From the NCBI GenBank assembly GCA_029858505.1, contig JAOUEW010000004.1, positions 2,520 through 66,519 on the forward strand: DNA of 64,000 nucleotides, in the 5' to 3' direction. The notes beneath the pieces were generated by a model. That model did no database searches. It saw only the letters and a list, made by a program, of their open reading frames with translations, and had not been told where the DNA came from. Numbering within the stretch: position 1 is the stretch's first letter; the number at the start of each line of letters is the position of its first letter. The DNA is from Deltaproteobacteria bacterium. Lineage in GTDB: Bacteria > SAR324 > JACQKK01. The translations under genes and the position numbers were made by a program. Of this stretch, positions 1 through 64,000 are shown one piece after another.

Positions 1-59
1 TTTTTTTGCGGCCGGGTTTTTACTCCAATCGTTCATTGTCGTAAGGACCTCTCCGAAAC

Positions 60-215
60 ACCCCTCTTCCGTGGGCATCCGAACAGCACCTCTCCCCCCT
101 GCCCCCCTCCCCAATCAGGGAGGGGGGATGGCTCGAATCCGAAAGGTGATGCGCTTGCTTCCGTTCGGACTTCACCAACCGAACGGATGAAAAGATAAGC
201 GGAGGAGGGGTGCTT
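60..215. repeat. Copy of dispersed modular intergenic repeat family (MITE/REP-like)
   Basis: GC hairpin 'gcccccctccccaatcagggagggggg' (101-127), box 'gctcgaatcc' (131-140), 'atgcgcttgcttccgttcgg' which is the reverse complement of 'ccgaacggaagcaagcgcat' seen near 50620, and the palindromic pair ccgttcgg(161-168)/ccgaacgg(179-186). The same modules recur at 3735, 18005, 33598, 35925, 50459, 55400 and 63207. Confidence 0.65.
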
Positions 216-360
216 TTTGGGAATCACTCAAAGCCAAAGGGGTATGAGATGGCTTCCGGCTTTCCCCATCGAACGATTGAATACAATCATTGATGGATTC
301 GAGTACAAACCAGCACAAATGGGATTCAGCAGGGAAAAAACCTGGGGAGGGATACGGGTA

Positions 361-1233
361 CTAACCTTGATTCAACGAGTTGTACAACGCGCTGGCCTGC
401 TGGGCTTCTTCCAGCCGGTTGGTTTTCATGTACACCGCCTTGCGGATGGCGTAAATTTCCTTGTTCACCGAATCCAGCTTTTCAGCCCTGTCGAGCAGGG
501 TTAGGCAATCGTTGTATTTTTCCTGAATCATCATCAGTCGGGCCATGGCAATCAGGTTGGGGGCGCTGCGGTCGTTGATGTTCAACGCCCGGTTTAAGAA
601 CCCCATGGCTTTCTCCATCCAATCTTTTTTCTTAACCGGGTCCTGCTCTAACCCCATGCCCTTCAGGCTGGCCATGGCCATGTTGCGGTAGGCCACATCA
701 TACTTGGAGTTCGCCTCAATGGCCGTTTTGAAAAACTCCATGGCCCCCTCATATTGATCCTGCATCAGCATCAGCACCCCCATGTTGTTGTTGGCCAGGG
801 GGTTGGTGGGTTCGGTGGCCAGGGTTTTTACCACCCCCAGTTTTTTCCGCTCGCTCTCTTCTTCTTTTTTCATGTTGAGCATGCGATAGGCCGCCGCCGA
901 CATGATGTACAGGGTTTCGTTCAGGCGGTCCACCATCACGGCTTTTTGCAGAATGGCCAGGGCTTCCTTCACGCTTTGGGTGCCCCCTTTTTGAATCAGC
1001 ATTTCGGCCCAGGCCACATAGGCCGGGATAAAGTTGGGGTCTTTCTCCACCGCCCGGCCAAACATCATGGCGGCCTGGTTAAACCCTTTTTGCTCGGCCA
1101 GCGCCTTGCCGGCTTTCACCAGGGCCGGGGGGGTGTCTCGCTGAAAATACGACATGGGGTTGAGTTTATCCAGAAACGATTTCTGGCTTCCCCCCGTGGC
1201 TCCCGAATTTTTTTGTTGGGTATCGTTGGCCAT
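361..1233 (-). CDS. Tetratricopeptide (TPR) repeat protein
   Basis: ORF 361..1311; internal ATG at 1231-1233 (MANDTQQ...) chosen as start. Multiple 34-aa TPR-like helical repeats (AxxxY/F, LGxxxEA patterns). Confidence 0.7.
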   Translation of the reverse strand: MANDTQQKNSGATGGSQKSFLDKLNPMSYFQRDTPPALVKAGKALAEQKGFNQAAMMFGRAVEKDPNFIPAYVAWAEMLIQKGGTQSVKEALAILQKAVMVDRLNETLYIMSAAAYRMLNMKKEEESERKKLGVVKTLATEPTNPLANNNMGVLMLMQDQYEGAMEFFKTAIEANSKYDVAYRNMAMASLKGMGLEQDPVKKKDWMEKAMGFLNRALNINDRSAPNLIAMARLMMIQEKYNDCLTLLDRAEKLDSVNKEIYAIRKAVYMKTNRLEEAQQASALYNSLNQG

Positions 1234-1357
1234 GGGCTGTGGGGGATGGGAGGGGGAACCGCGTTGATGGCGTTTGGGCTGTGAGCAGCCCACGGGGATT
1301 TGGCGGCGCAAACGATATTTTCAGACGGAGGCCCGCCTGGATTTCGAGCCTTATTTT

Positions 1358-1996
1358 CTACATTTCCCCAAGACTTGTCAAAGATTTATCCCCTATTTCA
1401 TACAACGATCCATCGGTGATAAGAGCGTGGAGAGGAATGTCCCAGGTGTCTTGGGGCAGGGGTTCGGCCAGCTGCAGCTGAAAGGCTGCCGCCGCCAACA
1501 AGGGGGGGTTGCCCAGCCGGTTCAGCCGGGCCAAAAAACGGTCGTAATAACCCTGCCCAAACCCCAGCCGCCCCCCTTGGCGGTCAAAGGCCAACCCTGG
1601 CACCACCACCAGCCCGGCATTCATCAGCAGGGCTTCGTCGGCGGGTTCTGCTGGTTCGGGCAGGGGAATGCCATAGGGGCCCGGAATCAACCGGTGGTTG
1701 GGCAAATAGTGTAGGCATTCCAGGCTGTTCCCTGGGCCCACCCGGGGCACCAAGGTGGTTTTGCCCAGGGCCCAGCAGGCTTGGAACAACGGGGCGGTGT
1801 CGGCTTCTTCTGGCAGGCTAAGGGGGGCATGTACCACCTTGGCTTGTAAAAATCCTGACCAGGCGGTGAACCGAGCCCATAACGCTTGGGTGGCTCGGGT
1901 CCGTTCTTCTGGCGGAAGGGCAGCCCGCCGTTGGCGGTATTCCCGGCGCAACCGGGATTTTTCGGCGGCGGTGGAAGACAAGTTTTGGGGGGTCAT
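1358..1996 (-). CDS. 5-formyltetrahydrofolate cyclo-ligase (MTHFS family)
   Basis: 212 aa; conserved C-terminal motif GxGxGYYDR (GFGQGYYDRFL) typical of 5-FTHF cyclo-ligase; ATG at 1994-1996 overlaps the stop of the upstream radical SAM gene (ATGA). Confidence 0.8.
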   Translation of the reverse strand: MTPQNLSSTAAEKSRLRREYRQRRAALPPEERTRATQALWARFTAWSGFLQAKVVHAPLSLPEEADTAPLFQACWALGKTTLVPRVGPGNSLECLHYLPNHRLIPGPYGIPLPEPAEPADEALLMNAGLVVVPGLAFDRQGGRLGFGQGYYDRFLARLNRLGNPPLLAAAAFQLQLAEPLPQDTWDIPLHALITDGSLYEIGDKSLTSLGEM

Positions 1997-3675
1997 GGGG
2001 TCACCGGTTCTTCTCCCGCAGGCTCCACCCGGGGGGTGAAAAAATATCCGCCCTCTTCTTCCTCAGGGTAATGGAAGGTGTACCACACCCGCCCTGGCAC
2101 CGGGGTCAGTTCGGCCCGTCCCTCCGCCAAGTTCAACCGGTGGCGGAAGGCCACGGTTAACCCCCGGCCGTGGCCCGCAATACCCAACGCGCTGGGCGGT
2201 TTGCCGCCTTCCCGCAGAAACTTGGGCAGGTGCACCACCCGCCGGTGGTGGCAGTAATCCAGCCGCAGCAGCCCCGCCAGTTCCACCGGGTCCGGCCAGG
2301 GCGGGGCTTCGGCGTTGGTGGAGAACTCCTCCAGCAGGTGGAGATACAGTTCATCCAGCGGCAGAGACCGGCTAAACAGCCCCAGCCGGGCAAACCGCCC
2401 CGCCAGCCGTTGAAATACATCCCAGGTGGGCAGGGCCTGGGCCAGCCGGGCCAGGGTAAACCGGAACCGCCCCGAATTGGCGTAAAGGTTATACACCGCC
2501 TCGAAGCCCTTCAGGTTCACCACCTCTTCGGCGGAAAGATCGTTGTGGCTCAGAAACTCGTAGGGGGGGCGGGATTGCACCCGGTAACCGTGGGCGACCC
2601 GCTGGGCGTTTACCGGGGCCCCCGGCAGAAACTTTAAAAACCCCAGTTGCAGTTCGTGGGGGCCCCAGGCCAGCACCGTTTCAAAACTGCGGCGGATGGC
2701 CGCCAGGTTTTCTCCCGGCAGCCCCCAAATTAAATCGGCGTGAAGATGCACCCGCCCAGCCTGGGCCAGCCGGGCCACTGCCGCCCCCAGGCGGTCTTCT
2801 TGCTGGCGGCGGTTCACCGCGGCTTTCACCGCGGGGTCGGTGGTTTGCACCCCCACCTCGAACTGAAACATGCCTGGGGGCACGGTGTCTAAAAAGTCTA
2901 GCAGGGGGTCGTCCAGCAGCCCCGCCACGATTTCAAAATGAAATTGGCAGCCGGAAAACCCGGTGAGCCATTGAAAGAACGCCAGGGTTTTGGCCCGGTC
3001 CAGGTTAAAGGTGCGGTCCAGAAATTTAATCCGCCGGGCCCCCTGGGCCATCAGCCAGCTCAGGTGTTCCCGCACGGCCTGGTCGTCAAACCTTCGCACC
3101 TGCTTGTCTAAAGAAGACAAGCAAAACGAGCAGCTGTAGGGGCAGCCCCGGCTGGTCTCCAGGTACACCATGCGTTGGTGAATGCCCTCCAGGTCTTCTT
3201 CCGTCCAGGGCAGTTGGGTTAACGGGGGCAGGTCGGTGCCATAGGTTTTCCAGCGGGAGAGTTGTTCTGGGGTGGGGGTTTGGTTTTGGGCCAGGGTGTT
3301 CAGCAGTTCTACCCATTTGCGCTCTCCCTCGCCAGAAATCAGCACGTCGGCCGGGGGCGGGGGGGCGGGGTCAAAACTGACCTCAGGGCCCCCCAGCACC
3401 ACCCAGGTTTCCGGCATCAGGCCCTTCAGCATTTCGGCCAGGGCCAGGGCTTCCTCCCGGTTCCATATGTACACGCTGATGCCCACCACCGCCGGGCGCC
3501 GGGAAAAAATTTCTTGGGCCATCCGCCACAGGGGGGTTTGAATGGTGTACTCGGCAGTCCACACCCCAGAAAACCCCGCCTGCCGGGCGGCGTTCCGCAG
3601 GTAGCGCACCGCTGGAGCCGCGTGAACATACTTGGCGTTCAGGGCCACCAGGCCGATGGAAGCGGATTTGTCCAT
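1993..3675 (-). CDS. B12-binding domain radical SAM protein (DUF4080-type)
   Basis: 560 aa; N-terminal cobalamin-binding-like region (VVGISVYIWN), radical SAM CxxxCxxC motif 'CPYSCSFC'; ATG at 3673-3675. Confidence 0.8.
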   Translation of the reverse strand: MDKSASIGLVALNAKYVHAAPAVRYLRNAARQAGFSGVWTAEYTIQTPLWRMAQEIFSRRPAVVGISVYIWNREEALALAEMLKGLMPETWVVLGGPEVSFDPAPPPPADVLISGEGERKWVELLNTLAQNQTPTPEQLSRWKTYGTDLPPLTQLPWTEEDLEGIHQRMVYLETSRGCPYSCSFCLSSLDKQVRRFDDQAVREHLSWLMAQGARRIKFLDRTFNLDRAKTLAFFQWLTGFSGCQFHFEIVAGLLDDPLLDFLDTVPPGMFQFEVGVQTTDPAVKAAVNRRQQEDRLGAAVARLAQAGRVHLHADLIWGLPGENLAAIRRSFETVLAWGPHELQLGFLKFLPGAPVNAQRVAHGYRVQSRPPYEFLSHNDLSAEEVVNLKGFEAVYNLYANSGRFRFTLARLAQALPTWDVFQRLAGRFARLGLFSRSLPLDELYLHLLEEFSTNAEAPPWPDPVELAGLLRLDYCHHRRVVHLPKFLREGGKPPSALGIAGHGRGLTVAFRHRLNLAEGRAELTPVPGRVWYTFHYPEEEEGGYFFTPRVEPAGEEPVTP

Positions 3676-3734
3676 GGAGATTCGCGAAGGGTTGGATTGT
3701 ATTCAGAATATCACGCCATGCCCCTGACTTCATC

Positions 3735-3990
3735 TGTCCAACCGTAGCTCGAAGCCTTCGGTTATTCTGTTCAACCGTTTGGATGAGAAGACCGAACGGA
3801 AGCAGGGCATAACCTTTCGGCGTTGTGTTGTTCCCGAACAGCACCCCTCCCTGGCGGCTTCGCCGCCTGTCCCTCCCCATTCGGAGAGGGACCATGCTCG
3901 AATCCAATGGATTCTGATTTTATCCGTTCGGAATACATGGGCTGGACGGAAGCAGGGCATAACCTTTCGGCGTTGCGTACCGGGATGCCC
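3735..3990. repeat. Composite copy of the intergenic repeat family with internal 30-nt exact direct duplication
   Basis: Modules 'gctcgaagccttcggttattctgttcaaccgtt', 'ccgaacggaagcagg', 'ccctccccattcggagaggga', 'gctcgaatccaatgg', 'ccgttcgg'. The 30-mer 'acggaagcagggcataacctttcggcgttg' occurs at 3796-3825 and again at 3936-3965. ORFs 3730..4083(-) and 3779..4126(+) are artefacts of this repeat. Confidence 0.7.
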
Positions 3991-4109
3991 AGGGTCAGGG
4001 TGTTGGTGGGAACTGGCGGCGGGGGGTGTTGTCTTCACAATCTTTCCCATCTCTTTACAAACCTCACTCTTTACCAACCTCACAATCCAAACATCGACAT
4101 ATACCCCGC

Positions 4110-4604
4110 CTAGGGCGCGCCGGTGACTTCCACTTCAACCTGGCCGTTGGTGCGCTTCTTCAGGGTAAAGGCCACGGCAGACACGCCGGATTCTTTGGGG
4201 TTGGAAATCCTCACTTGAACCCGGCAATGGCGGGTCATGCCATCGGTTCCGCCATCGGTGGGGTTTTCCAGCGACACGGTGTATTCCGCCGCGGCTTGGC
4301 GGCCGTATTCAAACACCATCTGATTGTACAGCACCCGTTCCACCAGTTTCTGGCCTTCGGGCAGATCGCAGGGGGGGGCCGCCACCGGGGGGTTGATGAA
4401 AAACACCAAGCTTCCCGCCAAGGCCAGGGCCGCCACCGACACTCCCCCAGTTACCCCCCAGCGGAACCGGGGCTGCTCGCGCCAGCGGGTTTTGTGGGCC
4501 TCCCACAAAATACGCAGGGGGTGGCGGGCCACCTCGTGGGCCACGTGGTCCAGGTCGGAGGGGAGATCGTTGTTGAGTCGCTTGCGGAAGAGTTTCAGCT
4601 TCAC
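4110..4604 (-). CDS. Hypothetical membrane-anchored protein
   Basis: 164 aa, GTG start at 4602-4604; one N-terminal TM segment (VSVAALALAGSLVFFI) then a soluble domain; same strand as sthA. The antisense + ORF 4026..4658 is H/G/R-rich junk. Confidence 0.55.
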   Translation of the reverse strand: MKLKLFRKRLNNDLPSDLDHVAHEVARHPLRILWEAHKTRWREQPRFRWGVTGGVSVAALALAGSLVFFINPPVAAPPCDLPEGQKLVERVLYNQMVFEYGRQAAAEYTVSLENPTDGGTDGMTRHCRVQVRISNPKESGVSAVAFTLKKRTNGQVEVEVTGAP

Positions 4605-4743
4605 TGGACCGTTGCTGGGGGGAGGAACATGAACCCGTGTGGCAAAGAGCTAGAGTAAAAGAACATGATATATGACAAAAGTAAAAAAAGGAGTAACAGG
4701 ACACGATAAAAGGGTTCCATTCCCCGGCAGGAATTGCAACCGC

Positions 4744-6132
4744 CTACAACCGATTGATGCCGTTCAGGGCGGCCACCCGGTAGCCTTCGGAAAAGGTGGG
4801 GTAGTTGTACACGCTGTCGATAAAGTATTCGATGGTCCCTTCATGGGCCATCACCGCCTGGCCAATGTGAATCAGGTCCGTGGCGTAGTCGCCCAGAATA
4901 TGCACTCCCAACAACTTCAGGGTATCGCGGTGGAACAGCAGCTTCATCCGCCCGGTGGTGGTGCCCATGATTTGCCCCCGGGCCAGCTCTTTGTAGGTGG
5001 CGGCACCCACCTCGTAGGGAATTTTGGCGCGGGTCAGGTCTTCCTCGGTGGCCCCCACGGTGGAGATTTCTGGAATGGTGTAAATGCCGGTGGGGATTAA
5101 ATTGAAACCGGGGTTATCCACCGGTTTGCCGCAGGCGTGCAGGGCGGCCAGGCGGCCCTGGTGCATGGCGGTGGCGGCCAGGGCCGGAAAGCCGATGACG
5201 TCTCCCACGGCGTAGATGTGGGGCACGGCGGTTTGAAACTGCGTGTTTACCTCCAATTGGTGGCGCTTGTTCACGGTAAGCCCCGCTTTGTCTAGGCATA
5301 GTTCGCGGGTGTTGCCGGTGCGCCCGTTGGCGAACAGCAGGTAATCGCTTTTCAGGGCCTTGCCCGACTCCATTTGGGCGTACACGTTTTCACTGTCATG
5401 CTCCACGCCGGTCAGGGTTTCGCCCAGGCGCAGGCGAATGCCCGCCTCGCGCATCAGGTAGGTGAGCATGTTGGCGATTTCCAGGTCTAAAAAATCCAGC
5501 ACGGTCATGCGGGGGTTGACCAAGTTCACCTTCACCCCCAGGTTGGAAAAAATCGTGGCGTACTCGCAGGCGATGACCCCGGCCCCAATGATGGTGAGGG
5601 TTTTGGGCACCTGGTGCAGGCCCAAGATGGTGTCGGCGTCCAACACCCTGGGGTTGGAGAAATCCAGCCATTCGGGGCGGTAGGGAGAGGACCCCGTGGC
5701 GATGATGATGTGCTCGGCCCGGATTTCCTCCGTGCCGGCCCCCCCGGCCAGGTTCACCCGCAGGGTGTGGGGGTCTTCAAAGGAAGCCACCCCGTTGAGG
5801 TAATCCACCTTGTTGCGCTCCAGGTTGCGTTCCAGCCGGTCGGTGAGAGAGAGGGTGGTGGCCCGGCGGCGGTGCATCAGGCGGTCAATAGAAAGATCGT
5901 GGTCCAACACAATGTTGATGCCGTAAATGGCCCGCTGCCGGGTGAGGGCAATGTATCGAACGCTTTCCCGTAGGGTTTTGCTGGGAATGGTGCCGGTGTG
6001 CAGGCAGCCCCCGCCGGGAAGGTTTTTTTCCACCACCAGCACGGTTTTTCCCAGTTTGGCGGCTTGAATGGCGGCCTTTTCGCCGCCGGGGCCAGATCCA
6101 ATCACCAACAGGTCATAGGTTTTCGCTGCCAT
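4744..6132 (-). CDS. sthA: Soluble pyridine nucleotide transhydrogenase (Si-specific NAD(P)+ transhydrogenase)
   Basis: Start MAAKTYDLLVIGSGPGG at 6130-6132; FAD motif GSGPGG, redox motif GGGCLHTGTIPSK, C-terminal ...YRVAALNGINRL closely parallels E. coli SthA over the whole length. Confidence 0.9.
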   Translation of the reverse strand: MAAKTYDLLVIGSGPGGEKAAIQAAKLGKTVLVVEKNLPGGGCLHTGTIPSKTLRESVRYIALTRQRAIYGINIVLDHDLSIDRLMHRRRATTLSLTDRLERNLERNKVDYLNGVASFEDPHTLRVNLAGGAGTEEIRAEHIIIATGSSPYRPEWLDFSNPRVLDADTILGLHQVPKTLTIIGAGVIACEYATIFSNLGVKVNLVNPRMTVLDFLDLEIANMLTYLMREAGIRLRLGETLTGVEHDSENVYAQMESGKALKSDYLLFANGRTGNTRELCLDKAGLTVNKRHQLEVNTQFQTAVPHIYAVGDVIGFPALAATAMHQGRLAALHACGKPVDNPGFNLIPTGIYTIPEISTVGATEEDLTRAKIPYEVGAATYKELARGQIMGTTTGRMKLLFHRDTLKLLGVHILGDYATDLIHIGQAVMAHEGTIEYFIDSVYNYPTFSEGYRVAALNGINRL

Positions 6133-6253
6133 GGGGCCTCTGCGATGGGGGGTGAGGGGTATTCCAAAGGTGTCTCTTGTTGTACGCCCATGGGGGGGAA
6201 TTTGGCAAAGCCAGCCCCGCATGGAGAGATAAATTCATGATAGGCTTTTCCCC

Positions 6254-7204
6254 ATGAAACCCAACCTGGAAAAAAGGGTGATGCTGGCCTTGAGAGAGAT
6301 CTCCAGCCAGGGCCCCCGGCTGGACGGCACCGGCTTGGTGCTGGTGAGCGGTGGCTCCGACTCTACGGCCCTGCTGCGGCTGCTGCATGCCCTCACCCCC
6401 CGCTTTGGCTGGGGGCTAGAGGTGGTGCACTTTCACCACGGCTTGCGGCCCGAGGCCGAGGCCGAGGCGGCCTGGGTGGCGGCCCTTGCCGAACGCTTGG
6501 GGCTGCCCTGCCACGTGCGGCGGGGGACCCACTTGGCCGGGCAGCCGGGGCTGCAGGCCCGGGCCCGGGCTTGGCGGCAACAAGAAACCCGGGCCCTGCT
6601 GGCGGAGCGGGGGGCGGCTTGGGCGGCCACCGGCCACCAGGCCGGGGACCAGCGGGAAACCCTGCTGATGAAATGGCTGCGGGGGGCCCACCTGGCCCAT
6701 CTGCGGGGGATGGAGCCTTGGCAGCCCCCCCATCTGCGCCCCCTGCTGGGGGTGGAGCGGGAAACCCTGCGGGAATACTTAACCGGGCTGGGCCAGGGCT
6801 GGCTGGAGGACCCCACCAACCACTCGCCCCGTTACAAGCGCAACCGGGTGCGGAACGAATTGATTCCCCTGCTGGAGGAATTGTGCGGAAACCTGCCCCA
6901 ACGGCTGGAGACCCTGGCGGCTCAAAGCACCCAACTGGAAGCTTGGCTGAACCGCCTGCCGGAACCAGCCCAGGGGGTGGAGGGTGCCCCCTGGGTGTCG
7001 GCTGGGGAGCTGGCCGCCCTGCCAGCCCTGGCCAGGGGGTATCTGCTGCACCGGTTTGTGGAACGCCAGGGGGTGGGTTTGGAGTTCCGCCACCTGGAAC
7101 CGGCGGTGGAACTGCTGGAGACCAACCAGGGGGGCTGGCGGCTAGACCTGCCGGGGGGGCGGTGCCTGAAAAGAGAGCGGGACAAACTGTGGCTGGAGGG
7201 GTGA
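6254..7204 (+). CDS. tilS: tRNA(Ile)-lysidine synthetase
   Basis: 316 aa; PP-loop motif SGGSDS (LVLVSGGSDSTALL); ATG at 6254. Confidence 0.85.
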   Translation: MKPNLEKRVMLALREISSQGPRLDGTGLVLVSGGSDSTALLRLLHALTPRFGWGLEVVHFHHGLRPEAEAEAAWVAALAERLGLPCHVRRGTHLAGQPGLQARARAWRQQETRALLAERGAAWAATGHQAGDQRETLLMKWLRGAHLAHLRGMEPWQPPHLRPLLGVERETLREYLTGLGQGWLEDPTNHSPRYKRNRVRNELIPLLEELCGNLPQRLETLAAQSTQLEAWLNRLPEPAQGVEGAPWVSAGELAALPALARGYLLHRFVERQGVGLEFRHLEPAVELLETNQGGWRLDLPGGRCLKRERDKLWLEG

Positions 7205-8077
7205 CTACTTTTTGGGCGGGCGGTAGAAGCTGGCCAAAATGGCCGCCAATTGTTGGGGGTTTTCGGCGGCGGCGCAGCCCTCGGGGTGGGTGGCAATTTT
7301 GCACAGGGCGGCATACTGGGGGTCGTTGGGAGAAACGTAAAACCCAATGATGTGGATGGTGACCCAGGGCACCTTTCGCCGGGCGGCCTCCACCGCGGCC
7401 AGGGTGTAGGGGCTTTGGCCCCAGTCCTCTCCGTCGGACACCACCACCAACACCGGGAAGCGCTCGCCGGATTTGTACAGGGGCACGTCGGCGGGGTTGT
7501 TGAAGATATCAAGGGTTTTCACCACCGCCATGTACAGGTTGGTGCCAGCGGCGGTGCGGAGGCCCTTTAACCGGGCGCGGAAGTTTGCCCGCACCGGGGA
7601 ATTTTTCTTCCCCAGGGTCACAAACCCCTGGCTGCTCCCTTCTCCCCCTCCCCCTTCTCCTCCCTCCAGGGGGTGGGGAGACAAAATGGAATTGAAGCTC
7701 CACAGTTGCAGCCGGGTTTCCGGCTTCATGTCTTGTTCCACTCCCCGCAGGGCTTCCATGGCTTCGTCTAGCCGGGTGCGGCCCCGGCCGGGAATCTCGT
7801 TCAGCATGGAATCGGAGGTATCCACCAGCAGCACCACGGTGGGGTAGGGCTCGGGGGGGAGGGCGGGCTGGGGGGGCCTGGCGGCCGCGGCCGCGGCCGG
7901 AACCGTGGGCCGGGGAGCGGGCGGATTGGGTTGAGCGGTGGGTGGGGCTTCCCGCACAAACTGGGTGCCCTCTTCGTTCACCACGTCGGGCACAAACACC
8001 TGGGCCAAGGCGGGGCTGCCAGCCAAACAAGCCAGCAGCGCCAGCAGCAGCCCGCGGATGTGTGTGCTCATGAACAT
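7205..8077 (-). CDS. Secreted von Willebrand factor A (VWA) domain protein
   Basis: ORF 7205..8116; start moved to MFMSTHIRGLLLALLACLAGSPALAQ (signal peptide, ATG 8075-8077). MIDAS motif 'VVLLVDTSDSM' (DxSxS); Pro/Ala-rich linker. Confidence 0.75.
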   Translation of the reverse strand: MFMSTHIRGLLLALLACLAGSPALAQVFVPDVVNEEGTQFVREAPPTAQPNPPAPRPTVPAAAAAARPPQPALPPEPYPTVVLLVDTSDSMLNEIPGRGRTRLDEAMEALRGVEQDMKPETRLQLWSFNSILSPHPLEGGEGGGGEGSSQGFVTLGKKNSPVRANFRARLKGLRTAAGTNLYMAVVKTLDIFNNPADVPLYKSGERFPVLVVVSDGEDWGQSPYTLAAVEAARRKVPWVTIHIIGFYVSPNDPQYAALCKIATHPEGCAAAENPQQLAAILASFYRPPKK

Positions 8078-8271
8078 GGCTCCAGTGTGTGAATGGCCGG
8101 GTCTTACTCCATTCATTCCAAATCAACGGGCACTTGGCAAGAAAGCCATGGCTTAGGAAAATGGACGTGTCTTAAAAAAAGCCTTGGCTTGGCAAGGAAA
8201 AGAAGGAAAGGGTAGAATTTAGTTGGGGGTTTTCTCCCCGATCCATCACCCTTATCCTAGGTCATGCTCCC

Positions 8272-8823
8272 ATGAAGATTTCTGGCTGGAAAAAGTGGGC
8301 CCTGGCGGCCCTGGGGCTGTTTGTGCTGGGCACTGGCGTGGCGACTCTGGTGGCCGCCCCCAAGCACAACCCCGACCTGCGTAACCAGAACCCCATCGTT
8401 AGCGAAGCGGGGGATAAAATTCTGCGCAAGGCTTGTTTCGACTGCCACTCGAGCGAAACCCACTGGCCCTGGTATTCCAACGTTCCCCCCGTGTCGCTGC
8501 TGGTGGCCTTGCACGTGAAGGAAGGCCGGGAGCATTTGAATTTCTCCAAGTGGGACACCCGCCCCCAAGAGAAAAAAGCCAAACGGCTGCAAAAAGCCCT
8601 GCATGAAATTCGGGAGGGAGAAATGCCCGAGGGGACCTATCTCATCATGCACCCTGAAGCCCGGCTGACCAAGGAAGAAGTGGACACCCTGACCCAGGAA
8701 GTGGCCCGGGTGTATGGTGAGGAATACACCAAGCCCCCCAAGAAAAAGGACCACGATCACAAAGAGGGAGAAGAACACGAGAAGGGTGAAAAACACGAAG
8801 AAGAGGAACACGATGAGGAGTAA
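8272..8823 (+). CDS. Heme-binding domain protein (membrane-anchored, CxxCH) with acidic His/Glu-rich tail
   Basis: 183 aa; N-terminal TM anchor; 'ACFDCHSSETHWPWYSNVPPVS' resembles the Haem_bd family motif; C-terminus HDHKEGEEHEKGEKHEEEEHDEE. Confidence 0.65.
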   Translation: MKISGWKKWALAALGLFVLGTGVATLVAAPKHNPDLRNQNPIVSEAGDKILRKACFDCHSSETHWPWYSNVPPVSLLVALHVKEGREHLNFSKWDTRPQEKKAKRLQKALHEIREGEMPEGTYLIMHPEARLTKEEVDTLTQEVARVYGEEYTKPPKKKDHDHKEGEEHEKGEKHEEEEHDEE

Positions 8824-8878
8824 TATTTTCTAGCAACCATTTCCCAGTGCTTTCCCTCGTTCGTTTGCATGCGGCTAA

Positions 8879-8925
8879 ACACCTCTCCATGGGGTTGATC
8901 AGATCCATGGAGAGGTGTTTTTTTT
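8879..8925 (+). terminator. Rho-independent terminator after the heme-binding protein gene
   Basis: Perfect 13-bp stem 'cacctctccatgg'(8880-8892)/'ccatggagaggtg'(8905-8917), 12-nt loop, then T8 run 8918-8925. Confidence 0.8.
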
Positions 8926-8960
8926 CGCCGTCCTACCCACCGGCAACCAACACGTCCGAT

Positions 8961-8996
8961 TTTTTGCTCAGAAATGAAAAGGGGGCCGCAGCCCCC
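8961..8996 (-). terminator. Rho-independent terminator for the minus-strand lipoprotein gene
   Basis: Hairpin 'gggggccgcagccccc' 8981-8996; on the minus strand it is followed by U-rich 'ttttcatttctgagcaaaaaa' (complement of 8961-8980). Confidence 0.6.
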
Positions 8997-9033
8997 TATC
9001 CACCAGCGAATTCGTGTCTGGGATGCCCGGGGT

Positions 9034-9567
9034 TTATTGGTCGGACCCCCGGGTGACTTGGAAATACAAGGTGCCGCAGTTTTGTAAGATGGCCCGTTGG
9101 CCCTGAGACCACCATTCGCTGCCTCCTCCAGATGTACAACCCACGACAGCGGTGGGGATCCCGTTATGCATTTCATAGATGGAGCCAGATATGGTCCCGA
9201 TACTAAAAGGTGGGGGGGGGGTATCTACTTCCCAGATGTCTCCCCAGCCATTGTTTTTATGATAATGCGCCAAGCCAATCCAGCGGATTTGGGCCCCCAT
9301 CTGATTGACTGCTCCGGTCATCGTGGTAAATGAACTAGTCTGATTAAAAGCCGCCACGTAGGGGTCCTTCCCAAAGGGAGAGTTGGCCGATGGGGCACCT
9401 TCATAAGTAATGGGGGGGGTGGTTCCACCCGCAGAACTTACCACGAAATAATCTTTTTCGTTTCCCCCGCCGCAGCCGCCCAGGGCCAACAGCCCCACCA
9501 ACAGGGCGGCCCCCCAAGCCAACCGGGCCGGTATCGACGGAATAATTTTTAAGTATTTGTTATTCAT
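9034..9567 (-). CDS. Hypothetical lipoprotein
   Basis: 177 aa; ATG 9565-9567; signal peptide with lipobox LALGGC; Gly/Ser/Thr-rich mature part; gene body noticeably lower GC (~52%) than neighbours. Confidence 0.65.
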   Translation of the reverse strand: MNNKYLKIIPSIPARLAWGAALLVGLLALGGCGGGNEKDYFVVSSAGGTTPPITYEGAPSANSPFGKDPYVAAFNQTSSFTTMTGAVNQMGAQIRWIGLAHYHKNNGWGDIWEVDTPPPPFSIGTISGSIYEMHNGIPTAVVGCTSGGGSEWWSQGQRAILQNCGTLYFQVTRGSDQ

Positions 9568-9674
9568 GGTCTTCCCGTGAAGAGGACGAACATTGGGAGG
9601 CGTGCCTTGCGAACGCTCCTTTCCATTCTCCTTTTCTTATATCGCCTTTCCGGTCAAGAGTCCAATGTTCCAGG

Positions 9675-11189
9675 TTAGGTTTTGTCTTGGGGCTCTGGGC
9701 GCATGGTGGGGAAGAAAATGACATCGCGAATGGAATAACTGTTGGTGAGCAGCATCACCATGCGGTCCACCCCAATGCCTGCCCCGCCCATGGGGGGCAT
9801 GCCATATTCCATGGTGCGCACGAACTCCCGGTCGTAGGGGTGGGCTTCTTGGTCTCCCTTGGAGCGCCGGGCGGCTTGTTGTTCAAACAACTGGCGCTGC
9901 ACCAGGGGGTCGTTCAGTTCGGAATAGGCGTTGCCAATCTCCCAACCGGCAATATAGGGCTCGAAGCGTTCCACCAAGCCAGGTTTGTCCCGGTGGGCTT
10001 TGCACAGGGGGGTGGTTTCCTCTGGAAAGTCGGTGATGAAGGTGGGCTGAATCAGCTTGGTCTCGCAGATTTCTTGAAACAAATGGGCCATGGCCATGCC
10101 GCGGGAGTATTCCTGAGCGTCGTCCCAGTCGTGGTGCTTCAGCAGGGTTTTCACCTCGTCATCCTTCAGCCGGGGGAAGTCGATGCCGCCCAGCTCCCGC
10201 AGGGCTTCTTCCATGGTCATGCGCTTCCAGGGAGGGGTTAAGTCTATGGTGGTGTGCTGATAGGTAAGGGTGAGGGAGCCATGGGCGGCCATGGCGCAGG
10301 CGGCCCAGATGTTTTCCATGTGGCGCATCATGTCGGTGTAGTCGGCATAGGCTTGGTAAAACTCCACCATGGTGAACTCAGGGTTGTGGCTGCGGTCGAT
10401 GCCCTCGTTGCGGAAGTCTTTGCCAATTTCAAACACACGGTTAAACCCTCCGGCCACCAGCCGCTTCAGGTACAACTCATCGGAAATGCGCAAATACAGC
10501 GGCAGGTCCAGGGCCTTGTGGCGGCTGGTGAAGGGGGTGGCGGCGGCCCCGCCATACAGCACTTGCAGCACGGGGGTTTCCACTTCCATGAATCCCTCGC
10601 TCACCAAATAATTGCGCAGGGCGTGAATGATTTTGGTGCGCTTGATGAACACCCCGGCGGCGTCTTCACTGGCGGCCAGGTCCACCCCCCGGTGGCGGTA
10701 GCGGAACTCGGTGTCTTTCAGCCCTTCGTGAACTTTGGCCCCCTCCTCGGTCTGTTCCACCTTGGCCACCGGCAGGGGGCGCAGGGCCTTGGCCAGCATT
10801 TGCCACGACTTCACCCGCAGGGTCAGCTCGCCTGTTTTGGTACGCATCATCACCCCCCGCACCCCCATGAAGTCTCCCAGGTCCAGCAAATCAAACTGCT
10901 GAAAGGCCTCTGGCCCCACTTCGTCTTCCCGCAGGTAAATCTGAAACCGAACGTGATCGTCTTTCAGGTGGCAGAAGGCGGCCTTGCCCTGGCGGCGGAT
11001 GGCCACCAGCCGGCCCGCGGCGGCCAGTTCCTGGCCAGAGGCCACCAGGGCGTCTCCCTCTTGGTTCAGCCGGGTCGCGGTGTGGGTGACCGGGAAGGCA
11101 TAGGGGTAAGGGTTGATGCCCATCTTCCGCGCCCGTTCCAGTTTGTCCAGCCGGGCTTCAACCTGATCGTTGCTGTCTTCCATGACCAT
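9675..11189 (-). CDS. lysS: Lysine--tRNA ligase (class II)
   Basis: 504 aa; N-terminal OB anticodon-binding region; class II motifs (FRNEG, GGAGIGVDR-like 'GGAGIGVDRMVMLL'); ATG 11187-11189. Confidence 0.95.
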   Translation of the reverse strand: MVMEDSNDQVEARLDKLERARKMGINPYPYAFPVTHTATRLNQEGDALVASGQELAAAGRLVAIRRQGKAAFCHLKDDHVRFQIYLREDEVGPEAFQQFDLLDLGDFMGVRGVMMRTKTGELTLRVKSWQMLAKALRPLPVAKVEQTEEGAKVHEGLKDTEFRYRHRGVDLAASEDAAGVFIKRTKIIHALRNYLVSEGFMEVETPVLQVLYGGAAATPFTSRHKALDLPLYLRISDELYLKRLVAGGFNRVFEIGKDFRNEGIDRSHNPEFTMVEFYQAYADYTDMMRHMENIWAACAMAAHGSLTLTYQHTTIDLTPPWKRMTMEEALRELGGIDFPRLKDDEVKTLLKHHDWDDAQEYSRGMAMAHLFQEICETKLIQPTFITDFPEETTPLCKAHRDKPGLVERFEPYIAGWEIGNAYSELNDPLVQRQLFEQQAARRSKGDQEAHPYDREFVRTMEYGMPPMGGAGIGVDRMVMLLTNSYSIRDVIFFPTMRPEPQDKT

Positions 11190-11303
11190 GGGGTTTTCTC
11201 TGAAAAAACTTTGGATAAATTTGAGGGTGTGGGGCGAACCACGTCAACGCAGGGTCAGGGTATCAAAGGCTTGGGTGGGGGGCAACGGCGGGGGGTGAAC
11301 GAA

Positions 11304-12155
11304 TCACCCCGTCTTTTTCTGAGCGGCTTTGGGGTCCACCGGCGGGGTGGCCATGGAGGTTTGTAGGTCGGCGCCGGTGAAGTTGGCCCCGGAGAAATTG
11401 CAGTTGTTGAACTGCGCTTTTTCAAACGTGGCGCCCGTCAGGTCGCAGCGCGACATATCGGTGCCTTCAAACTGGGCCCCAGAAAAGGATGCCCCCACCA
11501 TTTTACAACCCTGCAAATTGGCCTTGCCGAATTTGGCGCTGGTTAAGTTGGCGTGAATCATCATGGATTCGGACAGGTCGGCGTTGTGCAAGAACACTTC
11601 CGACAGGTTGGCGTTGCGCAGGTCGGTGCCTTTAATGCCCACGCCTTCCTCCATGCGTTTTTTCACCAGGTCTTTGATTTTTTCGGAGGAGGTGCGGTCG
11701 GACACCGACATTTCGGTGAGGCGCTGGTTGGTGTTCCGCAGGCGTTCGGCCAGCATTACCGCGAAGTTTTTGTAGAGCTTATAGGCCAGGGCCAGGTTGT
11801 TTTGCCGCAGCAGGGCCTCTCGCAGAGACAGGCACACGGTGTCGCCCACGGCAATGGCGCTGGCCGAGCGGGGAGATTGGTCGATGGGTCCCATTTCTCC
11901 AAACAGGGCGCCAGACTCTAGGGTGGCCAGCACTTCTTCTTGCTTTTGGCCAATGTTGCGGGAGATTTTTACTTTTCCCCCGATGACGATGTACATTTTG
12001 TCGCCGCGGGTGCCCTCTTTAAAAATGAAATCGTTGTCTTTCAGGACCTCGCGCTGGGTGCTTTTCAGCAGGGCCAGCAGTTCCCCGTCGTTGAAGTTCT
12101 TGAAGAAGACAACGCCTTCCTTCAACTTATTGAAAATTTCTTTGTTCAGTTGCAT
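11304..12155 (-). CDS. Cyclic nucleotide-binding domain protein fused to pentapeptide repeats
   Basis: 283 aa; N-terminal cNMP-binding fold (FIFKEGTRGDKMYIVIGGKVKI...GALFGEM); C-terminal run of A(D/N)LxG pentapeptide repeats (ANLSEVFLHNADLSESMMIHANLTSAKFGKANLQGCKMVGASFSGAQFEGTDMSRCDLTGATFEKAQFNNCNFSGANFTGADL). Confidence 0.8.
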   Translation of the reverse strand: MQLNKEIFNKLKEGVVFFKNFNDGELLALLKSTQREVLKDNDFIFKEGTRGDKMYIVIGGKVKISRNIGQKQEEVLATLESGALFGEMGPIDQSPRSASAIAVGDTVCLSLREALLRQNNLALAYKLYKNFAVMLAERLRNTNQRLTEMSVSDRTSSEKIKDLVKKRMEEGVGIKGTDLRNANLSEVFLHNADLSESMMIHANLTSAKFGKANLQGCKMVGASFSGAQFEGTDMSRCDLTGATFEKAQFNNCNFSGANFTGADLQTSMATPPVDPKAAQKKTG

Positions 12156-12170
12156 GGGGGGGTCGGCCGA

Positions 12171-12578
12171 TCAGGGAAGTCGGGTTGAGGGGGGAATGGG
12201 GCGGCTGAGTAATTCAGCCACGCCTGCCTGCCCCAGCAGCCAGCGCCATTCGAAATCGCGCAGCACCACGTTGCGGGTAAACCGTTGGGCGGGTGCTTCC
12301 ATTACAAACTGAATATCCGTTCCGGGGGTGTTGGCTGGTAAAGCCCGGCCCCAGGTGTGGGGGTCGTTGGTTTGCAGCCGGGCCAAGCCCGCCACCGCCC
12401 GCAGGCGGCGGAACCGCCGGTGGGCCGCCCGATACACCGGGCGGGCAAACAGGGCCGGGTGCCGGTTGCGGCTGAGCGAGCCCTCTGCCAGCCGGGGGAA
12501 CAGTTCCCGGTAAGGGTCCGGACCGCTGGCCGGGCTGCCGGGGAGCATCTCTAGGATTTGGGCGTGGTTCGCGCTCAT
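12171..12578 (-). CDS. Hypothetical protein
   Basis: 135 aa, ATG 12576-12578, ends 16 nt before the cNMP/pentapeptide gene on the same strand; Arg/Pro-rich; no family recognised. Confidence 0.45.
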   Translation of the reverse strand: MSANHAQILEMLPGSPASGPDPYRELFPRLAEGSLSRNRHPALFARPVYRAAHRRFRRLRAVAGLARLQTNDPHTWGRALPANTPGTDIQFVMEAPAQRFTRNVVLRDFEWRWLLGQAGVAELLSRPIPPSTRLP

Positions 12579-12714
12579 GGTCTGTAATCTGTGTTCCGTG
12601 TTTTTTTCAGTGTTTCGCGTTCTGTGTGTGATGGCCTATGATCTGGCTTATTTACTGTTCCGCCCCACCCGTTTCGTTGATCGGCCAGCCGGGATTTCCT
12701 TCACCGGGGCGTTC

Positions 12715-13641
12715 TTAATCCCATTTTCCAAGAGCATACAAGATTAGAGCCATTCGCACCCACAATCCGTTCTGGGCTTGGTGAAAATAAAAGGCCCGTG
12801 GGTCGCTGTCCACTTCGGGGGCAATTTCTTCCACCCGGGGCAGGGGGTGCATGATAATGGCTTCGGGAGCCATCCGGTGCACGTTTTCTTCAGAAAGACG
12901 GTATTTTCCAGCCGCCTCGGCGTATTCGTTCAGGTCCAAGAACCGTTCTTTTTGAATGCGGGTCATGTACACGCAATCTACCTGGGGCAGCACGGCATCC
13001 AGGTTGGTGTTGTTTTCGTACGAAACCCCCTGGCGGTCTAGATAGGCCAGAATGTCATCGTGCATCTGGCAAACTTCTGGCGCCACGAACACCAAATGCA
13101 CCCCCTTGAACTTGGCCAGCAGGTAGGCCAGGGAGCGCACCGTGCGGCCATAACGCAGGTCTCCCACCATGGCCACCCTCAGGTTGTCTAGCCGGTGGAA
13201 TTTTTGATGCAGGGTGTACAGGTCCAGCAGGGCCTGGGTGGGGTGCTGGCCCGCGCCGTCTCCGGCGTTTAGCACGGGCACCGAGGATATGCTGGCGGCC
13301 CGCTTGGCGGCCCCGATTTCGTTGTGGCGCATCACGATGATGTCGGCATAGCCAGACAAAATGCGGATGGAATCCTCCAGGGATTCTCCCTTGGCGAAGG
13401 AGGAGAATTCCCGGGCGTTTTCAGTGGTAATGACGTTTCCCCCCAGGCGGTACATGGCCGACTCGAAAGAAAAGCGGGTGCGGGTAGAAGGCTCGTAAAA
13501 CAGCGAGGCCATGATGGTTCCCGTGCCCCCCAGGGGGCCGCCCCGGCCAGAGCGTGAGAGGTCCTGGCTGTGTTGAAACAGGGCGGAGAGGAATCCGGAG
13601 TCGAACTGCTGGGATTCTATGATGTGTCTGATCTGGCCCAT
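12715..13641 (-). CDS. pyrB: Aspartate carbamoyltransferase catalytic subunit
   Basis: 308 aa; carbamoyl-phosphate-binding STRTR motif (EPSTRTRFSFE), HPLP motif; ATG 13639-13641. Confidence 0.92.
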   Translation of the reverse strand: MGQIRHIIESQQFDSGFLSALFQHSQDLSRSGRGGPLGGTGTIMASLFYEPSTRTRFSFESAMYRLGGNVITTENAREFSSFAKGESLEDSIRILSGYADIIVMRHNEIGAAKRAASISSVPVLNAGDGAGQHPTQALLDLYTLHQKFHRLDNLRVAMVGDLRYGRTVRSLAYLLAKFKGVHLVFVAPEVCQMHDDILAYLDRQGVSYENNTNLDAVLPQVDCVYMTRIQKERFLDLNEYAEAAGKYRLSEENVHRMAPEAIIMHPLPRVEEIAPEVDSDPRAFYFHQAQNGLWVRMALILYALGKWD

Positions 13642-13777
13642 CCCGTCCTTCCGGCTGGTTGGTTCCCCCCTGGTGGCCGGTTTTCCTCCAGAACGCGGGG
13701 TTCAAGAGGAATCGAATCCGGTTTGCGTTTCGTACCACAATGGGATGTTTTTGGCCAGGGGAGAGGCGGGAAGCCGT

Positions 13778-15304
13778 TTAGGGCATGGGCCGGTAAATTT
13801 CGATGGGATGGCGCAGGGGCCCCCCCCGGCCTTCGGTGACCCGCCCCAGGGACACCAATTTCCATCCTCGCTCCGCGGCGTATCCCGCGATCCACCGGCA
13901 GTCTTTTTCCGGTTGTTCGCAGAAAAACAGGGTGTTGTTGGTGGTCAGGGCTTGGTCGGGGCTCCACAGGTTGCGCAAGGGGCGCTCTAGCGAGTGGCTG
14001 AAGGCCAGGGGGTGCCGGGGCAGGTGCAGAGCCAATTGGGAGGCCAGCGGGTAGAAATAAGAGACAACATATTGGGGCAGGGGCACCCCTTGGTTAATCA
14101 GGTGATCGGCCACCGCCTGCCCGGTTTCGTGCCACCCCACGACTTGTTGAGAGTTGTCGGCCTGGGCTGGAATGGGCAGGAAGGGCCGCAGGGTGTGAAC
14201 CAGCACCATCAACCCTAAGGCCAAGTTGATGAGCCAGGCAGACCCCACCATCCAGGTCACCATGACCTGCCCCCGCTGCTGCCAGGCCAGGGCGGCGCTG
14301 TGGCCCAGCAAAATGAACAGGGTCAAAAAGGCGGTGTCGGCGTATTTGGGATCGGGGAACGAGCCCAGAATGAAGGCAATGGAGAAAAACACCAGGGGGG
14401 TAAGGCCCATCCAGGCCAGGGCGGTTTCCGGTTCCACCCGCCCCCGGGGATGGGCCCGGCGAATCCACCCCGCCGCTTCGGCGATGGCCCACACCGACAA
14501 CACCACCGAAAACAACAGCCACCACCCCACCGTGAACTCCAAGAGATGCTTGCCGAAGGGCACGTGGGTGTCTACCCCGCCTTTGGCCAATTGATGGCGG
14601 AAGGACACCCAGTCGTGGGTGGCGTTCCAAAACAGCACGGGAGAAAAAACCGCCAGGGCAATGGCCCCCCCCGCGTATTGGTAGGGGTTTTTAAACTCTC
14701 GCCGCAGGGAAGGCACCATGGCGCAGGTCACGGCCACGCCCAGGTAGAACAGCACCATCACGTATTTCGACAACCCCCCCAGGCCCCCGGCCACCCCCAT
14801 CCACAACAGCCAGCGGGGGTTGTTGGTTTCCAGGTATTTCATCCAGCAGGCCAGGGCCCCCAGCCAGCACAGCAGCATTACCGAATCAATGTTCAGCACC
14901 AGGGTGCCCAGGGTGAAAAACTGGGTGGCCCACAAAAGAACCAGGGTGAACACCGCCGCCAGAGAGCCAAACAGCCGCAAGGTGAGGGCATAGGCCCCCG
15001 CCATGATCAGGGCGTTTGTTACCCAGGCGGCAAACTTAAGGGTGGATTCGCTTTCTCCCAGCACGCTGGTAAACAGGCGAATCCACCAGGCGATCATGGG
15101 GGGGTGTTCGTAATAGGACCACGACAACATCCGGGACTGCATCCAGTGGTCAATGACATCAGGGTGGGGAGACACCGCCGTGTTGACCAAGGAGATGATG
15201 AGGGCGTGAACGGCCAGACCTGCCACCAGCACGGGATGACGGGAAATAAACCGAGCGATGGGCTGCAAAACATCAGCGGGGGAAGCCCCGGAAAACCTAG
15301 CCAT
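13778..15304 (-). CDS. Polytopic membrane glycosyltransferase, GT39/ArnT-PMT-like
   Basis: 508 aa, >10 predicted TM helices, N-terminal region resembling dolichyl-phosphate-mannose protein mannosyltransferase / 4-amino-arabinose transferase family. Confidence 0.65.
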   Translation of the reverse strand: MARFSGASPADVLQPIARFISRHPVLVAGLAVHALIISLVNTAVSPHPDVIDHWMQSRMLSWSYYEHPPMIAWWIRLFTSVLGESESTLKFAAWVTNALIMAGAYALTLRLFGSLAAVFTLVLLWATQFFTLGTLVLNIDSVMLLCWLGALACWMKYLETNNPRWLLWMGVAGGLGGLSKYVMVLFYLGVAVTCAMVPSLRREFKNPYQYAGGAIALAVFSPVLFWNATHDWVSFRHQLAKGGVDTHVPFGKHLLEFTVGWWLLFSVVLSVWAIAEAAGWIRRAHPRGRVEPETALAWMGLTPLVFFSIAFILGSFPDPKYADTAFLTLFILLGHSAALAWQQRGQVMVTWMVGSAWLINLALGLMVLVHTLRPFLPIPAQADNSQQVVGWHETGQAVADHLINQGVPLPQYVVSYFYPLASQLALHLPRHPLAFSHSLERPLRNLWSPDQALTTNNTLFFCEQPEKDCRWIAGYAAERGWKLVSLGRVTEGRGGPLRHPIEIYRPMP

Positions 15305-15435
15305 GGCTGGGTGGGCGTGGATGATGGGCGTAGATGTAGGTGAGGCGAAGAATCAACCCACAATGGGTGAAGAAATCTTTCTCTTTCTATATCCCATTCC
15401 AGGGGGGGGATGGAAGGCCCCCGGAAAACCGGGGT

Positions 15436-16140
15436 TTACTGACCCTGAGGCGGGGCGGGCTGTTTGGCGATGTTCTGGCTGTAAAACTGTTGGTTGCGGG
15501 CTTGGGCCTCGGCTTGCGGGTTTTGTGCCCCACCGCCGCCCATAATTCTTTGGGCGTAGAAGCTTTGGTTGGCTTGGGCCTTGGTGTCTCGGTCGGCTTG
15601 CACGCTTTGCTGCTGGGGCTGAAGGGTGTGGGCGTAAAAATTAATATTGGCCTGGCGGCGGGGGGCTTGGCTGCCGGTTCCCTGCTGGGGGATGATGACC
15701 TGGCTGTAAAAGGCTTGGCGTTGGGCCTGCCCCCGGCTTTGCTCGGCGGCCACCATTTGCTGCTGCACCTGCATTTGCTGGAACTGCTGGCGCAGTTGTT
15801 CGGCCCGGGCCATTTTGCTTTGGGCGGCCGCGTCTTGGCTGGCCAAAATTAACTGCCCGTGACGGCGGGTTTGGGCGGCCCGGCCTTGCTCGCCATACAT
15901 ATTCAAGGCGGCGATTTCAGACTGTTTCTGATCCCAAATGGCCCGGTCGCGCTGCAGCTGCAGCTGCCGATCTTGTTCCATTTGCATCCGCACCTGGGCC
16001 ATGCGCAGTTGCAGCTCATCGTAATTGATGCCGGGGGGGAACCGCTCGGGGTTGCGTTGGGCCAGGGCGGGGTTTCCGCCAAACAAAGCCAGGGTACCGG
16101 CCAAGACCAAAAAAGCCGTGAATGTTTTGAAGATTCGCAT
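15436..16140 (-). CDS. Secreted Gln-rich hypothetical protein with FY(S/A)Q repeats
   Basis: 234 aa; signal peptide MRIFKTFTAFLVLAGTLALFGGNPALA; ~25% Gln; four repeats AFYSQ / NFYAH / SFYAQ / QFYSQ. Confidence 0.6.
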   Translation of the reverse strand: MRIFKTFTAFLVLAGTLALFGGNPALAQRNPERFPPGINYDELQLRMAQVRMQMEQDRQLQLQRDRAIWDQKQSEIAALNMYGEQGRAAQTRRHGQLILASQDAAAQSKMARAEQLRQQFQQMQVQQQMVAAEQSRGQAQRQAFYSQVIIPQQGTGSQAPRRQANINFYAHTLQPQQQSVQADRDTKAQANQSFYAQRIMGGGGAQNPQAEAQARNQQFYSQNIAKQPAPPQGQ

Positions 16141-16235
16141 GGGGGGTTCCTTTCCGTTGGTTTTCTATTCGATATTTTCTTTTCGGCTGGGAAAGGGGAA
16201 ACTTAACCGGAACCCATGAAACGTAAAGGACCGGC

Positions 16236-16928
16236 ATGATACAGCGCGTTGCGGAATGGCTGGTGGCTGCCCTGGTGCGGGGGCTGTACGCCACCGCCCG
16301 AAAACGGCGGGTGAACTGGCAGGTGGTGGAGGGGCTGGCGGAACGGGGCACCCCGGCCATTTATGCCCTGTGGCATAACAATTTGCTGTTTTTCGGCCGA
16401 GAACTGGGGGGGCGGGGGCTGGGGGCCATGGTCAGCCGTTCCAAAGACGGCGAGGGCATTGCCCGCATTTTGGCCGGTTGGGGGTTTCAGGTGGTGCGGG
16501 GTTCCAGCTCCAACGGGGGAAAGGCGGCCTTTCGAGAATACCTGCGGCTGTTGAAAAGCGGCGCGGGGGTGGCCATTACCCCAGACGGCCCCCGGGGGCC
16601 CCGTTATGTGCTGCAAGAAGGCGTGGCGGCCCTGGCCCGATTGTCGGGGGCGCCCATTGTGCCGGTTCACTACGCCGCCCCGCGCTGTTGGCAGGCTGGC
16701 AGCTGGGACCGAATGAAACTCCCCAAGCCTTTTTCTCGGGTGGTGGTGATGGCGGGTACCCCCCTGTATCTCAGCCGGGAGGAAACCCCCGGCGACCGGG
16801 AACGGGTGGAAGGGGCCCTGCGGCGGTTGTCGGCCGTGGCCGAAGCCTTTGCCCAAACCGGCCTGTTGCGGCAAGAACCCCTGCTGGCCCAGGCCCTGGA
16901 GGATAGGATTTCATCACGCGTTTCCTAA
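16236..16928 (+). CDS. Lysophospholipid acyltransferase family protein (DUF374-like)
   Basis: 230 aa; 'YALWHNNLL...SRSKDGEGIARIL...VAITPDGPRGPRY' matches the DUF374/LPLAT family pattern (HxxxxD-like and PDGPRGP). Confidence 0.7.
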   Translation: MIQRVAEWLVAALVRGLYATARKRRVNWQVVEGLAERGTPAIYALWHNNLLFFGRELGGRGLGAMVSRSKDGEGIARILAGWGFQVVRGSSSNGGKAAFREYLRLLKSGAGVAITPDGPRGPRYVLQEGVAALARLSGAPIVPVHYAAPRCWQAGSWDRMKLPKPFSRVVVMAGTPLYLSREETPGDRERVEGALRRLSAVAEAFAQTGLLRQEPLLAQALEDRISSRVS

Positions 16929-16961
16929 CGCATTTGTTCACGCCATTGGGAGAACTGCCCC

Positions 16962-17996
16962 ATGATGTTTGCATCCCCGAACCGGTATGGTTCCCGGCCT
17001 GGGCCGTGGTCCACAGCTGTGTTTGTTTCTCTGCTGGTCCTGCTGGCCGTGGCGCCCTTGACCGCCCAGGCCAAGGAACCCGGCCGGGTGGCGGCCCAGG
17101 TAGACGGCCAGCCCCTGTATGCCGAAGAAATGAACAGCGCCGATTTGTATGCCGCCCGCAAACAGGTGTATGCCCTGGAAATGGCGGCCCTGCGCCATCA
17201 GGCGTTGGAAGTGCTGCGGGCCAAACGGCCTGGGCAGTTTCCCGCCCCGCGGGTTCGGGTGAGCGATAAAGAGGTCGAAACGTTTTATCAAAAGGCCAAC
17301 CTGCGCCAACGGGGCAGCCTGGCCGATTTTAAAGACAGCATTCGGGAGTACATCACGGCCCAGAAAACCGCCCAGGCTGAACAAGAGCAATTCAACCAAG
17401 CCGTGGCCCAGGGGTTGATTCAACCTCGGCTAGCGCCCCCCCCGCCGTTTTTGTTCCGCATCAAGCAGGTGAAAGGTGCCGCCAGTCGGGGGCCCCAAAA
17501 CGCCCGGGTGGTGCTGGTGGAGTTTTCTGACTTTCAGTGCCCGTTCTGCCTGCGGGTGCAGCCCACCCTCACCGCGCTGCTGAACAACAACCCCAAAACC
17601 GTTCGCTTGGAATACCGGCACATGCCCCTGGACAACCTGCACGACGAAGCCCGGCGGGCCGCCCAGGCCACCGAGTGCGCCGGGGAACAGGGGGTCTTTT
17701 GGGCCTATCACGATCAGTTGTATCAGTCGCCCCGTGACCTGAATGATCAAAAACTGATGGCCCTGGCGGAGAAGTCGGGGGTGAAAGACCGCAAGGCTTT
17801 TTCCACCTGCCTGAACTCGGGGCGCTATGCCAAACGGGTGGCGGAAGACGAAAAAGCCGCCGCAAGCCTGGGCATTACCGGAACGCCGGGGTTTTTGGTG
17901 GCCAGGGAAAAAGGGGAATGGCTGGAAGGGGTGGTGTTGAGCGGGGCCATGCCCTTGGAGAACTTTCAAGAGGCGGTGGACGACATGGCCCGATGA
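16962..17996 (+). CDS. Secreted DsbA-family thiol:disulfide oxidoreductase with N-terminal extension
   Basis: 344 aa; signal peptide; thioredoxin-fold active site CPFC (SDFQCPFCLRV); C-terminal DsbA-like region. Confidence 0.8.
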   Translation: MMFASPNRYGSRPGPWSTAVFVSLLVLLAVAPLTAQAKEPGRVAAQVDGQPLYAEEMNSADLYAARKQVYALEMAALRHQALEVLRAKRPGQFPAPRVRVSDKEVETFYQKANLRQRGSLADFKDSIREYITAQKTAQAEQEQFNQAVAQGLIQPRLAPPPPFLFRIKQVKGAASRGPQNARVVLVEFSDFQCPFCLRVQPTLTALLNNNPKTVRLEYRHMPLDNLHDEARRAAQATECAGEQGVFWAYHDQLYQSPRDLNDQKLMALAEKSGVKDRKAFSTCLNSGRYAKRVAEDEKAAASLGITGTPGFLVAREKGEWLEGVVLSGAMPLENFQEAVDDMAR

Positions 17997-18004
17997 CACA
18001 GGCC

Positions 18005-18185
18005 TTCCATTACCCGCTGGGCATCCCCTCCCCGGGCTATACAGATGGGAAGGGGAATCGCTCGAATCCGCAATGTTATGCGCTTGCTTCCGTTCAGTCT
18101 TCAAGCAACAGAACAGTTGAATTGAATAACCGATGGCTTCGAGCATTGCCCCTCTCTACGGCAGAGGGGCAGCCCGCGCTAGCGG
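18005..18185. repeat. Copy of intergenic repeat family
   Basis: 'cccctccccgggctatacagatgggaagggg' hairpin, 'gctcgaatccgcaatgttatgcgcttgcttccgttcag', 'ccgatggcttcgag', 'cccctctctacggcagagggg'; sits between convergent genes. Confidence 0.65.
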
Positions 18186-18298
18186 GCGGGGTGCGTTTGA
18201 ACAGTTCAGCCCCCTTCCGTTGGAAGGAGGCTGAAGTTTGGTAAGAAATGAAGTCGGGATGGAGCCAGATAAAGGAGAAGACCAGGGGCTAACAACGC

Positions 18299-18523
18299 TT
18301 AGATCAGCCCGGCTTCTTTCAGGGCGGCGTAGGCACCCTTTTTATCCAAAGAGCGCAGGGCCTTGGTGCTCAATTTCACCGTGATGTATTTTTTCAGTTC
18401 CGGCACAAACACCCGCCGCGTTTGCAGGTTGGGCTGCTGCACGTGGTTGGTTTTAATGTTGGAGTGGGAAACACGGTGCCCGTTCAGCCGCCGTTTTCCG
18501 GTCAGTTCGCAAATTCTGGACAT
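18299..18523 (-). CDS. rpmB: 50S ribosomal protein L28
   Basis: Start MSRICELTGKRRLNGHRVSHSNIKT at 18521-18523 (ORF track extends further upstream); canonical L28 N-terminus. Confidence 0.9.
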   Translation of the reverse strand: MSRICELTGKRRLNGHRVSHSNIKTNHVQQPNLQTRRVFVPELKKYITVKLSTKALRSLDKKGAYAALKEAGLI

Positions 18524-18640
18524 GGCCTGAGGTCTGGTAAAAGGGTCTGAAAACAACAGAGGCAGGAAACGTTTCCTCTGGGTAATATTATTCGCGTAAA
18601 CGTTATTTTGAACATGCCCCTGGGGGAATGTCAACCGGGG

Positions 18641-19672
18641 TTACCCCTGGGGTTTGGAGATTTTGCGGGCCTGGTGCACCGCCAGGGTGTAATAGGTGTT
18701 GGCCGTGCGGTGGAGTTCCACCTGGGTTTCGTGGTCTTTTTCTTGGTTCAGGGCGGCGGCCCGCTCGCAGCAGGCCAGGGCCAGCCGCATGGCTTGCAGG
18801 GTTTGGTAAGGGGCCAGCATGACGGGCAGGTCCCGGTCTTTGCGGGCGGTTTGGTAGCGCTTTAAAAACACCTCTCCCAGGTCATCCCGCTTGCGCAGGT
18901 GCAAGTCGTTCAAAAACAAAGCCACATCGCCCGCTTGATCGAGCAGGCGGTATTTTCGCTGACCCAACAGGGGCGAAAAGGCGGAGATGTCTTTGCCCTT
19001 CAAAAACAGGTGTTCCGGCAGAAAGGCCCCGTGGCCTTCCACGATCATCCCCTTTTTTTGCCGCTTGACGAACAATTTGCGGAAATCATCCACAAAGTGC
19101 TCCATGGGGCGGGAGATCATTTCGATCATGGGTTGGGTAAGGGCCTTGTCGATGTATTTTTTCGACTGATAGGCCACCTCTTCAAACAGTTCCCGGAAGT
19201 GTTCGGGGCGGCCAGCTTCGGCGGTGTCACGCTCGGAGGCCGGGTGGGCTTCATGGCGGCCGGCCAAAAAGCGGGCCACCCGCCCCATCAGGGTGGGGGT
19301 CACCTTGTTGTTGGCCAGCTCGTAGTCCATCCAGTAATGAGACGACAACTGGTCCATGACCAGGGCGTATTCCACCAGTTCGCCTTCTCCTCCCAGGGCA
19401 TAGCCCCCCGGGGTTTTCACGATTTTCACCACGTCTCGCACGTGGGCTTCGGCCCATTGGCGGCCCAGGGTTAGGCCCTCGGCGCAGTACAATTCTTTCA
19501 GGGCCAAGTTGGCAAACACCGGGCTGGCCTTCTTGATTTTGTAAACGGCATCCCCGGTGCGATACAGGTAAGCGTGGGGGGTTTCTTCAAATTTGATGCG
19601 CCGGGGAGCCGAGGGATAGGCCGCCTGGTCCATCATGTGCTTGTGATATTCGGGATAGTCTTTTTTCGCCAT
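18641..19672 (-). CDS. Protein-kinase-like (APH/CotS phosphotransferase fold) hypothetical protein; catalytic Asp replaced
   Basis: Start MAKKDYPEYHK at 19670-19672. 'IVEGHGAFLPEHLFL' and 'LLDQAGDVALFLNDL' align to the APH HGDxxxxN and DxxxxxxGDxxxDLA motifs, but HGD reads HGA. Confidence 0.5.
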   Translation of the reverse strand: MAKKDYPEYHKHMMDQAAYPSAPRRIKFEETPHAYLYRTGDAVYKIKKASPVFANLALKELYCAEGLTLGRQWAEAHVRDVVKIVKTPGGYALGGEGELVEYALVMDQLSSHYWMDYELANNKVTPTLMGRVARFLAGRHEAHPASERDTAEAGRPEHFRELFEEVAYQSKKYIDKALTQPMIEMISRPMEHFVDDFRKLFVKRQKKGMIVEGHGAFLPEHLFLKGKDISAFSPLLGQRKYRLLDQAGDVALFLNDLHLRKRDDLGEVFLKRYQTARKDRDLPVMLAPYQTLQAMRLALACCERAAALNQEKDHETQVELHRTANTYYTLAVHQARKISKPQG

Positions 19673-19940
19673 GATTCCCTCGGAGAAACAACGAAGACCA
19701 GGAGGATGCCAGACAATACCCACCCTTCCCGGTGCCCCATGGACGGAACCGGGGGGTTCCAGGGGGTTTTTGTTGAACAAATCTGATTTTATTCTTACCC
19801 CGTTTTGGGGAAAACCGCCAGCCAGTGGGCTACGAATGGTGATCCATGGGCGGTGAGCGGAGGGGGGTGAACCTGGGGGGAGCCTGTCAGCCCGCTGAAC
19901 TCCCCGCCGGATGGCCGAGCCTTTGCATCGCCCAGGGGCG

Positions 19941-20426
19941 TTACCACAGGGGCAAACCTGGAGCGATGCCAGCGGGGATGAAGTCTAGCCCCCACACCCG
20001 GCCCGCCCGGGCCATGATGAAGGCCACGCAGGCCACCGCCAGGGCAAAGTACAACCCCTGGGGGCCCAGGCCGTAATGAACCTCCAACAGCATGAAAAAC
20101 AGGGCGTAGGGAATCATCAGCAGGGAAATCAAGGGGGTGAGCAGCCCCAAAAACAGCAGCGCCCCGGCGGCCAGTTCCAGCACAGAAGTGTAATTCACAA
20201 ACAGTTCTTTATGGGGAAGCACTTGGCTTTGAACGAAGGACACAAACCAAGGATAGGGGTGCTTGGACAGATACAGGGTAAACAGGCGGTCCATTTCTCT
20301 GTGCCAATGGCCCCCCGCTTGAGGAAAATGGGCCAAGTCGATATGCGCCAGCCCCAATTTGAGAAACCAGACCCCTAAGGCGATGCGCAGCAGAGAAAGC
20401 CCCTTCAAAGCGTTGTCGTTGTCCAT
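19941..20426 (-). CDS. DoxX family membrane protein
   Basis: Start MDNDNALKG (ATG 20424-20426); 4 TM segments, 'LLRIALGVWFLKLG' DoxX-like N-terminus. Confidence 0.7.
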   Translation of the reverse strand: MDNDNALKGLSLLRIALGVWFLKLGLAHIDLAHFPQAGGHWHREMDRLFTLYLSKHPYPWFVSFVQSQVLPHKELFVNYTSVLELAAGALLFLGLLTPLISLLMIPYALFFMLLEVHYGLGPQGLYFALAVACVAFIMARAGRVWGLDFIPAGIAPGLPLW

Positions 20427-20535
20427 GGCAAAAGCCTCCGGCAGGAAGGGTGGGAGAAAGCCCCCGTTCCGTGGAGGCTCTCTATTCCCTATATACCGGC
20501 GCCATGCCTCGCAATGCAATGGGGGAACAGAAAGA

Positions 20536-20565
20536 TTGAAAAAAAATGCTTTTTGACGTTATAAT
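20536..20565 (+). promoter_or_regulatory. Putative sigma-70 promoter upstream of rpoD
   Basis: TTGAAA (20536-20541), 18-nt spacer, TATAAT (20560-20565), ~175 nt upstream of the rpoD ATG, in an AT-rich divergent intergenic region. Confidence 0.4.
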
Positions 20566-20741
20566 GATAGAACGGCTTACAATATACGTATAAAACAGGC
20601 GGAAATCCCCCCTGTGACCAGTTGCATGGCCATGTGACGATGGCTTTTGTGCGCCCATGTCTTTGCTCGCTTACCTGTGAACGCCCAGGCAATCCTGGCC
20701 GCAGCTTTTCGCATACCACCCTTCAAGGGAAATGATCATCC

Positions 20742-22598
20742 ATGACCGCTAAAAAAACCGCCAAGCCCCAAGCCAAAAAAACCGCCGCCGCGCCCGCCAA
20801 AATTGAAAAAGAAAAAGAACCCGTGAAAACCGATGCCGAGCCGCTGGATGAAGCGGGCGAGCGCAGCCGCGTGATTAAAAACCTGATTGCCACGGGGAAG
20901 GAAAAAGGGTTTTTAACCATTGATGAAATCAACGACGCCATCCCCAGCTCTGAAACCTCCAGCGAGCAGCTGGACGAAATCTTCGCGGTGTTGTCCGAGA
21001 TGAGCATTGAGGTGATGGATGCCGCCGGCAACCCCAACGTGCCGAAGACCGTGGCGGCCAATGGCGAAGAAGAAGAAGCCGCCGAAGAGCTGGACCTGGA
21101 ACCCCTGGCCGACACCCGCACCGACGACCCCGTGCGCATGTATTTGCGGGAAATGGGCCACATCAAACTTCTGACCCGGGAGGAAGAAGTCGAAATCTCC
21201 AAACGGATTGAAGAGGGCCAGCGGGAGATGATCGAGGTGCTGTCTCGTTCTCCCTTGGTGGTGCGCTATCTGCTGTCGCTGGGGGCCCGCCTGCACGTGG
21301 GCAAGGTGAAGGTGCAAGAAATCGTGTCGGGGATGGACGAGGACGACAACGTGATTGAGGAAGAAGGCGTGGCGGTGGCCAAGGTGCTGGATTCCATCAT
21401 GCAGGCCGCCACCCTGTGGAACAAAATGGAAAAAGCCAAGGCCCGCAAAGTGAAAGGGGCCAACGCTGGCAGTCAAATCGCCGACATGCGCCGGAAACTG
21501 TCTGAGGTCATTCAAAGCATCAACTTCAACTCTCGGCAGGTCAGTTCCATGTGCCAGGTGATTTTGCAGCACCGCGACAAACTGAACCTGACCACCAAGC
21601 AGCTGGCCCGCTATCAAAAAGAGCTGGGGGGCGAACCGGCCAAGGTGGAAGATTGGATCATGAAATGGCTGAAGGCCAAAGACACCCGCCGCAAAGAAGA
21701 AATGGCCGCCAAGCTGCGCCAAGAAACCGGCCACGAGGCGCGCATTGCCCGCCGCATTCTGGAAAAACTGCGGGTGAGCCAGCAGCGGGTGGACCGGCTG
21801 GTGTCTCAAAGCGAAATGAGCCGCGCAGAGTTTGAATCGGAAATCAAGCAGCTCACCACCTCGGAGCGCAAGGTGAAGCGGGCCAAAAGCCAGCTGACCG
21901 AAGCCAACCTGCGGCTGGTGATTTCCATCGCCAAAAAATACACCAACCGCGGCCTGCAGTTTTTGGACTTGATTCAAGAGGGCAACATTGGCCTGATGAA
22001 GGCGGTGGACAAGTTTGAATACCGCCGGGGCTACAAGTTTTCAACCTACGCCACTTGGTGGATTCGCCAGGCCATTACCCGGGCCATTGCAGACCAAGGC
22101 CGCACCATTCGGGTGCCGGTGCACATGATTGAAACCATGAACAAGCTGCTGCGCACCAGCCGCCACTTGGTTCAAGAACTGGGCCGGGAACCCACCCCAG
22201 AGGAAATCGCCCGCATTTTGGACTTGCCCCTGGACAAAGTGCGTAAGGTGTTCCAAATCGCCAAAGAGCCCACCTCGCTGGAAACCCCCATTGGGGAAGA
22301 GGAAGACTCTCACCTGGGAGATTTCATTCCGGACCTGAAGGTGGCCATGCCCGACGACAACACCATGCGCTCCAACTTGGTTGAAACCACCCGCTCGGTG
22401 TTGTCTTCTCTCACCCCCCGCGAGGAGAAAGTTCTCAAAATGCGCTTTGGCATTGGCGAGCGCCGCGACCACACCCTGGAGGAAATCGGCCAAGACTTCG
22501 ACGTGACCCGCGAGCGCATTCGGCAGATTGAAGCCAAGGCTTTGCGTAAGCTGCGGCACCCCACCCGCTCCAAAATGCTGAAAAGCTTTTACCAGTAA
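20742..22598 (+). CDS. rpoD: RNA polymerase primary sigma factor
   Basis: 618 aa; acidic N-terminal region, region 2.x '[24 protein letters not shown]', region 4 '[14 protein letters not shown]...TLEEIG'; RBS aaggga upstream. Confidence 0.97.
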
Positions 22599-22826
22599 AG
22601 CGGGTGGTGAACGGGTGGTGTTCGATGGCTCGGCAAGCGAAACCCTCCCGTTCTTCATGTTCCCGATGGTTTCTTCGTTTTCTGACGCCCTCTCTTTCCG
22701 CCACGGGAAGGGGGGGCGTTGTTCATTGAGTTGGGGCCGAATTTCTGCTATTCTTTCTGCGGATGAATTCATAAAAAGAATCGCTGGTTTCCGTTCACGC
22801 AGGCGCAACTCACGCGGGTGTGGTTC

Positions 22827-23069
22827 ATGCGGGTGAAGGTCCAACTGTTTGCGTTTCTGCGGGAGGCGTTGGGAGACGCGGTGGAGCTGGAAGTGCCCGA
22901 ACCGGTGACGGCGGGAAAACTGAAACAGGCGTTCTTGGTTCGCTACCCCCAATATCAACCAGCGGCCGCCAGTTTGCGGGTGGCGGTGGATCACGAATTT
23001 GCCGGGGAGGACACGCCCCTGGGCCCAAACAGTGAAACCGCCCTGCTGCCGCCAGTCACGGGAGGGTAA
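22827..23069 (+). CDS. moaD: Molybdopterin synthase sulfur-carrier subunit
   Basis: ATG at 22827 (MRVKVQLFAFLREALG...), ~80 aa, ends in Gly-Gly (VTGG) as MoaD/ThiS carriers do. Confidence 0.8.
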   Translation: MRVKVQLFAFLREALGDAVELEVPEPVTAGKLKQAFLVRYPQYQPAAASLRVAVDHEFAGEDTPLGPNSETALLPPVTGG

Positions 23070-23074
23070 CGGTA

Positions 23075-23170
23075 ACGGTAAGGGTAAAAGGGGAGTGGGA
23101 GTCGGGGGGAGTAGGGGGAATTAGGGGGGAATATGGGGAGATGTTGGAGTTTATGGGAGTACAGGGGGCG
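23075..23170 (+). other. Purine-only G-tract low-complexity region (possible G-quadruplex former)
   Basis: ~95 nt almost devoid of C on the + strand: 'ggtaacggtaagggtaaaaggggagtgggagtcgggggggagtagggggaattaggggggaatatggggagatg...'; a second similar tract at ~23700-23800. Confidence 0.5.
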
Positions 23171-23230
23171 AAGCCCCCAGGAAAATCATGTTCTTGAACG
23201 GTCTGCACAAACCACAGGATCACACAAAAG

Positions 23231-23662
23231 ATGGCCGGACGGCTGACCTATGACCCCATCCGAGTCGAAGACCTGACCGGAATCGTCTCCTCGGAGGAAG
23301 CCGGGGCGGTGGCGGTGTTTCTGGGGGTGGTGAGGAACCACGCCGCGGGCAAACAAGGCGAACGAAAAGAAGTGACCCATTTGGAATACCAAGCCTACCC
23401 CGAAATGGCCCTGGCCCAAATGGATAAAATCGAGCGGCAAGCCATGCAACGCTGGCGCCTGGAAGCCCTTCAGGTAACCCACCGGCTGGGGCGGTTGAGT
23501 GTGGGAGAGGCCAGCGTGGCCATCGCCGTGTCGTCGGCCCATCGGGCCGAAGCCATGGAAGCCTGCCGGTTTGTGATTGAAGAATTAAAAAAATCCGTTC
23601 CCATCTGGAAGAAAGAGTTTTTTCGCGATGGGTCGGTGTGGGTAGACTCCGGACAGGGATAA
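23231..23662 (+). CDS. moaE: Molybdopterin synthase catalytic subunit
   Basis: 143 aa; MoaE-like; downstream of moaD. Confidence 0.8.
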   Translation: MAGRLTYDPIRVEDLTGIVSSEEAGAVAVFLGVVRNHAAGKQGERKEVTHLEYQAYPEMALAQMDKIERQAMQRWRLEALQVTHRLGRLSVGEASVAIAVSSAHRAEAMEACRFVIEELKKSVPIWKKEFFRDGSVWVDSGQG

Positions 23663-23864
23663 GGGAAGGACCCGGTTCGTCAATGCTTCTTGGTAAGGGT
23701 CAGCAGGGACCAGGGGGTGGTGAGGGGCTTGAGGCGTTGGGATTTTGAAGGACTTAGGAGAGTTTTGGGGGAGTTGTCGGCAGGCGCTTCAGGGCAGGGG
23801 CATTCATGGTCGTTCCAAACCACACGTTTCCAAACGTTATTCCCTCTAAGGATCAAAATCCACT

Positions 23865-24149
23865 ATGAGCCTCGAACAAACCGGTGCCCACCAGCGCCAA
23901 GAATCCCGGGAAGAAGTAAACCACATTTGCAACTATACCACCAAGCAGGTTTCTACTCCGGGAAACCTGATTGACATCACACCCACCGGGGCCGGAATGG
24001 AGTGCTCGGTGCCTTTTCATCCGGGAGAGTCGGGGGACCTGGAGGTAACCGTGATGCACCTTCGGGTGCTGGCCGAGGTGAAATGGTGCCTGCCCTTCCG
24101 TGATAAATACCGGGTGGGTCTGGCGTTTCTGCACGTGTACGAAGATTGA
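23865..24149 (+). CDS. Small PilZ-domain-like protein (putative c-di-GMP receptor)
   Basis: 94 aa; RxxxR (RQESR) then D-I-T-P-T-G (DxSxxG-like) about 22 aa later, the PilZ signature spacing. Confidence 0.45.
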   Translation: MSLEQTGAHQRQESREEVNHICNYTTKQVSTPGNLIDITPTGAGMECSVPFHPGESGDLEVTVMHLRVLAEVKWCLPFRDKYRVGLAFLHVYED

Positions 24150-24165
24150 AAACAAAGAGGAAGAA

Positions 24166-24786
24166 CTAACGGGCCTTGGCCAACTGGCTGCGAATGTATC
24201 GCTTGACCAGGGGGTCGTTCCAGCGGCGGGGCCCCAGGGCCGAACCCAACATCATCATGTCTGGCCCAATTAAAATCGTCCGGGGAATTCCATCCACCCG
24301 GTACAATTTGCTCACCAACAGCTGCTCATCCAGCAGCACGGGAAAGGTCAACCCGTTTTCTTTTAAATACTTCACCACTTTGTCCGGCTTGTCATCCCCC
24401 GAAATTCCCAGCACCACCACGTTTTCCCCTTCCATGGCCGTGGCCAGTTGTTGCAGCTCTGGCATTTCGGCTTTGCAGGGCTCGCACCAAGTGGCCCAAA
24501 AATTCAGCACGATGAACTTTCCCCGGTAGTCGTACAGGTTGGGTTTGCTTTTGTTGATGGGGGTGCCGGAGAAATCAATGGCCTCATAGGGGAAGTTGGC
24601 TTTTTTCACCCGCATTTGGCGAAAGAACTGCTCGTCTTCGTCGTGGCTGCCTTCGTGGGTTAGCTTAAAAACCAAGAACACCCCGAAGGCGGTCAGCATC
24701 AACAGGGCCGCCCCCAGCAGCACCAGGGTTTGCAGGGCGGTGTGGCCGCGGGTCAGCCGGTAGCGAAGGGTGGAAAACAAGCTCAT
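24166..24786 (-). CDS. TlpA/ResA-family thiol-disulfide oxidoreductase (membrane-anchored redoxin)
   Basis: Start MSLFSTL (ATG 24784-24786); N-terminal TM anchor; active site WCEPC in 'LNFWATWCEPCKAEMP'. Confidence 0.8.
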   Translation of the reverse strand: MSLFSTLRYRLTRGHTALQTLVLLGAALLMLTAFGVFLVFKLTHEGSHDEDEQFFRQMRVKKANFPYEAIDFSGTPINKSKPNLYDYRGKFIVLNFWATWCEPCKAEMPELQQLATAMEGENVVVLGISGDDKPDKVVKYLKENGLTFPVLLDEQLLVSKLYRVDGIPRTILIGPDMMMLGSALGPRRWNDPLVKRYIRSQLAKAR

Positions 24787-24801
24787 GGCACACAAACGGG
24801 T

Positions 24802-26256
24802 TTAGGGTGAGGCGGGAGAATTCCGGGGCGAAAGTTCCGCCCGCTGCACCAGGGCGCGGAAGCGTTCTCCCCGCACTTTGTAATTGGGGAACATGTCAAA
24901 ACTGGCACAGGCGGGGCTGAACAGCAACACGCCGGGTTGGTGGTTCAGGGCTTCCAGGGCCAAGTCAAAAGCCTGCTCTAGCCCAGGGGCCCGCAGCATG
25001 GGGGGGGGGTTCCGCCCCAGGCGGCGGGCGGAGTTTTCCAGTTCGTTCATCATCCGTTCCGCGGTTTGGCCCATAAACACCGCCCGCCGCAGGGTGGGGT
25101 GTTCCGCCAGCACGGCCATCAGTTCGGAAAAATCGGCGTTTTTTTCCGAGCCCCCCAAAATCATGGCCAGGGGTTGGCCAAAAGAACGGGCGGCGGCCAG
25201 GGCCGCGTCGGGGCGGGTAGCGTAGGAATCGTTGTAACACACCGCTCCGTTCACCACTCCGGCCCGTTCCAGCCGGTGGGGCAGGCCGGGGAATTGGGCG
25301 ATGGCCTTCAAGGCCCGCTCGCCATCGGCCCCCAGGGCCATGGCGGCCAGCCAAGCGGCGGCGGCGTTCTCGCGGTTAAAGTCTCCCGGCATGGCCAAAT
25401 GGCTCAGGGCCGCCAGGGGCTGGGGGCTGTGGCCCTCCGCAAAGTGGGCCAGCAGGTTGTCGGGTGTGTTTTCCCAAAGGCCCACCCCGGCCTTCACTGG
25501 ACCGGTCAGGCTAACCGCCAGGGCGGACCCGCGCCAACCCTGGGCCAACGCTCGGCTGCCCGGGCTGTCTTGGCAGAAAATCAGGGTTTGGGCGGAGGGG
25601 TCTTCGCCCAGCAGGCGGCCCTTGGCGGCCAGGTACTCGGCTTGGTCCAGGTGCCAGTTCAGGTGTTCCGAAGAGGTTCGCAGAATCACGGCCACTTCGG
25701 GGCGGCGGCCCTCCAGGTCCATCAATTGAAAGCTCGACAGTTCCAGCACCGCCACCGGAACGGGAGATTGGTCGGACAACTCGGTGAGGAAGCGCAGGGG
25801 GTTCTGGCCAATGTTCCCCCCCGCCAGGGCGGGAATGCCCGCGGCTTCCAGGGCCAGTTGCAGCAGGGTGGTGGCGGTGCCCTTGCCCACCGTGCCGGTG
25901 ATGCCCGCCACCTTGCCCGGCCAAGCCTCCAAAAACAGGCGGGTGGCGGTGGTGACCCGCGCACCGGCCCGCCGGGCCTCTGCCAGCCCTGGGGTGTCGG
26001 GGCGAATGCCAGGAGAGCGGATGACCGTGGCGCATTCCTTGGCCTGGTTCAAATAGTCTGGCCCGAAAAAAAACGGCAGGTGATTCCAGGGGTCCTGGGG
26101 GTCAAACCCCGCCTTGTCCCGGTCCATCACCCGGAGGTCGCGGATTCCCCGTTCCCACAGGTATTCCACCGTGGCCCGACCTTCAACCCCGTAGCCTGCC
26201 ACCCCCACCGGTTCGGTCAGGCGGATAGTTTCGCTGGATGCTCCCCGTTGCGCCAT
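24802..26256 (-). CDS. murD: UDP-N-acetylmuramoyl-L-alanine--D-glutamate ligase
   Basis: 484 aa; Mur ligase P-loop 'GITGTVGKGTAT', 'LELSSFQL', N-terminal GYGVEG Rossmann-like region typical of MurD. Confidence 0.8.
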   Translation of the reverse strand: MAQRGASSETIRLTEPVGVAGYGVEGRATVEYLWERGIRDLRVMDRDKAGFDPQDPWNHLPFFFGPDYLNQAKECATVIRSPGIRPDTPGLAEARRAGARVTTATRLFLEAWPGKVAGITGTVGKGTATTLLQLALEAAGIPALAGGNIGQNPLRFLTELSDQSPVPVAVLELSSFQLMDLEGRRPEVAVILRTSSEHLNWHLDQAEYLAAKGRLLGEDPSAQTLIFCQDSPGSRALAQGWRGSALAVSLTGPVKAGVGLWENTPDNLLAHFAEGHSPQPLAALSHLAMPGDFNRENAAAAWLAAMALGADGERALKAIAQFPGLPHRLERAGVVNGAVCYNDSYATRPDAALAAARSFGQPLAMILGGSEKNADFSELMAVLAEHPTLRRAVFMGQTAERMMNELENSARRLGRNPPPMLRAPGLEQAFDLALEALNHQPGVLLFSPACASFDMFPNYKVRGERFRALVQRAELSPRNSPASP

Positions 26257-26379
26257 GTTTCCGTCAAGAATATAATGAAAAAAATGGATGCGGTGATGGA
26301 TGGCATCCAGGCTAACCTATTCATTTCGGGTTGGGTATTCACCCCCCCGCTTCCATTCCCATCTTTCCCAAGGAACCCC

Positions 26380-26700
26380 ATGGCCAGCAGCAAAATTGTG
26401 CATCTCAGCGAAGACACCTTCGATCAGGGCGTGAAAACCGGGCTGACCCTGGTGGATTTTTGGGCCGAGTGGTGCGGACCCTGCTTGGCCCTGAACCCCA
26501 CCATTGATGAAATTGCCGAAAAATACGATGGCAAGGTGCGGGTGGCCAAGGTGAACATTGACCAAAACCCCTCCATCCCCATGAAGTTTGGGGTGCGGGG
26601 AATTCCCACCCTGATTTTGCTGAAAGACGGCCAACAAAAAGACATGTTCGTGGGCAACGCCCCGGCCAAAATTAAAGAAATGGTGGAGCGGGCCGTTTAA
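26380..26700 (+). CDS. trxA: Thioredoxin
   Basis: 106 aa; ATG 26380 preceded by RBS aaggaa; WCGPC active site; embedded at the end of a long spurious antisense-of-murD ORF. Confidence 0.95.
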   Translation: MASSKIVHLSEDTFDQGVKTGLTLVDFWAEWCGPCLALNPTIDEIAEKYDGKVRVAKVNIDQNPSIPMKFGVRGIPTLILLKDGQQKDMFVGNAPAKIKEMVERAV

Positions 26701-26716
26701 CCCGGCTGCCAATGCC

Positions 26717-27553
26717 ATGCACAAATACGTGATGGTGGTGGCCTATCAGGGCAGCGGGTACATGGGCTGGCAGGTGCAGTCTCACGGCCCATCGGTTTGT
26801 GGTGCCCTGCAGGCCGCCCTGGCCACCATCACCCGCCAGCCAGTGAAGCTGCATGGTTCTGGCCGCACCGATGCGGGGGTGCATGCCCTGAACCAAGTGG
26901 CCCACGTTGAACTCACCCATCCGGTGGACCCACGCCGCCTGCGGCAGTCTTTAAACGCTCTGGCGGGGGAGGGCATCGCCGTCAAGCGCATTCTGCCGGT
27001 TTCTCGCCATTTTCACGCCCGCCACAGTGCCCTGGGCAAAACCTATCGTTATCTTGTTCACAATCGGCCCTGGCCGCCGGTGTTTTCTCCCACGGCCTGT
27101 CATTGGGTTTCTCGCCCGTTGAACATGGGGGCCATGCAGGCCGCGGCGGCCTATTTGCTGGGCACCCACGATTTCTCATCGTTCCGGGCGGCAGGCTGCG
27201 TGGCCCATTCTCCGGTGCGCCACATGCGGCGGGTTTCGGTGGAAAAACACCCCGACAACGATACCCTGGTGCTGGAATTTGAGGGGAGCGGATTTTTGCA
27301 GCATATGTCCCGCATTTTGGCGGGGACCCTGCTGGAGGTGGGGATGGAAAAGCGCGAGCCGGAGGACATTCCGGCCATTTTGGCCGCCCGGCAGCGGGAG
27401 CGGGCTGGCATTACCGCGCCAGCGGAGGGGTTGTATTTGGCGCGGGTGTTTTATGATACCGACATCTTTCCTGAACTGCTGGCGTTGGAGGATTTGTTTG
27501 GCCCGCCGGGGGCTCCGGCCCAGCCCTGGCCGCCGCGGCAGCCCCACGCGTAA
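26717..27553 (+). CDS. truA: tRNA pseudouridine(38-40) synthase
   Basis: 278 aa; 'GSGRTDAGVHAL' catalytic Asp motif of TruA. Confidence 0.9.
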   Translation: MHKYVMVVAYQGSGYMGWQVQSHGPSVCGALQAALATITRQPVKLHGSGRTDAGVHALNQVAHVELTHPVDPRRLRQSLNALAGEGIAVKRILPVSRHFHARHSALGKTYRYLVHNRPWPPVFSPTACHWVSRPLNMGAMQAAAAYLLGTHDFSSFRAAGCVAHSPVRHMRRVSVEKHPDNDTLVLEFEGSGFLQHMSRILAGTLLEVGMEKREPEDIPAILAARQRERAGITAPAEGLYLARVFYDTDIFPELLALEDLFGPPGAPAQPWPPRQPHA

Positions 27554-27586
27554 CCCAATTTCTTCGCCAGATTATTTCCAACAAAA

Positions 27587-27640
27587 AGCCCCCTGATTTT
27601 GGATCAGGAGGCGGATTCATCATTCTTCTTTTCTTCGCTT
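27587..27640 (+). terminator. Possible terminator after truA
   Basis: 'ccctgattttggatcagg' short hairpin followed by T/C-rich 'attcttcttttcttcgc'. Weak. Confidence 0.3.
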
Positions 27641-27771
27641 CTATTTTAGCTTCTATTTCTTTCCGGCATATCGAATATCCTCCCAACGTTGATTCCCGGC
27701 CCGGCCCTTCGAATTCCTCCCGATTCCACACTCCCGGATGGTTGAATCATCCTGCGCCATGCTGGGACCGG

Positions 27772-27930
27772 TTAAAATCCGGGATTCCGCTTCATGTATC
27801 GCTCAATTTCTTGATTCAACTTTTCAATTTCAGTTTCTACCGAGGCCCGAACGGCTTTGGTGGCGGCGGTTTCGGTGAGGGTGTTTTTCAACTGGGTCCG
27901 GCGGGCAAGCAATTCAGGTAAACGTTTCAT
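27772..27930 (-). CDS. Small coiled-coil hypothetical protein (52 aa)
   Basis: MKRLPELLARRTQLKNTLTETAATKAVRASVETEIEKLNQEIERYMKRNPGF; ATG 27928-27930; good codon usage; lies in a ~0.7 kb lower-GC pyrimidine-rich intergenic region with an operator-like palindrome just upstream. Confidence 0.45.
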   Translation of the reverse strand: MKRLPELLARRTQLKNTLTETAATKAVRASVETEIEKLNQEIERYMKRNPGF

Positions 27931-28282
27931 GTGGTTCTGCCTTTCTTTGCAAGTCATGCATTCGCAAGAACGCAAGAAGCGAACGAAACCCGCGGGCTGT
28001 CCGGAAAACCAAGCGGACAAATTCTCGGTGACGAATCCCGCTGGAGAATTTGATAAACAATTGATACCATAACACAATAAAAAACAGATGTCAAATGAAC
28101 CCCCAGGAGCAGGGTTTTTTGGACTCCCCCAGGGATTTGCGGCCGGGTTGGGTCAAAACCCATGCCAAAAAATTCAGGCTCCGCATCTCCAAGCGGTTTC
28201 CGGAAGGTTGGGTATGGAAAATATTTTGGGGTGAGCAGGGCTTTTGTGAGACAATAAGCCAACTTAAACCTAGGAAACCGCT

Positions 28283-29149
28283 ATGTACGACAAACAAACC
28301 GCCGTTGCGGCCAAAGAATGGGTGGCCACCGGGGTGAACTGGATTGAAAACGGCTCTTATTCTCTGGGGGTGAAAAACCTAGAGCGGGCCATTCCGGTGT
28401 TTTTAGACCGGAAAGACACGGTGTGGTTAACCTATGCCCGCCACCACCTGATGGTGGGAACCATTGCCATGGGCAGCCACGAGCAGGTGCTGGAGTTGTT
28501 CGAGGAAGTGATGGCGGGCTACGTGGAGCTGGAGTTTTCCTACGGCAAGGCCTTGGCGCTGCTTCATGCCGCCCAGTCTCAGGATCGGCGGGGGCGCTGG
28601 CAGCAGGCCCTGTCGCTGTTGAACTTGGCCATTTCCATTGCTACCTGGGCCCGGCAGGGAACCCTGCAGGCCTATCTGTTGGGCGAAAAGGCCCGGCTGT
28701 ACCTGGAGCGGCAGAACATGGTCGACGCCATCCGCGCCCTGCGGGAAAGCGAACGGCTGTTCGAGGAAGCCAAAGAAGAAGACGAAGCCCTGCACCGCCG
28801 GGTGACCCTGGCTGAGGCTTTAGCCCGCCTGGGGGAGCGCTCGGAAGCCCAGGCCCTGCTGGAAGACGCCCAAGGGCGGGAATTCCGGGCCAAAAAATAC
28901 CGCCAGGCTTTGCTGCCCCTGCGGCTGTTGATGCGGTTGTATGAGGAGGGGGGCATGTTGAACGAAAAAGAGCGGGTGGCCGAGCTGATCCATTTTGCCG
29001 GGCAGTATATTTTGCAGCACCAAGACGCCGGGTCCCCCCGGCCCGACAAACGCTATCCGGTGATGTTGGCCAGGGAAGACACCGAGGAACCAGCCCTTCT
29101 TCAAATTGCAGCGCCGGGGCCCATGGGGCAGGCCAGGGGAAAGGCCTAA
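28283..29149 (+). CDS. Hypothetical helical (TPR-like) protein
   Basis: 288 aa, all-helical, Leu/Ala/Glu/Arg-rich with TPR-like periodicity; no catalytic motifs. Confidence 0.55.
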   Translation: MYDKQTAVAAKEWVATGVNWIENGSYSLGVKNLERAIPVFLDRKDTVWLTYARHHLMVGTIAMGSHEQVLELFEEVMAGYVELEFSYGKALALLHAAQSQDRRGRWQQALSLLNLAISIATWARQGTLQAYLLGEKARLYLERQNMVDAIRALRESERLFEEAKEEDEALHRRVTLAEALARLGERSEAQALLEDAQGREFRAKKYRQALLPLRLLMRLYEEGGMLNEKERVAELIHFAGQYILQHQDAGSPRPDKRYPVMLAREDTEEPALLQIAAPGPMGQARGKA

Positions 29150-29197
29150 ACCCAGTGGGCAAACAGCCCCGGGCTTAAGTTTTTCTGGGATATACCG

Positions 29198-30145
29198 ATG
29201 AAGGATGCAGAAACCCAGGCATCACCCTTCAACCCCATGGCCGATATGCGAACCAGTCAATTCTATGTGATTTTATTTGGCGTATTTTTTGCCGCTTTGC
29301 TGGGGGGCTTGGCCGTGTTTTTCAACGGGATGCAAAGTTCCATCTATTTGATCCATACCGGGGTGGATCTGATGGAAAAATATCTGGACAAGCCCCGCTA
29401 TGACATGAACCTTACTGGTATGGTGTTTACCCTGGCGTTTCTCACGGCCGCGTTTCTGTTTATTTTGTTCATGCTGTTGGTGAGCGAAGAAGCGGTGCGC
29501 AAAGCCCCTGGGCCGCCCCAACCCATGGGCGCCCCCCAGCCTGCCACGGCCTTTCGGCGGCGGGGGCCGGAACCGGCACCTCAGCCAGCCTTTCAGCCAT
29601 CGCCCCAACCGGCCTTTCAATCCTCGCCCCAGGCGGTGTTTCAGACCCCCCAGGCTCAGCCTGCCGTTCAGCCGCACCCGGTTTCTGCTCCGGCTGCCGT
29701 CCCGGCCGCTGGCCCGGCGCCCACGCCCCAGGCTGTTGCCCATCCGGCCCCCGCGCAACCCGCTCCCACGGTGGATCAGATTACCGATGAGGTCATCGAA
29801 GACATTCCGGTGTTCAATGAGGAGGGAACGGATGCCTCGGAGGGCAACGTGATTTACGGCCATGGGCGGATAGACGAAGAAGACATGCTGGAGTTTATTC
29901 AGGAAAACCCCGACAGCGCCGTGAAGTTTTTGTACCGGAAAAGCCTGGACAACAAGCCGCTGTCGCCCATTGACGAAGACATTTACCGTGCCTGGGAGCG
30001 CCGGGGGATGACCCGGGGCCGGGTGCGGCAGATGGTGCTGACCATCATGGGGTGGCCAGGCCTGCCCGATGAGTTCCCCCACGATGTGTGGCGCAAGCTG
30101 CGGGATCAGGTGTTCGACATGCGCGGCGCCATCAAAATCACCTGA
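29198..30145 (+). CDS. Hypothetical membrane protein with Pro/Gln/Ala-rich linker and conserved-looking C-terminal domain
   Basis: 315 aa; two N-terminal TM helices; ~100-aa linker with PQPAFQ-type repeats; acidic C-terminal domain. Confidence 0.55.
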   Translation: MKDAETQASPFNPMADMRTSQFYVILFGVFFAALLGGLAVFFNGMQSSIYLIHTGVDLMEKYLDKPRYDMNLTGMVFTLAFLTAAFLFILFMLLVSEEAVRKAPGPPQPMGAPQPATAFRRRGPEPAPQPAFQPSPQPAFQSSPQAVFQTPQAQPAVQPHPVSAPAAVPAAGPAPTPQAVAHPAPAQPAPTVDQITDEVIEDIPVFNEEGTDASEGNVIYGHGRIDEEDMLEFIQENPDSAVKFLYRKSLDNKPLSPIDEDIYRAWERRGMTRGRVRQMVLTIMGWPGLPDEFPHDVWRKLRDQVFDMRGAIKIT

Positions 30146-30154
30146 CAGGCCCCC

Positions 30155-30952
30155 ATGAGCCGGTTACACCATGTGGCCATTGTGCTGCGCCGGGAAGGGG
30201 AAAACCTGCCCACGGCCGTGCTGGAAAACGCCTTCCGCCAGGCGGGGGCCCGGGTGACCGTGGCCGAAGAAGAAAAAGAACAGAACCTGGAAGACGTGGA
30301 CCTGGTGGTGGCCCTGGGGGGAGACGGCACCGTGCTGCGGGCCCTGGATACCTTTCCCGGGCGGCCGGTGCTGGCGGTGAATTTTGGCACGGTGGGGTTT
30401 TTAACCGCCGGGGGCCGGGGCGAATTGGACCACATGCTAAGCCGCCTGCTCACCGGAGACTACCTTACCAGCGAACGGCTGGTGCTGCGCTGCCGGTTAG
30501 ACGGCCAAGAACACCACGCCGTCAACGAAGCGGCGATCAAAACCTCCAGCCGCATGATTCAGGTAGACGTGGCGGTGGACGGCACGCCCATCCGCACCAT
30601 CCGGGGAGACGGGGTGATTGTGGGAACCCCCACCGGCTCCACCGGGTATCTGTTGTCTTCCGGCTCTCCGGTGGTGATGCCCGATGTGCACTGCTTCATT
30701 TTGGATGGGCTGAACGAATACAACTTTTCCAGCCGCCCGCTGATTCTTTCTCCCGACTCGCAATTGTTGTTGAAACTGCACCCCCTGCACCCCGGCCAGC
30801 AGGCCGCCCTGCTGGTGGACGGCAAGGTGGTGAAGGAACTGGAGGAGGGGGACGAAATTGTGCTGGACCGCTCTCCCCGGGTGGCCCGGCTGATTTTCTT
30901 TGAACCCAATTATTTTTTTCACAATCTGTCCTCTCGATTGGCCTGGAAGTAA
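30155..30952 (+). CDS. nadK: NAD(+) kinase
   Basis: 265 aa; GGDGT motif (VVALGGDGTVLRAL); 'NEAAI...DGxxxxTPTGSTGY' NAD kinase signature. Confidence 0.9.
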   Translation: MSRLHHVAIVLRREGENLPTAVLENAFRQAGARVTVAEEEKEQNLEDVDLVVALGGDGTVLRALDTFPGRPVLAVNFGTVGFLTAGGRGELDHMLSRLLTGDYLTSERLVLRCRLDGQEHHAVNEAAIKTSSRMIQVDVAVDGTPIRTIRGDGVIVGTPTGSTGYLLSSGSPVVMPDVHCFILDGLNEYNFSSRPLILSPDSQLLLKLHPLHPGQQAALLVDGKVVKELEEGDEIVLDRSPRVARLIFFEPNYFFHNLSSRLAWK

Positions 30953-30991
30953 GAAAGCCCCCGATTGACACACCCCCGGCAGGATGAAAGC

Positions 30992-32254
30992 ATGGAACCG
31001 GGGCCTCGGGCCCGGTTGTTCGCCGTTCTTCCCCGTTCTTTCTTCCAATGGCAAACCATGGACACCACCACCCGCCGTTACCTGCCCCGCCTTCCCCTGA
31101 AATATGGATGCAACCCCCAGCAGGCCCCGGCGGCGGTGTGCGGGGTGGACGGCGAGGCCCTGCCCTTTCGGGTGATCAGCGGTCAGCCGGGGTACATCAA
31201 CCTGTTAGACGCCCTGAACGCTTGGCAACTAGTGGAGGAACTGGACCGCTCGTTGGGCAAGCCAGCGGCGGCATCGTTCAAGCATGTCAGCCCGGCGGGG
31301 GCGGCGGTGGCGGCACGGCTGACACCAGAATTGGTGAACACCTATGAGGCCGAGGGCTTGGAACTGACCGGCCCGGCCCTGGCCTGGCTGCGGGCCCGCC
31401 AAGCCGATCCCTTGTCGTCCTTTGGAGATTTCGCCGCCCTCAGCCGGCCGGTGGACATGGCCACCGCTCGGTTGATGAAAACCGAGGTGAGCGATGGTTT
31501 GATTGCGCCGGGATTTGAGGAAGGGGTGGTGGAGGTGCTGAAAAGCAAAAAGGGGGGCAAGTTTATTGTGTTGGAGGCCGACCCGGCTTGGCGCCCCCCG
31601 GAGATGGAATATCGGGAAGTGTTTGGGGTGGGGCTGGCCCAGCGGCGCAACGATGTGCTGATCACCCGCGAACACCTGGCCCAGCGGGTCACCCGGCGCA
31701 AGGAACTTCCCCCCCAGGCCGAGGAAGACCTGATTCTGGCGGCCATCACCCTGAAATATACCCAGTCCAATTCGGTGGGCTACGCCCTGGGGGGCCAAAT
31801 GATCGGGGTGGGGGCCGGGCAGCAAAACCGGGTTGACTGCGTGAAACTGGCGGGCATGAAGGCGGAAACTTGGTTTTTGCGCCAGCACCCCAAGGTGTTG
31901 GGGCTGCCCTTCAAACCCGAGGCCAAAAAAGTAGACCGCACCAACGCCCGGGTTCGTTATATTGAGGGAGATTTTTTGCCCAGCGAACGGGCCGCTTGGG
32001 AAGCCCAGATGACCCGCCCCCCCGCGGAGCTTACGGCGGAAGACCGCAAAGGCTGGCTGGCGGGGCTCACCGGGGTGTCGTTGGCTTCCGACGCGTTCTT
32101 TCCCTTTCGGGATAGTGTTGACCAGGCCGCGAGGCGGGGGGTAACCTATATTGTCCAACCTGGGGGAAGCCTGTCGGATGATGGCGTGATTCAAGTGTGC
32201 GATGAGTACGGCATGGTCATGGCGTTCAGCGGCGTGCGGCTGTTTCACCACTAG
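30992..32254 (+). CDS. AICAR transformylase domain protein (PurH C-terminal domain only, no IMP cyclohydrolase domain)
   Basis: 'LKYGCNPQQ' aligns with the start of the PurH AICARFT domain (E. coli 'LRYGENPHQ'); C-terminus 'YIVQPGGSLSDDGVIQVCDEYGMVMAFSGVRLFHH' is PurH-like. Start ambiguous: TTG 30965, ATG 30992 or ATG 31058. Confidence 0.7.
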   Translation: MEPGPRARLFAVLPRSFFQWQTMDTTTRRYLPRLPLKYGCNPQQAPAAVCGVDGEALPFRVISGQPGYINLLDALNAWQLVEELDRSLGKPAAASFKHVSPAGAAVAARLTPELVNTYEAEGLELTGPALAWLRARQADPLSSFGDFAALSRPVDMATARLMKTEVSDGLIAPGFEEGVVEVLKSKKGGKFIVLEADPAWRPPEMEYREVFGVGLAQRRNDVLITREHLAQRVTRRKELPPQAEEDLILAAITLKYTQSNSVGYALGGQMIGVGAGQQNRVDCVKLAGMKAETWFLRQHPKVLGLPFKPEAKKVDRTNARVRYIEGDFLPSERAAWEAQMTRPPAELTAEDRKGWLAGLTGVSLASDAFFPFRDSVDQAARRGVTYIVQPGGSLSDDGVIQVCDEYGMVMAFSGVRLFHH

Positions 32255-32265
32255 TTTCTTCCCCA

Positions 32266-32814
32266 ATGTTCCTTCGTTCAAAATTCAATTCTGGGGGCAG
32301 AGTCATGGCCAGTCGCAAGCCGGAACCAACATCACCGCGCGCGGTGAAGAAAACCAAGAAATCACCCAAAAAATCTTCCCCCCCAATCCAGTCCAAGGAA
32401 GGACGGAAGGATTTGAACCAGGATGGAGAAAAATCCATGGAAGAAATACACCGTTGGGAATATTTGTACCAGCATGACCCGCTGCCCACACAGCGTCGGC
32501 GGTTGAACCTGCCGCCCGGAGAAATCCGCCACGGGAACGTGGAGGCCTGGATGAATATTTTGCGGTCTTATCACCACGCTCATCCCGCCCACGGGATTGT
32601 GTTTTATTTTCGCGACGAACCGGTGAACAGCCCCGCCCAGTTGTTCCGCCAAACGCCCATTTTGGCCACCCAAGAATTTCGGGTAGAGGTGGAAGCCGCC
32701 GATGAGGACTGGTCGGACCTGCCCAAGCTCACCCGGCTGCTGGCCGAAGGGGCCGGAGAAAATTTTGAAATGTATTTGTCGAGGGAACTCTACCAAATCA
32801 AGGACCTGTTTTGA
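32266..32814 (+). CDS. Hypothetical protein with basic Lys/Pro-rich N-terminus
   Basis: 182 aa (alternative ATG 32305 with GGGGG RBS); N-terminus KKTKKSPKKSSPP; stop TGA overlaps the TTG start of ubiE (TTGA). Confidence 0.5.
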   Translation: MFLRSKFNSGGRVMASRKPEPTSPRAVKKTKKSPKKSSPPIQSKEGRKDLNQDGEKSMEEIHRWEYLYQHDPLPTQRRRLNLPPGEIRHGNVEAWMNILRSYHHAHPAHGIVFYFRDEPVNSPAQLFRQTPILATQEFRVEVEAADEDWSDLPKLTRLLAEGAGENFEMYLSRELYQIKDLF

Positions 32815-33590
32815 GCTACCGCCTGCCCGACGCGGCCGACAAACCAGCCTATGTGCAAGCGCGGTTCGACGCCATCGCCCGCCGATATGATCTGTTCAAC
32901 GACCTGATTACCCAAGGCCAACACCGCTGGTGGAAGCGCACGCTGGTGAACCGCGTGGCGGGGGCGGTGGAGATCAAGGCCCCGGGGGTGCGGGGGCTGG
33001 ACCTGTGCTGCGGCACGGGAGACATTGCCCAGCGGGCCCTGGCGGGCATGGGCATGGGTGCGGGGGAGGCTGGAGGGACTGGGGGGGCAAACGGAGGTAT
33101 GGTGATGCTCGACTTTTCCGCCAACATGCTGTCCATTGCCCAAAACCGGCTGCGCCGCGCTGGCACCCAACCCGCCCGAAGGCTGTTGACCCGGGGAGAC
33201 GCCATGGCGCTGCCCTTTGAGGACGGCGCCTTTCAGTTTGTCACGGTGGGGTTTGGTCTTCGCAATGTTTCAGACCTGGGGGGCTGCTTGCAGGAAATTC
33301 ACCGGGTGCTGGCGCCGGGGGGGGTGTTGGCCTCGCTGGATGTGGGCAAGGTCCGCCCCCGTTGGATCAAAGCCCTGGCCGATCTGTATTTCTTCCGGGT
33401 GGTTCCCCTCATCGGGCGGATGATTCAGCCGGGGGAAGAAATGTTCACCTACCTGCCCGAATCCTCCCGGTCTTATCCTTCTCAGGAAGCCCTGGCGGCC
33501 ATTTTGGCCGAGCACGGCTTTCAGCGGGTGGAGGTGCTGAATTACATGTTTGGCTCGGCGGCCATTCATCTGGCCCGCAAGCCGGGGTGA
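32811..33590 (+). CDS. ubiE: Demethylmenaquinone / ubiquinone biosynthesis C-methyltransferase
   Basis: 259 aa; TTG start; 'ARFDAIARRYDLFNDL' UbiE/MenG N-terminal signature; SAM motif 'LDLCCGTGD'; contains a Gly-rich insertion. Confidence 0.8.
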   Translation: MSYRLPDAADKPAYVQARFDAIARRYDLFNDLITQGQHRWWKRTLVNRVAGAVEIKAPGVRGLDLCCGTGDIAQRALAGMGMGAGEAGGTGGANGGMVMLDFSANMLSIAQNRLRRAGTQPARRLLTRGDAMALPFEDGAFQFVTVGFGLRNVSDLGGCLQEIHRVLAPGGVLASLDVGKVRPRWIKALADLYFFRVVPLIGRMIQPGEEMFTYLPESSRSYPSQEALAAILAEHGFQRVEVLNYMFGSAAIHLARKPG

Positions 33591-33597
33591 TGGCTCT

Positions 33598-33870
33598 CTA
33601 TACACCCCGTCCCATCCTTTCCCCTCGCTGTTTCTCCCTGTACTCGAATCCATCGGCTATTCTGTTCAGCCGTTCGGTTGGTGAAAACTACACGGAAGCA
33701 ACACCCAAACGCAATCGAACGCCCCCTCTCTTCGGGAGAGGGGGGTGAGGTCTAATCAAGCCGATAACTTTTCGGATTCATGCTGTATTTCCCTCCACGA
33801 AGGGGAGGGGATGCCCCCACAGGGGGCAGGGGAGGGGTGCTTCTGGAGAGGGGCCAAACGTGTGAGCGGC
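33598..33870. repeat. Long composite copy of intergenic repeat family
   Basis: 'ctcgaatccatcggctattctgttcagccgttcgg...acggaagcaacacccaaacgcaatcgaacg ccccctctcttcgggagagggggg tgaggtctaatcaagcc...tttccctccacgaaggggaggggatgcccccacagggggcaggggagggg' matches 55455-55800 nearly base-for-base. Confidence 0.75.
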
Positions 33871-33981
33871 ACCTTCACAATCCAAACCAAAAAATCAAAA
33901 TAAACCCCCCTCAAATAAAAACCCCCTTCCGCAAAGGAAGGGGGGTTAAGAAAAAGCAAAGAATATTCAGGAATGGAGAAC

Positions 33982-35751
33982 TTACAATTTCAGCCAGCCG
34001 GATTGAATGCGCTTGTAGGCGGCGGCGTCCAGCGGAGAGTAGGTTTTGTTGTCCCGGTCCAAATAAAACATGGGGTCCTTAACCTTGGCCGGATCAAAGC
34101 CGGAGGCTTTCAGCTCTTTTTTGTCTTTTTTGAAGGTGCCCGTCATGGCGGCGGCGGTTTGAACCCGCACAAAGGCTGGCCGTGAAAAATGGGGCAGGTG
34201 GTCTTCCACGAACCGGAAGAAGATTTCTGGGTTGAATTGTTTGGAATGGCTGATGGTGAGGGCGGCCATTCCGGCTTTGCCGTCCATCTTGGCGATTTCC
34301 ACCCCATACACCGTGGCGAAATCCACCCACGATACGCCCGAAGTGATGATCTCTTCCACTTCGTGGGTAGACACGTTTTCCCCTTTCCAGCGGAAGGTGT
34401 CTCCAATGCGGTCGATGAAATAATAGTGCCCCGTATCGTCTTTCCGCAACAGGTCGCCGGTGCTAAAGAAGGCGTCACCGGTTTTCAACACGTTTCGCAG
34501 AATTTTCTTTTCGGTGTCTTTGGGGTTGGCGTAGCCGTGGAAAGGGGTCAGGGCTTTGATCTGGGCCAGCAGTTCGCCTGGCTCACCGGGGCGGCACAGT
34601 TCGGCAAACCCGTTGTGCCCGCGAATAATCTGCTCCGAGGCGATGTCGTAGCGCACCAGCCGCAGGTTGTCCGAGGTTTTCAGGGCGGCTTTGCCCACCG
34701 AGCCATCGGTGTCGTCCAGGTTCAGCAGATAGGCATTGCCCTCGGTAGAGGCGTAGAATTCGCGGATGTGGTCGATGCCGAAGCGGTATTTGAACTGCCC
34801 CCAAATGTCGGGGCGAAGACCGTTGCCCAGCACCCGGGTGACCTTGTGGTTGCGGTCGAAGGCACCGCTGGGGGTGTTCACCAAATACCGCAGCAACTCG
34901 CCAATGTAGATGGCGCAGGTGGCGCCGTGGCGGCTGGCTTCTTCCCAAAAGCCCGAAGCGGAAAACCGGCGGGTGAGCGCAAACTTGCCGCCGTTCACCA
35001 GGGCCGAGGCGAAGGCGATGAGAATGCCGTTGGAGTGGTACAAAGGCAGGGGGCAGTACACGGTATCGCTGGGTTTCACCCCCAGGGCGTAATGGCCCAT
35101 CAGCAGGCCAGCCCCATACCAGCGGTAATGGGTAATCATGGCGGGCTTGGGCAAGCCCGTGGTGCCAGAGGTGTAAATGTGCATCATCAGGTCATCGCTG
35201 CCAATGCCCGCAGAGGAGGGGTTGTCGTCTTGGGTTCGCAGCAACGCCTGGGTCAGGTCGTTGGACCCGGCGGGGGACTTGTCTTTGGTGGGGTAGCGGG
35301 TGTCCATGTAAATATTGGGCCCCCGAATTTTTTCCAGGCTGCCCGCCACGTCCATGAATTGGGGCAGGCATTCGGCCCCCACAATGATGTGGTTGGCGGT
35401 GGAGGCGTTCAGAATATTGGCCAGGGCCACCCCCCGCAGGTTGTAGTTCACCGCCGCGGTAATGGCCCCCAGTTTGCCCAGGCCCGCCACCGTGGCCATG
35501 AATTCCGGTCGGTTTTCCATCAGCAGCAGCACCACGGTGCCCTTCCGCACCCCTTGAGACGAAAAATAATGGGCCCGACGGTTGGCCATGCGGTTGTATT
35601 GGTCAAAGGTGTAACGGTCGTTTTCAAACAGCAAAAAGTCATCATCAGGGCGTTTGGCCGCCATTTTTTCCAGGGTGTTGCCCAGGGTTTTGTTTTTAAA
35701 GGCCAGCAAGCGGACATATTTGAACAAAAACGAGTAATATCGGGCGGCCAT
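33982..35751 (-). CDS. Very-long-chain acyl-CoA synthetase / fatty acid transport protein (FATP) family
   Basis: 589 aa; AMP-binding motif 'YTSGTTGLPKPA'; FATP-like 'GDTFRWKGENVST'; ATG 35749-35751. Confidence 0.85.
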   Translation of the reverse strand: MAARYYSFLFKYVRLLAFKNKTLGNTLEKMAAKRPDDDFLLFENDRYTFDQYNRMANRRAHYFSSQGVRKGTVVLLLMENRPEFMATVAGLGKLGAITAAVNYNLRGVALANILNASTANHIIVGAECLPQFMDVAGSLEKIRGPNIYMDTRYPTKDKSPAGSNDLTQALLRTQDDNPSSAGIGSDDLMMHIYTSGTTGLPKPAMITHYRWYGAGLLMGHYALGVKPSDTVYCPLPLYHSNGILIAFASALVNGGKFALTRRFSASGFWEEASRHGATCAIYIGELLRYLVNTPSGAFDRNHKVTRVLGNGLRPDIWGQFKYRFGIDHIREFYASTEGNAYLLNLDDTDGSVGKAALKTSDNLRLVRYDIASEQIIRGHNGFAELCRPGEPGELLAQIKALTPFHGYANPKDTEKKILRNVLKTGDAFFSTGDLLRKDDTGHYYFIDRIGDTFRWKGENVSTHEVEEIITSGVSWVDFATVYGVEIAKMDGKAGMAALTISHSKQFNPEIFFRFVEDHLPHFSRPAFVRVQTAAAMTGTFKKDKKELKASGFDPAKVKDPMFYLDRDNKTYSPLDAAAYKRIQSGWLKL

Positions 35752-35924
35752 GGGGTCTCCTGGGAAGGGGGTGGTCGGTGAAGTTCTTTTAATGATTTAC
35801 GTCATTCCCATGGAAGTGGCAATCAAGACCTCCTTGAATGGGGGGGGTTTTTCAGAAATACCGGATACTTGAGATATAACGACCAATAAACCAGCAACTT
35901 GTATGATTGAACGATAGGGGCGGT

Positions 35925-36170
35925 TCACCCATCGGGACCTCAACCCCCGCCCCCCTCTCCCGAGGAGAGGGGGAGTTCAATGGCGTTTGGGCGTTGCTTA
36001 CTTCCGCCCAGTCTTTGTTTCCGAACGGATGATTCGAATACCCGATGGCTTCGCGAATTTCCCCTCCCTGATTGGGGAGGGGATGCCCGCAGGGCAGGGG
36101 AGAGGTGTGATTGGAGGGGGCAGGGGGGAGAGGTGCTGGGGGAGAGGCCCTGGGCGCCCCATGGGCGGGG
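35925..36170. repeat. Copy of intergenic repeat family (inverted orientation relative to 55500 copy)
   Basis: 'cccccctctcccgaggagaggggg', 'gttcaatggcgtttgggcgttgcttacttccg' (reverse complement of 55520 'acggaagcag..cccaaacgccattgaac'), 'ccgaacggatgattcgaatacccgatggcttcgcgaa', 'cccctccctgattggggaggggatgcccgcagggcagggga'. Confidence 0.7.
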
Positions 36171-36171
36171 A

Positions 36172-37194
36172 TTAAATTTCGTGGCAGGCGGCCCAGTGGG
36201 CCGGTTGAATTTCTCGCCAGGGGGGGGGCGTGCCGCGGCAATGCTCCCGGGCCAGGGGGCAGCGGGGGTGAAAGGCGCACCCAGGGGGAGCATTGGCCGG
36301 GTCGGGGACTTCTCCCCCCAGCAGTGTGCGGGGAAGGCCAGTGCGCCGGGGGGCCACCGCAGGGTCGGCGGAGGGCACCGCCGCCAGCAGGGCCTGGGTG
36401 TAAGGGTGGCGGGGCCGGGAGAACAGTTCTTCACGGGGGGCCAGTTCCGCCAGCCGCCCCAGGTACATCACCGCCACCCGGTGGGCCAGGTGCCGCACCA
36501 CCGCCAAGTCGTGGGAGATAAACAAGTAGGCCATCCCCCGTTCGGCCTGAAGCCCCGCCAGCAGGTTCACCACCTGGGCCTGGATCGACACATCCAGGGC
36601 AGACACGGGCTCATCGGCCACAATCAGCGCCGGGTCCAGGGCCAGGGCCCGGGCAATGCCCACCCGTTGGCGTTGGCCCCCAGAAAACTGGTGAGGGTAC
36701 ATGGTCCTTTGGTCTGGGCGCAGCCCCACCCGTTGGAACAGGGCCGCCACCCGGTCTTTCCGTTCCGCCGGGGTGCCGATGCGGTGAATCGCCAGGGGTT
36801 CTTCCACCATGGCTCCGGCGGTCATGCGGGGGTTCAGGCTGGCGTAGGGGTCTTGGAAAATCATCTGCATGCGGCGGCGGTGGGGGACCAGGTCTCGCGC
36901 TGACAGCCCCGACAGGTCGGTGCCCTCCAGCAGCACCCGGCCAGCGGTGGGGGGAATGAGCCTGAGCACCATGCGCCCGGTGGTGGTTTTGCCGCAGCCC
37001 GATTCCCCCACCAGGGCCAGGGTTTCTCCCCGGTTCAGGGCAAAGCTCACCCCGTCGACCGCTTTGACCCAGCGGTGGGGTTTGCCCCACAGGTTTCCCC
37101 CCAGGGGAAAGTGCCGGGAGAGCTGCTCCACCGTGAGCAACGGGGCGGCGTTGGGGGAAGAATTATTTTGTTCGAGGGGGTGGTTCATCGACAT
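36172..37194 (-). CDS. oppF: Oligopeptide/dipeptide ABC transporter ATP-binding protein
   Basis: 340 aa; Walker A GESGCGKTT, ABC signature LSGGQRQRV, C-terminal oligopeptide-ABC extension with Cys-rich motif (CAFHPRCP). Confidence 0.85.
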   Translation of the reverse strand: MSMNHPLEQNNSSPNAAPLLTVEQLSRHFPLGGNLWGKPHRWVKAVDGVSFALNRGETLALVGESGCGKTTTGRMVLRLIPPTAGRVLLEGTDLSGLSARDLVPHRRRMQMIFQDPYASLNPRMTAGAMVEEPLAIHRIGTPAERKDRVAALFQRVGLRPDQRTMYPHQFSGGQRQRVGIARALALDPALIVADEPVSALDVSIQAQVVNLLAGLQAERGMAYLFISHDLAVVRHLAHRVAVMYLGRLAELAPREELFSRPRHPYTQALLAAVPSADPAVAPRRTGLPRTLLGGEVPDPANAPPGCAFHPRCPLAREHCRGTPPPWREIQPAHWAACHEI

Positions 37195-38235
37195 TTACTC
37201 AGCCGGGTGGTGGCAGGCGGTGAAATGGGCGGGAGCTCGTTGCGCGGGCTCATGGGTGGGGCCTGGGTCCTGGCGGCAGGCGTGGTCGGCCTGGGGGCAG
37301 CGGGGGGCAAAGGCGCACCCAGGGGGCCGGGCCCCCGGCGGGGGTACCAAACCTGGAATCTCGGCCAGGGAAGTTTGGTTCCGGCCGGGCCGTGCCCCCA
37401 GCAACCCACGGGTGTAGGGGTGCCGGGGGCGGGCGAACAACTCATCCACCGGAGCTTCCTCCACCACCCGCCCGGCGTACATCACCGCCACCCGTTGGGC
37501 CTGCTGGGCCACCACCCCCAGGTCGTGGGTAATGAACAGCACCGCCGTGCCGTTCTCTCGTTGCAGGGCTTCCATCAAGTCCAAAATCTGGGCCTGGATG
37601 GTCACATCCAAGGCGGTGGTGGGCTCGTCGGCCAGCAGCAGGGCCGGGCGGCAGGCCAGGGCCATGGCAATCATCACCCGCTGGCGCATGCCCCCCGACA
37701 ACTGATGGGGGTACTCGGCGGCCACCCGGGCCGGGTCGGGGATGCGCACATGGGCCAATTCGGCCTGGGCCCGCTCCCAGGCTTCTTTCCGGGAAAGCCC
37801 CTGGTGCAGCCGCAGCACTTCGGCCACCTGTTTGCCCACGGTGTGCACCGGGTTCAGGGCGGTCATGGGCTCTTGAAAAATCATGGACACCCGGTTGCCC
37901 CGCACCTGGCGCAGGGCGGCCCCGGAAAGGGCCAGCAGGTTTTGCCCTTCGAACATGGCCTTCCCCCTGGCGCGGGCGCCCTCGGGCAGCAGCCCCAGCA
38001 GGGCCAGGGCCGTCAGGCTCTTGCCGCAGCCCGACTCCCCCACCAGGGCCAGGGTCTCCCCCGGCACGATGGTCAGGTTGACGTCCTCCACGGCGGCCCG
38101 GGGGCCCGCCTGCCCCGGCAGAGGAGGAAAATCCACCCCCAGGTGTTCTACCCGCAGCAGGGGCGGCGCGGAACCCGGACCGGGTTCAGGGGCCGTGATG
38201 AACGGAGCAGCCGTTGGAGAGGAGAGGGTGGGCAT
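37195..38235 (-). CDS. oppD: Oligopeptide/dipeptide ABC transporter ATP-binding protein
   Basis: 346 aa; Walker [11 protein letters not shown], signature [10 protein letters not shown]-terminal CAFAPRCP motif; stop abuts oppF start. Confidence 0.85.
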
Positions 38236-38380
38236 GGGTCATCATAGGGTATTTCGGGGGGTGGAGGAAAGAACGGGGAGGGGGGACCCTCTTTTCCCCA
38301 CCTTGTTTTTGCCGTAGGCTGATTCTTTGCTCGTTCTGTTTCTCAACATTCTTCCTTTCTCAACTTCCTAAAAAAATCCC

Positions 38381-40165
38381 ATGGCCCGCGAACAGCAAGA
38401 CCCTACGTCTCCCCTTTACAAGATCCGGCATTCCCTGGCCCATGTGCTGGCCCAGGCGGTGCTGGAAATTCGCCCCGGCGCCAAGCTGGGGTTTGGGCCG
38501 CCCATTGAGCACGGCTTCTATTATGACTTTGATCTGGACACCCCCCTGACCCCGGAAGACCTGCCGGAGCTGGAGAAGCGGATGCGGAAGATCATTGGGC
38601 AGAACCAAAAATTCGAGCGGGCCGACCTGCCCGCCGAGGAGATGATCGCCCGGCTGGAGAAAGACGGGGCGGCCTACAAAGCGGAACAAGCCCGCGACCT
38701 GAAGGCCGGCGGTGAGGCCACCTTAAGTTTGTACGCCAATGGGCCCTTCACCGACATGTGCGAGGGACCCCACGTGGAGCATACGGGCAAGATTCCCCCG
38801 GATGCCTTCCGGCTGGACTCGCTGGCGGGGGCCTATTGGAAGGGCAGCGAGAAAAACAAAATGTTGCAGCGGGTGTATGGGCTGGCCTTCTTGAACAAGA
38901 ACGAGTTGAAAGCCTTTGTGGAGCAGCGGGAGCTGGCCAAAGAGCGGGACCACCGCAAGCTGGGGGCCCAGCTGGGGCTGTTCACCATTTCGGAAGAAGT
39001 GGGCAAGGGCCTGCCCCTGTGGATGCCCAACGGCACGGTGATTCGGGAAGAGCTGGAAAAACTGGCCAAAGAAAAAGAATTCGCCCTGGGCTACAAGCGG
39101 GTGGCCACGCCCCACATTACCAAGGAGGGGTTGTTCCTTACGTCGGGTCACTTGCCTCACTACAAAGACAGCATGTTCCCCCCCATGACCGCCGACGGGG
39201 AAACGTTTTACTTAAAGCCCATGAACTGCCCGTTTCACCACATGATCTTTAAAGCCCAGCCCCGCAGTTACCGGGACCTGCCGGTGCGGCTGGCGGAGTA
39301 TGGAACCTGTTACCGCTACGAGCAGTCTGGCGAGTTGTCGGGTTTGCTGCGGGTGCGGGGGCTGGCCATGAACGACGCCCATATTTACTGCACCCCGGAA
39401 CAGGCCAAGGAAGAGTTTGTGCAGGTGATGCGCCTGCACATGGATTACTACGAGCTGTTCGGGCTGAAGGATTATTGGGTGCGGCTGTCTCTGCCGGAAT
39501 TGGGGGAAGGCGGCAAGTACGTGAACGACCCGCAGGCCTGGGAGCAGGCCGAGCGGCTGATGCTGGAGGCCATGGAAGAAGTGGGCATTCCCTACGAATC
39601 GGCCCGGGGCGAGGCGGCCTTTTACGGCCCCAAGATTGACATGCAGATTAAGAACGTGGCCGGGCGGGAGGAAACGGCCTCCACCAACCAGTTGGATCTC
39701 ATCATGGCCCGGCGGTTTGACCTGACTTACATTGGGGCCGACAACCAGCGCCATTACCCCTACATTATTCACCGGGCGCCCCTGGGCACCCACGAGCGGT
39801 TCGTGGCGTTCCTCATCGAGCACTACGGCGGGGCCTTCCCCAGCTGGCTGGCCCCCGAGCAGGTGCGGCTGGTGCCGGTGAACCCGGAGCAAAACGCCTA
39901 CGCCGAAACCCTGGCCGCGACCCTGCGCAAGTCCTTCGTGCGGGCCGAGGTAGACACCACCGCCGAAAGCCTGGGGAAAAAAGTGCGGGAGGGCCAAACC
40001 CAAAAAGTGCCGAACTTGTTTATCGTGGGGGCCAAAGAAGCCGAAGAAGGAAAGGTGGCTTGGCGCCGCCATGGCAGCAAAGACCAAAAGGTGCTTCCGG
40101 TGGCCGACGCCGTGAAAGAACTGCTGGAAGAAATTGCAGAGCGGAGAGACTGGCGGCGGGGGTAA
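38381..40165 (+). CDS. thrS: Threonine--tRNA ligase (lacks N-terminal TGS domain)
   Basis: 594 aa; begins at the region equivalent to E. coli ThrS ~residue 65 (IRHSLAHVL... GFYYDFDL); class II motifs, 'KPMNCPFH'. Confidence 0.92.
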   Translation: MAREQQDPTSPLYKIRHSLAHVLAQAVLEIRPGAKLGFGPPIEHGFYYDFDLDTPLTPEDLPELEKRMRKIIGQNQKFERADLPAEEMIARLEKDGAAYKAEQARDLKAGGEATLSLYANGPFTDMCEGPHVEHTGKIPPDAFRLDSLAGAYWKGSEKNKMLQRVYGLAFLNKNELKAFVEQRELAKERDHRKLGAQLGLFTISEEVGKGLPLWMPNGTVIREELEKLAKEKEFALGYKRVATPHITKEGLFLTSGHLPHYKDSMFPPMTADGETFYLKPMNCPFHHMIFKAQPRSYRDLPVRLAEYGTCYRYEQSGELSGLLRVRGLAMNDAHIYCTPEQAKEEFVQVMRLHMDYYELFGLKDYWVRLSLPELGEGGKYVNDPQAWEQAERLMLEAMEEVGIPYESARGEAAFYGPKIDMQIKNVAGREETASTNQLDLIMARRFDLTYIGADNQRHYPYIIHRAPLGTHERFVAFLIEHYGGAFPSWLAPEQVRLVPVNPEQNAYAETLAATLRKSFVRAEVDTTAESLGKKVREGQTQKVPNLFIVGAKEAEEGKVAWRRHGSKDQKVLPVADAVKELLEEIAERRDWRRG

Positions 40166-40168
40166 ACT

Positions 40169-42046
40169 CTACCCCTCTCCCCGGTTCCACCAGCGGCCCA
40201 GGGCCAGCCAGGCCAGGGGGGCCAGGAACACCGGCAGGTAAAACCACAGCCAGTCTTGGTCTTGGCGGTGAATCACCGGCACATCGCCGGAAGGAATGGG
40301 GCGGGGCAGGGGCCGCCCGTAGGGGGTGCCCTCTAGCAGCCAGTTCATGACCTGGGTGAACAGCGCCCGGTTTCCTTCGTTTTCCAGCAGGGCCCCGGCG
40401 ATGATGTGGGGGTCCCCCACCGCGACCAACCGCCCGCCGAAGGTTTCACCGCTGGGGGTGTTCTTTCTCTGTTCCACCGGGTTGAAACCCCGCGGGTTGA
40501 TTTCCTTGCGGTGAAACGCCAACGTGGCCGCCAGCCAGAAATCTCCGGCGGGCTCGAAGCGGGGGTCTTGGGTCCAATCGGCCCCGGCGGTTTCGGCCCA
40601 GGTGCCGGGCATGGCGCTCAACAATCCCTGAATGTGGGCGGCGGGGTGGTCAGAAGACCCAGCGGCTTTCCAATGAAAACTGCCCGAGGCCTGGGCCACC
40701 ACCGGAAATCGGTTGGGGTCTCCCCGCAGCAGGGTCATGGCCGGATGAGGAGGGAAGTTCACCGTTACCAGCCGCCCATGGTCGGCGGCCTGAAAGGTTT
40801 GCTGGGCGAACAGCCGGGAGTGGGCCAGGGGTGCCGGGGAGTACACCAACCCCATTCCGGCCAGCCAGCCCGCCAGGGGTTGGGCCGTGCCGGGGCGGGA
40901 ATCTGTGGCTGACATGCCACCGGGGCGGGGCGGTGTGACGGGAGACAGCGCCAGCAGCACGCGCCCCCCCTGGGCCAGATAACGGTCCAAGGCCTGTTGT
41001 TCGCCGGGGGTGAAGCGGGCGGTGGGATCGAGAATCACCAACAGGGCGGGGTTTTTTTGGGGCAGGGCGTTCAACTCCCCCGGCTCCAGCTCTTGCAGGG
41101 AGAGGTTCCAGTGCTGGGCCAGCATCTCCAGCCCCACCAGGGAGCGCTCTTGAGACAAGTCGGGTTCCCCCGGCTGGCGGGGGCTGCCCCGCCGCAGGGG
41201 CCACTCCCCATGGCCGCTGGTGAACCCCAACTCCCCCCGGGGGCGGCTCACTTTTTCCAAAGCTCCGCGAAAGTCCAGATCCATTCTCGACAAGGCACTC
41301 TGGGCCTGGTCTCCCTCTCCAATCCACAGCCTCTGGTGAGAGCCCCGGGCCGCCACCACCACCACCCCGTTGGCCAGGGGTCCCCCCGCCAGCCGCTGGG
41401 CTTCTTGGGGCAGGGCCACGGCGTCTACCCGGCGCACCTTCAACCGTGGCGAGACCGCTCCGGCTTGATCCAGGTAGGCCATGGCTTGGCTGCCCTGCTG
41501 GCTGACGGGGGAGAAAAACCCCACGGCTTCCACCGGCTCGGTCAATTGTTCCAGGGCGGCCTGGGTCTCTGGGCTGGGAGAGGTGTCTGGCCGGTGGGCC
41601 AGGTCGGCCCCCCAGGGCAGCTGCGCCAGCACCAGGTACCCGGCCATGGCCGCCGCCAGGCTTAACCCCAGCCCCAACCCGGCCCGGCCATTGTCAGCGT
41701 CTCCCTCGGTTCGTTTCCAGGGCAGGCCGATGATGAGGCAAAACAAAGCCCCCCAACTCAAGGCATCGGCCTCTACAAATCGGCTGGTCATCCACAGGGC
41801 CGCCCCCAGCCCCAGCAATAGTCCTGCCCAGGGATAGCCCAGCCAGGGGAGAGAGACTTCCCGGACCTGAACCCAGGGCAACAGGGCCCCCAGGCCAATC
41901 AGCCCCAGGCCCACCCACAGCAGTCCCTCGGCTGGCAGGCCGGGGGGCATCATTCGCCCCCCCACCCACAGGGCCAGTGCCCCTGCCAGCAGCAGGGGTG
42001 TTCCGCCCCCCAGGGAAAAGCGTTTGTGCTGGGCAAAGGGGGTCAT
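40169..42046 (-). CDS. gldG: GldG-family ABC-2 auxiliary protein with extra N-terminal polytopic membrane region
   Basis: ORF track gives a 946-aa frame; the real start is MTPFAQHKRF (ATG 42044-42046), overlapping the upstream permease stop as ATGA. ~5 N-terminal TM helices, large GldG-like domain, C-terminal TM. Confidence 0.65.
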   Translation of the reverse strand: MTPFAQHKRFSLGGGTPLLLAGALALWVGGRMMPPGLPAEGLLWVGLGLIGLGALLPWVQVREVSLPWLGYPWAGLLLGLGAALWMTSRFVEADALSWGALFCLIIGLPWKRTEGDADNGRAGLGLGLSLAAAMAGYLVLAQLPWGADLAHRPDTSPSPETQAALEQLTEPVEAVGFFSPVSQQGSQAMAYLDQAGAVSPRLKVRRVDAVALPQEAQRLAGGPLANGVVVVAARGSHQRLWIGEGDQAQSALSRMDLDFRGALEKVSRPRGELGFTSGHGEWPLRRGSPRQPGEPDLSQERSLVGLEMLAQHWNLSLQELEPGELNALPQKNPALLVILDPTARFTPGEQQALDRYLAQGGRVLLALSPVTPPRPGGMSATDSRPGTAQPLAGWLAGMGLVYSPAPLAHSRLFAQQTFQAADHGRLVTVNFPPHPAMTLLRGDPNRFPVVAQASGSFHWKAAGSSDHPAAHIQGLLSAMPGTWAETAGADWTQDPRFEPAGDFWLAATLAFHRKEINPRGFNPVEQRKNTPSGETFGGRLVAVGDPHIIAGALLENEGNRALFTQVMNWLLEGTPYGRPLPRPIPSGDVPVIHRQDQDWLWFYLPVFLAPLAWLALGRWWNRGEG

Positions 42047-42807
42047 CGTTTCTCCCGTTGTTGTCGCAGCACCACGGCAGCCCATTCCACCCCCAGCACG
42101 GCCCCCGCCCCATAGAACCACAGATCTTTCAGCCACACTTGCCCCCGGGCAAAGGGGGGAAAGTGCTGCTGATACAGGGCCAGGTGGGCCAAGGCCGTGT
42201 TCAACGGGGGCGCGCTGACCGGCGCGGCCAGCCACAGCACCAGCCACCCCCCGGCCCCCAGGGCGGCAAACACCCCGGCGGTAAGCAGCCCCCGGCCCAG
42301 GGCGCTGGCCGCCAGCGAAACGCCGGTGAGGGCCGCTGCCAACAGCCCCAACCCCAGGTAGCCCGCCAGCAGGTGGCCCGGCGCCACCCGCCCATGCAGA
42401 AACACCAGGGCCGGCAGGTAAGCCGTTAACCCCAGCAGCAGGCCGTGGAAGCCCTGCACCGATAAAAACTTTCCCCACAAAATTTGCCGGGGGGTCACCG
42501 GGGCGGTTTCCAGCAGCACCCAGCTGCCGGTTTGGCGTTCCTCCGCGATCAACCGAAAAGACAGCAGGGGCACCGCCAGCAGGGTCAGCCCGCTGGCCAG
42601 GGTAAAGAAGCTTTCCAACACCACGCTGGAGGGCCGGGCCCCCGGCCCCAGGGCCATGGCGTTGAACAACAACCCGGTGAGAAACAAATAGGCCGCCCCG
42701 GTCCACCACGCCGCCCGGGAGGCAAACAGCCCCGCCAGTTCTCGGCGGGCGATCAGCCAGACGGGGCTCAAGGTCATGGTTTTGGGGCGGGGGTTGGGGC
42801 TGGTCAT
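42043..42807 (-). CDS. gldF: ABC-2 family transporter permease (GldF-like)
   Basis: 254 aa, 6 TM helices; ATG 42805-42807 overlaps the stop of the upstream ATPase (ATGA). Confidence 0.7.
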   Translation of the reverse strand: MTSPNPRPKTMTLSPVWLIARRELAGLFASRAAWWTGAAYLFLTGLLFNAMALGPGARPSSVVLESFFTLASGLTLLAVPLLSFRLIAEERQTGSWVLLETAPVTPRQILWGKFLSVQGFHGLLLGLTAYLPALVFLHGRVAPGHLLAGYLGLGLLAAALTGVSLAASALGRGLLTAGVFAALGAGGWLVLWLAAPVSAPPLNTALAHLALYQQHFPPFARGQVWLKDLWFYGAGAVLGVEWAAVVLRQQREKR

Positions 42808-43748
42808 GAGATCGGCTCTTGGCGGGTGAGCTCCAGAAACAAGGCTTCCAGATCCTGCTCTTCAGCGGCCCCCAGTTCCAGCAGACCCAGGCCAGCCTCC
42901 ACCACCCGCCGGGCGGCTTCTTCCCGCAGGTCTTCCGCCGCGGTGAATTGTACCGCCAGGGCGCCGGGCAGCAGGGGGTGGGGGGAAAGGTCGAACGTTT
43001 GGGAAACAAGGGGTGCCAGGGCTTGGCGCAGCCGAGGCTCGTCTCCCCGCACGGTCAGCCGCAGGGTGTAGCCCTGGTGCCGGGCGGGCAGACTTCCGTT
43101 GGCCAGGCGGGGGTCTTCCACCGCCCGCCCCTTGCACATCAGCACCACTTTGTCGCACAGCTTGGCGGCTTCGGAAAGTTGATGGGTCGACAGCAGCACG
43201 GTGTGCCGCCCCCGCAGAGAGGCAATCAGTTGGCGGAACTGAACGACCTGGGCAGGGTCTAGGCCCGCCATGGGTTCATCCAGCAGCAGCACCGGGGGGC
43301 GGTGCACCAGGGCCTGGGCAATGCCCGCCCGCCGCCGCATTCCATGAGACAACCCGCCGCAGCGCCGCCCCGCCAGGTCGGCCAGCCCCAGGGCGGCCAG
43401 GGTTTCTTCCACCCGCGGGCCGGTTTCTTGTTTGGGCACCCCCCGAAGCCGGGCGGCGAAGGCCAGATAATCGGCCAGACGCATCTCGGCATAGAGGGGC
43501 GGGGTTTCCGGCAGAAACCCCACGGCAGAGCCCAGGGCCAGGGCGCCGCCCGCGGCGTCGAGGCCCGCCACCCGGGCCAGGCCCTGGCCGGGGGCCAGCC
43601 GTCCGGCCAGGATAGACAGGGTGGTGGTTTTGCCCGCCCCGTTGGCCCCCAGCAGCCCGGCGATGGTCCCGGCCTCGACCCGGAAGGTCAGGCCGTTCAG
43701 GGCCCGCACCCTGCCGAATTGTTTTACCAATCCCTGGGTTTCAATCAT
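42804..43748 (-). CDS. gldA: ABC transporter ATP-binding protein (GldA-like)
   Basis: 314 aa; Walker A GANGAGKTT, signature LSHGMRRR, Walker B LLLDEP. Confidence 0.8.
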   Translation of the reverse strand: MIETQGLVKQFGRVRALNGLTFRVEAGTIAGLLGANGAGKTTTLSILAGRLAPGQGLARVAGLDAAGGALALGSAVGFLPETPPLYAEMRLADYLAFAARLRGVPKQETGPRVEETLAALGLADLAGRRCGGLSHGMRRRAGIAQALVHRPPVLLLDEPMAGLDPAQVVQFRQLIASLRGRHTVLLSTHQLSEAAKLCDKVVLMCKGRAVEDPRLANGSLPARHQGYTLRLTVRGDEPRLRQALAPLVSQTFDLSPHPLLPGALAVQFTAAEDLREEAARRVVEAGLGLLELGAAEEQDLEALFLELTRQEPIS

Positions 43749-44062
43749 GGGGCCGGAATTCGAGAGGGCATAGGCCAGTGTTCGGCCCGGAGGGATTTAT
43801 TTTGATTCGTTTGAATATGGATGATTTTATGGGGGGCTTCGCCCTGCCCCCTTGTCACGGACATGTTACGAAACATATCCGACGGAACAAATCTGGAGGA
43901 TGCGCCTGATGATGTTGTGTCCAGAATTTTATTGCCTATGGTTGCCCTGCCTACCCTCGGCAGCGCGGAAGGCGCGGCGGAGATGACGGTGAAAACCCGC
44001 GGATGGCGAGAACACTCTGACCACATGCGACCACAGATGGCTGGAGGCAACCAAAAGACTTG

Positions 44063-44407
44063 TTAGTTGACCTCGGCTTGACCCTTCAGGCTGGCCACCA
44101 GTTGGTCCGGCTGAATCACGCCCCGCTCGGCCAGGCTTTTCAGCATCCACATGGTCACCGACACGGCGGTCTGGGGGTTCATCACCAGCCGGGCTTGCAC
44201 CTCCCGCCGAACGCTCACCGGTTCCAAAATTTCCTTGCCGTCCTCCACCCGCACTTTCACCGTCATGTCGTCGTAGTGAAAATTCACCCGGAACATGTCG
44301 TGCATTCCAAACCCGCCAAAGGCGCCGGTGACCAGTTTGACCGGCAGGGCTTCTGGCAGGTGGATGTCGACCACGGCGTCTTTGGGAGTGGGTGTTTTCT
44401 GGCTCAT
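44063..44407 (-). CDS. Hypothetical protein (DUF3467-like)
   Basis: 114 aa; on the same strand directly downstream of glyA. Confidence 0.5.
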   Translation of the reverse strand: MSQKTPTPKDAVVDIHLPEALPVKLVTGAFGGFGMHDMFRVNFHYDDMTVKVRVEDGKEILEPVSVRREVQARLVMNPQTAVSVTMWMLKSLAERGVIQPDQLVASLKGQAEVN

Positions 44408-44450
44408 GGGGGGTTCCTTTGGGGGTGAGAACAGCGTGAATACGAATCAG

Positions 44451-45752
44451 TTATACCGGTTCGGCCAGACCGGAGGGGCTGGGGAATTTCAAGCACAACG
44501 TCCGCACGTCGTCCCGGATTTTTTCCGGCCCGGCTTCTCCCCGGCCCAGGGCGGCAATCCAGTCGGCGATTTGTTCCATCTGGGGTTCTTTCATCCCCCG
44601 GCTGGTAGCGGCGGGGGTGCCCAGGCGCAGCCCAGAGGGCCGGAAGGGCGGCAGGGTATCGTCGGGGATGGCGTTTTTGTTGGTGGTGATGCCGGCACTT
44701 TCCAGCAGATCTTGCAGCTCCGCCCCGTTCTTGTTGAACGAGGCCACCGCGTTCAGCAGAATCAGGTGGTTGTCGGTGCCGCCGGTGACCAATTGACAGC
44801 CGTGGTGTTTCAACCGGGCGGCCATGGCCTTGGCGTTTTTCACCACCTGCTGCCCGTAGGCTTTGAATTCCGGCGTGCCAGCTTCTTTCAGGGCCACGGC
44901 AATGGCGGCGATTTGGTGCATGTGGGGGCCGCCCTGCAGCCCAGGGAACACCGCCCGGTCGATCAGGGTGGGCAGGTTTTCCAGGGTGCGCTCCGGGGCC
45001 TTGAGGGGGTTGCCCACCTTTCCGCGGGAGAGAATCATGGCCCCCCGGGGGCCCCGCAGGGTTTTGTGGGTGGTGGTGGTCATCACGTGAAAGCCGTGCT
45101 TCAGGGGGTTGGCCAGGGACCCGGCGGCAATCAGCCCGGCCACGTGGGCCATGTCGGCCATGGCCATGGCCCCCACTTTTTGGGCAATGAGCAAAAACCG
45201 GTCATAGTCCAGCTCTCGGGGATAGGCCGAGAACCCGGCCAGAATGATTTTGGGGCGGTGCTCCATGGCCATGGCTTCCAGCTGGCCGTAGTCAATGACT
45301 CCGGTGGAGATGTCTTTCATGCCGTAGCGGATGAAGCGAAAGGCCTTGGCGGCAAAGGTGACCGGCGCGCCGTGGGTGAGGTGACCCCCGTGAGACAGGT
45401 CCATGGCCAGCACGGTGTCGCCCACGTCCATCCAAGAGGAAAAGGCGATGAGGTTGGCGGCGGCCCCAGACAATGGCTGCACGTTGGCGTGGTCGGCCCC
45501 AAACAGGGCCTTGGCCCGTTCGATGGCCAGCGATTCGACCTGGTCGGTGAAGGTTTGCCCCCCGTAATAGCGGCGGCCGGGGGTGCCTTCGGCGTATTTG
45601 TTGGTGAACAGGGTGCCCAGGGCCTCTAGCACGGCCTTCGACACGTAGTTTTCCGAGGGGATAAGTTCCAGCCCTTCCATTTCGCGGCGGGCTTCGCCCC
45701 CCACCATGGCAAATACTTCGGGGTCTTGCTTGGGCAAATAGGTATATTTCAT
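44451..45752 (-). CDS. glyA: Serine hydroxymethyltransferase
   Basis: Start [14 protein letters not shown] (ATG 45750-45752); PLP-lysine region '[13 protein letters not shown]'. Confidence 0.95.
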
Positions 45753-45968
45753 GGGTGCGGGCACCAAAGAGAAAGTGGGGAGTGTAGACGCCGATCGCGT
45801 GTACCGCCATTAAACCATGGGGGGGGTAGGGGGTCAATTTTCCGGCCCTGCCCCCCGGGGGCCGGTTGTTCCCCCGTGTTTTCCTGTGGTAACCTGAGTA
45901 AGATTTTTTCAGGCTGTTTCTTGAAAGCCCCCCGTTCGTTCACCAACCCTTGTCACGGCAGGAGCCGG

Positions 45969-48437
45969 ATGTCTGAGCAAAACCCCCTGGTCTCTCCCAT
46001 CCATATCGAAGATGAGATGCGCGTCTCCTACATGGAGTACGCCATGTCGGTCATCATTGGGCGGGCCCTGCCCGATGTGCGCGACGGCTTGAAACCGGTG
46101 CACCGGCGGGTTCTGTTTGCCATGCACGACCAAGGAAACCACCACAACAAGCCCTACCGCAAAAGCGCCAGGGTGGTGGGTGACGTGATCGGTAAATACC
46201 ACCCCCACGGCGATGCCGCGGTGTATGACACCACGGTGCGGATGGCCCAAGATTTCTCCATGCGCTACCTGCTGGTGGACGGCCAGGGAAACTTCGGCAG
46301 CGTGGACGGCGACCCGCCCGCGGCCATGCGCTACACCGAGGTGCGCATGACCAAGCTGGCCCACGAAATGCTGGCCGACATTGACAAAGAAACCGTAGAC
46401 TTTCAGCCGAACTACGACGAAAGCCTGGAAGAGCCCAAGGTGCTGCCCTCCAAGGTGCCAGCCCTGCTACTGAACGGCTCTACCGGTATTGCCGTGGGGA
46501 TGGCCTGCAACATTCCCCCCCACAACCTGGGCGAGCTGATGGACGCCCTGCTGTACTTCATCGACAACGGCGAGCAGACCTCGGCGGCGGACTTGATGGA
46601 CATTCTGCCCGGCCCAGACTTCCCCACCGGGGGAATCATTTTGGGCAACGAGGGCATTTTCGAGGCCTACTCCACCGGCCGGGGCATTTTGAACATCCGG
46701 GCCAAGGCCGAGGTGGAAACCTATTCCAAAGGCGACAAAGAGCGCATCGTCATCACCGAAATTCCCTACATGGTGAACAAGGCCCGGCTGATCGAGCGCA
46801 TTGCCGAACTGGTGAACGAAAAACACATCGAGGGCGTCAGCTACATCCGCGATGAATCCGACCGCACCGGCATGCGGGTGGTGGTGGAAATTAAAAAGGG
46901 CGCCAGCGGAGAAGTGGTGCTGAACAATTTGTACAAGCACACCCAAATGCAAACCTCCTTCGGCATCATCATGCTGGCGGTGGTGGACGGCCAGCCCAAA
47001 ACCCTGTCGCTGCCCCAGGTGCTGCATTATTTCCTGCGCCATCGCATCGAGGTGGTGGAGCGGCGCACGGCCTATGACCTGGGCAAGGCCCAGGCCCGGG
47101 CCCATATTTTAGAGGGCCTCACCATTGCCCTGAAAAACCTGGATCAGGTGATTGAGCGGATCAAAAAAGCCCCCAGCCCTTCCGACGCCCGGGCCGCCTT
47201 GGTGAAAGACTACGGCCTGTCGGAAATTCAAGCCAAAGAAATTTTGGAAATGCGCTTGCAGCGCTTGACCGGGCTGGAACAGCAGAAGATTAAAGACGAA
47301 TACGCCGAGGTGAACAAACTGATTGCCGAGTTGACCGGCATTCTGGCCGACCGGGGCAAGGTGCTGGAGATCATCAAGGGCGAATGGCGCGAGCTGAAAG
47401 CCAAATTCGGCGATGCCCGCCGCACCGAAATTGCCGCCAGCCAGGGAGACATCTCCCACGAAGACCTGATCCCCGAAGAAGACATGGTGGTGTCCATCAG
47501 CCGGATGGGCTACATCAAGCGCACCCCCCTGGCCGTGTACCGCACCCAAAAGCGCGGCGGCAAGGGCAAAGTGGGCATGACCACCCGCGACGAAGACTTT
47601 GTGGAAACCCTGTTCGTGGCGTCTACCCATGCCTCTCTGTTGATCTTCACCTCGGTGGGCAAGGTGTACCTGAAGAAAGTGCACCAAATTCCCATGGTCA
47701 GCCGCACGGGCAAGGGCAAGGCGGTGGTGAACCTGCTGCCTTTGGAGGAAGGCGAAATCGTGCAGGCCTATCTGCCGGTGGACTCGTTTGAGGGCGAAAA
47801 ATACGTGCTGATGGCCACCGAGCGGGGCGTGGTGAAAAAAACCGAACTGGCGGCCTATCAAAAACCCCGCACCGTGGGCATTCGGGCCATTAACATAGAC
47901 GCCGACGACCGCCTGACCCACGCGGTGCTGGTGCAGGGCAAGCAAGAGGTGTTCATGGCCACCTATCAGGGCATGTCGCTGCGCATTGCCCACGAAGACA
48001 TCCGCCCCATTGGACGGGTGGGCCGTGGAGTGATGGGCATGCGCCTGAACGAAGGCGATCACTTGGTGGGGGTGGAGGTGCTGAAAAGCAACGAAGGGTC
48101 CATGCTCACCGTCACCGAAAAAGGCTACGGCAAGAAGAGCGATATCGCCGATTACAAACAGGGCAGCCGCGGCAACAAGGGCGTGTTCACCATTAAAATT
48201 TCCGAGAAAACCGGAAACGTGGTGGGCATTCTGCAAATCGACGAAGCCGATGAGGTGATGCTGGTCACCCGCCTGGGCAAAATGATTCGGCTGCAGTTAG
48301 ACAAAATGCGGGAAATGGGCCGCCTGACCCAAGGCGTGCGCCTGATTAACCTGGAAGAAGACGAACAAGTGGTGGCCATTGCCAAAATCGTGGAAAACGA
48401 TGAGGGAGATGGCGCGGATGACCAGACCATCAATTAG
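45969..48437 (+). CDS. gyrA: DNA gyrase subunit A
   Basis: ATG 45969 ([17 protein letters not shown]...); '[23 protein letters not shown]', active-site Tyr region, GyrA-box in C-terminal beta-pinwheel; 822 aa. Confidence 0.95.
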
Positions 48438-48784
48438 GGCAGGTCATGAAAGCCGGGGTTCACCCGCTTGCGGATGGCGCCAAGTGAAAAGTCTCAAGGA
48501 AAGTATCCTGTGAAAGTGCCAGAAGAAGGCGCAAAAAATAGGGCATCATAAAAATGCTGGTTGAACATTCCCCATGAAAGCGACGAATAAGAACCTGCGG
48601 GGGAATAATGCGCGGGGGAAAACGTGTGAGGGATAAGGCGCAGGAAAAATTTTTTAAAAAAAATCGGAATAAAGTTTGGAAAAATATCGTCAAGCCCGCG
48701 GTGTGAATTCATAGGATGTTCACCAACCCCATTCACTCCCTTCAAATCCGAGAAGATGGTTTGAAGGGGAGAAGACCCAATCCC

Positions 48785-49591
48785 ATGGATGTTGCCCGCA
48801 AAAAAACCGTACCCTGGGTTGCCGTGGCCATGGCCCTGCTGCTCGCCGCCTGCCAGGGCGGCTCGGAAGAATACGTGCAGTTTGAGCGGGCCAAGAACAA
48901 ATGGGAGCAAGGCAGCTACCAAGACGCCGCCGGTGAATTTTTGGTGATTGTGCGGGACTACCCCGACACCCCCCTGGCCGAAGAGTCTTTGTACTGGACG
49001 GCGGTGCTTTACCATGAATACCTGAACAGTTTTTCTCAGGCCGAGGAATATTACAATCAACTGCTGGTGCGCTACCCCCAGGGGGCTTACCGCGCCCACG
49101 CCATGGAAGGCCTCGCCTCGCTGTATGAATCGCAGCCCGCCAGCCGCCACCGGGCGGTGCTGCTGTACAAAAAACTCACCCGCGACGACGACCTGGAAAA
49201 CCGCCGGGACTACCTGCTGCTGAAAACTGGCAAATTGCAGTTGGAGCTGGGCAAGCCCCCCCAGGCCCGGCTGGAGTTCCAAACCCTGCTGAAAGATTTT
49301 CCAAATTCTGCCTATGTTCCCCAGACCTATTACCTGATCGGGTATAGCTTTTACCTGGAGGGCCGCGTGAACCCGGCCCTGGTGGCCTTTCGCCAGTTGA
49401 ACAAAGAGTTCCCCGAGGACCCCCTGGCCCCCCAAGCGGTGTTTTTTGAGGCAGACATTTTGGAGGACCAGGGCAACCTAAGAGGGGCTCTGCAAAAATT
49501 CCGGTCGCTGGAAGGGCACTACCACAACTCGGCCATTTTGGAAAAGCGGATTCAAGCGCTGGAAAAACGGATGGAAAAATCGGTGCGGTAA
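48785..49591 (+). CDS. TPR-repeat lipoprotein (BamD/YbgF-like)
   Basis: Start MDVARKKTVPWVAVAMALLLAAC (lipobox LAAC); several TPR repeats. Confidence 0.6.
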   Translation: MDVARKKTVPWVAVAMALLLAACQGGSEEYVQFERAKNKWEQGSYQDAAGEFLVIVRDYPDTPLAEESLYWTAVLYHEYLNSFSQAEEYYNQLLVRYPQGAYRAHAMEGLASLYESQPASRHRAVLLYKKLTRDDDLENRRDYLLLKTGKLQLELGKPPQARLEFQTLLKDFPNSAYVPQTYYLIGYSFYLEGRVNPALVAFRQLNKEFPEDPLAPQAVFFEADILEDQGNLRGALQKFRSLEGHYHNSAILEKRIQALEKRMEKSVR

Positions 49592-49612
49592 ATTCTTTCA
49601 TCAAGGCCCCCC

Positions 49613-50458
49613 ATGCCTGCACACGGCCAGACCGGACCCACGCCACCGGGTGAACCCGACGACCCCGCCGGGCAGATTTCTCACCTGCCGGTGGACCGCG
49701 TTTTGCCGAACCCCCTGCAGCCCCGCCGCCGGTTTGAAGAAGAAAAAATTGCCCAACTGGCGGTGTCCATCGGCCAGCAGGGCATGATTCAACCGGTGGT
49801 GGTGCGGCCCCACCCGGCCCACCCAGGTTCCTTTGAAATTGTGGCGGGGGAACGCCGTTGGCGGGCGGCCAAGCACCTGGGCCGGGCCACGGTGCCAGTG
49901 CTGGTGCGGCAGATTGACGATATCGACCTGTTGGAAACCGCCCTGGTGGAAAACCTGCAGCGGGAGGCCCTGACCCCCGTGGAGGAAGCCCAGGCCTATC
50001 GGGACCTGCTGGAACTCCACGGTTACACCCAAGAAACCCTGGCCAAGCGCGTGGGGCGCGACCGCTCCACCATTGCCAACATGGTGCGGCTGCTGGCCCT
50101 GCCAGCACCCGTGCGGGATTTGTTAGAGGCCGGGCGGTTGACCACTGGCCACGCCAGGGCCCTGCTGGCCCTCCCCGATAGTGAGCGCATGACCCTGCTG
50201 GCCCAAGAGGTGGTGGCCAAGGACTTGTCTGTGCGCGACACCGAGAAGCGGGTGAAGCAGGAATTGGACGGCCCCGCCCCGGCCAGTTCCACCCCTGACA
50301 AGCCCGTGCATCACCATTACCAGACCGTGATGAACGACATGGCCCGCCACCTGGGCACCCGGGTGTTCATTGATCAAAAAAATCACCAGGGCAAAATCGA
50401 GATCGAGTTCTATTCTTTGGACGACTTCAACCGGCTGTATGATTTGTTGATGGATTGA
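49613..50458 (+). CDS. parB: Chromosome partitioning protein ParB/Spo0J
   Basis: 281 aa; ParB box 'IQPVVVR', HTH region, 'GERRWRAA' ParB N-terminal signature. Confidence 0.88.
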   Translation: MPAHGQTGPTPPGEPDDPAGQISHLPVDRVLPNPLQPRRRFEEEKIAQLAVSIGQQGMIQPVVVRPHPAHPGSFEIVAGERRWRAAKHLGRATVPVLVRQIDDIDLLETALVENLQREALTPVEEAQAYRDLLELHGYTQETLAKRVGRDRSTIANMVRLLALPAPVRDLLEAGRLTTGHARALLALPDSERMTLLAQEVVAKDLSVRDTEKRVKQELDGPAPASSTPDKPVHHHYQTVMNDMARHLGTRVFIDQKNHQGKIEIEFYSLDDFNRLYDLLMD

Positions 50459-50800
50459 TGCTCAGGGGGGGGCTGTTCAAATGCTTGTCGTTCGAAGCCA
50501 TCGGTGATTCCCTCCCTCCAACCACACCTCTCCCCTGCCCTGCGGGCATCCCCTCCCCAGTCAGGGAGGGGAAAGACTTGAATCCACCGGTTTCTATTTT
50601 CATCCGTTCTGAAAACATAGACTGGACGGAAGCAAGCGCATCACTCATCGGATTCGAGCCATTCCCCCCTCCCTGATTGGGGAGGGGGGCAGGGGGGAGA
50701 GGTTCTGTTGGGACAACGCTCGATGCCAACGGTTATTCATCCGTTCGGTTCATAAAAACTAGACGGAAGCAATCCATTCACCGGCTTCGAGGAACGGGTG
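50459..50800. repeat. Composite copy of intergenic repeat family (two ggacggaagcaa units)
   Basis: 'cgttcgaagccatcggtgattcc', 'cccctgccctgcgggcatcccctccccagtcagggagggg', 'cttgaatccaccggtttctattttcatccgttctg...ggacggaagcaagcgcatcactcatcggattcgagcc', 'cccccctccctgattggggaggggggcagggggg', 'ccgttcggttcataaaaactagacggaagcaatcc'. Confidence 0.75.
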
Positions 50801-50882
50801 TTGTTGCGTGAAGCCCCTTGGGATACAGTATTTCTAGCCAGCATTCCGGCATTCCCCCACCCCCTTTACCATTGCCGCGCCC

Positions 50883-53498
50883 ATGGGCTTATCTTTAGAC
50901 CGATACACCAACCGGGCCCAGGCGGCCATTTTGGCCGGGCAAGAACTGGCCGAGAAGCGGCGGCATTCCAAGATTGACCCGGAACATTTGCTGCTGGCCC
51001 TGCTGGACGACAAAAAGGACCTGGCCTCGGTGTTGTTGGACAAGGCCGGCACCGACGCCGACAACTTGGCCCGCCAGTTGGAACAGGCCCTGGACCGCAT
51101 GCCCCGCACGGCCCCCAGCGGGGCCACCCCCTATGTGTCGAAAAAATTGCAGTTGGTGTTGCAGCGGGCCGACCGCGACGCCGCCGCCATGGGCGATCAA
51201 TTTACCAGCACCGAGCACCTGCTGATGGGCTTGGCGGCGGAGCGGGGGTCGGAGGCGTTTGACGCCTTGGCGGCCAGGGGGGTGACCCGGGGCACCATAC
51301 AAGAACTGCTGCCGGGGCTGCGGGGCAGCGAGCCCATCAAAGACAAGGCCGCCGGAGAAAACATTGGGGTGCTGGAAAAATATTGCCAAGACCTGGTGGC
51401 CCAGGCCCGCCAGGGCAGCCTGGACCCGGTCATTGGCCGCGACGAAGAAGTGCGCCGGGTGATTCAGGTGTTGTCTCGCCGCCGCAAGAACAACCCGGTG
51501 CTCATCGGCGAGCCGGGGGTGGGCAAAACGGCCATCATCGAGGGGCTGGCCCAGCGCATTGTGTCTGGCGACGTGCCCATGACCCTGAAAGACAAGCGGG
51601 TGTTAAGCATGGACCTGGGCGCGTTGATTGCTGGGGCCAAGTACCGGGGAGATTTTGAAGACCGCCTGAAGGCCTTGATCCGGGCGGTGGAGGAGTCGGA
51701 CGGCGACATTATTTTGTTCATCGACGAGCTGCACACCCTGGTGGGGGCGGGGGGCAGCGAAGGGGCCATCGACGCCTCGAACATGCTGAAGCCCGCCTTG
51801 GCCCGGGGTACCCTGCGCTGCGTGGGGGCCACCACCCTGAAGGAATACAAAAAGTATATTGAAAAAGACCCGGCCCTGGAACGGCGCTTTCAGCAGGTGC
51901 TGGTGAAGCAGCCCGATGTTCCCCTCACCATCGCCATTTTGCGGGGGCTGAAAGAACGCTACGAGGTTCACCACGGCATTCGCATCAAAGACTCCGCCAT
52001 CGTGGCGGCGGCCAATCTGTCGGACCGTTACTTGCCAGACCGCTTCTTGCCCGACAAGGCCATTGACCTGATTGACGAGGCCAGCGCCATGCTGTGCATC
52101 GAGATTGACAGCCTGCCCACCGAGATTGACCAGATTGACCGGAAGATCATGCAGATGGACATTGAATCTGCCGCCCTGCGAAACGACGACGACCCGGCGG
52201 CGGCCAAACGGCTGGCCGGGCTGGAAAAAGAGCTGACGCGGTTGAAGCAAGAAACCGCGGTACGCAAAGAAGCCTGGAAGAAAGAGCGGGCGTCCATTCA
52301 AAAAGCGCGGGAGCTGAAGGAAGAAATTGAACACACCCGGCTGAAAGAACAAGAGGCCCAACGGGCTGGAGACCTGGAACTGGCCGCCCGGTTGAAATAC
52401 GGCGTGCTGGACGACCTGAACCGCCAGCTGGAAGCGGCCAACCGCCAACTGGACCAATCGGGGAAGGGGCGGATTCTGCGGGAGGCGGTGGATGAAGAAG
52501 ACATCGCCGGGGTGATTTCCCGCTGGACGGGCATTCCGGTGGCCCGCATGCTGGAAGGCGAACGCACCAAACTGGTACGCATGGAAAAAGCCCTGGGCCG
52601 CCGGGTGGTGGGGCAGGATGAAGCCTTGGTGGCGGTGTCTTCGGCCATTCGCCGTTCACGGGCGGGGATTCAAGACCCCAACCGGCCCATTGGGTCGTTC
52701 ATCTTCGCCGGGTCCACCGGGGTGGGCAAAACCGAACTGGCCAGGGCCCTGGCGGAATTTTTGTTCGACGACGAACGGGCCATCATCCGCATGGATATGT
52801 CGGAGTACATGGAGAAGCATTCGGTGGCCCGCATCATCGGGGCGCCCCCGGGCTACGTGGGCTTTGAAGAGGGAGGCAACCTCACCGAACAGGTGCGCCG
52901 CCGCCCCTACGCGGTGATTTTGGCCGATGAAATTGAGAAGGCCCACCCCGACGTGTTTAACCTGTTCCTGCAAATTTTAGACGAAGGCCACCTGACCGAC
53001 AGCCAGGGCCGCACCGTGAACTTCAAAAGCACGGTCATCATACTCACCACCAACCTGGGGCAAGAATCTTCGCCCGACGGCCAGCCCCTGCCCCACGAAG
53101 AACAGGTGAAGCGCACCCGCCAACGCCTGAGGGAACACTTTCGCCCAGAATTTTTGAACCGGGTGGATGAAACCGTGGTGTTCCGCCCCCTGGGGGCCGA
53201 TCAGATTCGCCAGATTGTGCGGCTGCAAATGGAGTTGCTGCACAAGCGCTTGGCCGACCACCACATTGAACTGGTGATGCGCCCGGAGGCGGAGGAACAT
53301 CTCTCCCGGTTGGGGTACGACCCGGTGTTTGGGGCCCGACCTCTCAAGCGGGTTATTCAGCACGAAATTCAGGACCTGCTGGCCTACAAAATGTTGGATG
53401 GCACCCTGCACGAGGGCGACCGGGTGGAAGTACGCTTGGGCAAAGACCGCCTGACCTTCCACCGCATGGCCGGGACCGAAGGCCAAGCGGCGGTTTGA
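50883..53498 (+). CDS. clpB: ATP-dependent chaperone ClpB
   Basis: 871 aa; two AAA+ modules ([18 protein letters not shown]), long coiled-coil middle domain. Confidence 0.97.
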
Positions 53499-53855
53499 TC
53501 ACCCCTCCAACATCACCCCCGCTTTCCGCAACACGGCCACATACCCCCAATACACCCCCGCCATCAATACGGAATCCACCGCCAGGGCGGGCCAAAAACC
53601 CAGCCCCCACCGCACCAGCCAGGGAAACAAGGCCAAAAAGAACAGGGTGGGCATCACCATCCACACCACTTGGCCAGACAGCCGGGCGGAGGTGTCTAAA
53701 TTGCCGGTGTCTAGGTGAATCCACACCATGGACAACACCGTGGTGAGGGGGAGGGACACCACCAGGGCGGCGACCCAGGTATTTTTTCGAGACATTTCAC
53801 TCACCAAGGCGATCACCAGGGCGGAGGCAAATATTTTTAATAAAAACAATAGCAT
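53499..53855 (-). CDS. Small polytopic membrane protein (DUF3147-like)
   Basis: 118 aa, 4 TM helices; stop abuts the clpB stop (convergent). Confidence 0.55.
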   Translation of the reverse strand: MLLFLLKIFASALVIALVSEMSRKNTWVAALVVSLPLTTVLSMVWIHLDTGNLDTSARLSGQVVWMVMPTLFFLALFPWLVRWGLGFWPALAVDSVLMAGVYWGYVAVLRKAGVMLEG

Positions 53856-54006
53856 GGTCTTCCGATGGATTGGGGGGCAGGGGGCAAATAGGGGCCGTTT
53901 CGGTTGACTTTTCTCAGGGTGAGGGTCTTTCTAATTTATATAGGCCCGGTTTTTGAAAGTCTATGTCCGGGGGAGGTATCGTGGTTTCCTGTTCACCGAA
54001 TTTTCC

Positions 54007-55398
54007 ATGCCGGGTATGGCCGAATCATCTCAAGATAGCTCGAAAAAAGGGGGGTCCTCTTCTGGTCAGGGGGATGGGGGCCGGGGTTTGCCCGCCGACT
54101 TTGCCTCCCGCATCGCCACCAAAATCATTGTGACCCAAGAGCGGGAGCGGGACCCGGAAGCGGCCGCCCTGAAGGTGTCGTCGCTGATTACCCGCAACCT
54201 GAACGTGGAGGGCCGCCATTCTCAGTTTCTGGAGGCCACCCGCATTATGCTGGAGGATGAAGACACCCAGCGATACGCCGCGGTGTCTTGGGCTTCTTTG
54301 CACTTGGCCAAAGACCAAAACCCCGCTGGAGAAACGTTTTTAGGGTTTGTGCTCGATGCCGCGATTATTGAGCACATGAACCTGGAAAAACCGCTGTATG
54401 AAATGGAAATGCGGCGGAAGAAATTCTCCCATTACGCCTGGATGATGGGAGAAGTGTTTATCAACATTACCCGGATGTCGAACGAATTGTTCGACGTGGT
54501 GAGCCATATGTTCTCTCTGATCATCCGCAAAGAGATGATTATGGAACAAAAGATGAAGGAAGAGCGCTCCACCACCCGCCGGTTGATTGTGGGCAGCCAA
54601 AAAGAAAAAGAAACCGCCAGCAAGAAATTGTTCGATGACTTGGTGGACTACATCCACACCCGGGGCGAATTTAAGTCGGACTCGTTGAACCAGCAGAACC
54701 CCAACGAATTTATTGCCGTGCTGGCGGACCGCCTGCGGGGGACCCGCCGCTATGTCATCCAAGACATCGTCAACAAGCAGGCGATGGACCGGAAAAAGCA
54801 GGCGGAAAAAGAACTTTCAGAAAAGCAGGCCAGCGCCGAGGAAATCATTCGGGCCAAAGACCCCTTCAAGAAAGCGCTGCGGCTGTTTTGGACGGAGAAG
54901 CGCTACAACTTTAAGTACCTGTCGGTGGAAAAGGTGCGGGTCACCCTGCAAATGATCGCCGTGGTGGTGGGCATCGGCCACTTTCTGATCGGGTACATTG
55001 GGCTGTTGGATATTCACTGGGGAGAAGGCATAGTGGTGGGGATGGGCATGTATTTGTTCGCCCGGTTTGCCATCAGCCGGAAAAGTTTTTTGCGGTTCTA
55101 CCCGGAAGACGTTTCCAAGGAATTGGAAACCGTGGTGGGCCACATTACCCCCACCTTGCGAAAAATGACCAAAACCCAGTTGTCGCCCTTTTTGGTAAAT
55201 CAGGTGAAAGACGGCGAGAACACCAAGCTGCTGCTGGTGGTGCCAGAATTTGTGAAGTATTTGTTCGCGGTGATGCCCGAACGGCGGAACATGATTGTGA
55301 CCTATGAGCAGCTGCATGAAATCATGGAAACCCTGGAAATGGAAGTCTCTCGCCAGGCCAGGGATTTGAGTTACTTCCACCGTCCCCCGCCCGCCTAA
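54007..55398 (+). CDS. Hypothetical protein, lower-GC, with two central TM helices
   Basis: ORF track start TTG 53953; first ATG 54007 (MPGMAESS). Body GC ~55% vs ~66% background; Lys/Glu-rich helical regions flanking 'VTLQMIAVVVGIGHFLIGYIGLL' and 'IVVGMGMYLFARFAI'. Confidence 0.6.
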   Translation: MPGMAESSQDSSKKGGSSSGQGDGGRGLPADFASRIATKIIVTQERERDPEAAALKVSSLITRNLNVEGRHSQFLEATRIMLEDEDTQRYAAVSWASLHLAKDQNPAGETFLGFVLDAAIIEHMNLEKPLYEMEMRRKKFSHYAWMMGEVFINITRMSNELFDVVSHMFSLIIRKEMIMEQKMKEERSTTRRLIVGSQKEKETASKKLFDDLVDYIHTRGEFKSDSLNQQNPNEFIAVLADRLRGTRRYVIQDIVNKQAMDRKKQAEKELSEKQASAEEIIRAKDPFKKALRLFWTEKRYNFKYLSVEKVRVTLQMIAVVVGIGHFLIGYIGLLDIHWGEGIVVGMGMYLFARFAISRKSFLRFYPEDVSKELETVVGHITPTLRKMTKTQLSPFLVNQVKDGENTKLLLVVPEFVKYLFAVMPERRNMIVTYEQLHEIMETLEMEVSRQARDLSYFHRPPPA

Positions 55399-55399
55399 A

Positions 55400-55860
55400 A
55401 GTTCTTGGGTTCAGGCCAAACGATTTTCCTCCCCCCTTTTCCTCCCCCCTCTGCGTCCCCATCCCGTTACTCGAATCCACCGGATATTCTCTTCAACCAT
55501 TCGGAAAACAAAGATTGGACGGAAGCAGGCAATGCCCAAACGCCATTGAACGCCCCCTCTCTTCGGGAGAGGGGGCGGGGGGTGAGGTCTCATCAAGCGA
55601 AGAATGGACCTCACCCCGCCCGCTGGCGCGGGCTGCCCCTCTCCCGATGGAGAGGGACAATACTCGAATCCATCGGTTCTTCTATCCAACCGTTCGGAAA
55701 GCATACACTGATCGGCAGCAAGCGCATGACATTTCGGATGCGAGTTGTTCCCCTCCACGAAGGGGAGGGGATGCCCCCATCAGGGGGCAGGGGAGGGGTG
55801 TTGTTGGGATGCCCGCAGGGCAGGGATGATTGGGGGAGAGAAACAACACGGCAGTGCGGC
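55400..55860. repeat. Largest composite copy of intergenic repeat family (>=3 nested units plus hairpin spacers)
   Basis: Units starting 'actcgaatccaccgg' (55463) and 'actcgaatccatcgg' (55661), each with '...ccRttcgg...ggacggaagca / cggcagcaagcgcat...'; hairpins 'ccccctctcttcgggagaggggg', 'cccctctcccgatggagaggg', 'cccctccacgaaggggaggggatgcccccatcagggggcaggggagggg', 'gggatgcccgcagggcaggg'. Confidence 0.75.
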
Positions 55861-55921
55861 TGGTGCTTGAACAACACACGATTCTCCGAGTTTACGATCT
55901 GGCTTTCCCGTCGTGTTCCAC

Positions 55922-56680
55922 TTAACGGAATTGCGAAGTGTTGACGGTAAGCACCTGGCCGTTGGAGCGCTTCAACGTAAACGTTTTCTCGTCTTTCCAG
56001 GCAATGGGGGCGGTGGGCAGGCCGTTGTACACGGGGGAGGGCAAATGCCGCACCCGCCCTTCGTTGAACAGGGAAAGGTGAAGTTTTAAGGGGAACCGCT
56101 GGTCGGTGCCGGTGGGGGCCCCAGGTTCGTCTTTGCCCACGTGGAAAAAGACCACGCCTTCGGCTCCGGCGGTCACGCCATCGGCGGTTTTGGCATAGGG
56201 CAGCAGGTCCACCAACGCTGGCGTGTTCACCCGGCGGTAAACTTTTTTCACCACCACGCCGTCCATGGTGGCCGTCAGGGTGTAATAGCCGGGGGCCACA
56301 ATGGTGATCACGGGGGCGCTGTCTCCCGGTGCCATGTGGGCGCCGACCTCCCATTTGTCTTGATCGTTGCGGGCCAGGTACACGAACCGCCCCTCCACCG
56401 GCAGGGCCGTCACGGCCACGATGGTTTTTCCCGGCAGGGCCAGCAGCAGCTGGTTCCCCAGGTACACCCCGTTGCCCGGCCGGTTTTCAGGAAACACCTG
56501 ATAGGTCTCCATGGCCACAATGCCCCGGTGCTGGGGGTCGGCGGGATATTCTTCCGCGCTCCACAGGGGGCTGGCCCAAACCAGCGCTGCGGCGAACAAC
56601 ATTCCCGCGGCTTTGAACCGGCGGTGAGCAGCCAAGGAACCAACAGGGGAGCCAACAGGGGAAAAAAACTTGGGCGCCAT
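55922..56680 (-). CDS. Secreted hypothetical protein
   Basis: 252 aa; signal peptide (AAGMLFAAALVWASPLWSA); beta-rich mature region. Confidence 0.55.
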   Translation of the reverse strand: MAPKFFSPVGSPVGSLAAHRRFKAAGMLFAAALVWASPLWSAEEYPADPQHRGIVAMETYQVFPENRPGNGVYLGNQLLLALPGKTIVAVTALPVEGRFVYLARNDQDKWEVGAHMAPGDSAPVITIVAPGYYTLTATMDGVVVKKVYRRVNTPALVDLLPYAKTADGVTAGAEGVVFFHVGKDEPGAPTGTDQRFPLKLHLSLFNEGRVRHLPSPVYNGLPTAPIAWKDEKTFTLKRSNGQVLTVNTSQFR

Positions 56681-56742
56681 GATGGGGAATCTCAGTGGAA
56701 GGGTGTGTTGCCTGCCCGTTGCTTGCCGTGGGGGAATCTTAT

Positions 56743-57663
56743 CTATTTTTTTGGCAAAGGTGAAGCCGGGGTTTTGGTGGAGGGGGAGGCCCCCGGGGAA
56801 ATCACCCGGGCGGAGTGAACCACCAGTTCCAGGTTTCCCCGATAGGGGGTGATGAAGCCGTCTACCGCCAGCCGAGAACCCACGGGCCAGTGCCCCCAGG
56901 GCCCGGTAACCCGTGGACCGGGGCGAATGAACCCAGCCAATTCACGGCCCTCCCCCAGGGAAAAGATGAGCAACTGGTTTCCTTTGCCCCCCAGGGGCCG
57001 TTGTTTTTTGAGCACGGCTTCCAGCATCACGAACTTTCCTTCCCACCGGGCCGGGTCGAAACCCTCCCCTGGGAAGGTGCCCCCCCACAGGGGGTTGCCG
57101 GGGGCGGCGGGGGTGCGCCCTTCTCGGGCCAGCCTGTCCAAATATTTCCGACGGGAGGGGTCGTCGGCCCATATGCCCTTGCGCGATTCAAAAGCTGCGG
57201 CTTCCAGCCGCACCCACTCGGGATAATCCGCCGGGTCGGGCAGCCCAAAGCGGGTGTCTAGGGGGGAATGGCCCTGAGCAATGATCTCTTGGTTGATCCA
57301 CACCCCATCGGCCCACACCTGGGCCAGGGTGCGGCCATGGCGGTCGGCCTGGGGCAGGGCCAAGCGCAAAGACTTTCCAGAAAGGGCTTGGCGCAGGAAG
57401 GCCTGGGCGGGCAGGCCGTGGGCCAGGTCTAGGCCCTTGGGGTTGTCGTGGAGTTCGGGGGTGTCTACCCCCAACAGGCGAATGCGTTCCTGGGGGGGAG
57501 TGATCCGGCCGTCGGCGTTCAGGTCGGCTTCGAAGGTGTCTCCGTCCAGCACCCGCCCCAGGGCCGTGGGCGGCAAAAGCAGGGGGCTGGGCGGGCTGGC
57601 CAGGGGCACGCCCGCCAGGCTGACGAATGCCAATAGAGCAACGGACCGGGCGGTTATACCCAC
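56743..57663 (-). CDS. Secreted staphylococcal-nuclease-like (thermonuclease) protein with C-terminal OB-fold domain
   Basis: 306 aa, GTG start 57661-57663 overlapping the SEDS gene stop by 10 nt; signal peptide; SNase motifs 'RVLDGDTFEA...RIRLLGVDTPE'; C-terminal 'GFITPYRGNLELVVHSARVI' OB-fold-like. Confidence 0.65.
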   Translation of the reverse strand: MGITARSVALLAFVSLAGVPLASPPSPLLLPPTALGRVLDGDTFEADLNADGRITPPQERIRLLGVDTPELHDNPKGLDLAHGLPAQAFLRQALSGKSLRLALPQADRHGRTLAQVWADGVWINQEIIAQGHSPLDTRFGLPDPADYPEWVRLEAAAFESRKGIWADDPSRRKYLDRLAREGRTPAAPGNPLWGGTFPGEGFDPARWEGKFVMLEAVLKKQRPLGGKGNQLLIFSLGEGRELAGFIRPGPRVTGPWGHWPVGSRLAVDGFITPYRGNLELVVHSARVISPGASPSTKTPASPLPKK

Positions 57664-58976
57664 AGAAATCGCCGCATGCGGATGTTTAGAATTAACCCCA
57701 TGCCGGCCAGCATGGTGACCATGGAAGACCCCCCGTAACTAAAGAACGGCAGGGGAACCCCCACCACCGGCAGCAGGCCTGTCACCATGCCAACATTCAC
57801 CACCATTTGCATGGAGATGATGGACACCACCCCCATCACCACAAAGGCCGAGTAGCGGTCGCGGGTTTGGGTGATGGTGGATAGGGACCGCTGGATGACA
57901 TAGAAAAACAACGCCAACAGCACCAGTACGCCCAAAAATCCAGATTCCTCGGCGTAAATGGCAAACAGGAAGTCGGTATGCCGGGCGGGAAGAAAGTTTA
58001 ACTGACCCTGGGTAGAGTTGCCGTACCCCTTGCCGGTAAACCCACCGCTGCCAATGGCCACCTTGGATTGAATCACGTGGTAGCCCGCCCCCAGAGGGTC
58101 CTTGTTGGGGTCTAAAAAGGTGAGAATCCGTTTTTGCTGATAGGGCCGGAGCACGAAGGAAATGAACGGTACAAAGGCACGCTCGGAAATCATTTTGACT
58201 TCGGGGTGGCTTTCCAGGTCGGCTTCTTCCCCGTACAGGTCTTCCAACAGGGAATTTTTAAACAGGTATTTTTTCCCCTCCAGGGCATTCAGGGAGTCGA
58301 TCACGGTTTTATCGGCCCCTTGGGTTTTGGCGTAGCGGGCCAGTTTGTGGTCTACCCGGTAGTAACCCAACTCAAAAGACAGAAACAAAATAAACAACCC
58401 CACCGCCCCAAATAGGGCCAGGTAGCCGATCAGCCGGGGATTCAGGCCAGCCATGACCATCATGGGAAAGAAGATCATCAGCAACAGCAAGGCCGTGCCC
58501 AGGTCGGGCTGGTCCACGATCAGAAAAAACGGAACCAAGGCCATGGCCAAGGGAATGATGGCCCGCCGCAGCCCCAGGTTGCCCACCCGGCGGCTGTCTC
58601 TAAAATAGAAAGCGATGGACAATACCAGGGTAAACTTGGCGAATTCGGAGGGTTGAAACGCCATGCCTCCCACCTTCAGCCAGCGGCTGACTCCGCCCTC
58701 GCCCTGGGGCATGGCCAGCAGCAGTACCAGCACCCCCACCACCCCGCCATGAAGCAGGTAGGAGAAGCGGTTCCACAGGTTGAAATCCACCATCACCAAA
58801 ACCAGGGCGACCACCAGACCCACGCCAATCCAAGACAATTGGCGGGCCCAAAAGTCAGACTCCCCTGGGTAGCCTTTCGAGGCCGAAAAAATGGCGGCCA
58901 CCCCGATCAAGCAAATGGCCAGCACGGCCCCCAGCAGGCGCCAGTCGAAGTTTTGTAATAAACGGCGGTCGAACAT
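57654..58976 (-). CDS. rodA: SEDS-family peptidoglycan glycosyltransferase (RodA/FtsW) with ~75-aa loop insertion
   Basis: ORF track gives 803 aa; real start MFDRRLLQNFDWRLL (ATG 58974-58976), 441 aa; 10 TM; an insertion (YRVDHKLARYAKTQGADKTVIDSLNALEGKKYLFKNSLLEDLYGEEADLESHPEVKMI) lies in the large extracytoplasmic loop. No PBP2/FtsI neighbour, so RodA vs FtsW is not resolved. Confidence 0.8.
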   Translation of the reverse strand: MFDRRLLQNFDWRLLGAVLAICLIGVAAIFSASKGYPGESDFWARQLSWIGVGLVVALVLVMVDFNLWNRFSYLLHGGVVGVLVLLLAMPQGEGGVSRWLKVGGMAFQPSEFAKFTLVLSIAFYFRDSRRVGNLGLRRAIIPLAMALVPFFLIVDQPDLGTALLLLMIFFPMMVMAGLNPRLIGYLALFGAVGLFILFLSFELGYYRVDHKLARYAKTQGADKTVIDSLNALEGKKYLFKNSLLEDLYGEEADLESHPEVKMISERAFVPFISFVLRPYQQKRILTFLDPNKDPLGAGYHVIQSKVAIGSGGFTGKGYGNSTQGQLNFLPARHTDFLFAIYAEESGFLGVLVLLALFFYVIQRSLSTITQTRDRYSAFVVMGVVSIISMQMVVNVGMVTGLLPVVGVPLPFFSYGGSSMVTMLAGMGLILNIRMRRFLWV

Positions 58977-59105
58977 GGGGGTATCCTGACGGGGTGGTTG
59001 TGTGAAGATCTTAGGATATAATAGGCTGAAAGGAGAAAAAAGAGCCTCCTCTACCCTTACTCTAGTCGTTATCTTGTGTCTGGCCTTCTCTTTCCGGGTG
59101 TATTC

Positions 59106-60098
59106 ATGACTGCTGAAACCAAGTCGTATCCTCCGGCCGCCCCCCGTTGGGCCGAGTTTCCCCGGCCCATTGTGTGCCTGGCCCCCATGGATGGCTACAC
59201 CGATTCTCCCTTTCGGCGGGTGGTGCGCCGGGTAAACCCAGGGGTGGTGCTGTTCAGCGAGTTTACCTCGGCGGAGGGATTTTTGCGCTCGGGCAAGGTC
59301 AAGCAGCGGTTGGCCTTTCAAGCCGATGAGCAGCCCTATTTCGTGCAGTTGTTTGGCAGCGACCCGGCGGCCTTTGCCGAAGCGGCCCGGGAACTGGAGC
59401 AGCAGGGGGTCACCGGCATCGACATCAACATGGGCTGCCCGGCGAAAAAAATCGTGGCCTCTCAGCATGGCAGCGGCCTGATGAAAGACGTGGCCGCCGC
59501 CGCCCGCATCGTGGAACGGGTGGCGGGGGCCTGCGCCCTTCAGGTTTCGGTCAAGACCCGCCTGGGCTGGTCCGATGCCTCGGGGCTGGTGCCCTTTGCC
59601 CGGGCCCTGACCTCCGCCGGGGCATCGCTGGTCACCATTCATGGGCGCACTTACAACCAGGCTTTCCATGGCCAAGCCGACTGGGAACCCATTTATCGGC
59701 TGAAAGAAGCCCTGCCCGTGCCGGTGATTGGCAATGGAGACGTGGCTTGCCATGCCGACGGCTTGGCCCGGCTGGGCAATCTGGACGGCTTCATGATCGG
59801 CCGGGCCGCCATTGGCAACCCCTGGGTGTTCGACCCCGCCTGGCGGGAAGAGAACCCCCCCAGTTGGGCCGCCAAAGCCCGGCTGATGGAGGCGCACTTT
59901 CAATGGATGCTGGAAGACCGGCCCCTGCGCCGGGCCGTGCCAGAATTCAGAAAGCATTTGGCGGGGTACCTGAAGGGCTTTCCCATGGCCCGCCGGGTGA
60001 AAACCGAGTTGCTGACCCTGACGGACCCCGACGATATTTTCCGCCGAATGGAGGGCTTGGCCCAATTGGACGGCCCGGCGGAACGGCTGGCGGGGTAA
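59106..60098 (+). CDS. dusB: tRNA-dihydrouridine synthase
   Basis: Start MTAETKSYPP (ATG 59106); 'PMDGYTDSPFRR', 'NMGCPAKKI' Dus FMN-binding motifs. Confidence 0.85.
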   Translation: MTAETKSYPPAAPRWAEFPRPIVCLAPMDGYTDSPFRRVVRRVNPGVVLFSEFTSAEGFLRSGKVKQRLAFQADEQPYFVQLFGSDPAAFAEAARELEQQGVTGIDINMGCPAKKIVASQHGSGLMKDVAAAARIVERVAGACALQVSVKTRLGWSDASGLVPFARALTSAGASLVTIHGRTYNQAFHGQADWEPIYRLKEALPVPVIGNGDVACHADGLARLGNLDGFMIGRAAIGNPWVFDPAWREENPPSWAAKARLMEAHFQWMLEDRPLRRAVPEFRKHLAGYLKGFPMARRVKTELLTLTDPDDIFRRMEGLAQLDGPAERLAG

Positions 60099-60100
60099 CC

Positions 60101-60823
60101 ATGGGCAAGCACCGCCGCCTGGCCCAGCTGGAGGACACCGCCCTGGCCATGGCCCAGGCCCTGGAACCCCTGGTGCTGCCCCGCCGCCTGGAAAAAATGC
60201 GGGCCGTGCTGGCCACCCGCAGCGACCACGTGGTGTTTGCCTTCGAAGCCATGGTGGACCCCCACAATCTTAGCGCCGCCCTGCGCAGCCTCGACGCCTT
60301 CTCTTTCCAAGACGTGTACCTGGTGCGCTATCAGGGCAAGACCGGCTTATCCAAGGGGGTAACCCGGGGGGCCGACAAATGGCTGTCGGTGCACGCCATG
60401 GAATCCACGGCGGAACTGGCCGTCCGGCTGAAGGAGCGGGGATACCGCCTGGCCGCCAGCCACCTGCGCCACGACGCGGTGGATTTGGAGCAGATGGATT
60501 TTTCTCAACCCACGGCGCTGCTGTTTGGCAACGAACACGCCGGGGTGGGGCCCGAAGCCCTGGCCCTGGCAGACCTGGTGTTCCGCATTCCCATGCGGGG
60601 GTTTGTGGAAAGCTTCAACCTGTCGGTGTCGGCGGCCCTGGCGGCCCAAACCGCCCGCCGAGAAATAGACCGGCTGGGGGCGGAAGACCAGGCCCCCTGG
60701 CGGCTGGACCCCCTGCGGCGAAACATGCTGTATGCCGCCTGGCTGCGGCGCCACGTGCGGCGGGGAGAGGAAATTCTAGCGAAGAAGGGCATAGACCACC
60801 GGCTGATTCCGCTGGACCCGTGA
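60101..60823 (+). CDS. SpoU/TrmH-family tRNA/rRNA 2'-O-methyltransferase
   Basis: 240 aa; ATG 60101 three nt after the dus stop; SPOUT motifs 'LLFGNEHAGV', 'IPMRGFVESFNLSVSAAL'. Confidence 0.8.
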   Translation: MGKHRRLAQLEDTALAMAQALEPLVLPRRLEKMRAVLATRSDHVVFAFEAMVDPHNLSAALRSLDAFSFQDVYLVRYQGKTGLSKGVTRGADKWLSVHAMESTAELAVRLKERGYRLAASHLRHDAVDLEQMDFSQPTALLFGNEHAGVGPEALALADLVFRIPMRGFVESFNLSVSAALAAQTARREIDRLGAEDQAPWRLDPLRRNMLYAAWLRRHVRRGEEILAKKGIDHRLIPLDP

Positions 60824-60877
60824 ACGGGCGGGGTGAAAATAATCTGAATTCGCCGAACACGAACGAGGAGAGAACGA

Positions 60878-61540
60878 ATGGAAGTGACGGACTTGCTTTT
60901 TCGATTGATTCTGCTGTTTCTGCCCGGCATCGTGGCGTTTATCCTGGTGGATAAACTGACTGTTCACAAAAAATTCGAATTGGATGAAAAAGTTTTATAT
61001 TCGCTCATCCTTGGTTTGTTCTCTTATCTGTTATACACGCTCGGCCTTATCGCGTTTCAATCTCTTGGCTGGGCAGACATTTCTCGCAACCCCTCGTTTT
61101 TCTCCGCGGTATCCAACACCAGTACGCCCATTGATTTTTGGGAAATCGCGGTTTGTATTCCGGTTTCTGTGGTCACCGGATTTTCGGTCTCCTATGCTAT
61201 CAGCCATCGTTGGGTTTTTCGGCTGGGGAAGTTTTTACGGGTTACCCAAAAACATGGGAGCCCCGGCGCGTTGGAATATCTCATCAACAGCAATGCCCAA
61301 TGGGTGGTGATTCGAGATGCGGAAAGAGATCTGATGTATTATGGCAAAATACTGCTGTGGTCTAACCCGGATGAGCGGGATGAAATTTGTTTAACGGAGG
61401 TAAAGGTTTATCGAAATTCCACTGGAAATTTTTTGTACGACACACCGACTTTGCTAGTCATGGCAGATTGGAGTAAACTAAGTTTTGAGTTCCCTGCAAT
61501 TACGAAGAACCTAAACGCAAAAAGGAACGGGAAAAAATGA
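60878..61540 (+). CDS. Low-GC islet gene 1: 3-TM membrane protein with soluble C-terminal domain, unknown family
   Basis: 220 aa; RBS gaggag; body GC ~45% vs 66% flanks; TM helices LLFRLILLFLPGIVAFILV, VLYSLILGLFSYLLYTLGLIAF, FWEIAVCIPVSVVTGFSVSYAI; C-terminal ~110-aa soluble domain; stop overlaps the next start (ATGA). Confidence 0.65.
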   Translation: MEVTDLLFRLILLFLPGIVAFILVDKLTVHKKFELDEKVLYSLILGLFSYLLYTLGLIAFQSLGWADISRNPSFFSAVSNTSTPIDFWEIAVCIPVSVVTGFSVSYAISHRWVFRLGKFLRVTQKHGSPGALEYLINSNAQWVVIRDAERDLMYYGKILLWSNPDERDEICLTEVKVYRNSTGNFLYDTPTLLVMADWSKLSFEFPAITKNLNAKRNGKK

Positions 61541-61749
61541 GAAAGACCAGCGAATCCCCAGTTGTCACCCAAGTAAGGAAGGGCACTAAAGCAACCTTTG
61601 GTAATGCCGCTGATGTTGGCTTCGTTGTTCTTCAAGAAGGAAATATCATCAAAGGAGGAGTGAATCCTCCCTCGAATACACCCCGCCCCAATTGGACGCC
61701 TTCAGGGCAGGGAATCCCTCAAACGGCCAACCCGCCCAAAGGAAAGTAA
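61537..61749 (+). CDS. Low-GC islet gene 2: 70-aa hypothetical protein
   Basis: MRKTSESPVVTQVRKGTKATFGNAADVGFVVLQEGNIIKGGVNPPSNTPRPNWTPSGQGIPQTANPPKGK; translationally coupled to gene 1; Pro/Gly-rich basic tail. Confidence 0.5.
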   Translation: MRKTSESPVVTQVRKGTKATFGNAADVGFVVLQEGNIIKGGVNPPSNTPRPNWTPSGQGIPQTANPPKGK

Positions 61750-61823
61750 ACACATTCGTTTTTCTCTCTCTTTCACGGCAGAAAGGTGTCCTTCCGCCGC
61801 GCATTCACTCGAATATCCAATCC

Positions 61824-63206
61824 ATGAAAATCATCGTTCAGAAATTTGGCGGGACCAGCGTGGGCAGCGGCGAGCGCCTGCGTAACGTGGCAGGCATCAT
61901 TCAAGCCACCCTGAAAACCCACCCGGTCATTGCCGTGGTAAGCGCCATGAGCGGCACCGTGAAGGCCGAGGGCACCACCAGCCAGATCATCCTGGCCAGC
62001 GAGCAGGCCCTGGCGGGCGCCAGCTACCAAGAGCCGTTGGAGAACATCCGCCGCACCCACGTGAAGGCCATTGGCGAAGCGGTGCAGGGGAAGGCCGCCA
62101 GCCAAGAACTGGCCGAGGCGGTGGAACAAGAACTGACCCGGCTGGAACTGGTGCTGGGGGCGGTGAAGACCCTGGGAGAAATTTCTCCCCGCTCGTTAGA
62201 TATGCTGCTTTCTGGCGGAGAGCGCCTGAGCGCCCGCCTGCTGGCCGGCACCCTGGCCGACATGGGCACCGAAGCGGTGTACATGGATTTATCCGAAGTG
62301 GTGGCGCCGGAGGAAAAAGAGGTGAACCCCGGCTTCTTTTTGCGAATGCAGCACCTGATGGCCGAGTACTGCCGCCCCATGGGGGGCAAGGTTCCGGTGG
62401 TCACCGGGTTTTTTGGGCTGGTGCCGGGGGGCATTCTCAAAGCCGTGGGGCGGGGCTATACCGACTTCACCACGGCGCTCATTTCCGCCGGGCTGGGTCG
62501 CCAAGCCGTGGAAGAAATGCAGGTGTGGAAGGAGGTGGACGGCATTTTTACCGCCGACCCCCGCAAGGTGCCCACGGCCAGGGTGCTGGCCGCCATTTCT
62601 CCCAACGAGGCCGCCGAGCTCACCTACTTCGGCAGCGAGGTGCTGCACCCCTTTACCATGGAGCGGGTGGTGTCGGCGGAAATTCCCATCCGCATCAAAA
62701 ACACGTTCTCGCCCCAAGGGCCTGGCACCATTATTTTGCCCAAGCATGAAGACAAAACCCAACGGGTCACGGCGGTTACCGCCAAGCGCAGCATTACCAT
62801 CGTCACCATTCACTCCAACCGCATGTTCAACGCCTACGGCTTTCTGGCCCGGGTGTTCAACACCCTGGACCGCCACGGGGTTATCGTGGACCTGGTGAGC
62901 ACCAGCGAGGTCAGCGTGTCGTTCTCGGTGGAGCGGGCCGACTCGGTGGAGGCCACCGCCAAGGACCTGAAAGAGTTTGGCGACGTGAAGGTGGAACGGG
63001 GCCGGGCCATTCTCTCCATGGTGGGGGAAGGCATGAAGTTCTCGGTGGGCACCGCCGGGCAAATGTTCTCCACCCTGGCCGCCGCTGGCATCAACATCGA
63101 GATGATTTCCCAGGGCGCTTCCGAGATCAACATCTCTTGCGTCATCAAAGAAGATGACGTGCCCAAGGGGCTCACCGCCCTGCACAAGGCGTTTTTAGAG
63201 GGGTGA
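61824..63206 (+). CDS. lysC: Aspartate kinase
   Basis: Start MKIIVQKFGGTSVGS (ATG 61824); amino-acid kinase fold with two C-terminal ACT domains; only 74 nt separate it from the islet. Confidence 0.92.
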   Translation: MKIIVQKFGGTSVGSGERLRNVAGIIQATLKTHPVIAVVSAMSGTVKAEGTTSQIILASEQALAGASYQEPLENIRRTHVKAIGEAVQGKAASQELAEAVEQELTRLELVLGAVKTLGEISPRSLDMLLSGGERLSARLLAGTLADMGTEAVYMDLSEVVAPEEKEVNPGFFLRMQHLMAEYCRPMGGKVPVVTGFFGLVPGGILKAVGRGYTDFTTALISAGLGRQAVEEMQVWKEVDGIFTADPRKVPTARVLAAISPNEAAELTYFGSEVLHPFTMERVVSAEIPIRIKNTFSPQGPGTIILPKHEDKTQRVTAVTAKRSITIVTIHSNRMFNAYGFLARVFNTLDRHGVIVDLVSTSEVSVSFSVERADSVEATAKDLKEFGDVKVERGRAILSMVGEGMKFSVGTAGQMFSTLAAAGINIEMISQGASEINISCVIKEDDVPKGLTALHKAFLEG

Positions 63207-63300
63207 AGTGGAGGGGGGGGAATGGCTCGCACCCGACAAGTTAGGCTCTTGTTGCCGTTCAGTTGATATATTCCGAACGGGAGAATAGAACGAACCGGTG
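63207..63300. repeat. Short degenerate copy of intergenic repeat family
   Basis: 'ggctcgcacccgacaag', 'gccgttcagttgatatattccgaacgg' (ccgttcag/ccgaacgg palindrome). Confidence 0.5.
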
Positions 63301-63357
63301 GCGTCGAGTCATGGGGAATGGATTTCAGAGTATGGGATTTTCCGTTAACCTGAGGTC

Positions 63358-64000
63358 ATGAGCCCCGTTAAACAATCCAAGCCGAAATCCGGCCCCTCGC
63401 CATCTTCTGGCAAAACCCGTTCCCCATCGGTGTTGCCCCCGGCATTGCCCGCCCCCAGGGCGGCCCGGCTGATGGACAAGCTGGCCCAGGCCTACCCCGG
63501 CGCCCAAACGGAGCTGCACTATTCCACTCCCTTCGAGCTGCTGGCGGCGGTGATGCTTTCGGCCCAGGCCACCGACAAAAGCGTGAACCTAGCCACCGCC
63601 AAGCTGTTTCCCATCACCCCCCAGGGCATCGTGACCCTGGGAGAAGCCCGCCTGTTGGAGAAGATCAAGACCATCGGCCTGGCCCCCACCAAGGCCAAGA
63701 ACCTGACCGCCGCCTGCCGCCTGTTGTTGGAGCGCCACGGGGGGGAGGTGCCTTCCACCCGGGAGGAACTGGAGGCCCTGCCGGGGGTGGGGCGCAAGAC
63801 CGCCAACGTGGTGCTGAACACGGCCTTTGGCCAGCCCACCCTGGCGGTGGATACCCACGTGTTTCGGCTGGCCAACCGCACCTCTCTGGCGCCGGGAAAG
63901 AACACCCGCCAAGTGGAAGACGGGCTGATGGCCGCCGTGCCCCCCCGGCATTTGGCCAGGGCCCACCACTATCTTATTTTGCATGGGCGCTACGTGTGCA
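63358..64000 (+). CDS. nth: Endonuclease III (partial, runs off the 3' edge of the window)
   Basis: Absent from the ORF track (no stop in window). ATG 63358; translation contains HhH-GPD 'LPGVGRKTANVV' and ends '...HHYLILHGRYVC' at the start of the [4Fe-4S] Cys cluster. Confidence 0.85.
   Translation, partial: MSPVKQSKPKSGPSPSSGKTRSPSVLPPALPAPRAARLMDKLAQAYPGAQTELHYSTPFELLAAVMLSAQATDKSVNLATAKLFPITPQGIVTLGEARLLEKIKTIGLAPTKAKNLTAACRLLLERHGGEVPSTREELEALPGVGRKTANVVLNTAFGQPTLAVDTHVFRLANRTSLAPGKNTRQVEDGLMAAVPPRHLARAHHYLILHGRYVC

Follow-up and report, generated by a model that had tools for sequence, protein, structure and literature searches.

We describe a family of dispersed palindromic repeats, present at eight loci of a 64,000-nucleotide window (the whole stretch of DNA that was analysed) from a SAR324-like bacterium, in which every copy lies between genes, modules recur in an arm-core-arm arrangement and units form tandem arrays. 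We favor, with a probability of about 0.5, its interpretation as a lineage-specific, non-coding, non-autonomous palindromic DNA repeat of the REP/REPIN/BIME type, and we infer that its copies have been moved through a single-stranded DNA intermediate by an enzyme encoded elsewhere in the genome. The family is real and undescribed but ordinary in kind, looking most like a member of the REP/REPIN/BIME class of small selfish elements; its importance is modest, and it does not overturn current understanding.

To our knowledge, intergenic palindromic repeats are common in well-studied Proteobacteria and have barely been charted in uncultivated phyla. The family described here provides a natural test of repeat persistence, with composite, compensating arms standing beside a core that is conserved in sequence and not in fold.

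Copy number and distribution

An earlier reading of the letters alone (the sequence-only reading) had proposed a dispersed, modular, hairpin-rich family at eight loci, and counts of exact 9-mers together with core and arm profiles bear this out at all eight. The box CTCGAATCC occurs exactly 8 times in the window, on both strands, against 0.35 expected, a count reached by none of 100 shuffles, and ACGGAAGCA also occurs 8 times, against 0.51 expected. A repeat search of the window recovers the family as repeats D1-D3, D6, D7, D10, D11 and I1-I17, with Locus E represented by I1 and I2. An nhmmer profile built from 12 core units detects 12 cores in the window, a profile of the flanking GC hairpins detects 10 arms, and neither finds the family in the window outside the eight loci (Table 1). 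All 12 cores and 10 arms are intergenic, and the flanking genes are housekeeping genes. Other contigs, very likely of the same genome, yielded no fewer than 17 additional units.

The sequence-only reading was correct in its description of modules A (a box with its inverted partner), B (CCGTTCGG ... ACGGAAGCA) and C (GC hairpins), each of which is present. Its eight loci were correctly placed, with ends drawn too short: the locus given as 60-215 reaches ~308 and contains two units, and those given as 18005-18185 and 63207-63300 end at ~18200 and ~63317. Its statement that many copies lie between convergent genes holds for 3 of the 8 loci only; three others have co-oriented genes on either side, one has divergent genes and one is cut by the window edge.

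Table 1. Repeat loci, their component modules and associated features in the window
Feature	Positions	Strand	Context, sequence or detection
Locus A cluster	49..308	.	downstream of TPR gene 361-1311(-); repeat-covered span 49-303
Locus A arm without hp-alpha	79-142	+	arm profile
Locus A core, left box replaced	123-203	-	nhmmer
Locus A second core	219-308	-	nhmmer
Locus B cluster	3744..4012	+	between divergent 1993-3675(-) radical-SAM and 4026-4658(+)
Locus B cores	3744-3835, 3890-3981	+	nhmmer
Locus B type I arm	3835-3908		hp-alpha GGCGGC/GCCGCC, hp-beta GTCCCTC/GAGGGAC
Locus B degenerate right arm	3982-4012		
Locus C, one complete element	18018..18200	-	between DsbA-like gene 16962-17996(+) and rpmB 18299-18634(-)
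Locus C type I arm	18132-18200	-	arm profile
Locus C core	18049-18150	-	nhmmer
Locus C degenerate type II arm	18018-18071		
Locus D	33634..33846	+	after ubiE-like 32811-33590(+)
Locus D core with 'type-2' right end	33638-33731	+	nhmmer
Locus D hairpin H3			CCCCCTCTC-TTCG-GGAGAGGGGG; then truncated H4
Locus D type II arm (reverse complement)	33772-33846		
Canonical terminator of gene opposing Locus D	33944-33922	-	apart from repeats
Locus E	35936..36123	-	between minus-strand AMP-binding 33982-35751 and ABC ATPase 36172-37194
Locus E core	35964-36062	-	nhmmer
Locus E arm	36044-36114	-	arm profile
Locus E H3/H4 remnants	35936-35975		
Locus F	50488..50806	+	between parB 49613-50458 and clpB 50883-53498
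Locus F solo left box	50488-50510		
Locus F arms	50518-50587, 50647-50712	+, -	
Locus F cores	50570-50669, 50712-50795	+	nhmmer; second core then tail remnant
Locus G (flagged region)	55458..55838	+	between convergent 53953-55398(+) and 55922-56680(-)
Locus G cores	55465-55562, 55656-55755	+	nhmmer
Locus G hairpins H3-H4	55551-55617		
Locus G type I arm	55603-55674		
Locus G type II arm (reverse complement)	55734-55807		
Locus G extra hp-alpha and degenerate tail	55811-55838		
Locus G preceding pyrimidine tract	55425-55460		
Locus H, solo core	63214..63317; core 63215-63313	-	without full arms; nhmmer; begins 8 nt past aspartate kinase stop; upstream of nth

Anatomy of the element

The recurring element is ~200-230 bp long and consists of an arm, a core and an arm in reverse complement. 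It is thus bigger than the 85-95-nt MITE-like unit bounded by 9-nt boxes that the sequence-only reading had drawn, since the hairpins and the long inverted repeats lie in the outer arms. Each arm spans ~75 nt and carries two G+C-rich hairpins, hp-alpha and hp-beta, which are palindromes with conserved CCCTCCC flanks. Reading inward, a tail TCCCAACAGCACC is followed by CCCTCCC, the short, variable-stem hp-alpha, hp-beta (CCCCTCCCC-loop-GGAGGGG), AATG and the box CTCGAATCC. The core measures ~65 nt between boxes and keeps the sequence boxes CCGTTCGG and ACGGAAGCA; its four strongly conserved boxes are nearly invariant and the intervening sequence drifts. The element is polar: its arm next to box A is of type I and its arm at the opposite end is of type II. 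TA precedes the left box in ~10 of 26 units.

Loci C, F and G each hold a complete arm-core-arm element, three in all within the window, and others are found in L006, L007 and L009 outside it. Elsewhere the tail, hp-alpha, hp-beta, box A, core, H3 and H4 are reused in varied combinations; the copies do not end at constant positions, there is free recombination among arms, cores and half-units, and many copies are truncated or hybrid. Positions 5420-6560 of L006 hold five units in tandem, repeating every ~200-237 nt, and L004 holds a near-identical 245-nt tandem duplication. A CRISPR was rejected because the 'spacers' between units are the repeated modules themselves.

Folding and covariation

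The arms have kept their ability to form hairpins even where both sides of a stem have changed. In the arm hairpins 89.5% of cells pair, compared with 77.6% in shuffles, and 35 cells have changed on both sides, compared with 16.6 in shuffles; neither value is reached by any of 500 shuffles, controls that leave arm-subfamily relatedness in. Controls in which the pairing was slid give 52-62%. For hp-alpha, 19 of 20 copies form perfect 5-7-bp stems with at least 6 different stem sequences, and the stems of different variants cross-pair over at least 5 bp in only 2% of combinations. The pairs are almost purely Watson-Crick (~2 G-U cells in 247), as would follow from a constraint on the two strands together, or on the DNA as such, and not from one on a single RNA strand. 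Folded as DNA, the arms are more stable than shuffled sequences (z -2.4 to -4.0), as is the H3-H4-H5 block of Locus G (z -7.1).

Folding of the core units, which the sequence-only reading had proposed as a check, reveals no conserved fold. Cores gain no folding stability over shuffled sequence (z -0.3 to -1.1), RNAalifold predicts no consensus structure in 26 cores, and the core boxes, which can pair in 81% of cells, covary no more than in shuffles; the same holds for two hand-drawn core structures. In a strand test of the core boxes, G-T equals A-C (9 v 9).

Relationship with genes and transcription

A rival reading, which we consider rather unlikely, is that the arms, which with two hairpins and a purine-rich tail are built like the candidate sRNA whalefall-1, or the whole units are functional RNAs. 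Their transcripts would serve as sRNAs, or within 3' UTRs as barriers to exonucleases or attenuators of transcription. Many clusters begin 1-40 nt past a stop codon, ~11 units are co-oriented with the upstream gene, the arm hairpins covary and H3 carries a C(UUCG)G loop in the unit sense. The arms also yield sub-threshold matches to the Rfam family RF01762, whalefall-1, which Weinberg et al. graded as a likely non-coding RNA (PMC2864571), and they carry the TGTCCCTC / GGGAGGGACAG / CAGGG.GAGG of its seed around a variable hairpin.

Set against this reading is the mixed orientation of units relative to genes, a tally in which the gene calls of the extra loci are uncertain. The units of L007 run -,+,-, the five-unit array of L006 is antisense to both flanking genes and lies beyond a canonical hairpin-plus-T9 terminator, and the units of L009 occupy the stretch that separates a terminator from the next promoter region. 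Scans of the repeat loci revealed neither promoter-like nor terminator-like sites inside the repeats. The terminator role envisaged by the sequence-only reading is not supported: no repeat hairpin there has a T tract after it, and canonical terminators stand separately, at 33944-33922(-) and, in L006, just ahead of the array. The near absence of G-U pairs, the core without a conserved fold, and Rfam scores that all stay under the gathering threshold (37 bits) count likewise against an RNA function, as does a sequence-only profile of the whalefall-1 seed, which finds nothing significant in the window and the other loci.

Age and mobility of the copies

Core pairwise identity has a median of 62%, with a best value between different loci of 87%; 97% is attained only by tandem neighbors. 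Arms of the same type are 82-96% alike across loci (I7 96%, I16 94%, others 0.82-0.92), and the arm of Locus A at 78-128 is 96% complementary to 50663-50713 (I7). The sequence-only reading had called 33640-33860 and 55455-55850 near-identical over ~200 nt, and had taken this to imply recent spread. The two copies share 77% identity across 137 nt and 86% across 84 nt, with an internal deletion between, so the near-identity on which recent spread depended is absent. Most copies appear to be old and decaying: dispersed copies are 60-87% alike, a range that gives no sign of recent movement.

These observations bear on the possibility, which we hold to be unlikely, that the family is a classical MITE, that is, a set of internally deleted insertion-sequence derivatives moved by a DDE transposase through terminal inverted repeats. 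Either the boxes, (TA)CTCGAATCC / GGATTCGAG(TA), or the outer tails, TCCCAACAGCACC / GGTGCTGTTGGGA, would then serve as termini. Inverted termini are indeed real, both as 9-nt boxes that pair in 81% of cells and as inverted ~75-nt arms, and TA stands ahead of the left box in some of the units. Positions 50510-50716 of Locus F form a single long hairpin on both strands (-110.9 / -111.5 kcal/mol; z -7.4 / -6.4), and either strand even scores with a model of plant miRNA precursors of the long-hairpin kind. Size (~90 or ~210 bp), intergenic placement and multicopy status fit as well, and bacterial MITEs such as Correia/NEMIS, ERIC and Nezha share with the family a length of ~90-230 bp, an intergenic non-coding nature, terminal inverted repeats and long-hairpin potential.

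However, neither the edges of the eight clusters nor the full-length tails show a target-site duplication. Of the terminal structure that the sequence-only reading had looked to, then, the inverted half is present, as long inverted arms, and the target-site duplications are missing. The family also departs from bacterial MITEs in having no fixed termini, in the asymmetry of its type I and type II arms, and in the arms themselves, G+C-rich double hairpins with compensatory changes that are unlike transposase-binding inverted repeats. No insertion sequence or transposase, and hence no parent element, was found in the ~125 kb of genome examined.

The search for a mobilizing enzyme found no RAYT or other transposase in the 64-kb window or beside the repeats in ~60 kb of other loci. 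A gene flanked by inverted repeat clusters in L009 (1261-2124) was considered as a RAYT and rejected, as it encodes a PAC2-family protein. No insertion polymorphism or empty site was found, other assemblies of the region being 100% identical: ENA and Logan contigs represent the same genome at 100% identity and differ only by chimeric joins inside clpB.

Lineage restriction

The repeat family is lineage-specific and was seen only in this genome. A strict three-box pattern, searched in 185,579 species, each represented by a single genome, returned only 2 chance-level matches (L001 and L002), neither of which contains repeat units by nhmmer, and it returned 0 matches in viral contigs. Whole elements compared by blastn with plasmids and with 5,426 E. 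coli genomes gave no match, and Rfam at gathering thresholds gave 0 matches over the whole window. To this extent the view that the family corresponds to no named one is supported, E. coli being the host of REP, BIME and ERIC. In the closest relative (67% protein identity), the orthologous spacer cannot be aligned to the repeat locus and carries a different repeat. A tRNA-derived origin, suggested by the resemblance of the box TCGAATCC to a T-arm, was dropped: ARAGORN finds no tRNA or tmRNA in the window, and no tRNA-clan match lies inside the repeats even at E up to 10.

Comparison with REP, REPIN and BIME elements

The sequence-only reading had called the family REP-like, among other possibilities, and this was the right neighborhood. 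The 10 arms and 12 cores are multicopy and intergenic, with short imperfect palindromes and conserved flanks as in REPs, and loci C, F and G, along with L006, L007 and L009, place two inverted copies around a less-conserved spacer as in REPINs. Like the REP/REPIN-RAYT systems of Pseudomonas and Enterobacteria (Bertels & Rainey, PMC3337134, PMC3116915), the family is lineage-specific and has no apparent target-site duplication, consists of inverted doublets of palindrome-bearing arms whose whole length can form a long hairpin, conserves its hairpin potential and has arrays that reach five units. Published accounts of REPINs report that as many as five can stand in tandem, that their spacers vary and form hairpins, and that a REP is made up of a palindrome with its flanks (PMC3337134).

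There are differences as well. Classical REPs measure 20-40 nt, whereas the arms here are ~75 nt and have two hairpins. The two arms of a doublet differ in type, unlike those of REPINs, and Pseudomonas fluorescens REPINs are reported never to be hybrid (PMC3337134). No obvious GTAG-type REP head appears in the arm alignment, and the RAYT of such systems, a Y1 transposase (PF01797) whose gene typically has the same REPs on either side, was not seen in the window or among the genes beside repeats in other loci. Also counting against the REPIN reading, the spacer has four strongly conserved boxes, not expected of neutral spacer, and the core alone folds no better than shuffles.

In organization, the family also resembles the BIMEs of E. 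coli, with mosaic palindromic units in alternating orientation, recurring linker motifs, and single or arrayed occurrence between genes; the sequences are unrelated and the modules here are larger. Mosaic BIMEs are bound by host proteins, and their known functions include IHF or gyrase binding and mRNA stabilization. By this parallel, the core boxes (CTCGAATCC, CCGTTCGG, ACGGAAGCA and their inverted partners) and the arm palindromes could be host-recruited DNA sites bound by a nucleoid-associated protein, gyrase or a regulator, the family persisting for chromosome structuring. Nearly invariant boxes, arranged as inverted repeats, with drifting sequence between them and no RNA-type covariation, present the pattern of a protein-binding site. 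We nonetheless judge this explanation quite improbable: no binding protein can be named, an IHF-like consensus is not recognized by eye, copies cluster and duplicate in tandem instead of being spaced, and the many truncated and hybrid copies argue against a uniform site requirement.

Under the preferred reading, that of a REP/REPIN/BIME-type repeat, the arms would fold into paired hairpins in single-stranded DNA, and a recombinase encoded elsewhere in the genome, for which a RAYT-type Y1 transposase is the best candidate, would recognize the folded arms and occasionally copy or move doublets. Tandem duplication would make the arrays grow, and recombination between common modules would generate the mosaic of full, half and hybrid copies, the majority of which would by now be old and decaying. 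Any effect on adjacent transcripts, such as 3'-end protection, would be secondary.

Relationship with whalefall-1

The best whalefall-1 score in the window is 24.1 bits, at 55607-55658(-), with an E of 0.065 for the whole window, and seven further arms score 17.3-21.5 bits, all below the gathering threshold. In reverse complement, an arm reads hp-beta, hp-alpha and then GGGGAGGGG / GGGGTGAGG, and conforms to the motif description of whalefall-1 (Additional file 1 of PMC2864571). Whalefall-1 and the reverse-complemented type I arm have almost identical first stems (GUCCCUCC/GGAGGGAC), linkers (ACAG) and tails (CAGGG(U/A)GAGG); the second hairpin varies in each. Of the 16 copies in the whalefall-1 seed as published, 12 are arranged as six inverted pairs, the two members of a pair sharing a contig at a distance of 33-58 nt and being one 'type a' and one 'type b' copy; the repeat family has this doublet layout too. 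The exact blocks in common, however, are only 13-15 nt long, the whalefall-1 spacer is ~50 nt with a TTGACA-like box as against a core of ~95 nt here, the whalefall-1 host is A+T-rich, and whalefall-1 is annotated as an sRNA and not as a DNA repeat.

We tentatively suggest that the arms and whalefall-1 may be the same kind of object, and the whalefall-1 'sRNAs' the arms of REPIN-like inverted doublets; conversely, the arms may be genuine sRNAs that originated from repeats. If the former were true, the published covariation of whalefall-1 would reflect the maintenance of a DNA palindrome and not RNA function, and an orphan 'non-coding RNA' of 2010 would become part of a REPIN-like DNA element. 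The window would then show a G+C-rich relative of the whalefall-1 element class in a SAR324-like bacterium, and REPIN-type elements with composite, two-hairpin, asymmetric arms would reach a new phylum.

Additional observations

The tails TCCCAAC ... GTTGGGA resemble the R boxes of integron attC sites. Integron attC sites have R''/L''...L'/R' boxes (RYYYAAC ... GTTRRRY), measure 57-141 nt and form co-oriented arrays flanking promoterless cassettes, with an IntI integrase. An attC identity was rejected by reasoning, on the element length of ~200-230 nt, the occurrence of both orientations, the housekeeping neighbors (gyrA, parB, clpB, rpmB) and the lack of an integrase nearby.

Short-read contigs of the same genome terminate within the repeats, as is expected of multicopy DNA. 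The family fragments short-read assemblies of this organism and constitutes a strain- or lineage-specific marker.

Extent of the repeat family

The flagged segment, 55400-55860, lies between the stop codon of a gene for a 481-aa protein (53953-55398, +) and the end of a gene for a 252-aa protein (55922-56680, -). A repeat search over the whole window tied all eight intergenic loci together, in both orientations, as one large family. Exact CTCGAATCC occurs in 8 copies against 0.35 expected, and exact ACGGAAGCA in 8 against 0.51, a count that no shuffle reached for either box. Profile searches located 12 core units, using a profile of 12 manually chosen units, and 10 hairpin arms, all within these loci. 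The repeat search, both profiles and the box counts thus bear out the eight-locus family proposed in the sequence-only reading, with several amendments to its detail. Locus A, placed at 60-215, truly ends at about 308, and convergent neighbours, attributed to many copies, occur at only three of the eight loci. The copies at 33640-33860 and 55455-55850, described as near-identical and taken to imply recent spread, are only 77% identical over 137 nt and 86% over 84 nt, on the two sides of an internal deletion; the claim of recent spread falls with them.

Open reading frames of 100-179 aa traverse the repeat clusters at 55405-55944(+), 55411-55758(-), 50427-50729(-), 3730-4083(-) and 35852-36434(-). 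They are artefacts of G+C-rich, stop-poor repeats, which automatic annotation could miscall as genes. Outside the family, the search also returned a pair of direct repeats (36373-36700 and 37387-37714; 73-74% identity, 1014 nt spacing) corresponding to two neighbouring oligopeptide-type ABC ATPase genes that are paralogs (36172-37194 and 37195-38235, both -).

Anatomy of the element

The recurrent layout is an arm, a core and a second arm in reverse complement, about 200-230 bp overall. Once all copies and their flanks are set in a common orientation, the 85-95-nt unit noticed earlier proves to be just the middle of this larger element. Each arm (~75 nt) reads, in order, a tail TCCCAACAGCACC, CCCTCCC, a short hairpin of variable stem (hp-alpha), a second hairpin (hp-beta; (T)CCCCTCCCC-loop-GGAGGGG or GTCCCTC-loop-GAGGGAC), AATG and the box CTCGAATCC. 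The core runs from this box to its inverted partner GGATTCGAG and contains CCGTTCGG and ACGGAAGCA.

The element is polar, as at 55603-55807, with a type I arm on the box-A side (hp-beta GTCCCTC/GAGGGAC; hp-alpha GGCGGC, GCCGYCC, GGCACC or GCCCGC) and a type II arm on the far side (hp-beta CCCCTCC/GGAGGGG; hp-alpha TGCCC(CC)). In a second right-end variant (55545-55617), GCCATTGAAC and two longer hairpins, H3 and H4, replace the partner box. The copies are mosaic: a duplicated hp-alpha module occurs, and one hybrid hp-alpha derived from two variants no longer pairs. Partial and tandem forms are listed in the table.

A pyrimidine tract, ttcctccccccttttcctcccccctctgcgtcccc (55425-55460), immediately precedes the first unit of the flagged locus, and similar C/T-rich runs stand before 'C-type' left junctions (33600-33637 and L009:640-667); such tracts may belong to the element or may be sites that it prefers as targets.

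Coordinates of partial and tandem repeat forms, separate terminators and segments tied to the second organism (unprefixed positions, window; L004, L006 and L009, contigs or loci outside it; L011, L013 and L015, ENA contigs)
Feature	Location	Remarks
Solo core	63215-63313	
Solo box	50488-50510	
Arms without hp-alpha	79-142; 50647-50712	
Five-unit array	L006 5420-6560	period ~200-237 nt
Tandem duplication	L004	nearly exact, 245 nt
Canonical terminator	33944-33922 (-)	apart from repeats
Hairpin followed by T9	L006, before the array	apart from repeats
Canonical terminator	L009 590-630	apart from repeats
Repeat of second organism	L015:11400-11800 (ENA ERZ27296335 k141_667351; also JGI Ga0224495_10021560)	downstream of 481-aa-gene ortholog; G+C 0.58
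Contigs switching inside clpB	51412-51560; L011:1-10526; L013:11948-13131	

Structural constraint in arms and core

For the core, RNAalifold predicted no consensus structure from 26 units. Pairing is possible in 84.5% of cells of the two obvious core stems, but no measure exceeded column shuffles, and an alternative fold did no better. In the outer stem, G-T mismatches are as frequent as A-C ones (9 v 9); the excess in the inner stem (21 v 6) is due mostly to one inherited column. Folding of the cores is no better than in shuffled sequence (z -0.3 to -1.1).

Arm stems pair in 89.5% of cells against 77.6% in shuffles, with 35 cells altered on both sides against 16.6 and a covariation score of 0.197 against 0.071; each value lies above all 500 shuffles, a control that subfamily relatedness can inflate, and slid controls gave 52-62%. 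A perfect 5-7-bp stem is present in 19 of 20 hp-alpha copies; these stems come in six or more sequence versions, which do not pair with one another. Arm pairs are almost all Watson-Crick. Even given subfamily relatedness, the contrast in constraint between arms and core is clear.

As DNA, the arms fold better than shuffles (z -2.4 to -4.0), as does the H3-H4-H5 block at the flagged locus (z -7.1), and either strand of a complete element folds into one hairpin of about -111 kcal/mol. Read on the right-arm strand, 11 of the 20 hp-alpha stems end in a GCA or GAA triloop with a C-G closing pair. GNA loops of the d(GCGAAGC) type are unusually stable in single-stranded DNA, and by this analogy the triloops would fit a hairpin acting at the DNA level. 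The plant miRNA-precursor model MIR7533 (gathering score 230) also gave 28-36 bits with complete elements (50517-50712, both strands; L007:488-714), a mere reflection of a ~200-nt hairpin and without biological meaning.

Terminator and RNA readings

No T tract follows a hairpin inside the repeats and canonical terminators stand separately, which argues against the earlier suggestion of a terminator role. Units face the genes around them in no fixed direction: in the window most of them, the solo core excepted, are co-oriented with the upstream gene, the three units of L007, outside the window, are ordered -,+,-, and the five-unit array is antisense to both neighbours, past a terminator. A functional RNA is an unlikely reading of the repeats: their orientation is mixed, some units are situated past terminators, G-U pairs are lacking and no Rfam family scores at its threshold. 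No tRNA was found.

When thresholds were relaxed, whalefall-1 (RF01762) came out as the top bacterial Rfam match to the repeats, always antisense to the unit, which places it on type I arms read in reverse complement. It scored 24.1 bits in the window (55607-55658(-); E 0.065 over the whole window) and 17-21.5 bits in seven other arms, against a gathering score of 37 bits. Joint alignment of seed and arms gave a common block order, TGTCCCTC ... GGGAGGGACAG, a variable hairpin and CAGGG(T/A)GAGG. Of the 16 seed copies, 12 are arranged as six inverted pairs (same contig, 33-58 nt apart), each joining a 'type a' copy to a 'type b' copy around a common ~50-nt spacer with a TTGACA-like box (PMC2864571, Additional files 4 and 5), which matches the doublet layout of the window family. 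The resemblance is one of design, not membership, since a sequence-only profile was not significant, exact shared blocks reach just 13-15 nt (E 0.04-0.7) and the sequences are of low complexity. The whalefall-1 motif may itself be part of a REPIN-like repeat, instead of or alongside an RNA gene.

Host genome and distribution

The window carries housekeeping genes (lysS, pyrB, rpoD, rpmB, truA, nadK, purH, ubiE, thrS, glyA, gyrA, parB, clpB, ftsW, nth and an aspartate kinase gene), and no transposase or integrase was found among the genes of its 64 kb. The closest relatives of ClpB (65-73% identity) and of the lineage-specific 481-aa protein (at most 67%) lie in genomes labelled SAR324, Lambdaproteobacteria or 'Deltaproteobacteria'.

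Searches with a strict three-box pattern gave no more than chance hits in one genome per species across 185,579 species and no match in viral contigs; plasmids and E. coli likewise gave no match to the family. The E. coli and Rfam results agree with the earlier remark that no named family matches. In metagenome contigs the pattern recovered seven stretches, all from one JGI sample (Ga0224495), with contigs of 982 kb and 646 kb among them. The repeats are the sole sequence these loci share with the window. Their tetranucleotide composition correlates with that of the window at r 0.98, as close as the window's two halves to each other (0.90 for a second organism), and a contig of 0.2-1 Mb is recorded as encoding two proteins identical to ones in the window. 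On these compositional and protein matches we treat the loci as probable other parts of the same genome, contributing at least 17 further units by the core profile. Two Logan contigs terminate within repeats, as expected for multicopy DNA.

Classification of the family

In a REPIN, two inverted, palindrome-bearing arms enclose a spacer that is less conserved; the elements are strictly intergenic, lineage-specific and without target duplications, at times form tandem arrays with as many as five members, and are moved by a single-copy RAYT transposase working on folded single strands (PMC3337134). With a probability of about 0.5, the family described here best fits this REP/REPIN/BIME class, because it too consists of inverted doublets with better-conserved arms (82-96% identity, against a median of 62% for the core as spacer), its hairpins are maintained by double, Watson-Crick-only changes, and it forms tandem arrays and is restricted to one lineage. 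Of the readings offered from sequence alone, REP-like is the best supported. The arms, however, are three times longer than a REP, the two arms of an element are of different types, and the core has conserved boxes, which point to another recognition site or to binding by a host protein. By analogy with REPINs, the elements would be mobile, moved by a RAYT-like enzyme through a folded single-stranded intermediate.

A classical MITE, the other mobile element proposed earlier, is improbable: no flanking direct repeats occur at any cluster, the copies lack fixed ends, and no parent element was seen in about 125 kb of this genome. That the repeats are simply host protein-binding sites is very improbable. 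The family is real, undescribed, lineage-specific and ordinary in kind.

A co-occurring relative

Contigs of ENA ERZ27296335 and Logan SRR7132115 represent the window's genome at 100% identity, differing only where contigs switch to the second organism inside clpB. Two ENA contigs match the window at 100% up to a conserved clpB stretch and then become that organism, most likely through assembly chimerism between two co-occurring relatives, recombination being a possible alternative. The first 10 kb of one of them (L011) has a G+C content of 0.58 and a tetranucleotide r of 0.915, and carries SLFN_AlbA_2, AAA_15 and DUF4276 genes. The family is absent from the orthologous spacer of the second organism (67% protein identity), which holds a tandem long-hairpin repeat of its own (unit ~95 nt, ccagcaaccagca ... 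gctggctggttgcc TTTGTTTTGGGG, plus related pieces); at this site, every lineage seems to carry an intergenic repeat peculiar to itself.

Follow-up and report, generated by a model that had tools for sequence, protein, structure and literature searches.

A widespread two-gene module of a DUF6338 membrane protein and a conserved microprotein, acquired horizontally at a trmH-lysC junction

Introduction

Several described systems each resemble part of the two-gene module analyzed here, in which a gene for a membrane protein (gene 1) is followed by a gene for a microprotein (gene 2). HigBA, HicAB, and membrane-effector abortive-infection systems are, like the module, compact coupled pairs with a disordered small second protein, are mobile, and are found among toxin-antitoxin (TA) and defense genes; in HigBA and HicAB, the toxin gene comes first. 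No toxin, antitoxin, or PADLOC family, however, shows homology to either protein of the module. MscS functions as a homo-oligomeric ring, and its cytoplasmic middle domain has an Sm-like fold. It shows the order of parts that is predicted for gene 1, namely three transmembrane (TM) helices in an N-out/C-in orientation and then a cytoplasmic Sm-like beta domain, but gene 1 is much smaller, lacks the C-terminal alpha-beta domain, and is mobile and patchily distributed. Kinship with MscS was considered and rejected, as gene 1 gave neither a Pfam MS_channel match nor a structural match. Sm, LSm, and Hfq proteins are soluble, unlike gene 1, which also lacks an Sm2 motif and detectable sequence homology to them. 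Their tails and chaperones (the Hfq C-terminal tail, the RG/Pro-rich tails of Sm proteins, and pICln) invite comparison with gene 2, except that in the module the "tail" is a separate gene product.

Two abortive-infection proteins and one operon can also be compared with the module. AbiP of Lactococcus and PdpSau of an S. aureus prophage combine, as gene 1 is predicted to do, an N-terminal membrane anchor with a small cytoplasmic beta-barrel and are carried on mobile elements; they function, or have been suggested to function, once phage DNA has entered the cell (PMC13064643, PMC10127798). Compared by description, they have one TM helix, an OB-like basic barrel, and no microprotein partner, whereas the barrel of gene 1 is acidic and predicted to be Sm-like. 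In "operon 9" of P. stutzeri, a DUF6338 gene is accompanied by three proline-rich small proteins that were detected by mass spectrometry and that the authors considered species-specific (PMC10433244). As in the module, the DUF6338 gene comes first and is followed by basic proline-rich ORFs, here of <50 aa (PMC10433244), but these small proteins lack the EG..KKGG half of the motif that we describe for gene 2.

Here, we show that a low-GC islet in a 64-kb window (the whole stretch of DNA that was analyzed) is a horizontally acquired copy of a widespread, conserved, self-contained two-gene module.

Results

A low-GC islet lies between trmH and lysC

The islet and its flanks comprise the following features, in window coordinates:
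60101..60823, + strand: gene for a SpoU/TrmH-type RNA methyltransferase, the upstream flank, outside the module (PF00588 SpoU_methylase, E 9.6e-29)
60833..60844, + strand: left copy of a 12-nt direct repeat, GTGAAAATAATC, which mimics the lysC start codon region (10/12 identical to 61824-61835)
60865..60870, + strand: Shine-Dalgarno-like GAGGAG, 7 nt 5' of the gene 1 ATG (sequence reading)
60878..61540, + strand: gene 1, 220 aa, a divergent DUF6338-family protein, predicted to reside in the inner membrane (PF19865 match)
61537..61749, + strand: gene 2, 70 aa, a basic, disordered, Pro/Gly-rich microprotein (leave-one-out HMM, E 1.6e-6)
61750..61823, + strand: spacer from gene 2 to lysC, with no terminator-like site on the + strand
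61824..63206, + strand: lysC (aspartokinase), the downstream flank, outside the module (AA_kinase, E 5.2e-36, and ACT domains)

The domain matches of the two flanking genes, SpoU_methylase on one side and AA_kinase plus ACT on the other, agree with the placement of the islet between a trmH-like gene and lysC in the first-pass annotation. No stretch of the window is lower in GC than 60834-61749, at 0.456 compared with 0.604 on average (SD 0.043, z = -3.3; 870-nt stretches). Measured over 200 nt at a time, GC is 0.64-0.70 at 60000-60800, falls to 0.42-0.51 at 60800-61700, and recovers inside lysC, while GC3 is 0.51 for gene 1 and 0.46 for gene 2, compared with 0.77-0.83 for dus, trmH, and lysC. 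The drop from ~66% to ~45% noted in the first pass is real, and the immediate neighbors are indeed at ~0.65, but the mean of the window is 0.60 rather than 0.66.

The low-GC segment is bracketed by a direct repeat that matches at 10 of 12 positions, GTGAAAATAATC at 60833 and ATGAAAATCATC at the lysC start (61824), so that the first 12 nt of lysC (61824-61835) are the right copy. A 10/12 match to the lysC-start 12-mer was reached by 31 of 20000 shuffles of the left flank and, in a broader all-against-all repeat test, by 37 of 2000 shuffles. The GC drop begins at the left copy (60833..60844), which is the probable left insertion boundary. We found no sigma-70-like promoter within 60600-62000; hence, transcription of the islet may read through from trmH.

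The window also contains an intergenic repeat family of 60-85 nt, CTCGAATCC...CCGTTCGG...ACGGAAGCA, and fragments of this family had been thought to lie at both islet flanks. Our searches do not support this. The best local score of either flank against the family is 17, while random 74-nt pieces of the window average 21, and the best alignments were equaled by 196/300 and 212/300 shuffles. A 15-mer quoted earlier in support of the idea has no islet match within 3 mismatches. Flanking repeat elements were rejected on the basis of this mismatch search and of local alignment against all family copies, which did no better than shuffles, and on the same grounds we find no support for the suggestion that the islet inserted into, or was mobilized with, a repeat element of the window.

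The islet was acquired horizontally

The dus-trmH-lysC order is conserved in relatives, and we compared their trmH-lysC junctions with that of the window. All 12 of the closest LysC-bearing relatives lack both genes. The relatives compared share 50-72% LysC identity, and LysC proteins of 58-72% identity come from SAR324, "Myxococcaceae," and Lambdaproteobacteria MAGs. Two SAR324 genomes (L003 and L009) have nothing between trmH and lysC, and four relatives carry unrelated cargo there: an XhoI-type restriction-modification (R-M) system in L008, while the cargo of L005, L006, and L014 consists of other genes. TrmH scans of genome and metagenome contigs returned no closer relative with the exact empty site. 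The low GC and GC3, the lack of these genes in the relatives, and the direct repeat of the lysC start that brackets the islet uphold the earlier proposal of horizontal acquisition, and the islet is lineage-specific. The insertion would have occurred ~10 nt past the trmH stop and immediately before lysC, at a junction that accepts foreign cargo in related genomes.

A phage origin was considered and rejected: tblastn gave no hit in 50,697 phage records, and none was obtained in IMG/VR with two family members. One IMG/VR contig (L150) has the module. Structural searches of BFVD gave no convincing match.

Gene 1 encodes a DUF6338 protein with a predicted Sm/LSm-fold barrel

The first-pass annotation recognized no family for either protein, but gene 1 exceeds the Pfam gathering score for DUF6338 (PF19865; 28.8 bits against 26.5, E 1.1e-6), the match covering profile positions 11-110 of 205 only. 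A protein identical to gene 1 is named "DUF6338 family protein" by NCBI, and PF19865 was matched by 49 of 70 aligned gene 1 relatives. This is a large family: at E<=1e-3, matches comprise at least 848 clusters (50% identity) from many phyla. In tblastn, annotated DUF6338 plasmid genes from Vibrio, Agrobacterium, and Acidiphilium cover query residues 16-204, 37-211, and 47-206, respectively (24-29% identity, E 1e-18 to 2e-6); the alignments to these canonical genes thus extend through the TM part into the barrel, and the same microprotein lies downstream of them.

A structure model built from a 12-sequence alignment (mean pLDDT 73.7) divides gene 1 into two parts:
60884..61204, + strand: membrane part, residues 3-109, with three predicted TM helices (AF2 helices 3-27, 35-62, and 87-109)
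61262..61489, + strand: predicted cytoplasmic Sm/LSm-fold small beta-barrel, residues 129-204, one helix plus five strands, acidic

The three long N-terminal helices and the C-terminal beta domain of this model match the three TM helices and soluble domain that had been read from the sequence. An LFLPG motif is conserved in TM1, where P16 and G17 are invariant. In a positive-inside count over 70 homologs, loop 1 is at net +1.2 and the post-TM3 segment at net +3.4, while the N-terminus and loop 2 are negative, and this charge bias predicts an N-out, C-in topology.

The modeled beta domain has an N-terminal helix and then five strongly bent antiparallel strands that can be superposed on Sm proteins, and its best structural matches are Sm, LSm, and Hfq. 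We regard the Sm assignment as a structural one, drawn from the model: gene 1 has no LSM or Hfq Pfam match, a profile of the barrel domain found no Sm protein among PDB sequences at E<=10, and the conserved positions include only an Sm1-like G...SD pattern, the Sm2-type RG[DN] not being conserved. By analogy with other Sm domains, the barrel probably assembles into a ring. Since the barrel is acidic (net -6.3) and the partners are basic (+1 to +14), the two are electrostatically complementary. A NisI-like immunity domain was dismissed, the barrel-profile match (E 0.08) not being significant.

Given Sm, LSm, and Hfq rings, which bind RNA, as the best structural matches of the barrel, gene 1 could be a membrane-anchored nucleic-acid binder of the AbiP/PdpSau type. 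An Sm-like ring would then bind invader RNA or ssDNA at the membrane, with the microprotein as its accessory or inhibitory tail, comparable to the C-terminal tails of Hfq and Sm proteins. PdpSau likewise joins an N-terminal TM helix to an OB-like cytoplasmic domain (PMC10127798), and the defense-rich contexts described below would suit such a role. We nevertheless judge it distinctly unlikely. The barrel carries a strong negative charge and the PdpSau domain a positive one; a conserved RG[DN] and any sequence match to Sm or Hfq are missing; and AbiP and PdpSau each consist of a single gene product with one TM helix.

Gene 2 belongs to a conserved microprotein family

Translational coupling and a small, basic, Pro/Gly-rich product had both been proposed for gene 2, and both stand: the two ORFs overlap by ATGA (61537-61540), and the protein has a net charge of +6 and 26% Pro+Gly. 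No Pfam domain was detectable, and the AF2 model (pLDDT 57) is without secondary structure. An HMM built from the 16 partner ORFs of other loci found gene 2 at E 1.6e-6. In this leave-one-out search, the best unrelated sequence among 27,658 six-frame ORF fragments scored E 0.47, and there was no false positive. Two features lie within the gene:
61630..61713, + strand: conserved motif, residues 32-59, LQEGNIIKGGVNPPSNTPRPNWTPSGQG (alignment of 17 partners)
61649..61675, no strand assigned: hairpin-capable stretch, GGAGGA-gtgaa-TCCTCC (terminator scan, minus strand)

Across the 17 partners, the motif reads h-x-[ED]-G-x-h-x-[KR]-G-G-x-N-x2-P-x3-[RKP]-P-x2-P-x2-G-Q-G. The hairpin-capable stretch is formed by the Gly-Gly and Pro-Pro codons of gene 2 and is probably a by-product of the coding sequence. 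We also considered the reverse, that pairing of an SD-like GGAGG with CCUCC at the RNA level is the cause of the KGG..PP pattern, and rejected it, as the complementarity is lost in L088 and the conserved E, K, N, RP, and GQG would be left unexplained. Nor did we accept the P. stutzeri small proteins as part of the family; in position, size, and composition they resemble it, and they carry a partial GGVN...RP...PPPP, but they are not significant with the partner HMM.

If gene 2 were a chance ORF, the islet would consist of one membrane gene, an orphan. ORFs of this kind escape most gene callers, and a word-index protein search returned the identical sequence only, as this reading would have it. 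Against it stand the gap between E 1.6e-6 for gene 2 and E 0.47 for the next unrelated ORF, the conservation of position, strand, and motif in 17/17 loci across phyla, and mass-spectrometric evidence for the analogous ORFs of P. stutzeri (PMC10433244). The chance-ORF reading is effectively refuted. Judged by sequence conservation, gene 2 is a member of a genuine microprotein family, most of which is unannotated.

The two genes travel together

We retrieved 17 loci via gene 1 alone, from Bacillota, Alpha- and Gammaproteobacteria, Cyanobacteriota, Lentisphaerota, and unclassified MAGs. A partner ORF lies immediately 3' of the gene 1 homolog in 17/17 of them, often with an overlap of 4-8 nt. In a reverse search of metagenomes with a DNA pattern of the motif, 96 of 120 fetched loci were true motif copies. 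Among the 61 copies with at least 800 nt of upstream DNA, a DUF6338 gene accompanies the motif in 37, in every case on the same strand, and the two alignments are a median of 26 nt apart. The other ~39% of copies with enough upstream DNA have no DUF6338 neighbor; hence, the motif may be read by something else. Apparent Rosetta-stone fusions, in which longer homologs seemed to end in the partner motif, turned out to be off-frame readings of the partner ORF (in L089, for example, the partner lies in another frame that overlaps an over-extended gene call) and are not counted as evidence. In-frame fusions of gene 1 and partner, which would speak for a physical association of the two, amount to 1 weak case in 217 proteins. 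Taken together, the sequence comparisons support a self-contained, co-inherited module of a membrane protein and its small partner.

Copies of the module occur on five plasmids, and in a Vibrio cassette array the whole pair is one cassette. The partner gene is duplicated in tandem in L087, which has two copies. Three copies are solitary and lie among housekeeping genes: that of the window, L001 (in an lpx operon), and L087 (between the H+-PPase and ArgRS genes). Such locations would suit a physiological membrane device, for example a small MscS-like channel or a stress sensor with the microprotein as a stoichiometric subunit, as would the MscS-like architecture of gene 1 and the abundance of the P. 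stutzeri small proteins in ordinary culture (PMC10433244). We hold this reading to be improbable.

Defense and mobility genes lie near many copies of the module

About 12 of the 17 module contexts have defense, TA, or mobility genes. The combinations include type I R-M with TIR/SEFIR, GmrSD, and TraG; DUF4145/Ymh/Eco57I with a relaxase; AbiTii with an integrase; an integrase with HicBA and TIR; a caspase with a nuclease; and TIR with a caspase. In the Vibrio array, the module sits among Phd/YefM, CcdAB, HigB, YoeB, and RelE/ParE cassettes. A PADLOC scan of 127 neighbors returned R-M I, ThsB/TIR, bSEFIR, caspase, PsyrTA, DpdF, and PDC-S66. In a qualitative comparison, the neighborhoods matched 320 PADLOC families versus 112 for the control set, though the families are redundant and the control set is not strictly comparable. 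For the two proteins themselves, PADLOC-DB v2.0.0 gave 0 families at E<=1, and PHROGs and NCBIfam models gave no match to either. Neighborhoods so rich in defense genes and mobile genetic elements (MGEs) fit, through guilt by association, a putative toxin/immunity, abortive-infection, or defense role, as the first-pass annotation had suggested.

The same surroundings could be those of an addiction cassette of the toxin-antitoxin type with no anti-phage role. A labile microprotein would neutralize a membrane protein that does harm on its own; since cells that lose the cassette would die, this would explain why it has spread on plasmids, within integron cassettes, and in the form of solitary islets. 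The copies among the Vibrio TA cassettes, beside HicBA, beside PIN, and on five plasmids are in keeping with this, as are the compact coupled layout with the putative toxin first and the disorder of the partner. The partner lacks, however, the DNA-binding domain typical of type II antitoxins; the presence of its motif on unrelated phage-like proteins would be left unexplained; and tandem duplication of the partner gene, as in L087 and P. stutzeri (PMC10433244), is unusual for antitoxins. On balance, we view an addiction cassette as rather unlikely.

The gene 2 motif recurs on phage-like proteins

The motif of gene 2 is also present on unrelated phage-like proteins, among them a MazG-like pyrophosphatase (phrog_3301, E 1.6e-35), a nucleoside deoxyribosyltransferase-like protein, and others. 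One possible meaning is that the membrane-tethered Sm-type ring is a reader of the EG-x-h-KKGG-x-N/polyproline/GQG motif on many phage and MGE proteins, with the microprotein as guard or decoy; this would be an immune or exclusion principle not recognized before. Displacement or capture would then lead to abortive infection at the membrane or to sequestration of phage enzymes. We put this forward as a speculative and rather unlikely reading.

The pair might instead combine a microprotein that is, or yields, a proline-rich antimicrobial or signaling peptide with a membrane protein that serves as an immunity or export factor. KGG resembles a double-glycine cleavage site and TPRP the cores of PrAMPs; L087 has two putative peptide genes in tandem and P. 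stutzeri has three; and the P. stutzeri authors raised an antimicrobial role and noted DUF6338 in biosynthetic clusters (PMC10433244). The barrel profile also has its weak match to the nisin immunity protein NisI, at the non-significant E-value given above. The 17 contexts, however, contain no C39 peptidase/ABC exporter or modification enzyme of the kind that accompanies double-glycine bacteriocins and RiPPs (by Pfam families and annotation). Moreover, the microprotein has no signal peptide, the barrel is predicted to be cytoplasmic, and the motif is found inside intracellular phage enzymes. We thus rate a peptide-immunity pair as very improbable.

Discussion

The reading that we favor, tentatively and short of an even chance, is that the two genes form a conflict module, with the microprotein as both ligand and regulator of a membrane-tethered Sm ring. 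Gene 1 would span the inner membrane three times and hold an acidic Sm/LSm-type barrel just beneath it, and gene 2 would be synthesized in step with gene 1 via the ATGA overlap. The gene 2 motif (EG-x-h-x-KGG-x-N, polyproline, and GQG) would be the ligand of the barrel and would keep the membrane protein in a resting state. Loss of the microprotein, or its displacement by invader proteins that carry the same motif, would throw the switch, whereupon the Sm ring would perturb the membrane or retain motif-bearing phage proteins at it. Such a conflict module might work as an exclusion device or be abortive-infection-like or toxin-antitoxin-like. The horizontal origin, the fold, the charge-based topology, the obligate pairing of the genes, the motif and its presence on phage-like proteins, and the neighborhoods rich in defense genes and MGEs come from the analyses above; that a ring forms, that the barrel binds the motif, and that the pair is toxic or acts against phages are elements that we infer.

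Whatever its function, DUF6338 gains a predicted fold and topology. A microprotein family is now defined whose ORFs gene callers skip or overwrite by wrong-frame extension of the upstream gene. In this lineage, the trmH-lysC junction is an integration hotspot where defense cargo is taken up. A portable motif common to the microprotein and to phage proteins unrelated to it points to a protein-protein interaction not yet described; if the reader model were true, this motif would be the mark of a hub, likewise undescribed, through which diverse phages interact. The defense repertoire would gain a new architecture if the pair is a conflict system, that of a membrane-bound Sm-fold protein with an obligate, mostly unannotated microprotein.

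Insertion of the islet at the trmH-lysC junction

The islet comprises two genes between housekeeping neighbors:

60101-60823, + strand: SpoU/TrmH methylase, upstream neighbor
60878-61540, + strand: gene 1, ORF of 220 aa
61537-61749, + strand: gene 2, ORF of 70 aa, ATGA overlap with gene 1
61824-63206, + strand: lysC, aspartokinase with ACT domains, downstream neighbor

The GC profile and ORF reading agree with the first-pass annotation, which had described a GC drop and two ATGA-coupled ORFs between a trmH-like gene and lysC. In 200-nt windows, GC content is 0.42-0.51 at 60800-61700 versus 0.64-0.70 upstream, and it rises again within lysC. The GC minimum of the window is an 870-nt stretch from 60834 (0.456 versus a mean of 0.604, SD 0.043, z = -3.3), and GC3 is 0.51 and 0.46 in the islet genes versus 0.77-0.83 in dus, trmH, and lysC. 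A scan of the islet found neither a sigma-70-like promoter nor a + strand terminator; hence, the islet may be transcribed by read-through from trmH.

Repeat-family fragments had also been proposed at the flanks. These are absent: the alignment of the repeat family to the islet flanks was reached by 196 of 300 and 212 of 300 shuffles. The low-GC segment is instead bracketed exactly by the two copies of a 12-nt direct repeat, GTGAAAATAATC at 60833-60844 and ATGAAAATCATC at 61824-61835 (10/12 identical), the left copy mimicking the start of lysC (GTG AAA ATA ATC versus ATG AAA ATC ATC). A 10/12 match to the lysC-start 12-mer was attained in 31 of 20,000 left-flank shuffles (37 of 2,000 in a broader test). 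This repeat suggests a short target duplication or microhomology at insertion.

We sampled LysC relatives at one genome per species and checked gene order by tblastn. The nearest are SAR324, "Myxococcaceae," and Lambdaproteobacteria MAGs (58-72% identity), with a further relative, L014, at ~50%; TrmH scans of the genome-contig and metagenome-contig collections yielded none closer. The dus-trmH-lysC order was found in six relatives, and homologs of the islet genes are absent from all six. Only ~100 nt separate trmH from lysC in L003 and L009 (both SAR324), while four loci carry other cargo:

L005, 4071-4799, - strand: unrelated 242-aa protein
L006, 2366-4513, - strand: 715-aa secreted DUF7151/collagen-repeat protein
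L014, 2452-4929: 825-aa membrane protein
L008, 1733-3351: XhoI-type restriction enzyme (PF04555, E 6e-82) plus N6/N4 DNA methylase

The comparison with related genomes that the first-pass annotation had proposed thus found the islet absent and the gap empty or otherwise filled. Since relatives have no cargo or different cargo, the trmH-lysC junction is a hotspot for cargo, and this islet is specific to its lineage.

Other repeats in the window

The window contains an intergenic REP- or MITE-like repeat family of ~60-85 nt in about 13 copies (118-174, 271-317, 3740-3805, 3871-3954, 18047-18103, 18111-18157, 33635-33700, 36023-36069, 50551-50634, 50706-50771, 55444-55527, 55637-55720, and 63212-63268), the last directly after the lysC stop codon. 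Its core reads ...CTCGAATCC..GG.T.TTCT.TTCA.CCGTTCGG...ACGGAAGCA, and copies are often paired or inverted, beside G/C-rich hairpins (CCCTCCCC...GGGGAGGG). Separately, 36250-38062 holds two adjacent stretches ~1,014-1,038 nt apart with 73-93% identity across several blocks, suggestive of two paralogous genes in tandem.

Gene 1 encodes a DUF6338 membrane protein with a predicted Sm-fold barrel

Gene 1 had been said to match no recognized family, which does not hold: it matches the N-terminal half of the Pfam DUF6338 model (28.8 bits versus a cutoff of 26.5). Of 70 aligned relatives, 49 also match DUF6338. A word-index search returned three proteins: one, identical, belongs to a "Deltaproteobacteria bacterium" MAG, and the other two are 37-42% identical. 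An exhaustive HMMER search returned 848 clusters at E<=1e-3, 474 of them at E<=1e-10. Judged by these searches, the family is large yet divergent. The 70-member alignment conserves LFLPG in the first helix, G46, Y50, and a C-terminal block (W142, R146, D147, G156, S162, E169, V175, and Y193).

An AlphaFold2 model from a 12-sequence alignment (mean pLDDT 73.7; 83-91 across most C-terminal strands) reproduces the three N-terminal helices and soluble domain noted at first pass. It places long helices at 3-27, 35-62, and 87-109, then two short amphipathic helices, then one helix and five strands at residues 129-204. We assign the modeled cytoplasmic barrel to the Sm fold; this names a fold and does not demonstrate homology, because a sequence profile of the C-terminal domain did not find Sm proteins among PDB sequences. 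The best PDB match of the domain profile (residues 124-207, window 61247-61498) was the nisin immunity lipoprotein NisI (2n2e), not significant at E 0.08, with a suggestive alignment pattern (yxG...SDt...E...vL.eV.Vf). Across the 70 homologs, loop 1 (net +1.2) and the post-TM3 segment (net +3.4) are positive and the N terminus and loop 2 negative, so the positive-inside rule predicts an N-out, C-in topology. By charge counts in the same homologs, the barrel is acidic (net -6.3).

Gene 2 belongs to a family of obligate partner microproteins

Gene 2 had no match in PADLOC, PHROGs, NCBIfam, or Pfam, and a protein search returned only its own sequence. We therefore looked at loci retrieved via gene 1 alone: those of two close homologs, eight more contexts from metagenomes or MAGs, and five plasmids (B. 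cereus pAH187_45, a Vibrio plasmid, Agrobacterium, Acidiphilium pACRY01, and Citrobacter pF217-5). A partner ORF occupies the same position in 17 of 17 distinct loci, the window counted. Gene callers mostly miss this ORF, which commonly overlaps gene 1 by 4-8 nt. When the window copy was withheld from the HMM, gene 2 was still recovered at E 1.6e-6 among 27,658 six-frame ORF fragments (103 loci, 1.05 Mb); the 22 top matches were all partner ORFs, whereas no unrelated fragment scored better than E 0.47. A chance ORF is excluded by these results.

Partners share the motif h-x-[ED]-G-x-h-x-[KR]-G-G-x-N-x2-P-x3-[RKP]-P-x2-P-x2-G-Q-G. They are basic, with a net charge of +1 to +14, and Pro+Gly makes up 20-40% of their residues, bearing out the earlier description of gene 2 as small, basic, and Pro/Gly-rich. 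Modeled alone, the gene 2 protein is coil (pLDDT 57). A hairpin-capable stretch at 61649-61675 (GGAGGA-gtgaa-TCCTCC, SD-like facing anti-SD-like) arises from Gly-Gly and Pro-Pro codons and is probably a coding by-product, since other loci do not conserve the complementarity. Some genomes carry tandem duplications of the partner gene: locus L087 has two copies (5653-5796 and 5844-5996), and P. stutzeri encodes three small proline-rich proteins (see below).

C-terminal tails of longer homologs were considered as fusions and rejected. In locus L089, the partner (5545-5856) lies in another frame, overlapping an over-extended gene call (5001-5786), and tails such as 'EEGRTQSAEHEQRPAP' are off-frame readings of 'KKGGxNPPNTSSxPRP'. 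With only one weak in-frame case among 217 proteins, the partner is nearly always a polypeptide of its own. Gene callers working on high-GC genomes run the DUF6338 ORF across the partner in the wrong frame, creating spurious 'EEGR..P' tails and hiding the microprotein (e.g., proteins P0189, P0009, P0125, and P0068).

The partner motif also occurs outside the module

In a reverse test, we used a degenerate DNA pattern encoding EGxxKKGGxNxxP to scan a metagenome collection. The scan returned 120 loci, 96 of them with a significant partner-HMM match. A DUF6338-family gene was present in 47 of these 96, in every case directly upstream on the same strand (median 26 nt between alignments). Where motif loci had 800 nt or more of upstream DNA, the proportion was 37/61 (61%). 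In the remaining 24, the motif lies at one end of a larger, unrelated protein or in a linker within it. Among the bearers are a MazG-like pyrophosphatase of phage type (phrog_3301, E 1.6e-35), a nucleoside 2-deoxyribosyltransferase-like protein, zinc-ribbon proteins, and small TM proteins; IMG/VR contigs without DUF6338 also carry it, e.g., downstream of a ParB-like gene. Loci with the motif (EG..KKGG.N..P.TPRP.PP.GQG) and no DUF6338 neighbor include:

L249, 258-746
L251, 6278-6775, - strand
L328, 1203-2390
L143, 12737-13222
L312, L287, L341, and others

Because it is present on unrelated phage-like proteins without DUF6338, the partner motif behaves as a portable short linear motif. The module itself had zero matches in 50,697 phage records.

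Many module copies lie among defense and mobility genes

Surroundings of module copies were as follows:

End of a type I R-M operon, then TIR/SEFIR protein, GmrSD, TraG
DUF4145/Hypoth_Ymh on either side, Eco57I and relaxase near
Adjoining AbiTii and integrase
Following integrase and HicBA, TIR protein nearby
Close to transposases and HicA
B. cereus pAH187_45: adjoining caspase and nuclease
Vibrio sp. SCSIO 43009 plasmid (L096, 4962-5754): between two DUF3265 ORFs in a TA-rich cassette array
Following MobF relaxase
Citrobacter plasmid: following a TIR-caspase pair
Ser/Thr kinase and integrase near

PADLOC matches among 127 neighboring ORFs comprised type I R-M, ThsB/TIR, bSEFIR, SAVED-TIR, caspase, PsyrTA, DpdF, mad2, and PDC-S66. 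Among 115 lysC neighbors taken as a control, matches were mostly the single R-M at the L008 hotspot, and the comparison is qualitative. We take the DUF3265 ORFs to mark integron attC sites; lying between two of them, the L096 module seems to form one integron-type cassette, and its neighboring cassettes are toxin-antitoxin pairs. Set in this company, the module might be read as a plain addiction cassette, which we consider unlikely. Three copies, that of the window included, stand alone among housekeeping genes; a physiological MscS-like device, a reading to set beside such copies, is very improbable.

Relation to described systems and a proposed mechanism

Proteogenomics of P. stutzeri detected three proline-rich proteins of 36-47 aa by mass spectrometry (44-114 spectra each; CP036186 2666728-2667116) in an operon with a DUF6338 gene, deemed species-specific by the authors (PMC10433244). 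Supplementary file 3, in which the genes of operon 9 appear, also has DUF1156, SNF2 helicase, and PLD-like entries, which lie ~14 kb upstream (about 2.649-2.652 Mb versus 2.666 Mb) (PMC10433244). The small proteins resemble the partner family in position, size, charge, and a partial GGVN...RP...PPPP pattern, but their match to the partner HMM is not significant. The DUF1156, SNF2, and PLD-like entries may correspond to parts of a DISARM-like set. Apart from this study, we found no mention of DUF6338 in the searchable literature; the family is catalogued yet uncharacterized.

The closest documented functional analogs are AbiP and PdpSau, membrane-anchored abortive-infection proteins. Both have a cytoplasmic nucleic-acid-binding barrel (PMC13064643, PMC10127798), and an AbiP-like nucleic-acid binder is accordingly one reading of the module, though an improbable one.

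The islet is very probably a horizontally acquired, conserved two-gene module, pairing a DUF6338 membrane protein that has an Sm-fold cytoplasmic barrel with an obligate motif-bearing microprotein. What the pair does is more tentative. It may be a conflict module, an unproven possibility that we hold somewhat short of likely, in which the basic microprotein would bind the acidic barrel and so keep the membrane protein inactive at rest. The switch would come on when the microprotein is lost or is displaced by motif-bearing invader proteins. A peptide/immunity pair is very improbable.

We found no description of the Sm fold, the obligate microprotein, the motif, or its presence on phage proteins in the searchable literature or PADLOC v2; none of the systems characterized so far combines these components. 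We rate the module as outside the known kinds of system and infer its function from context only. The pairing of a membrane Sm fold with a microprotein, and the shared motif, would surprise specialists, and the hypotheses are directly testable.
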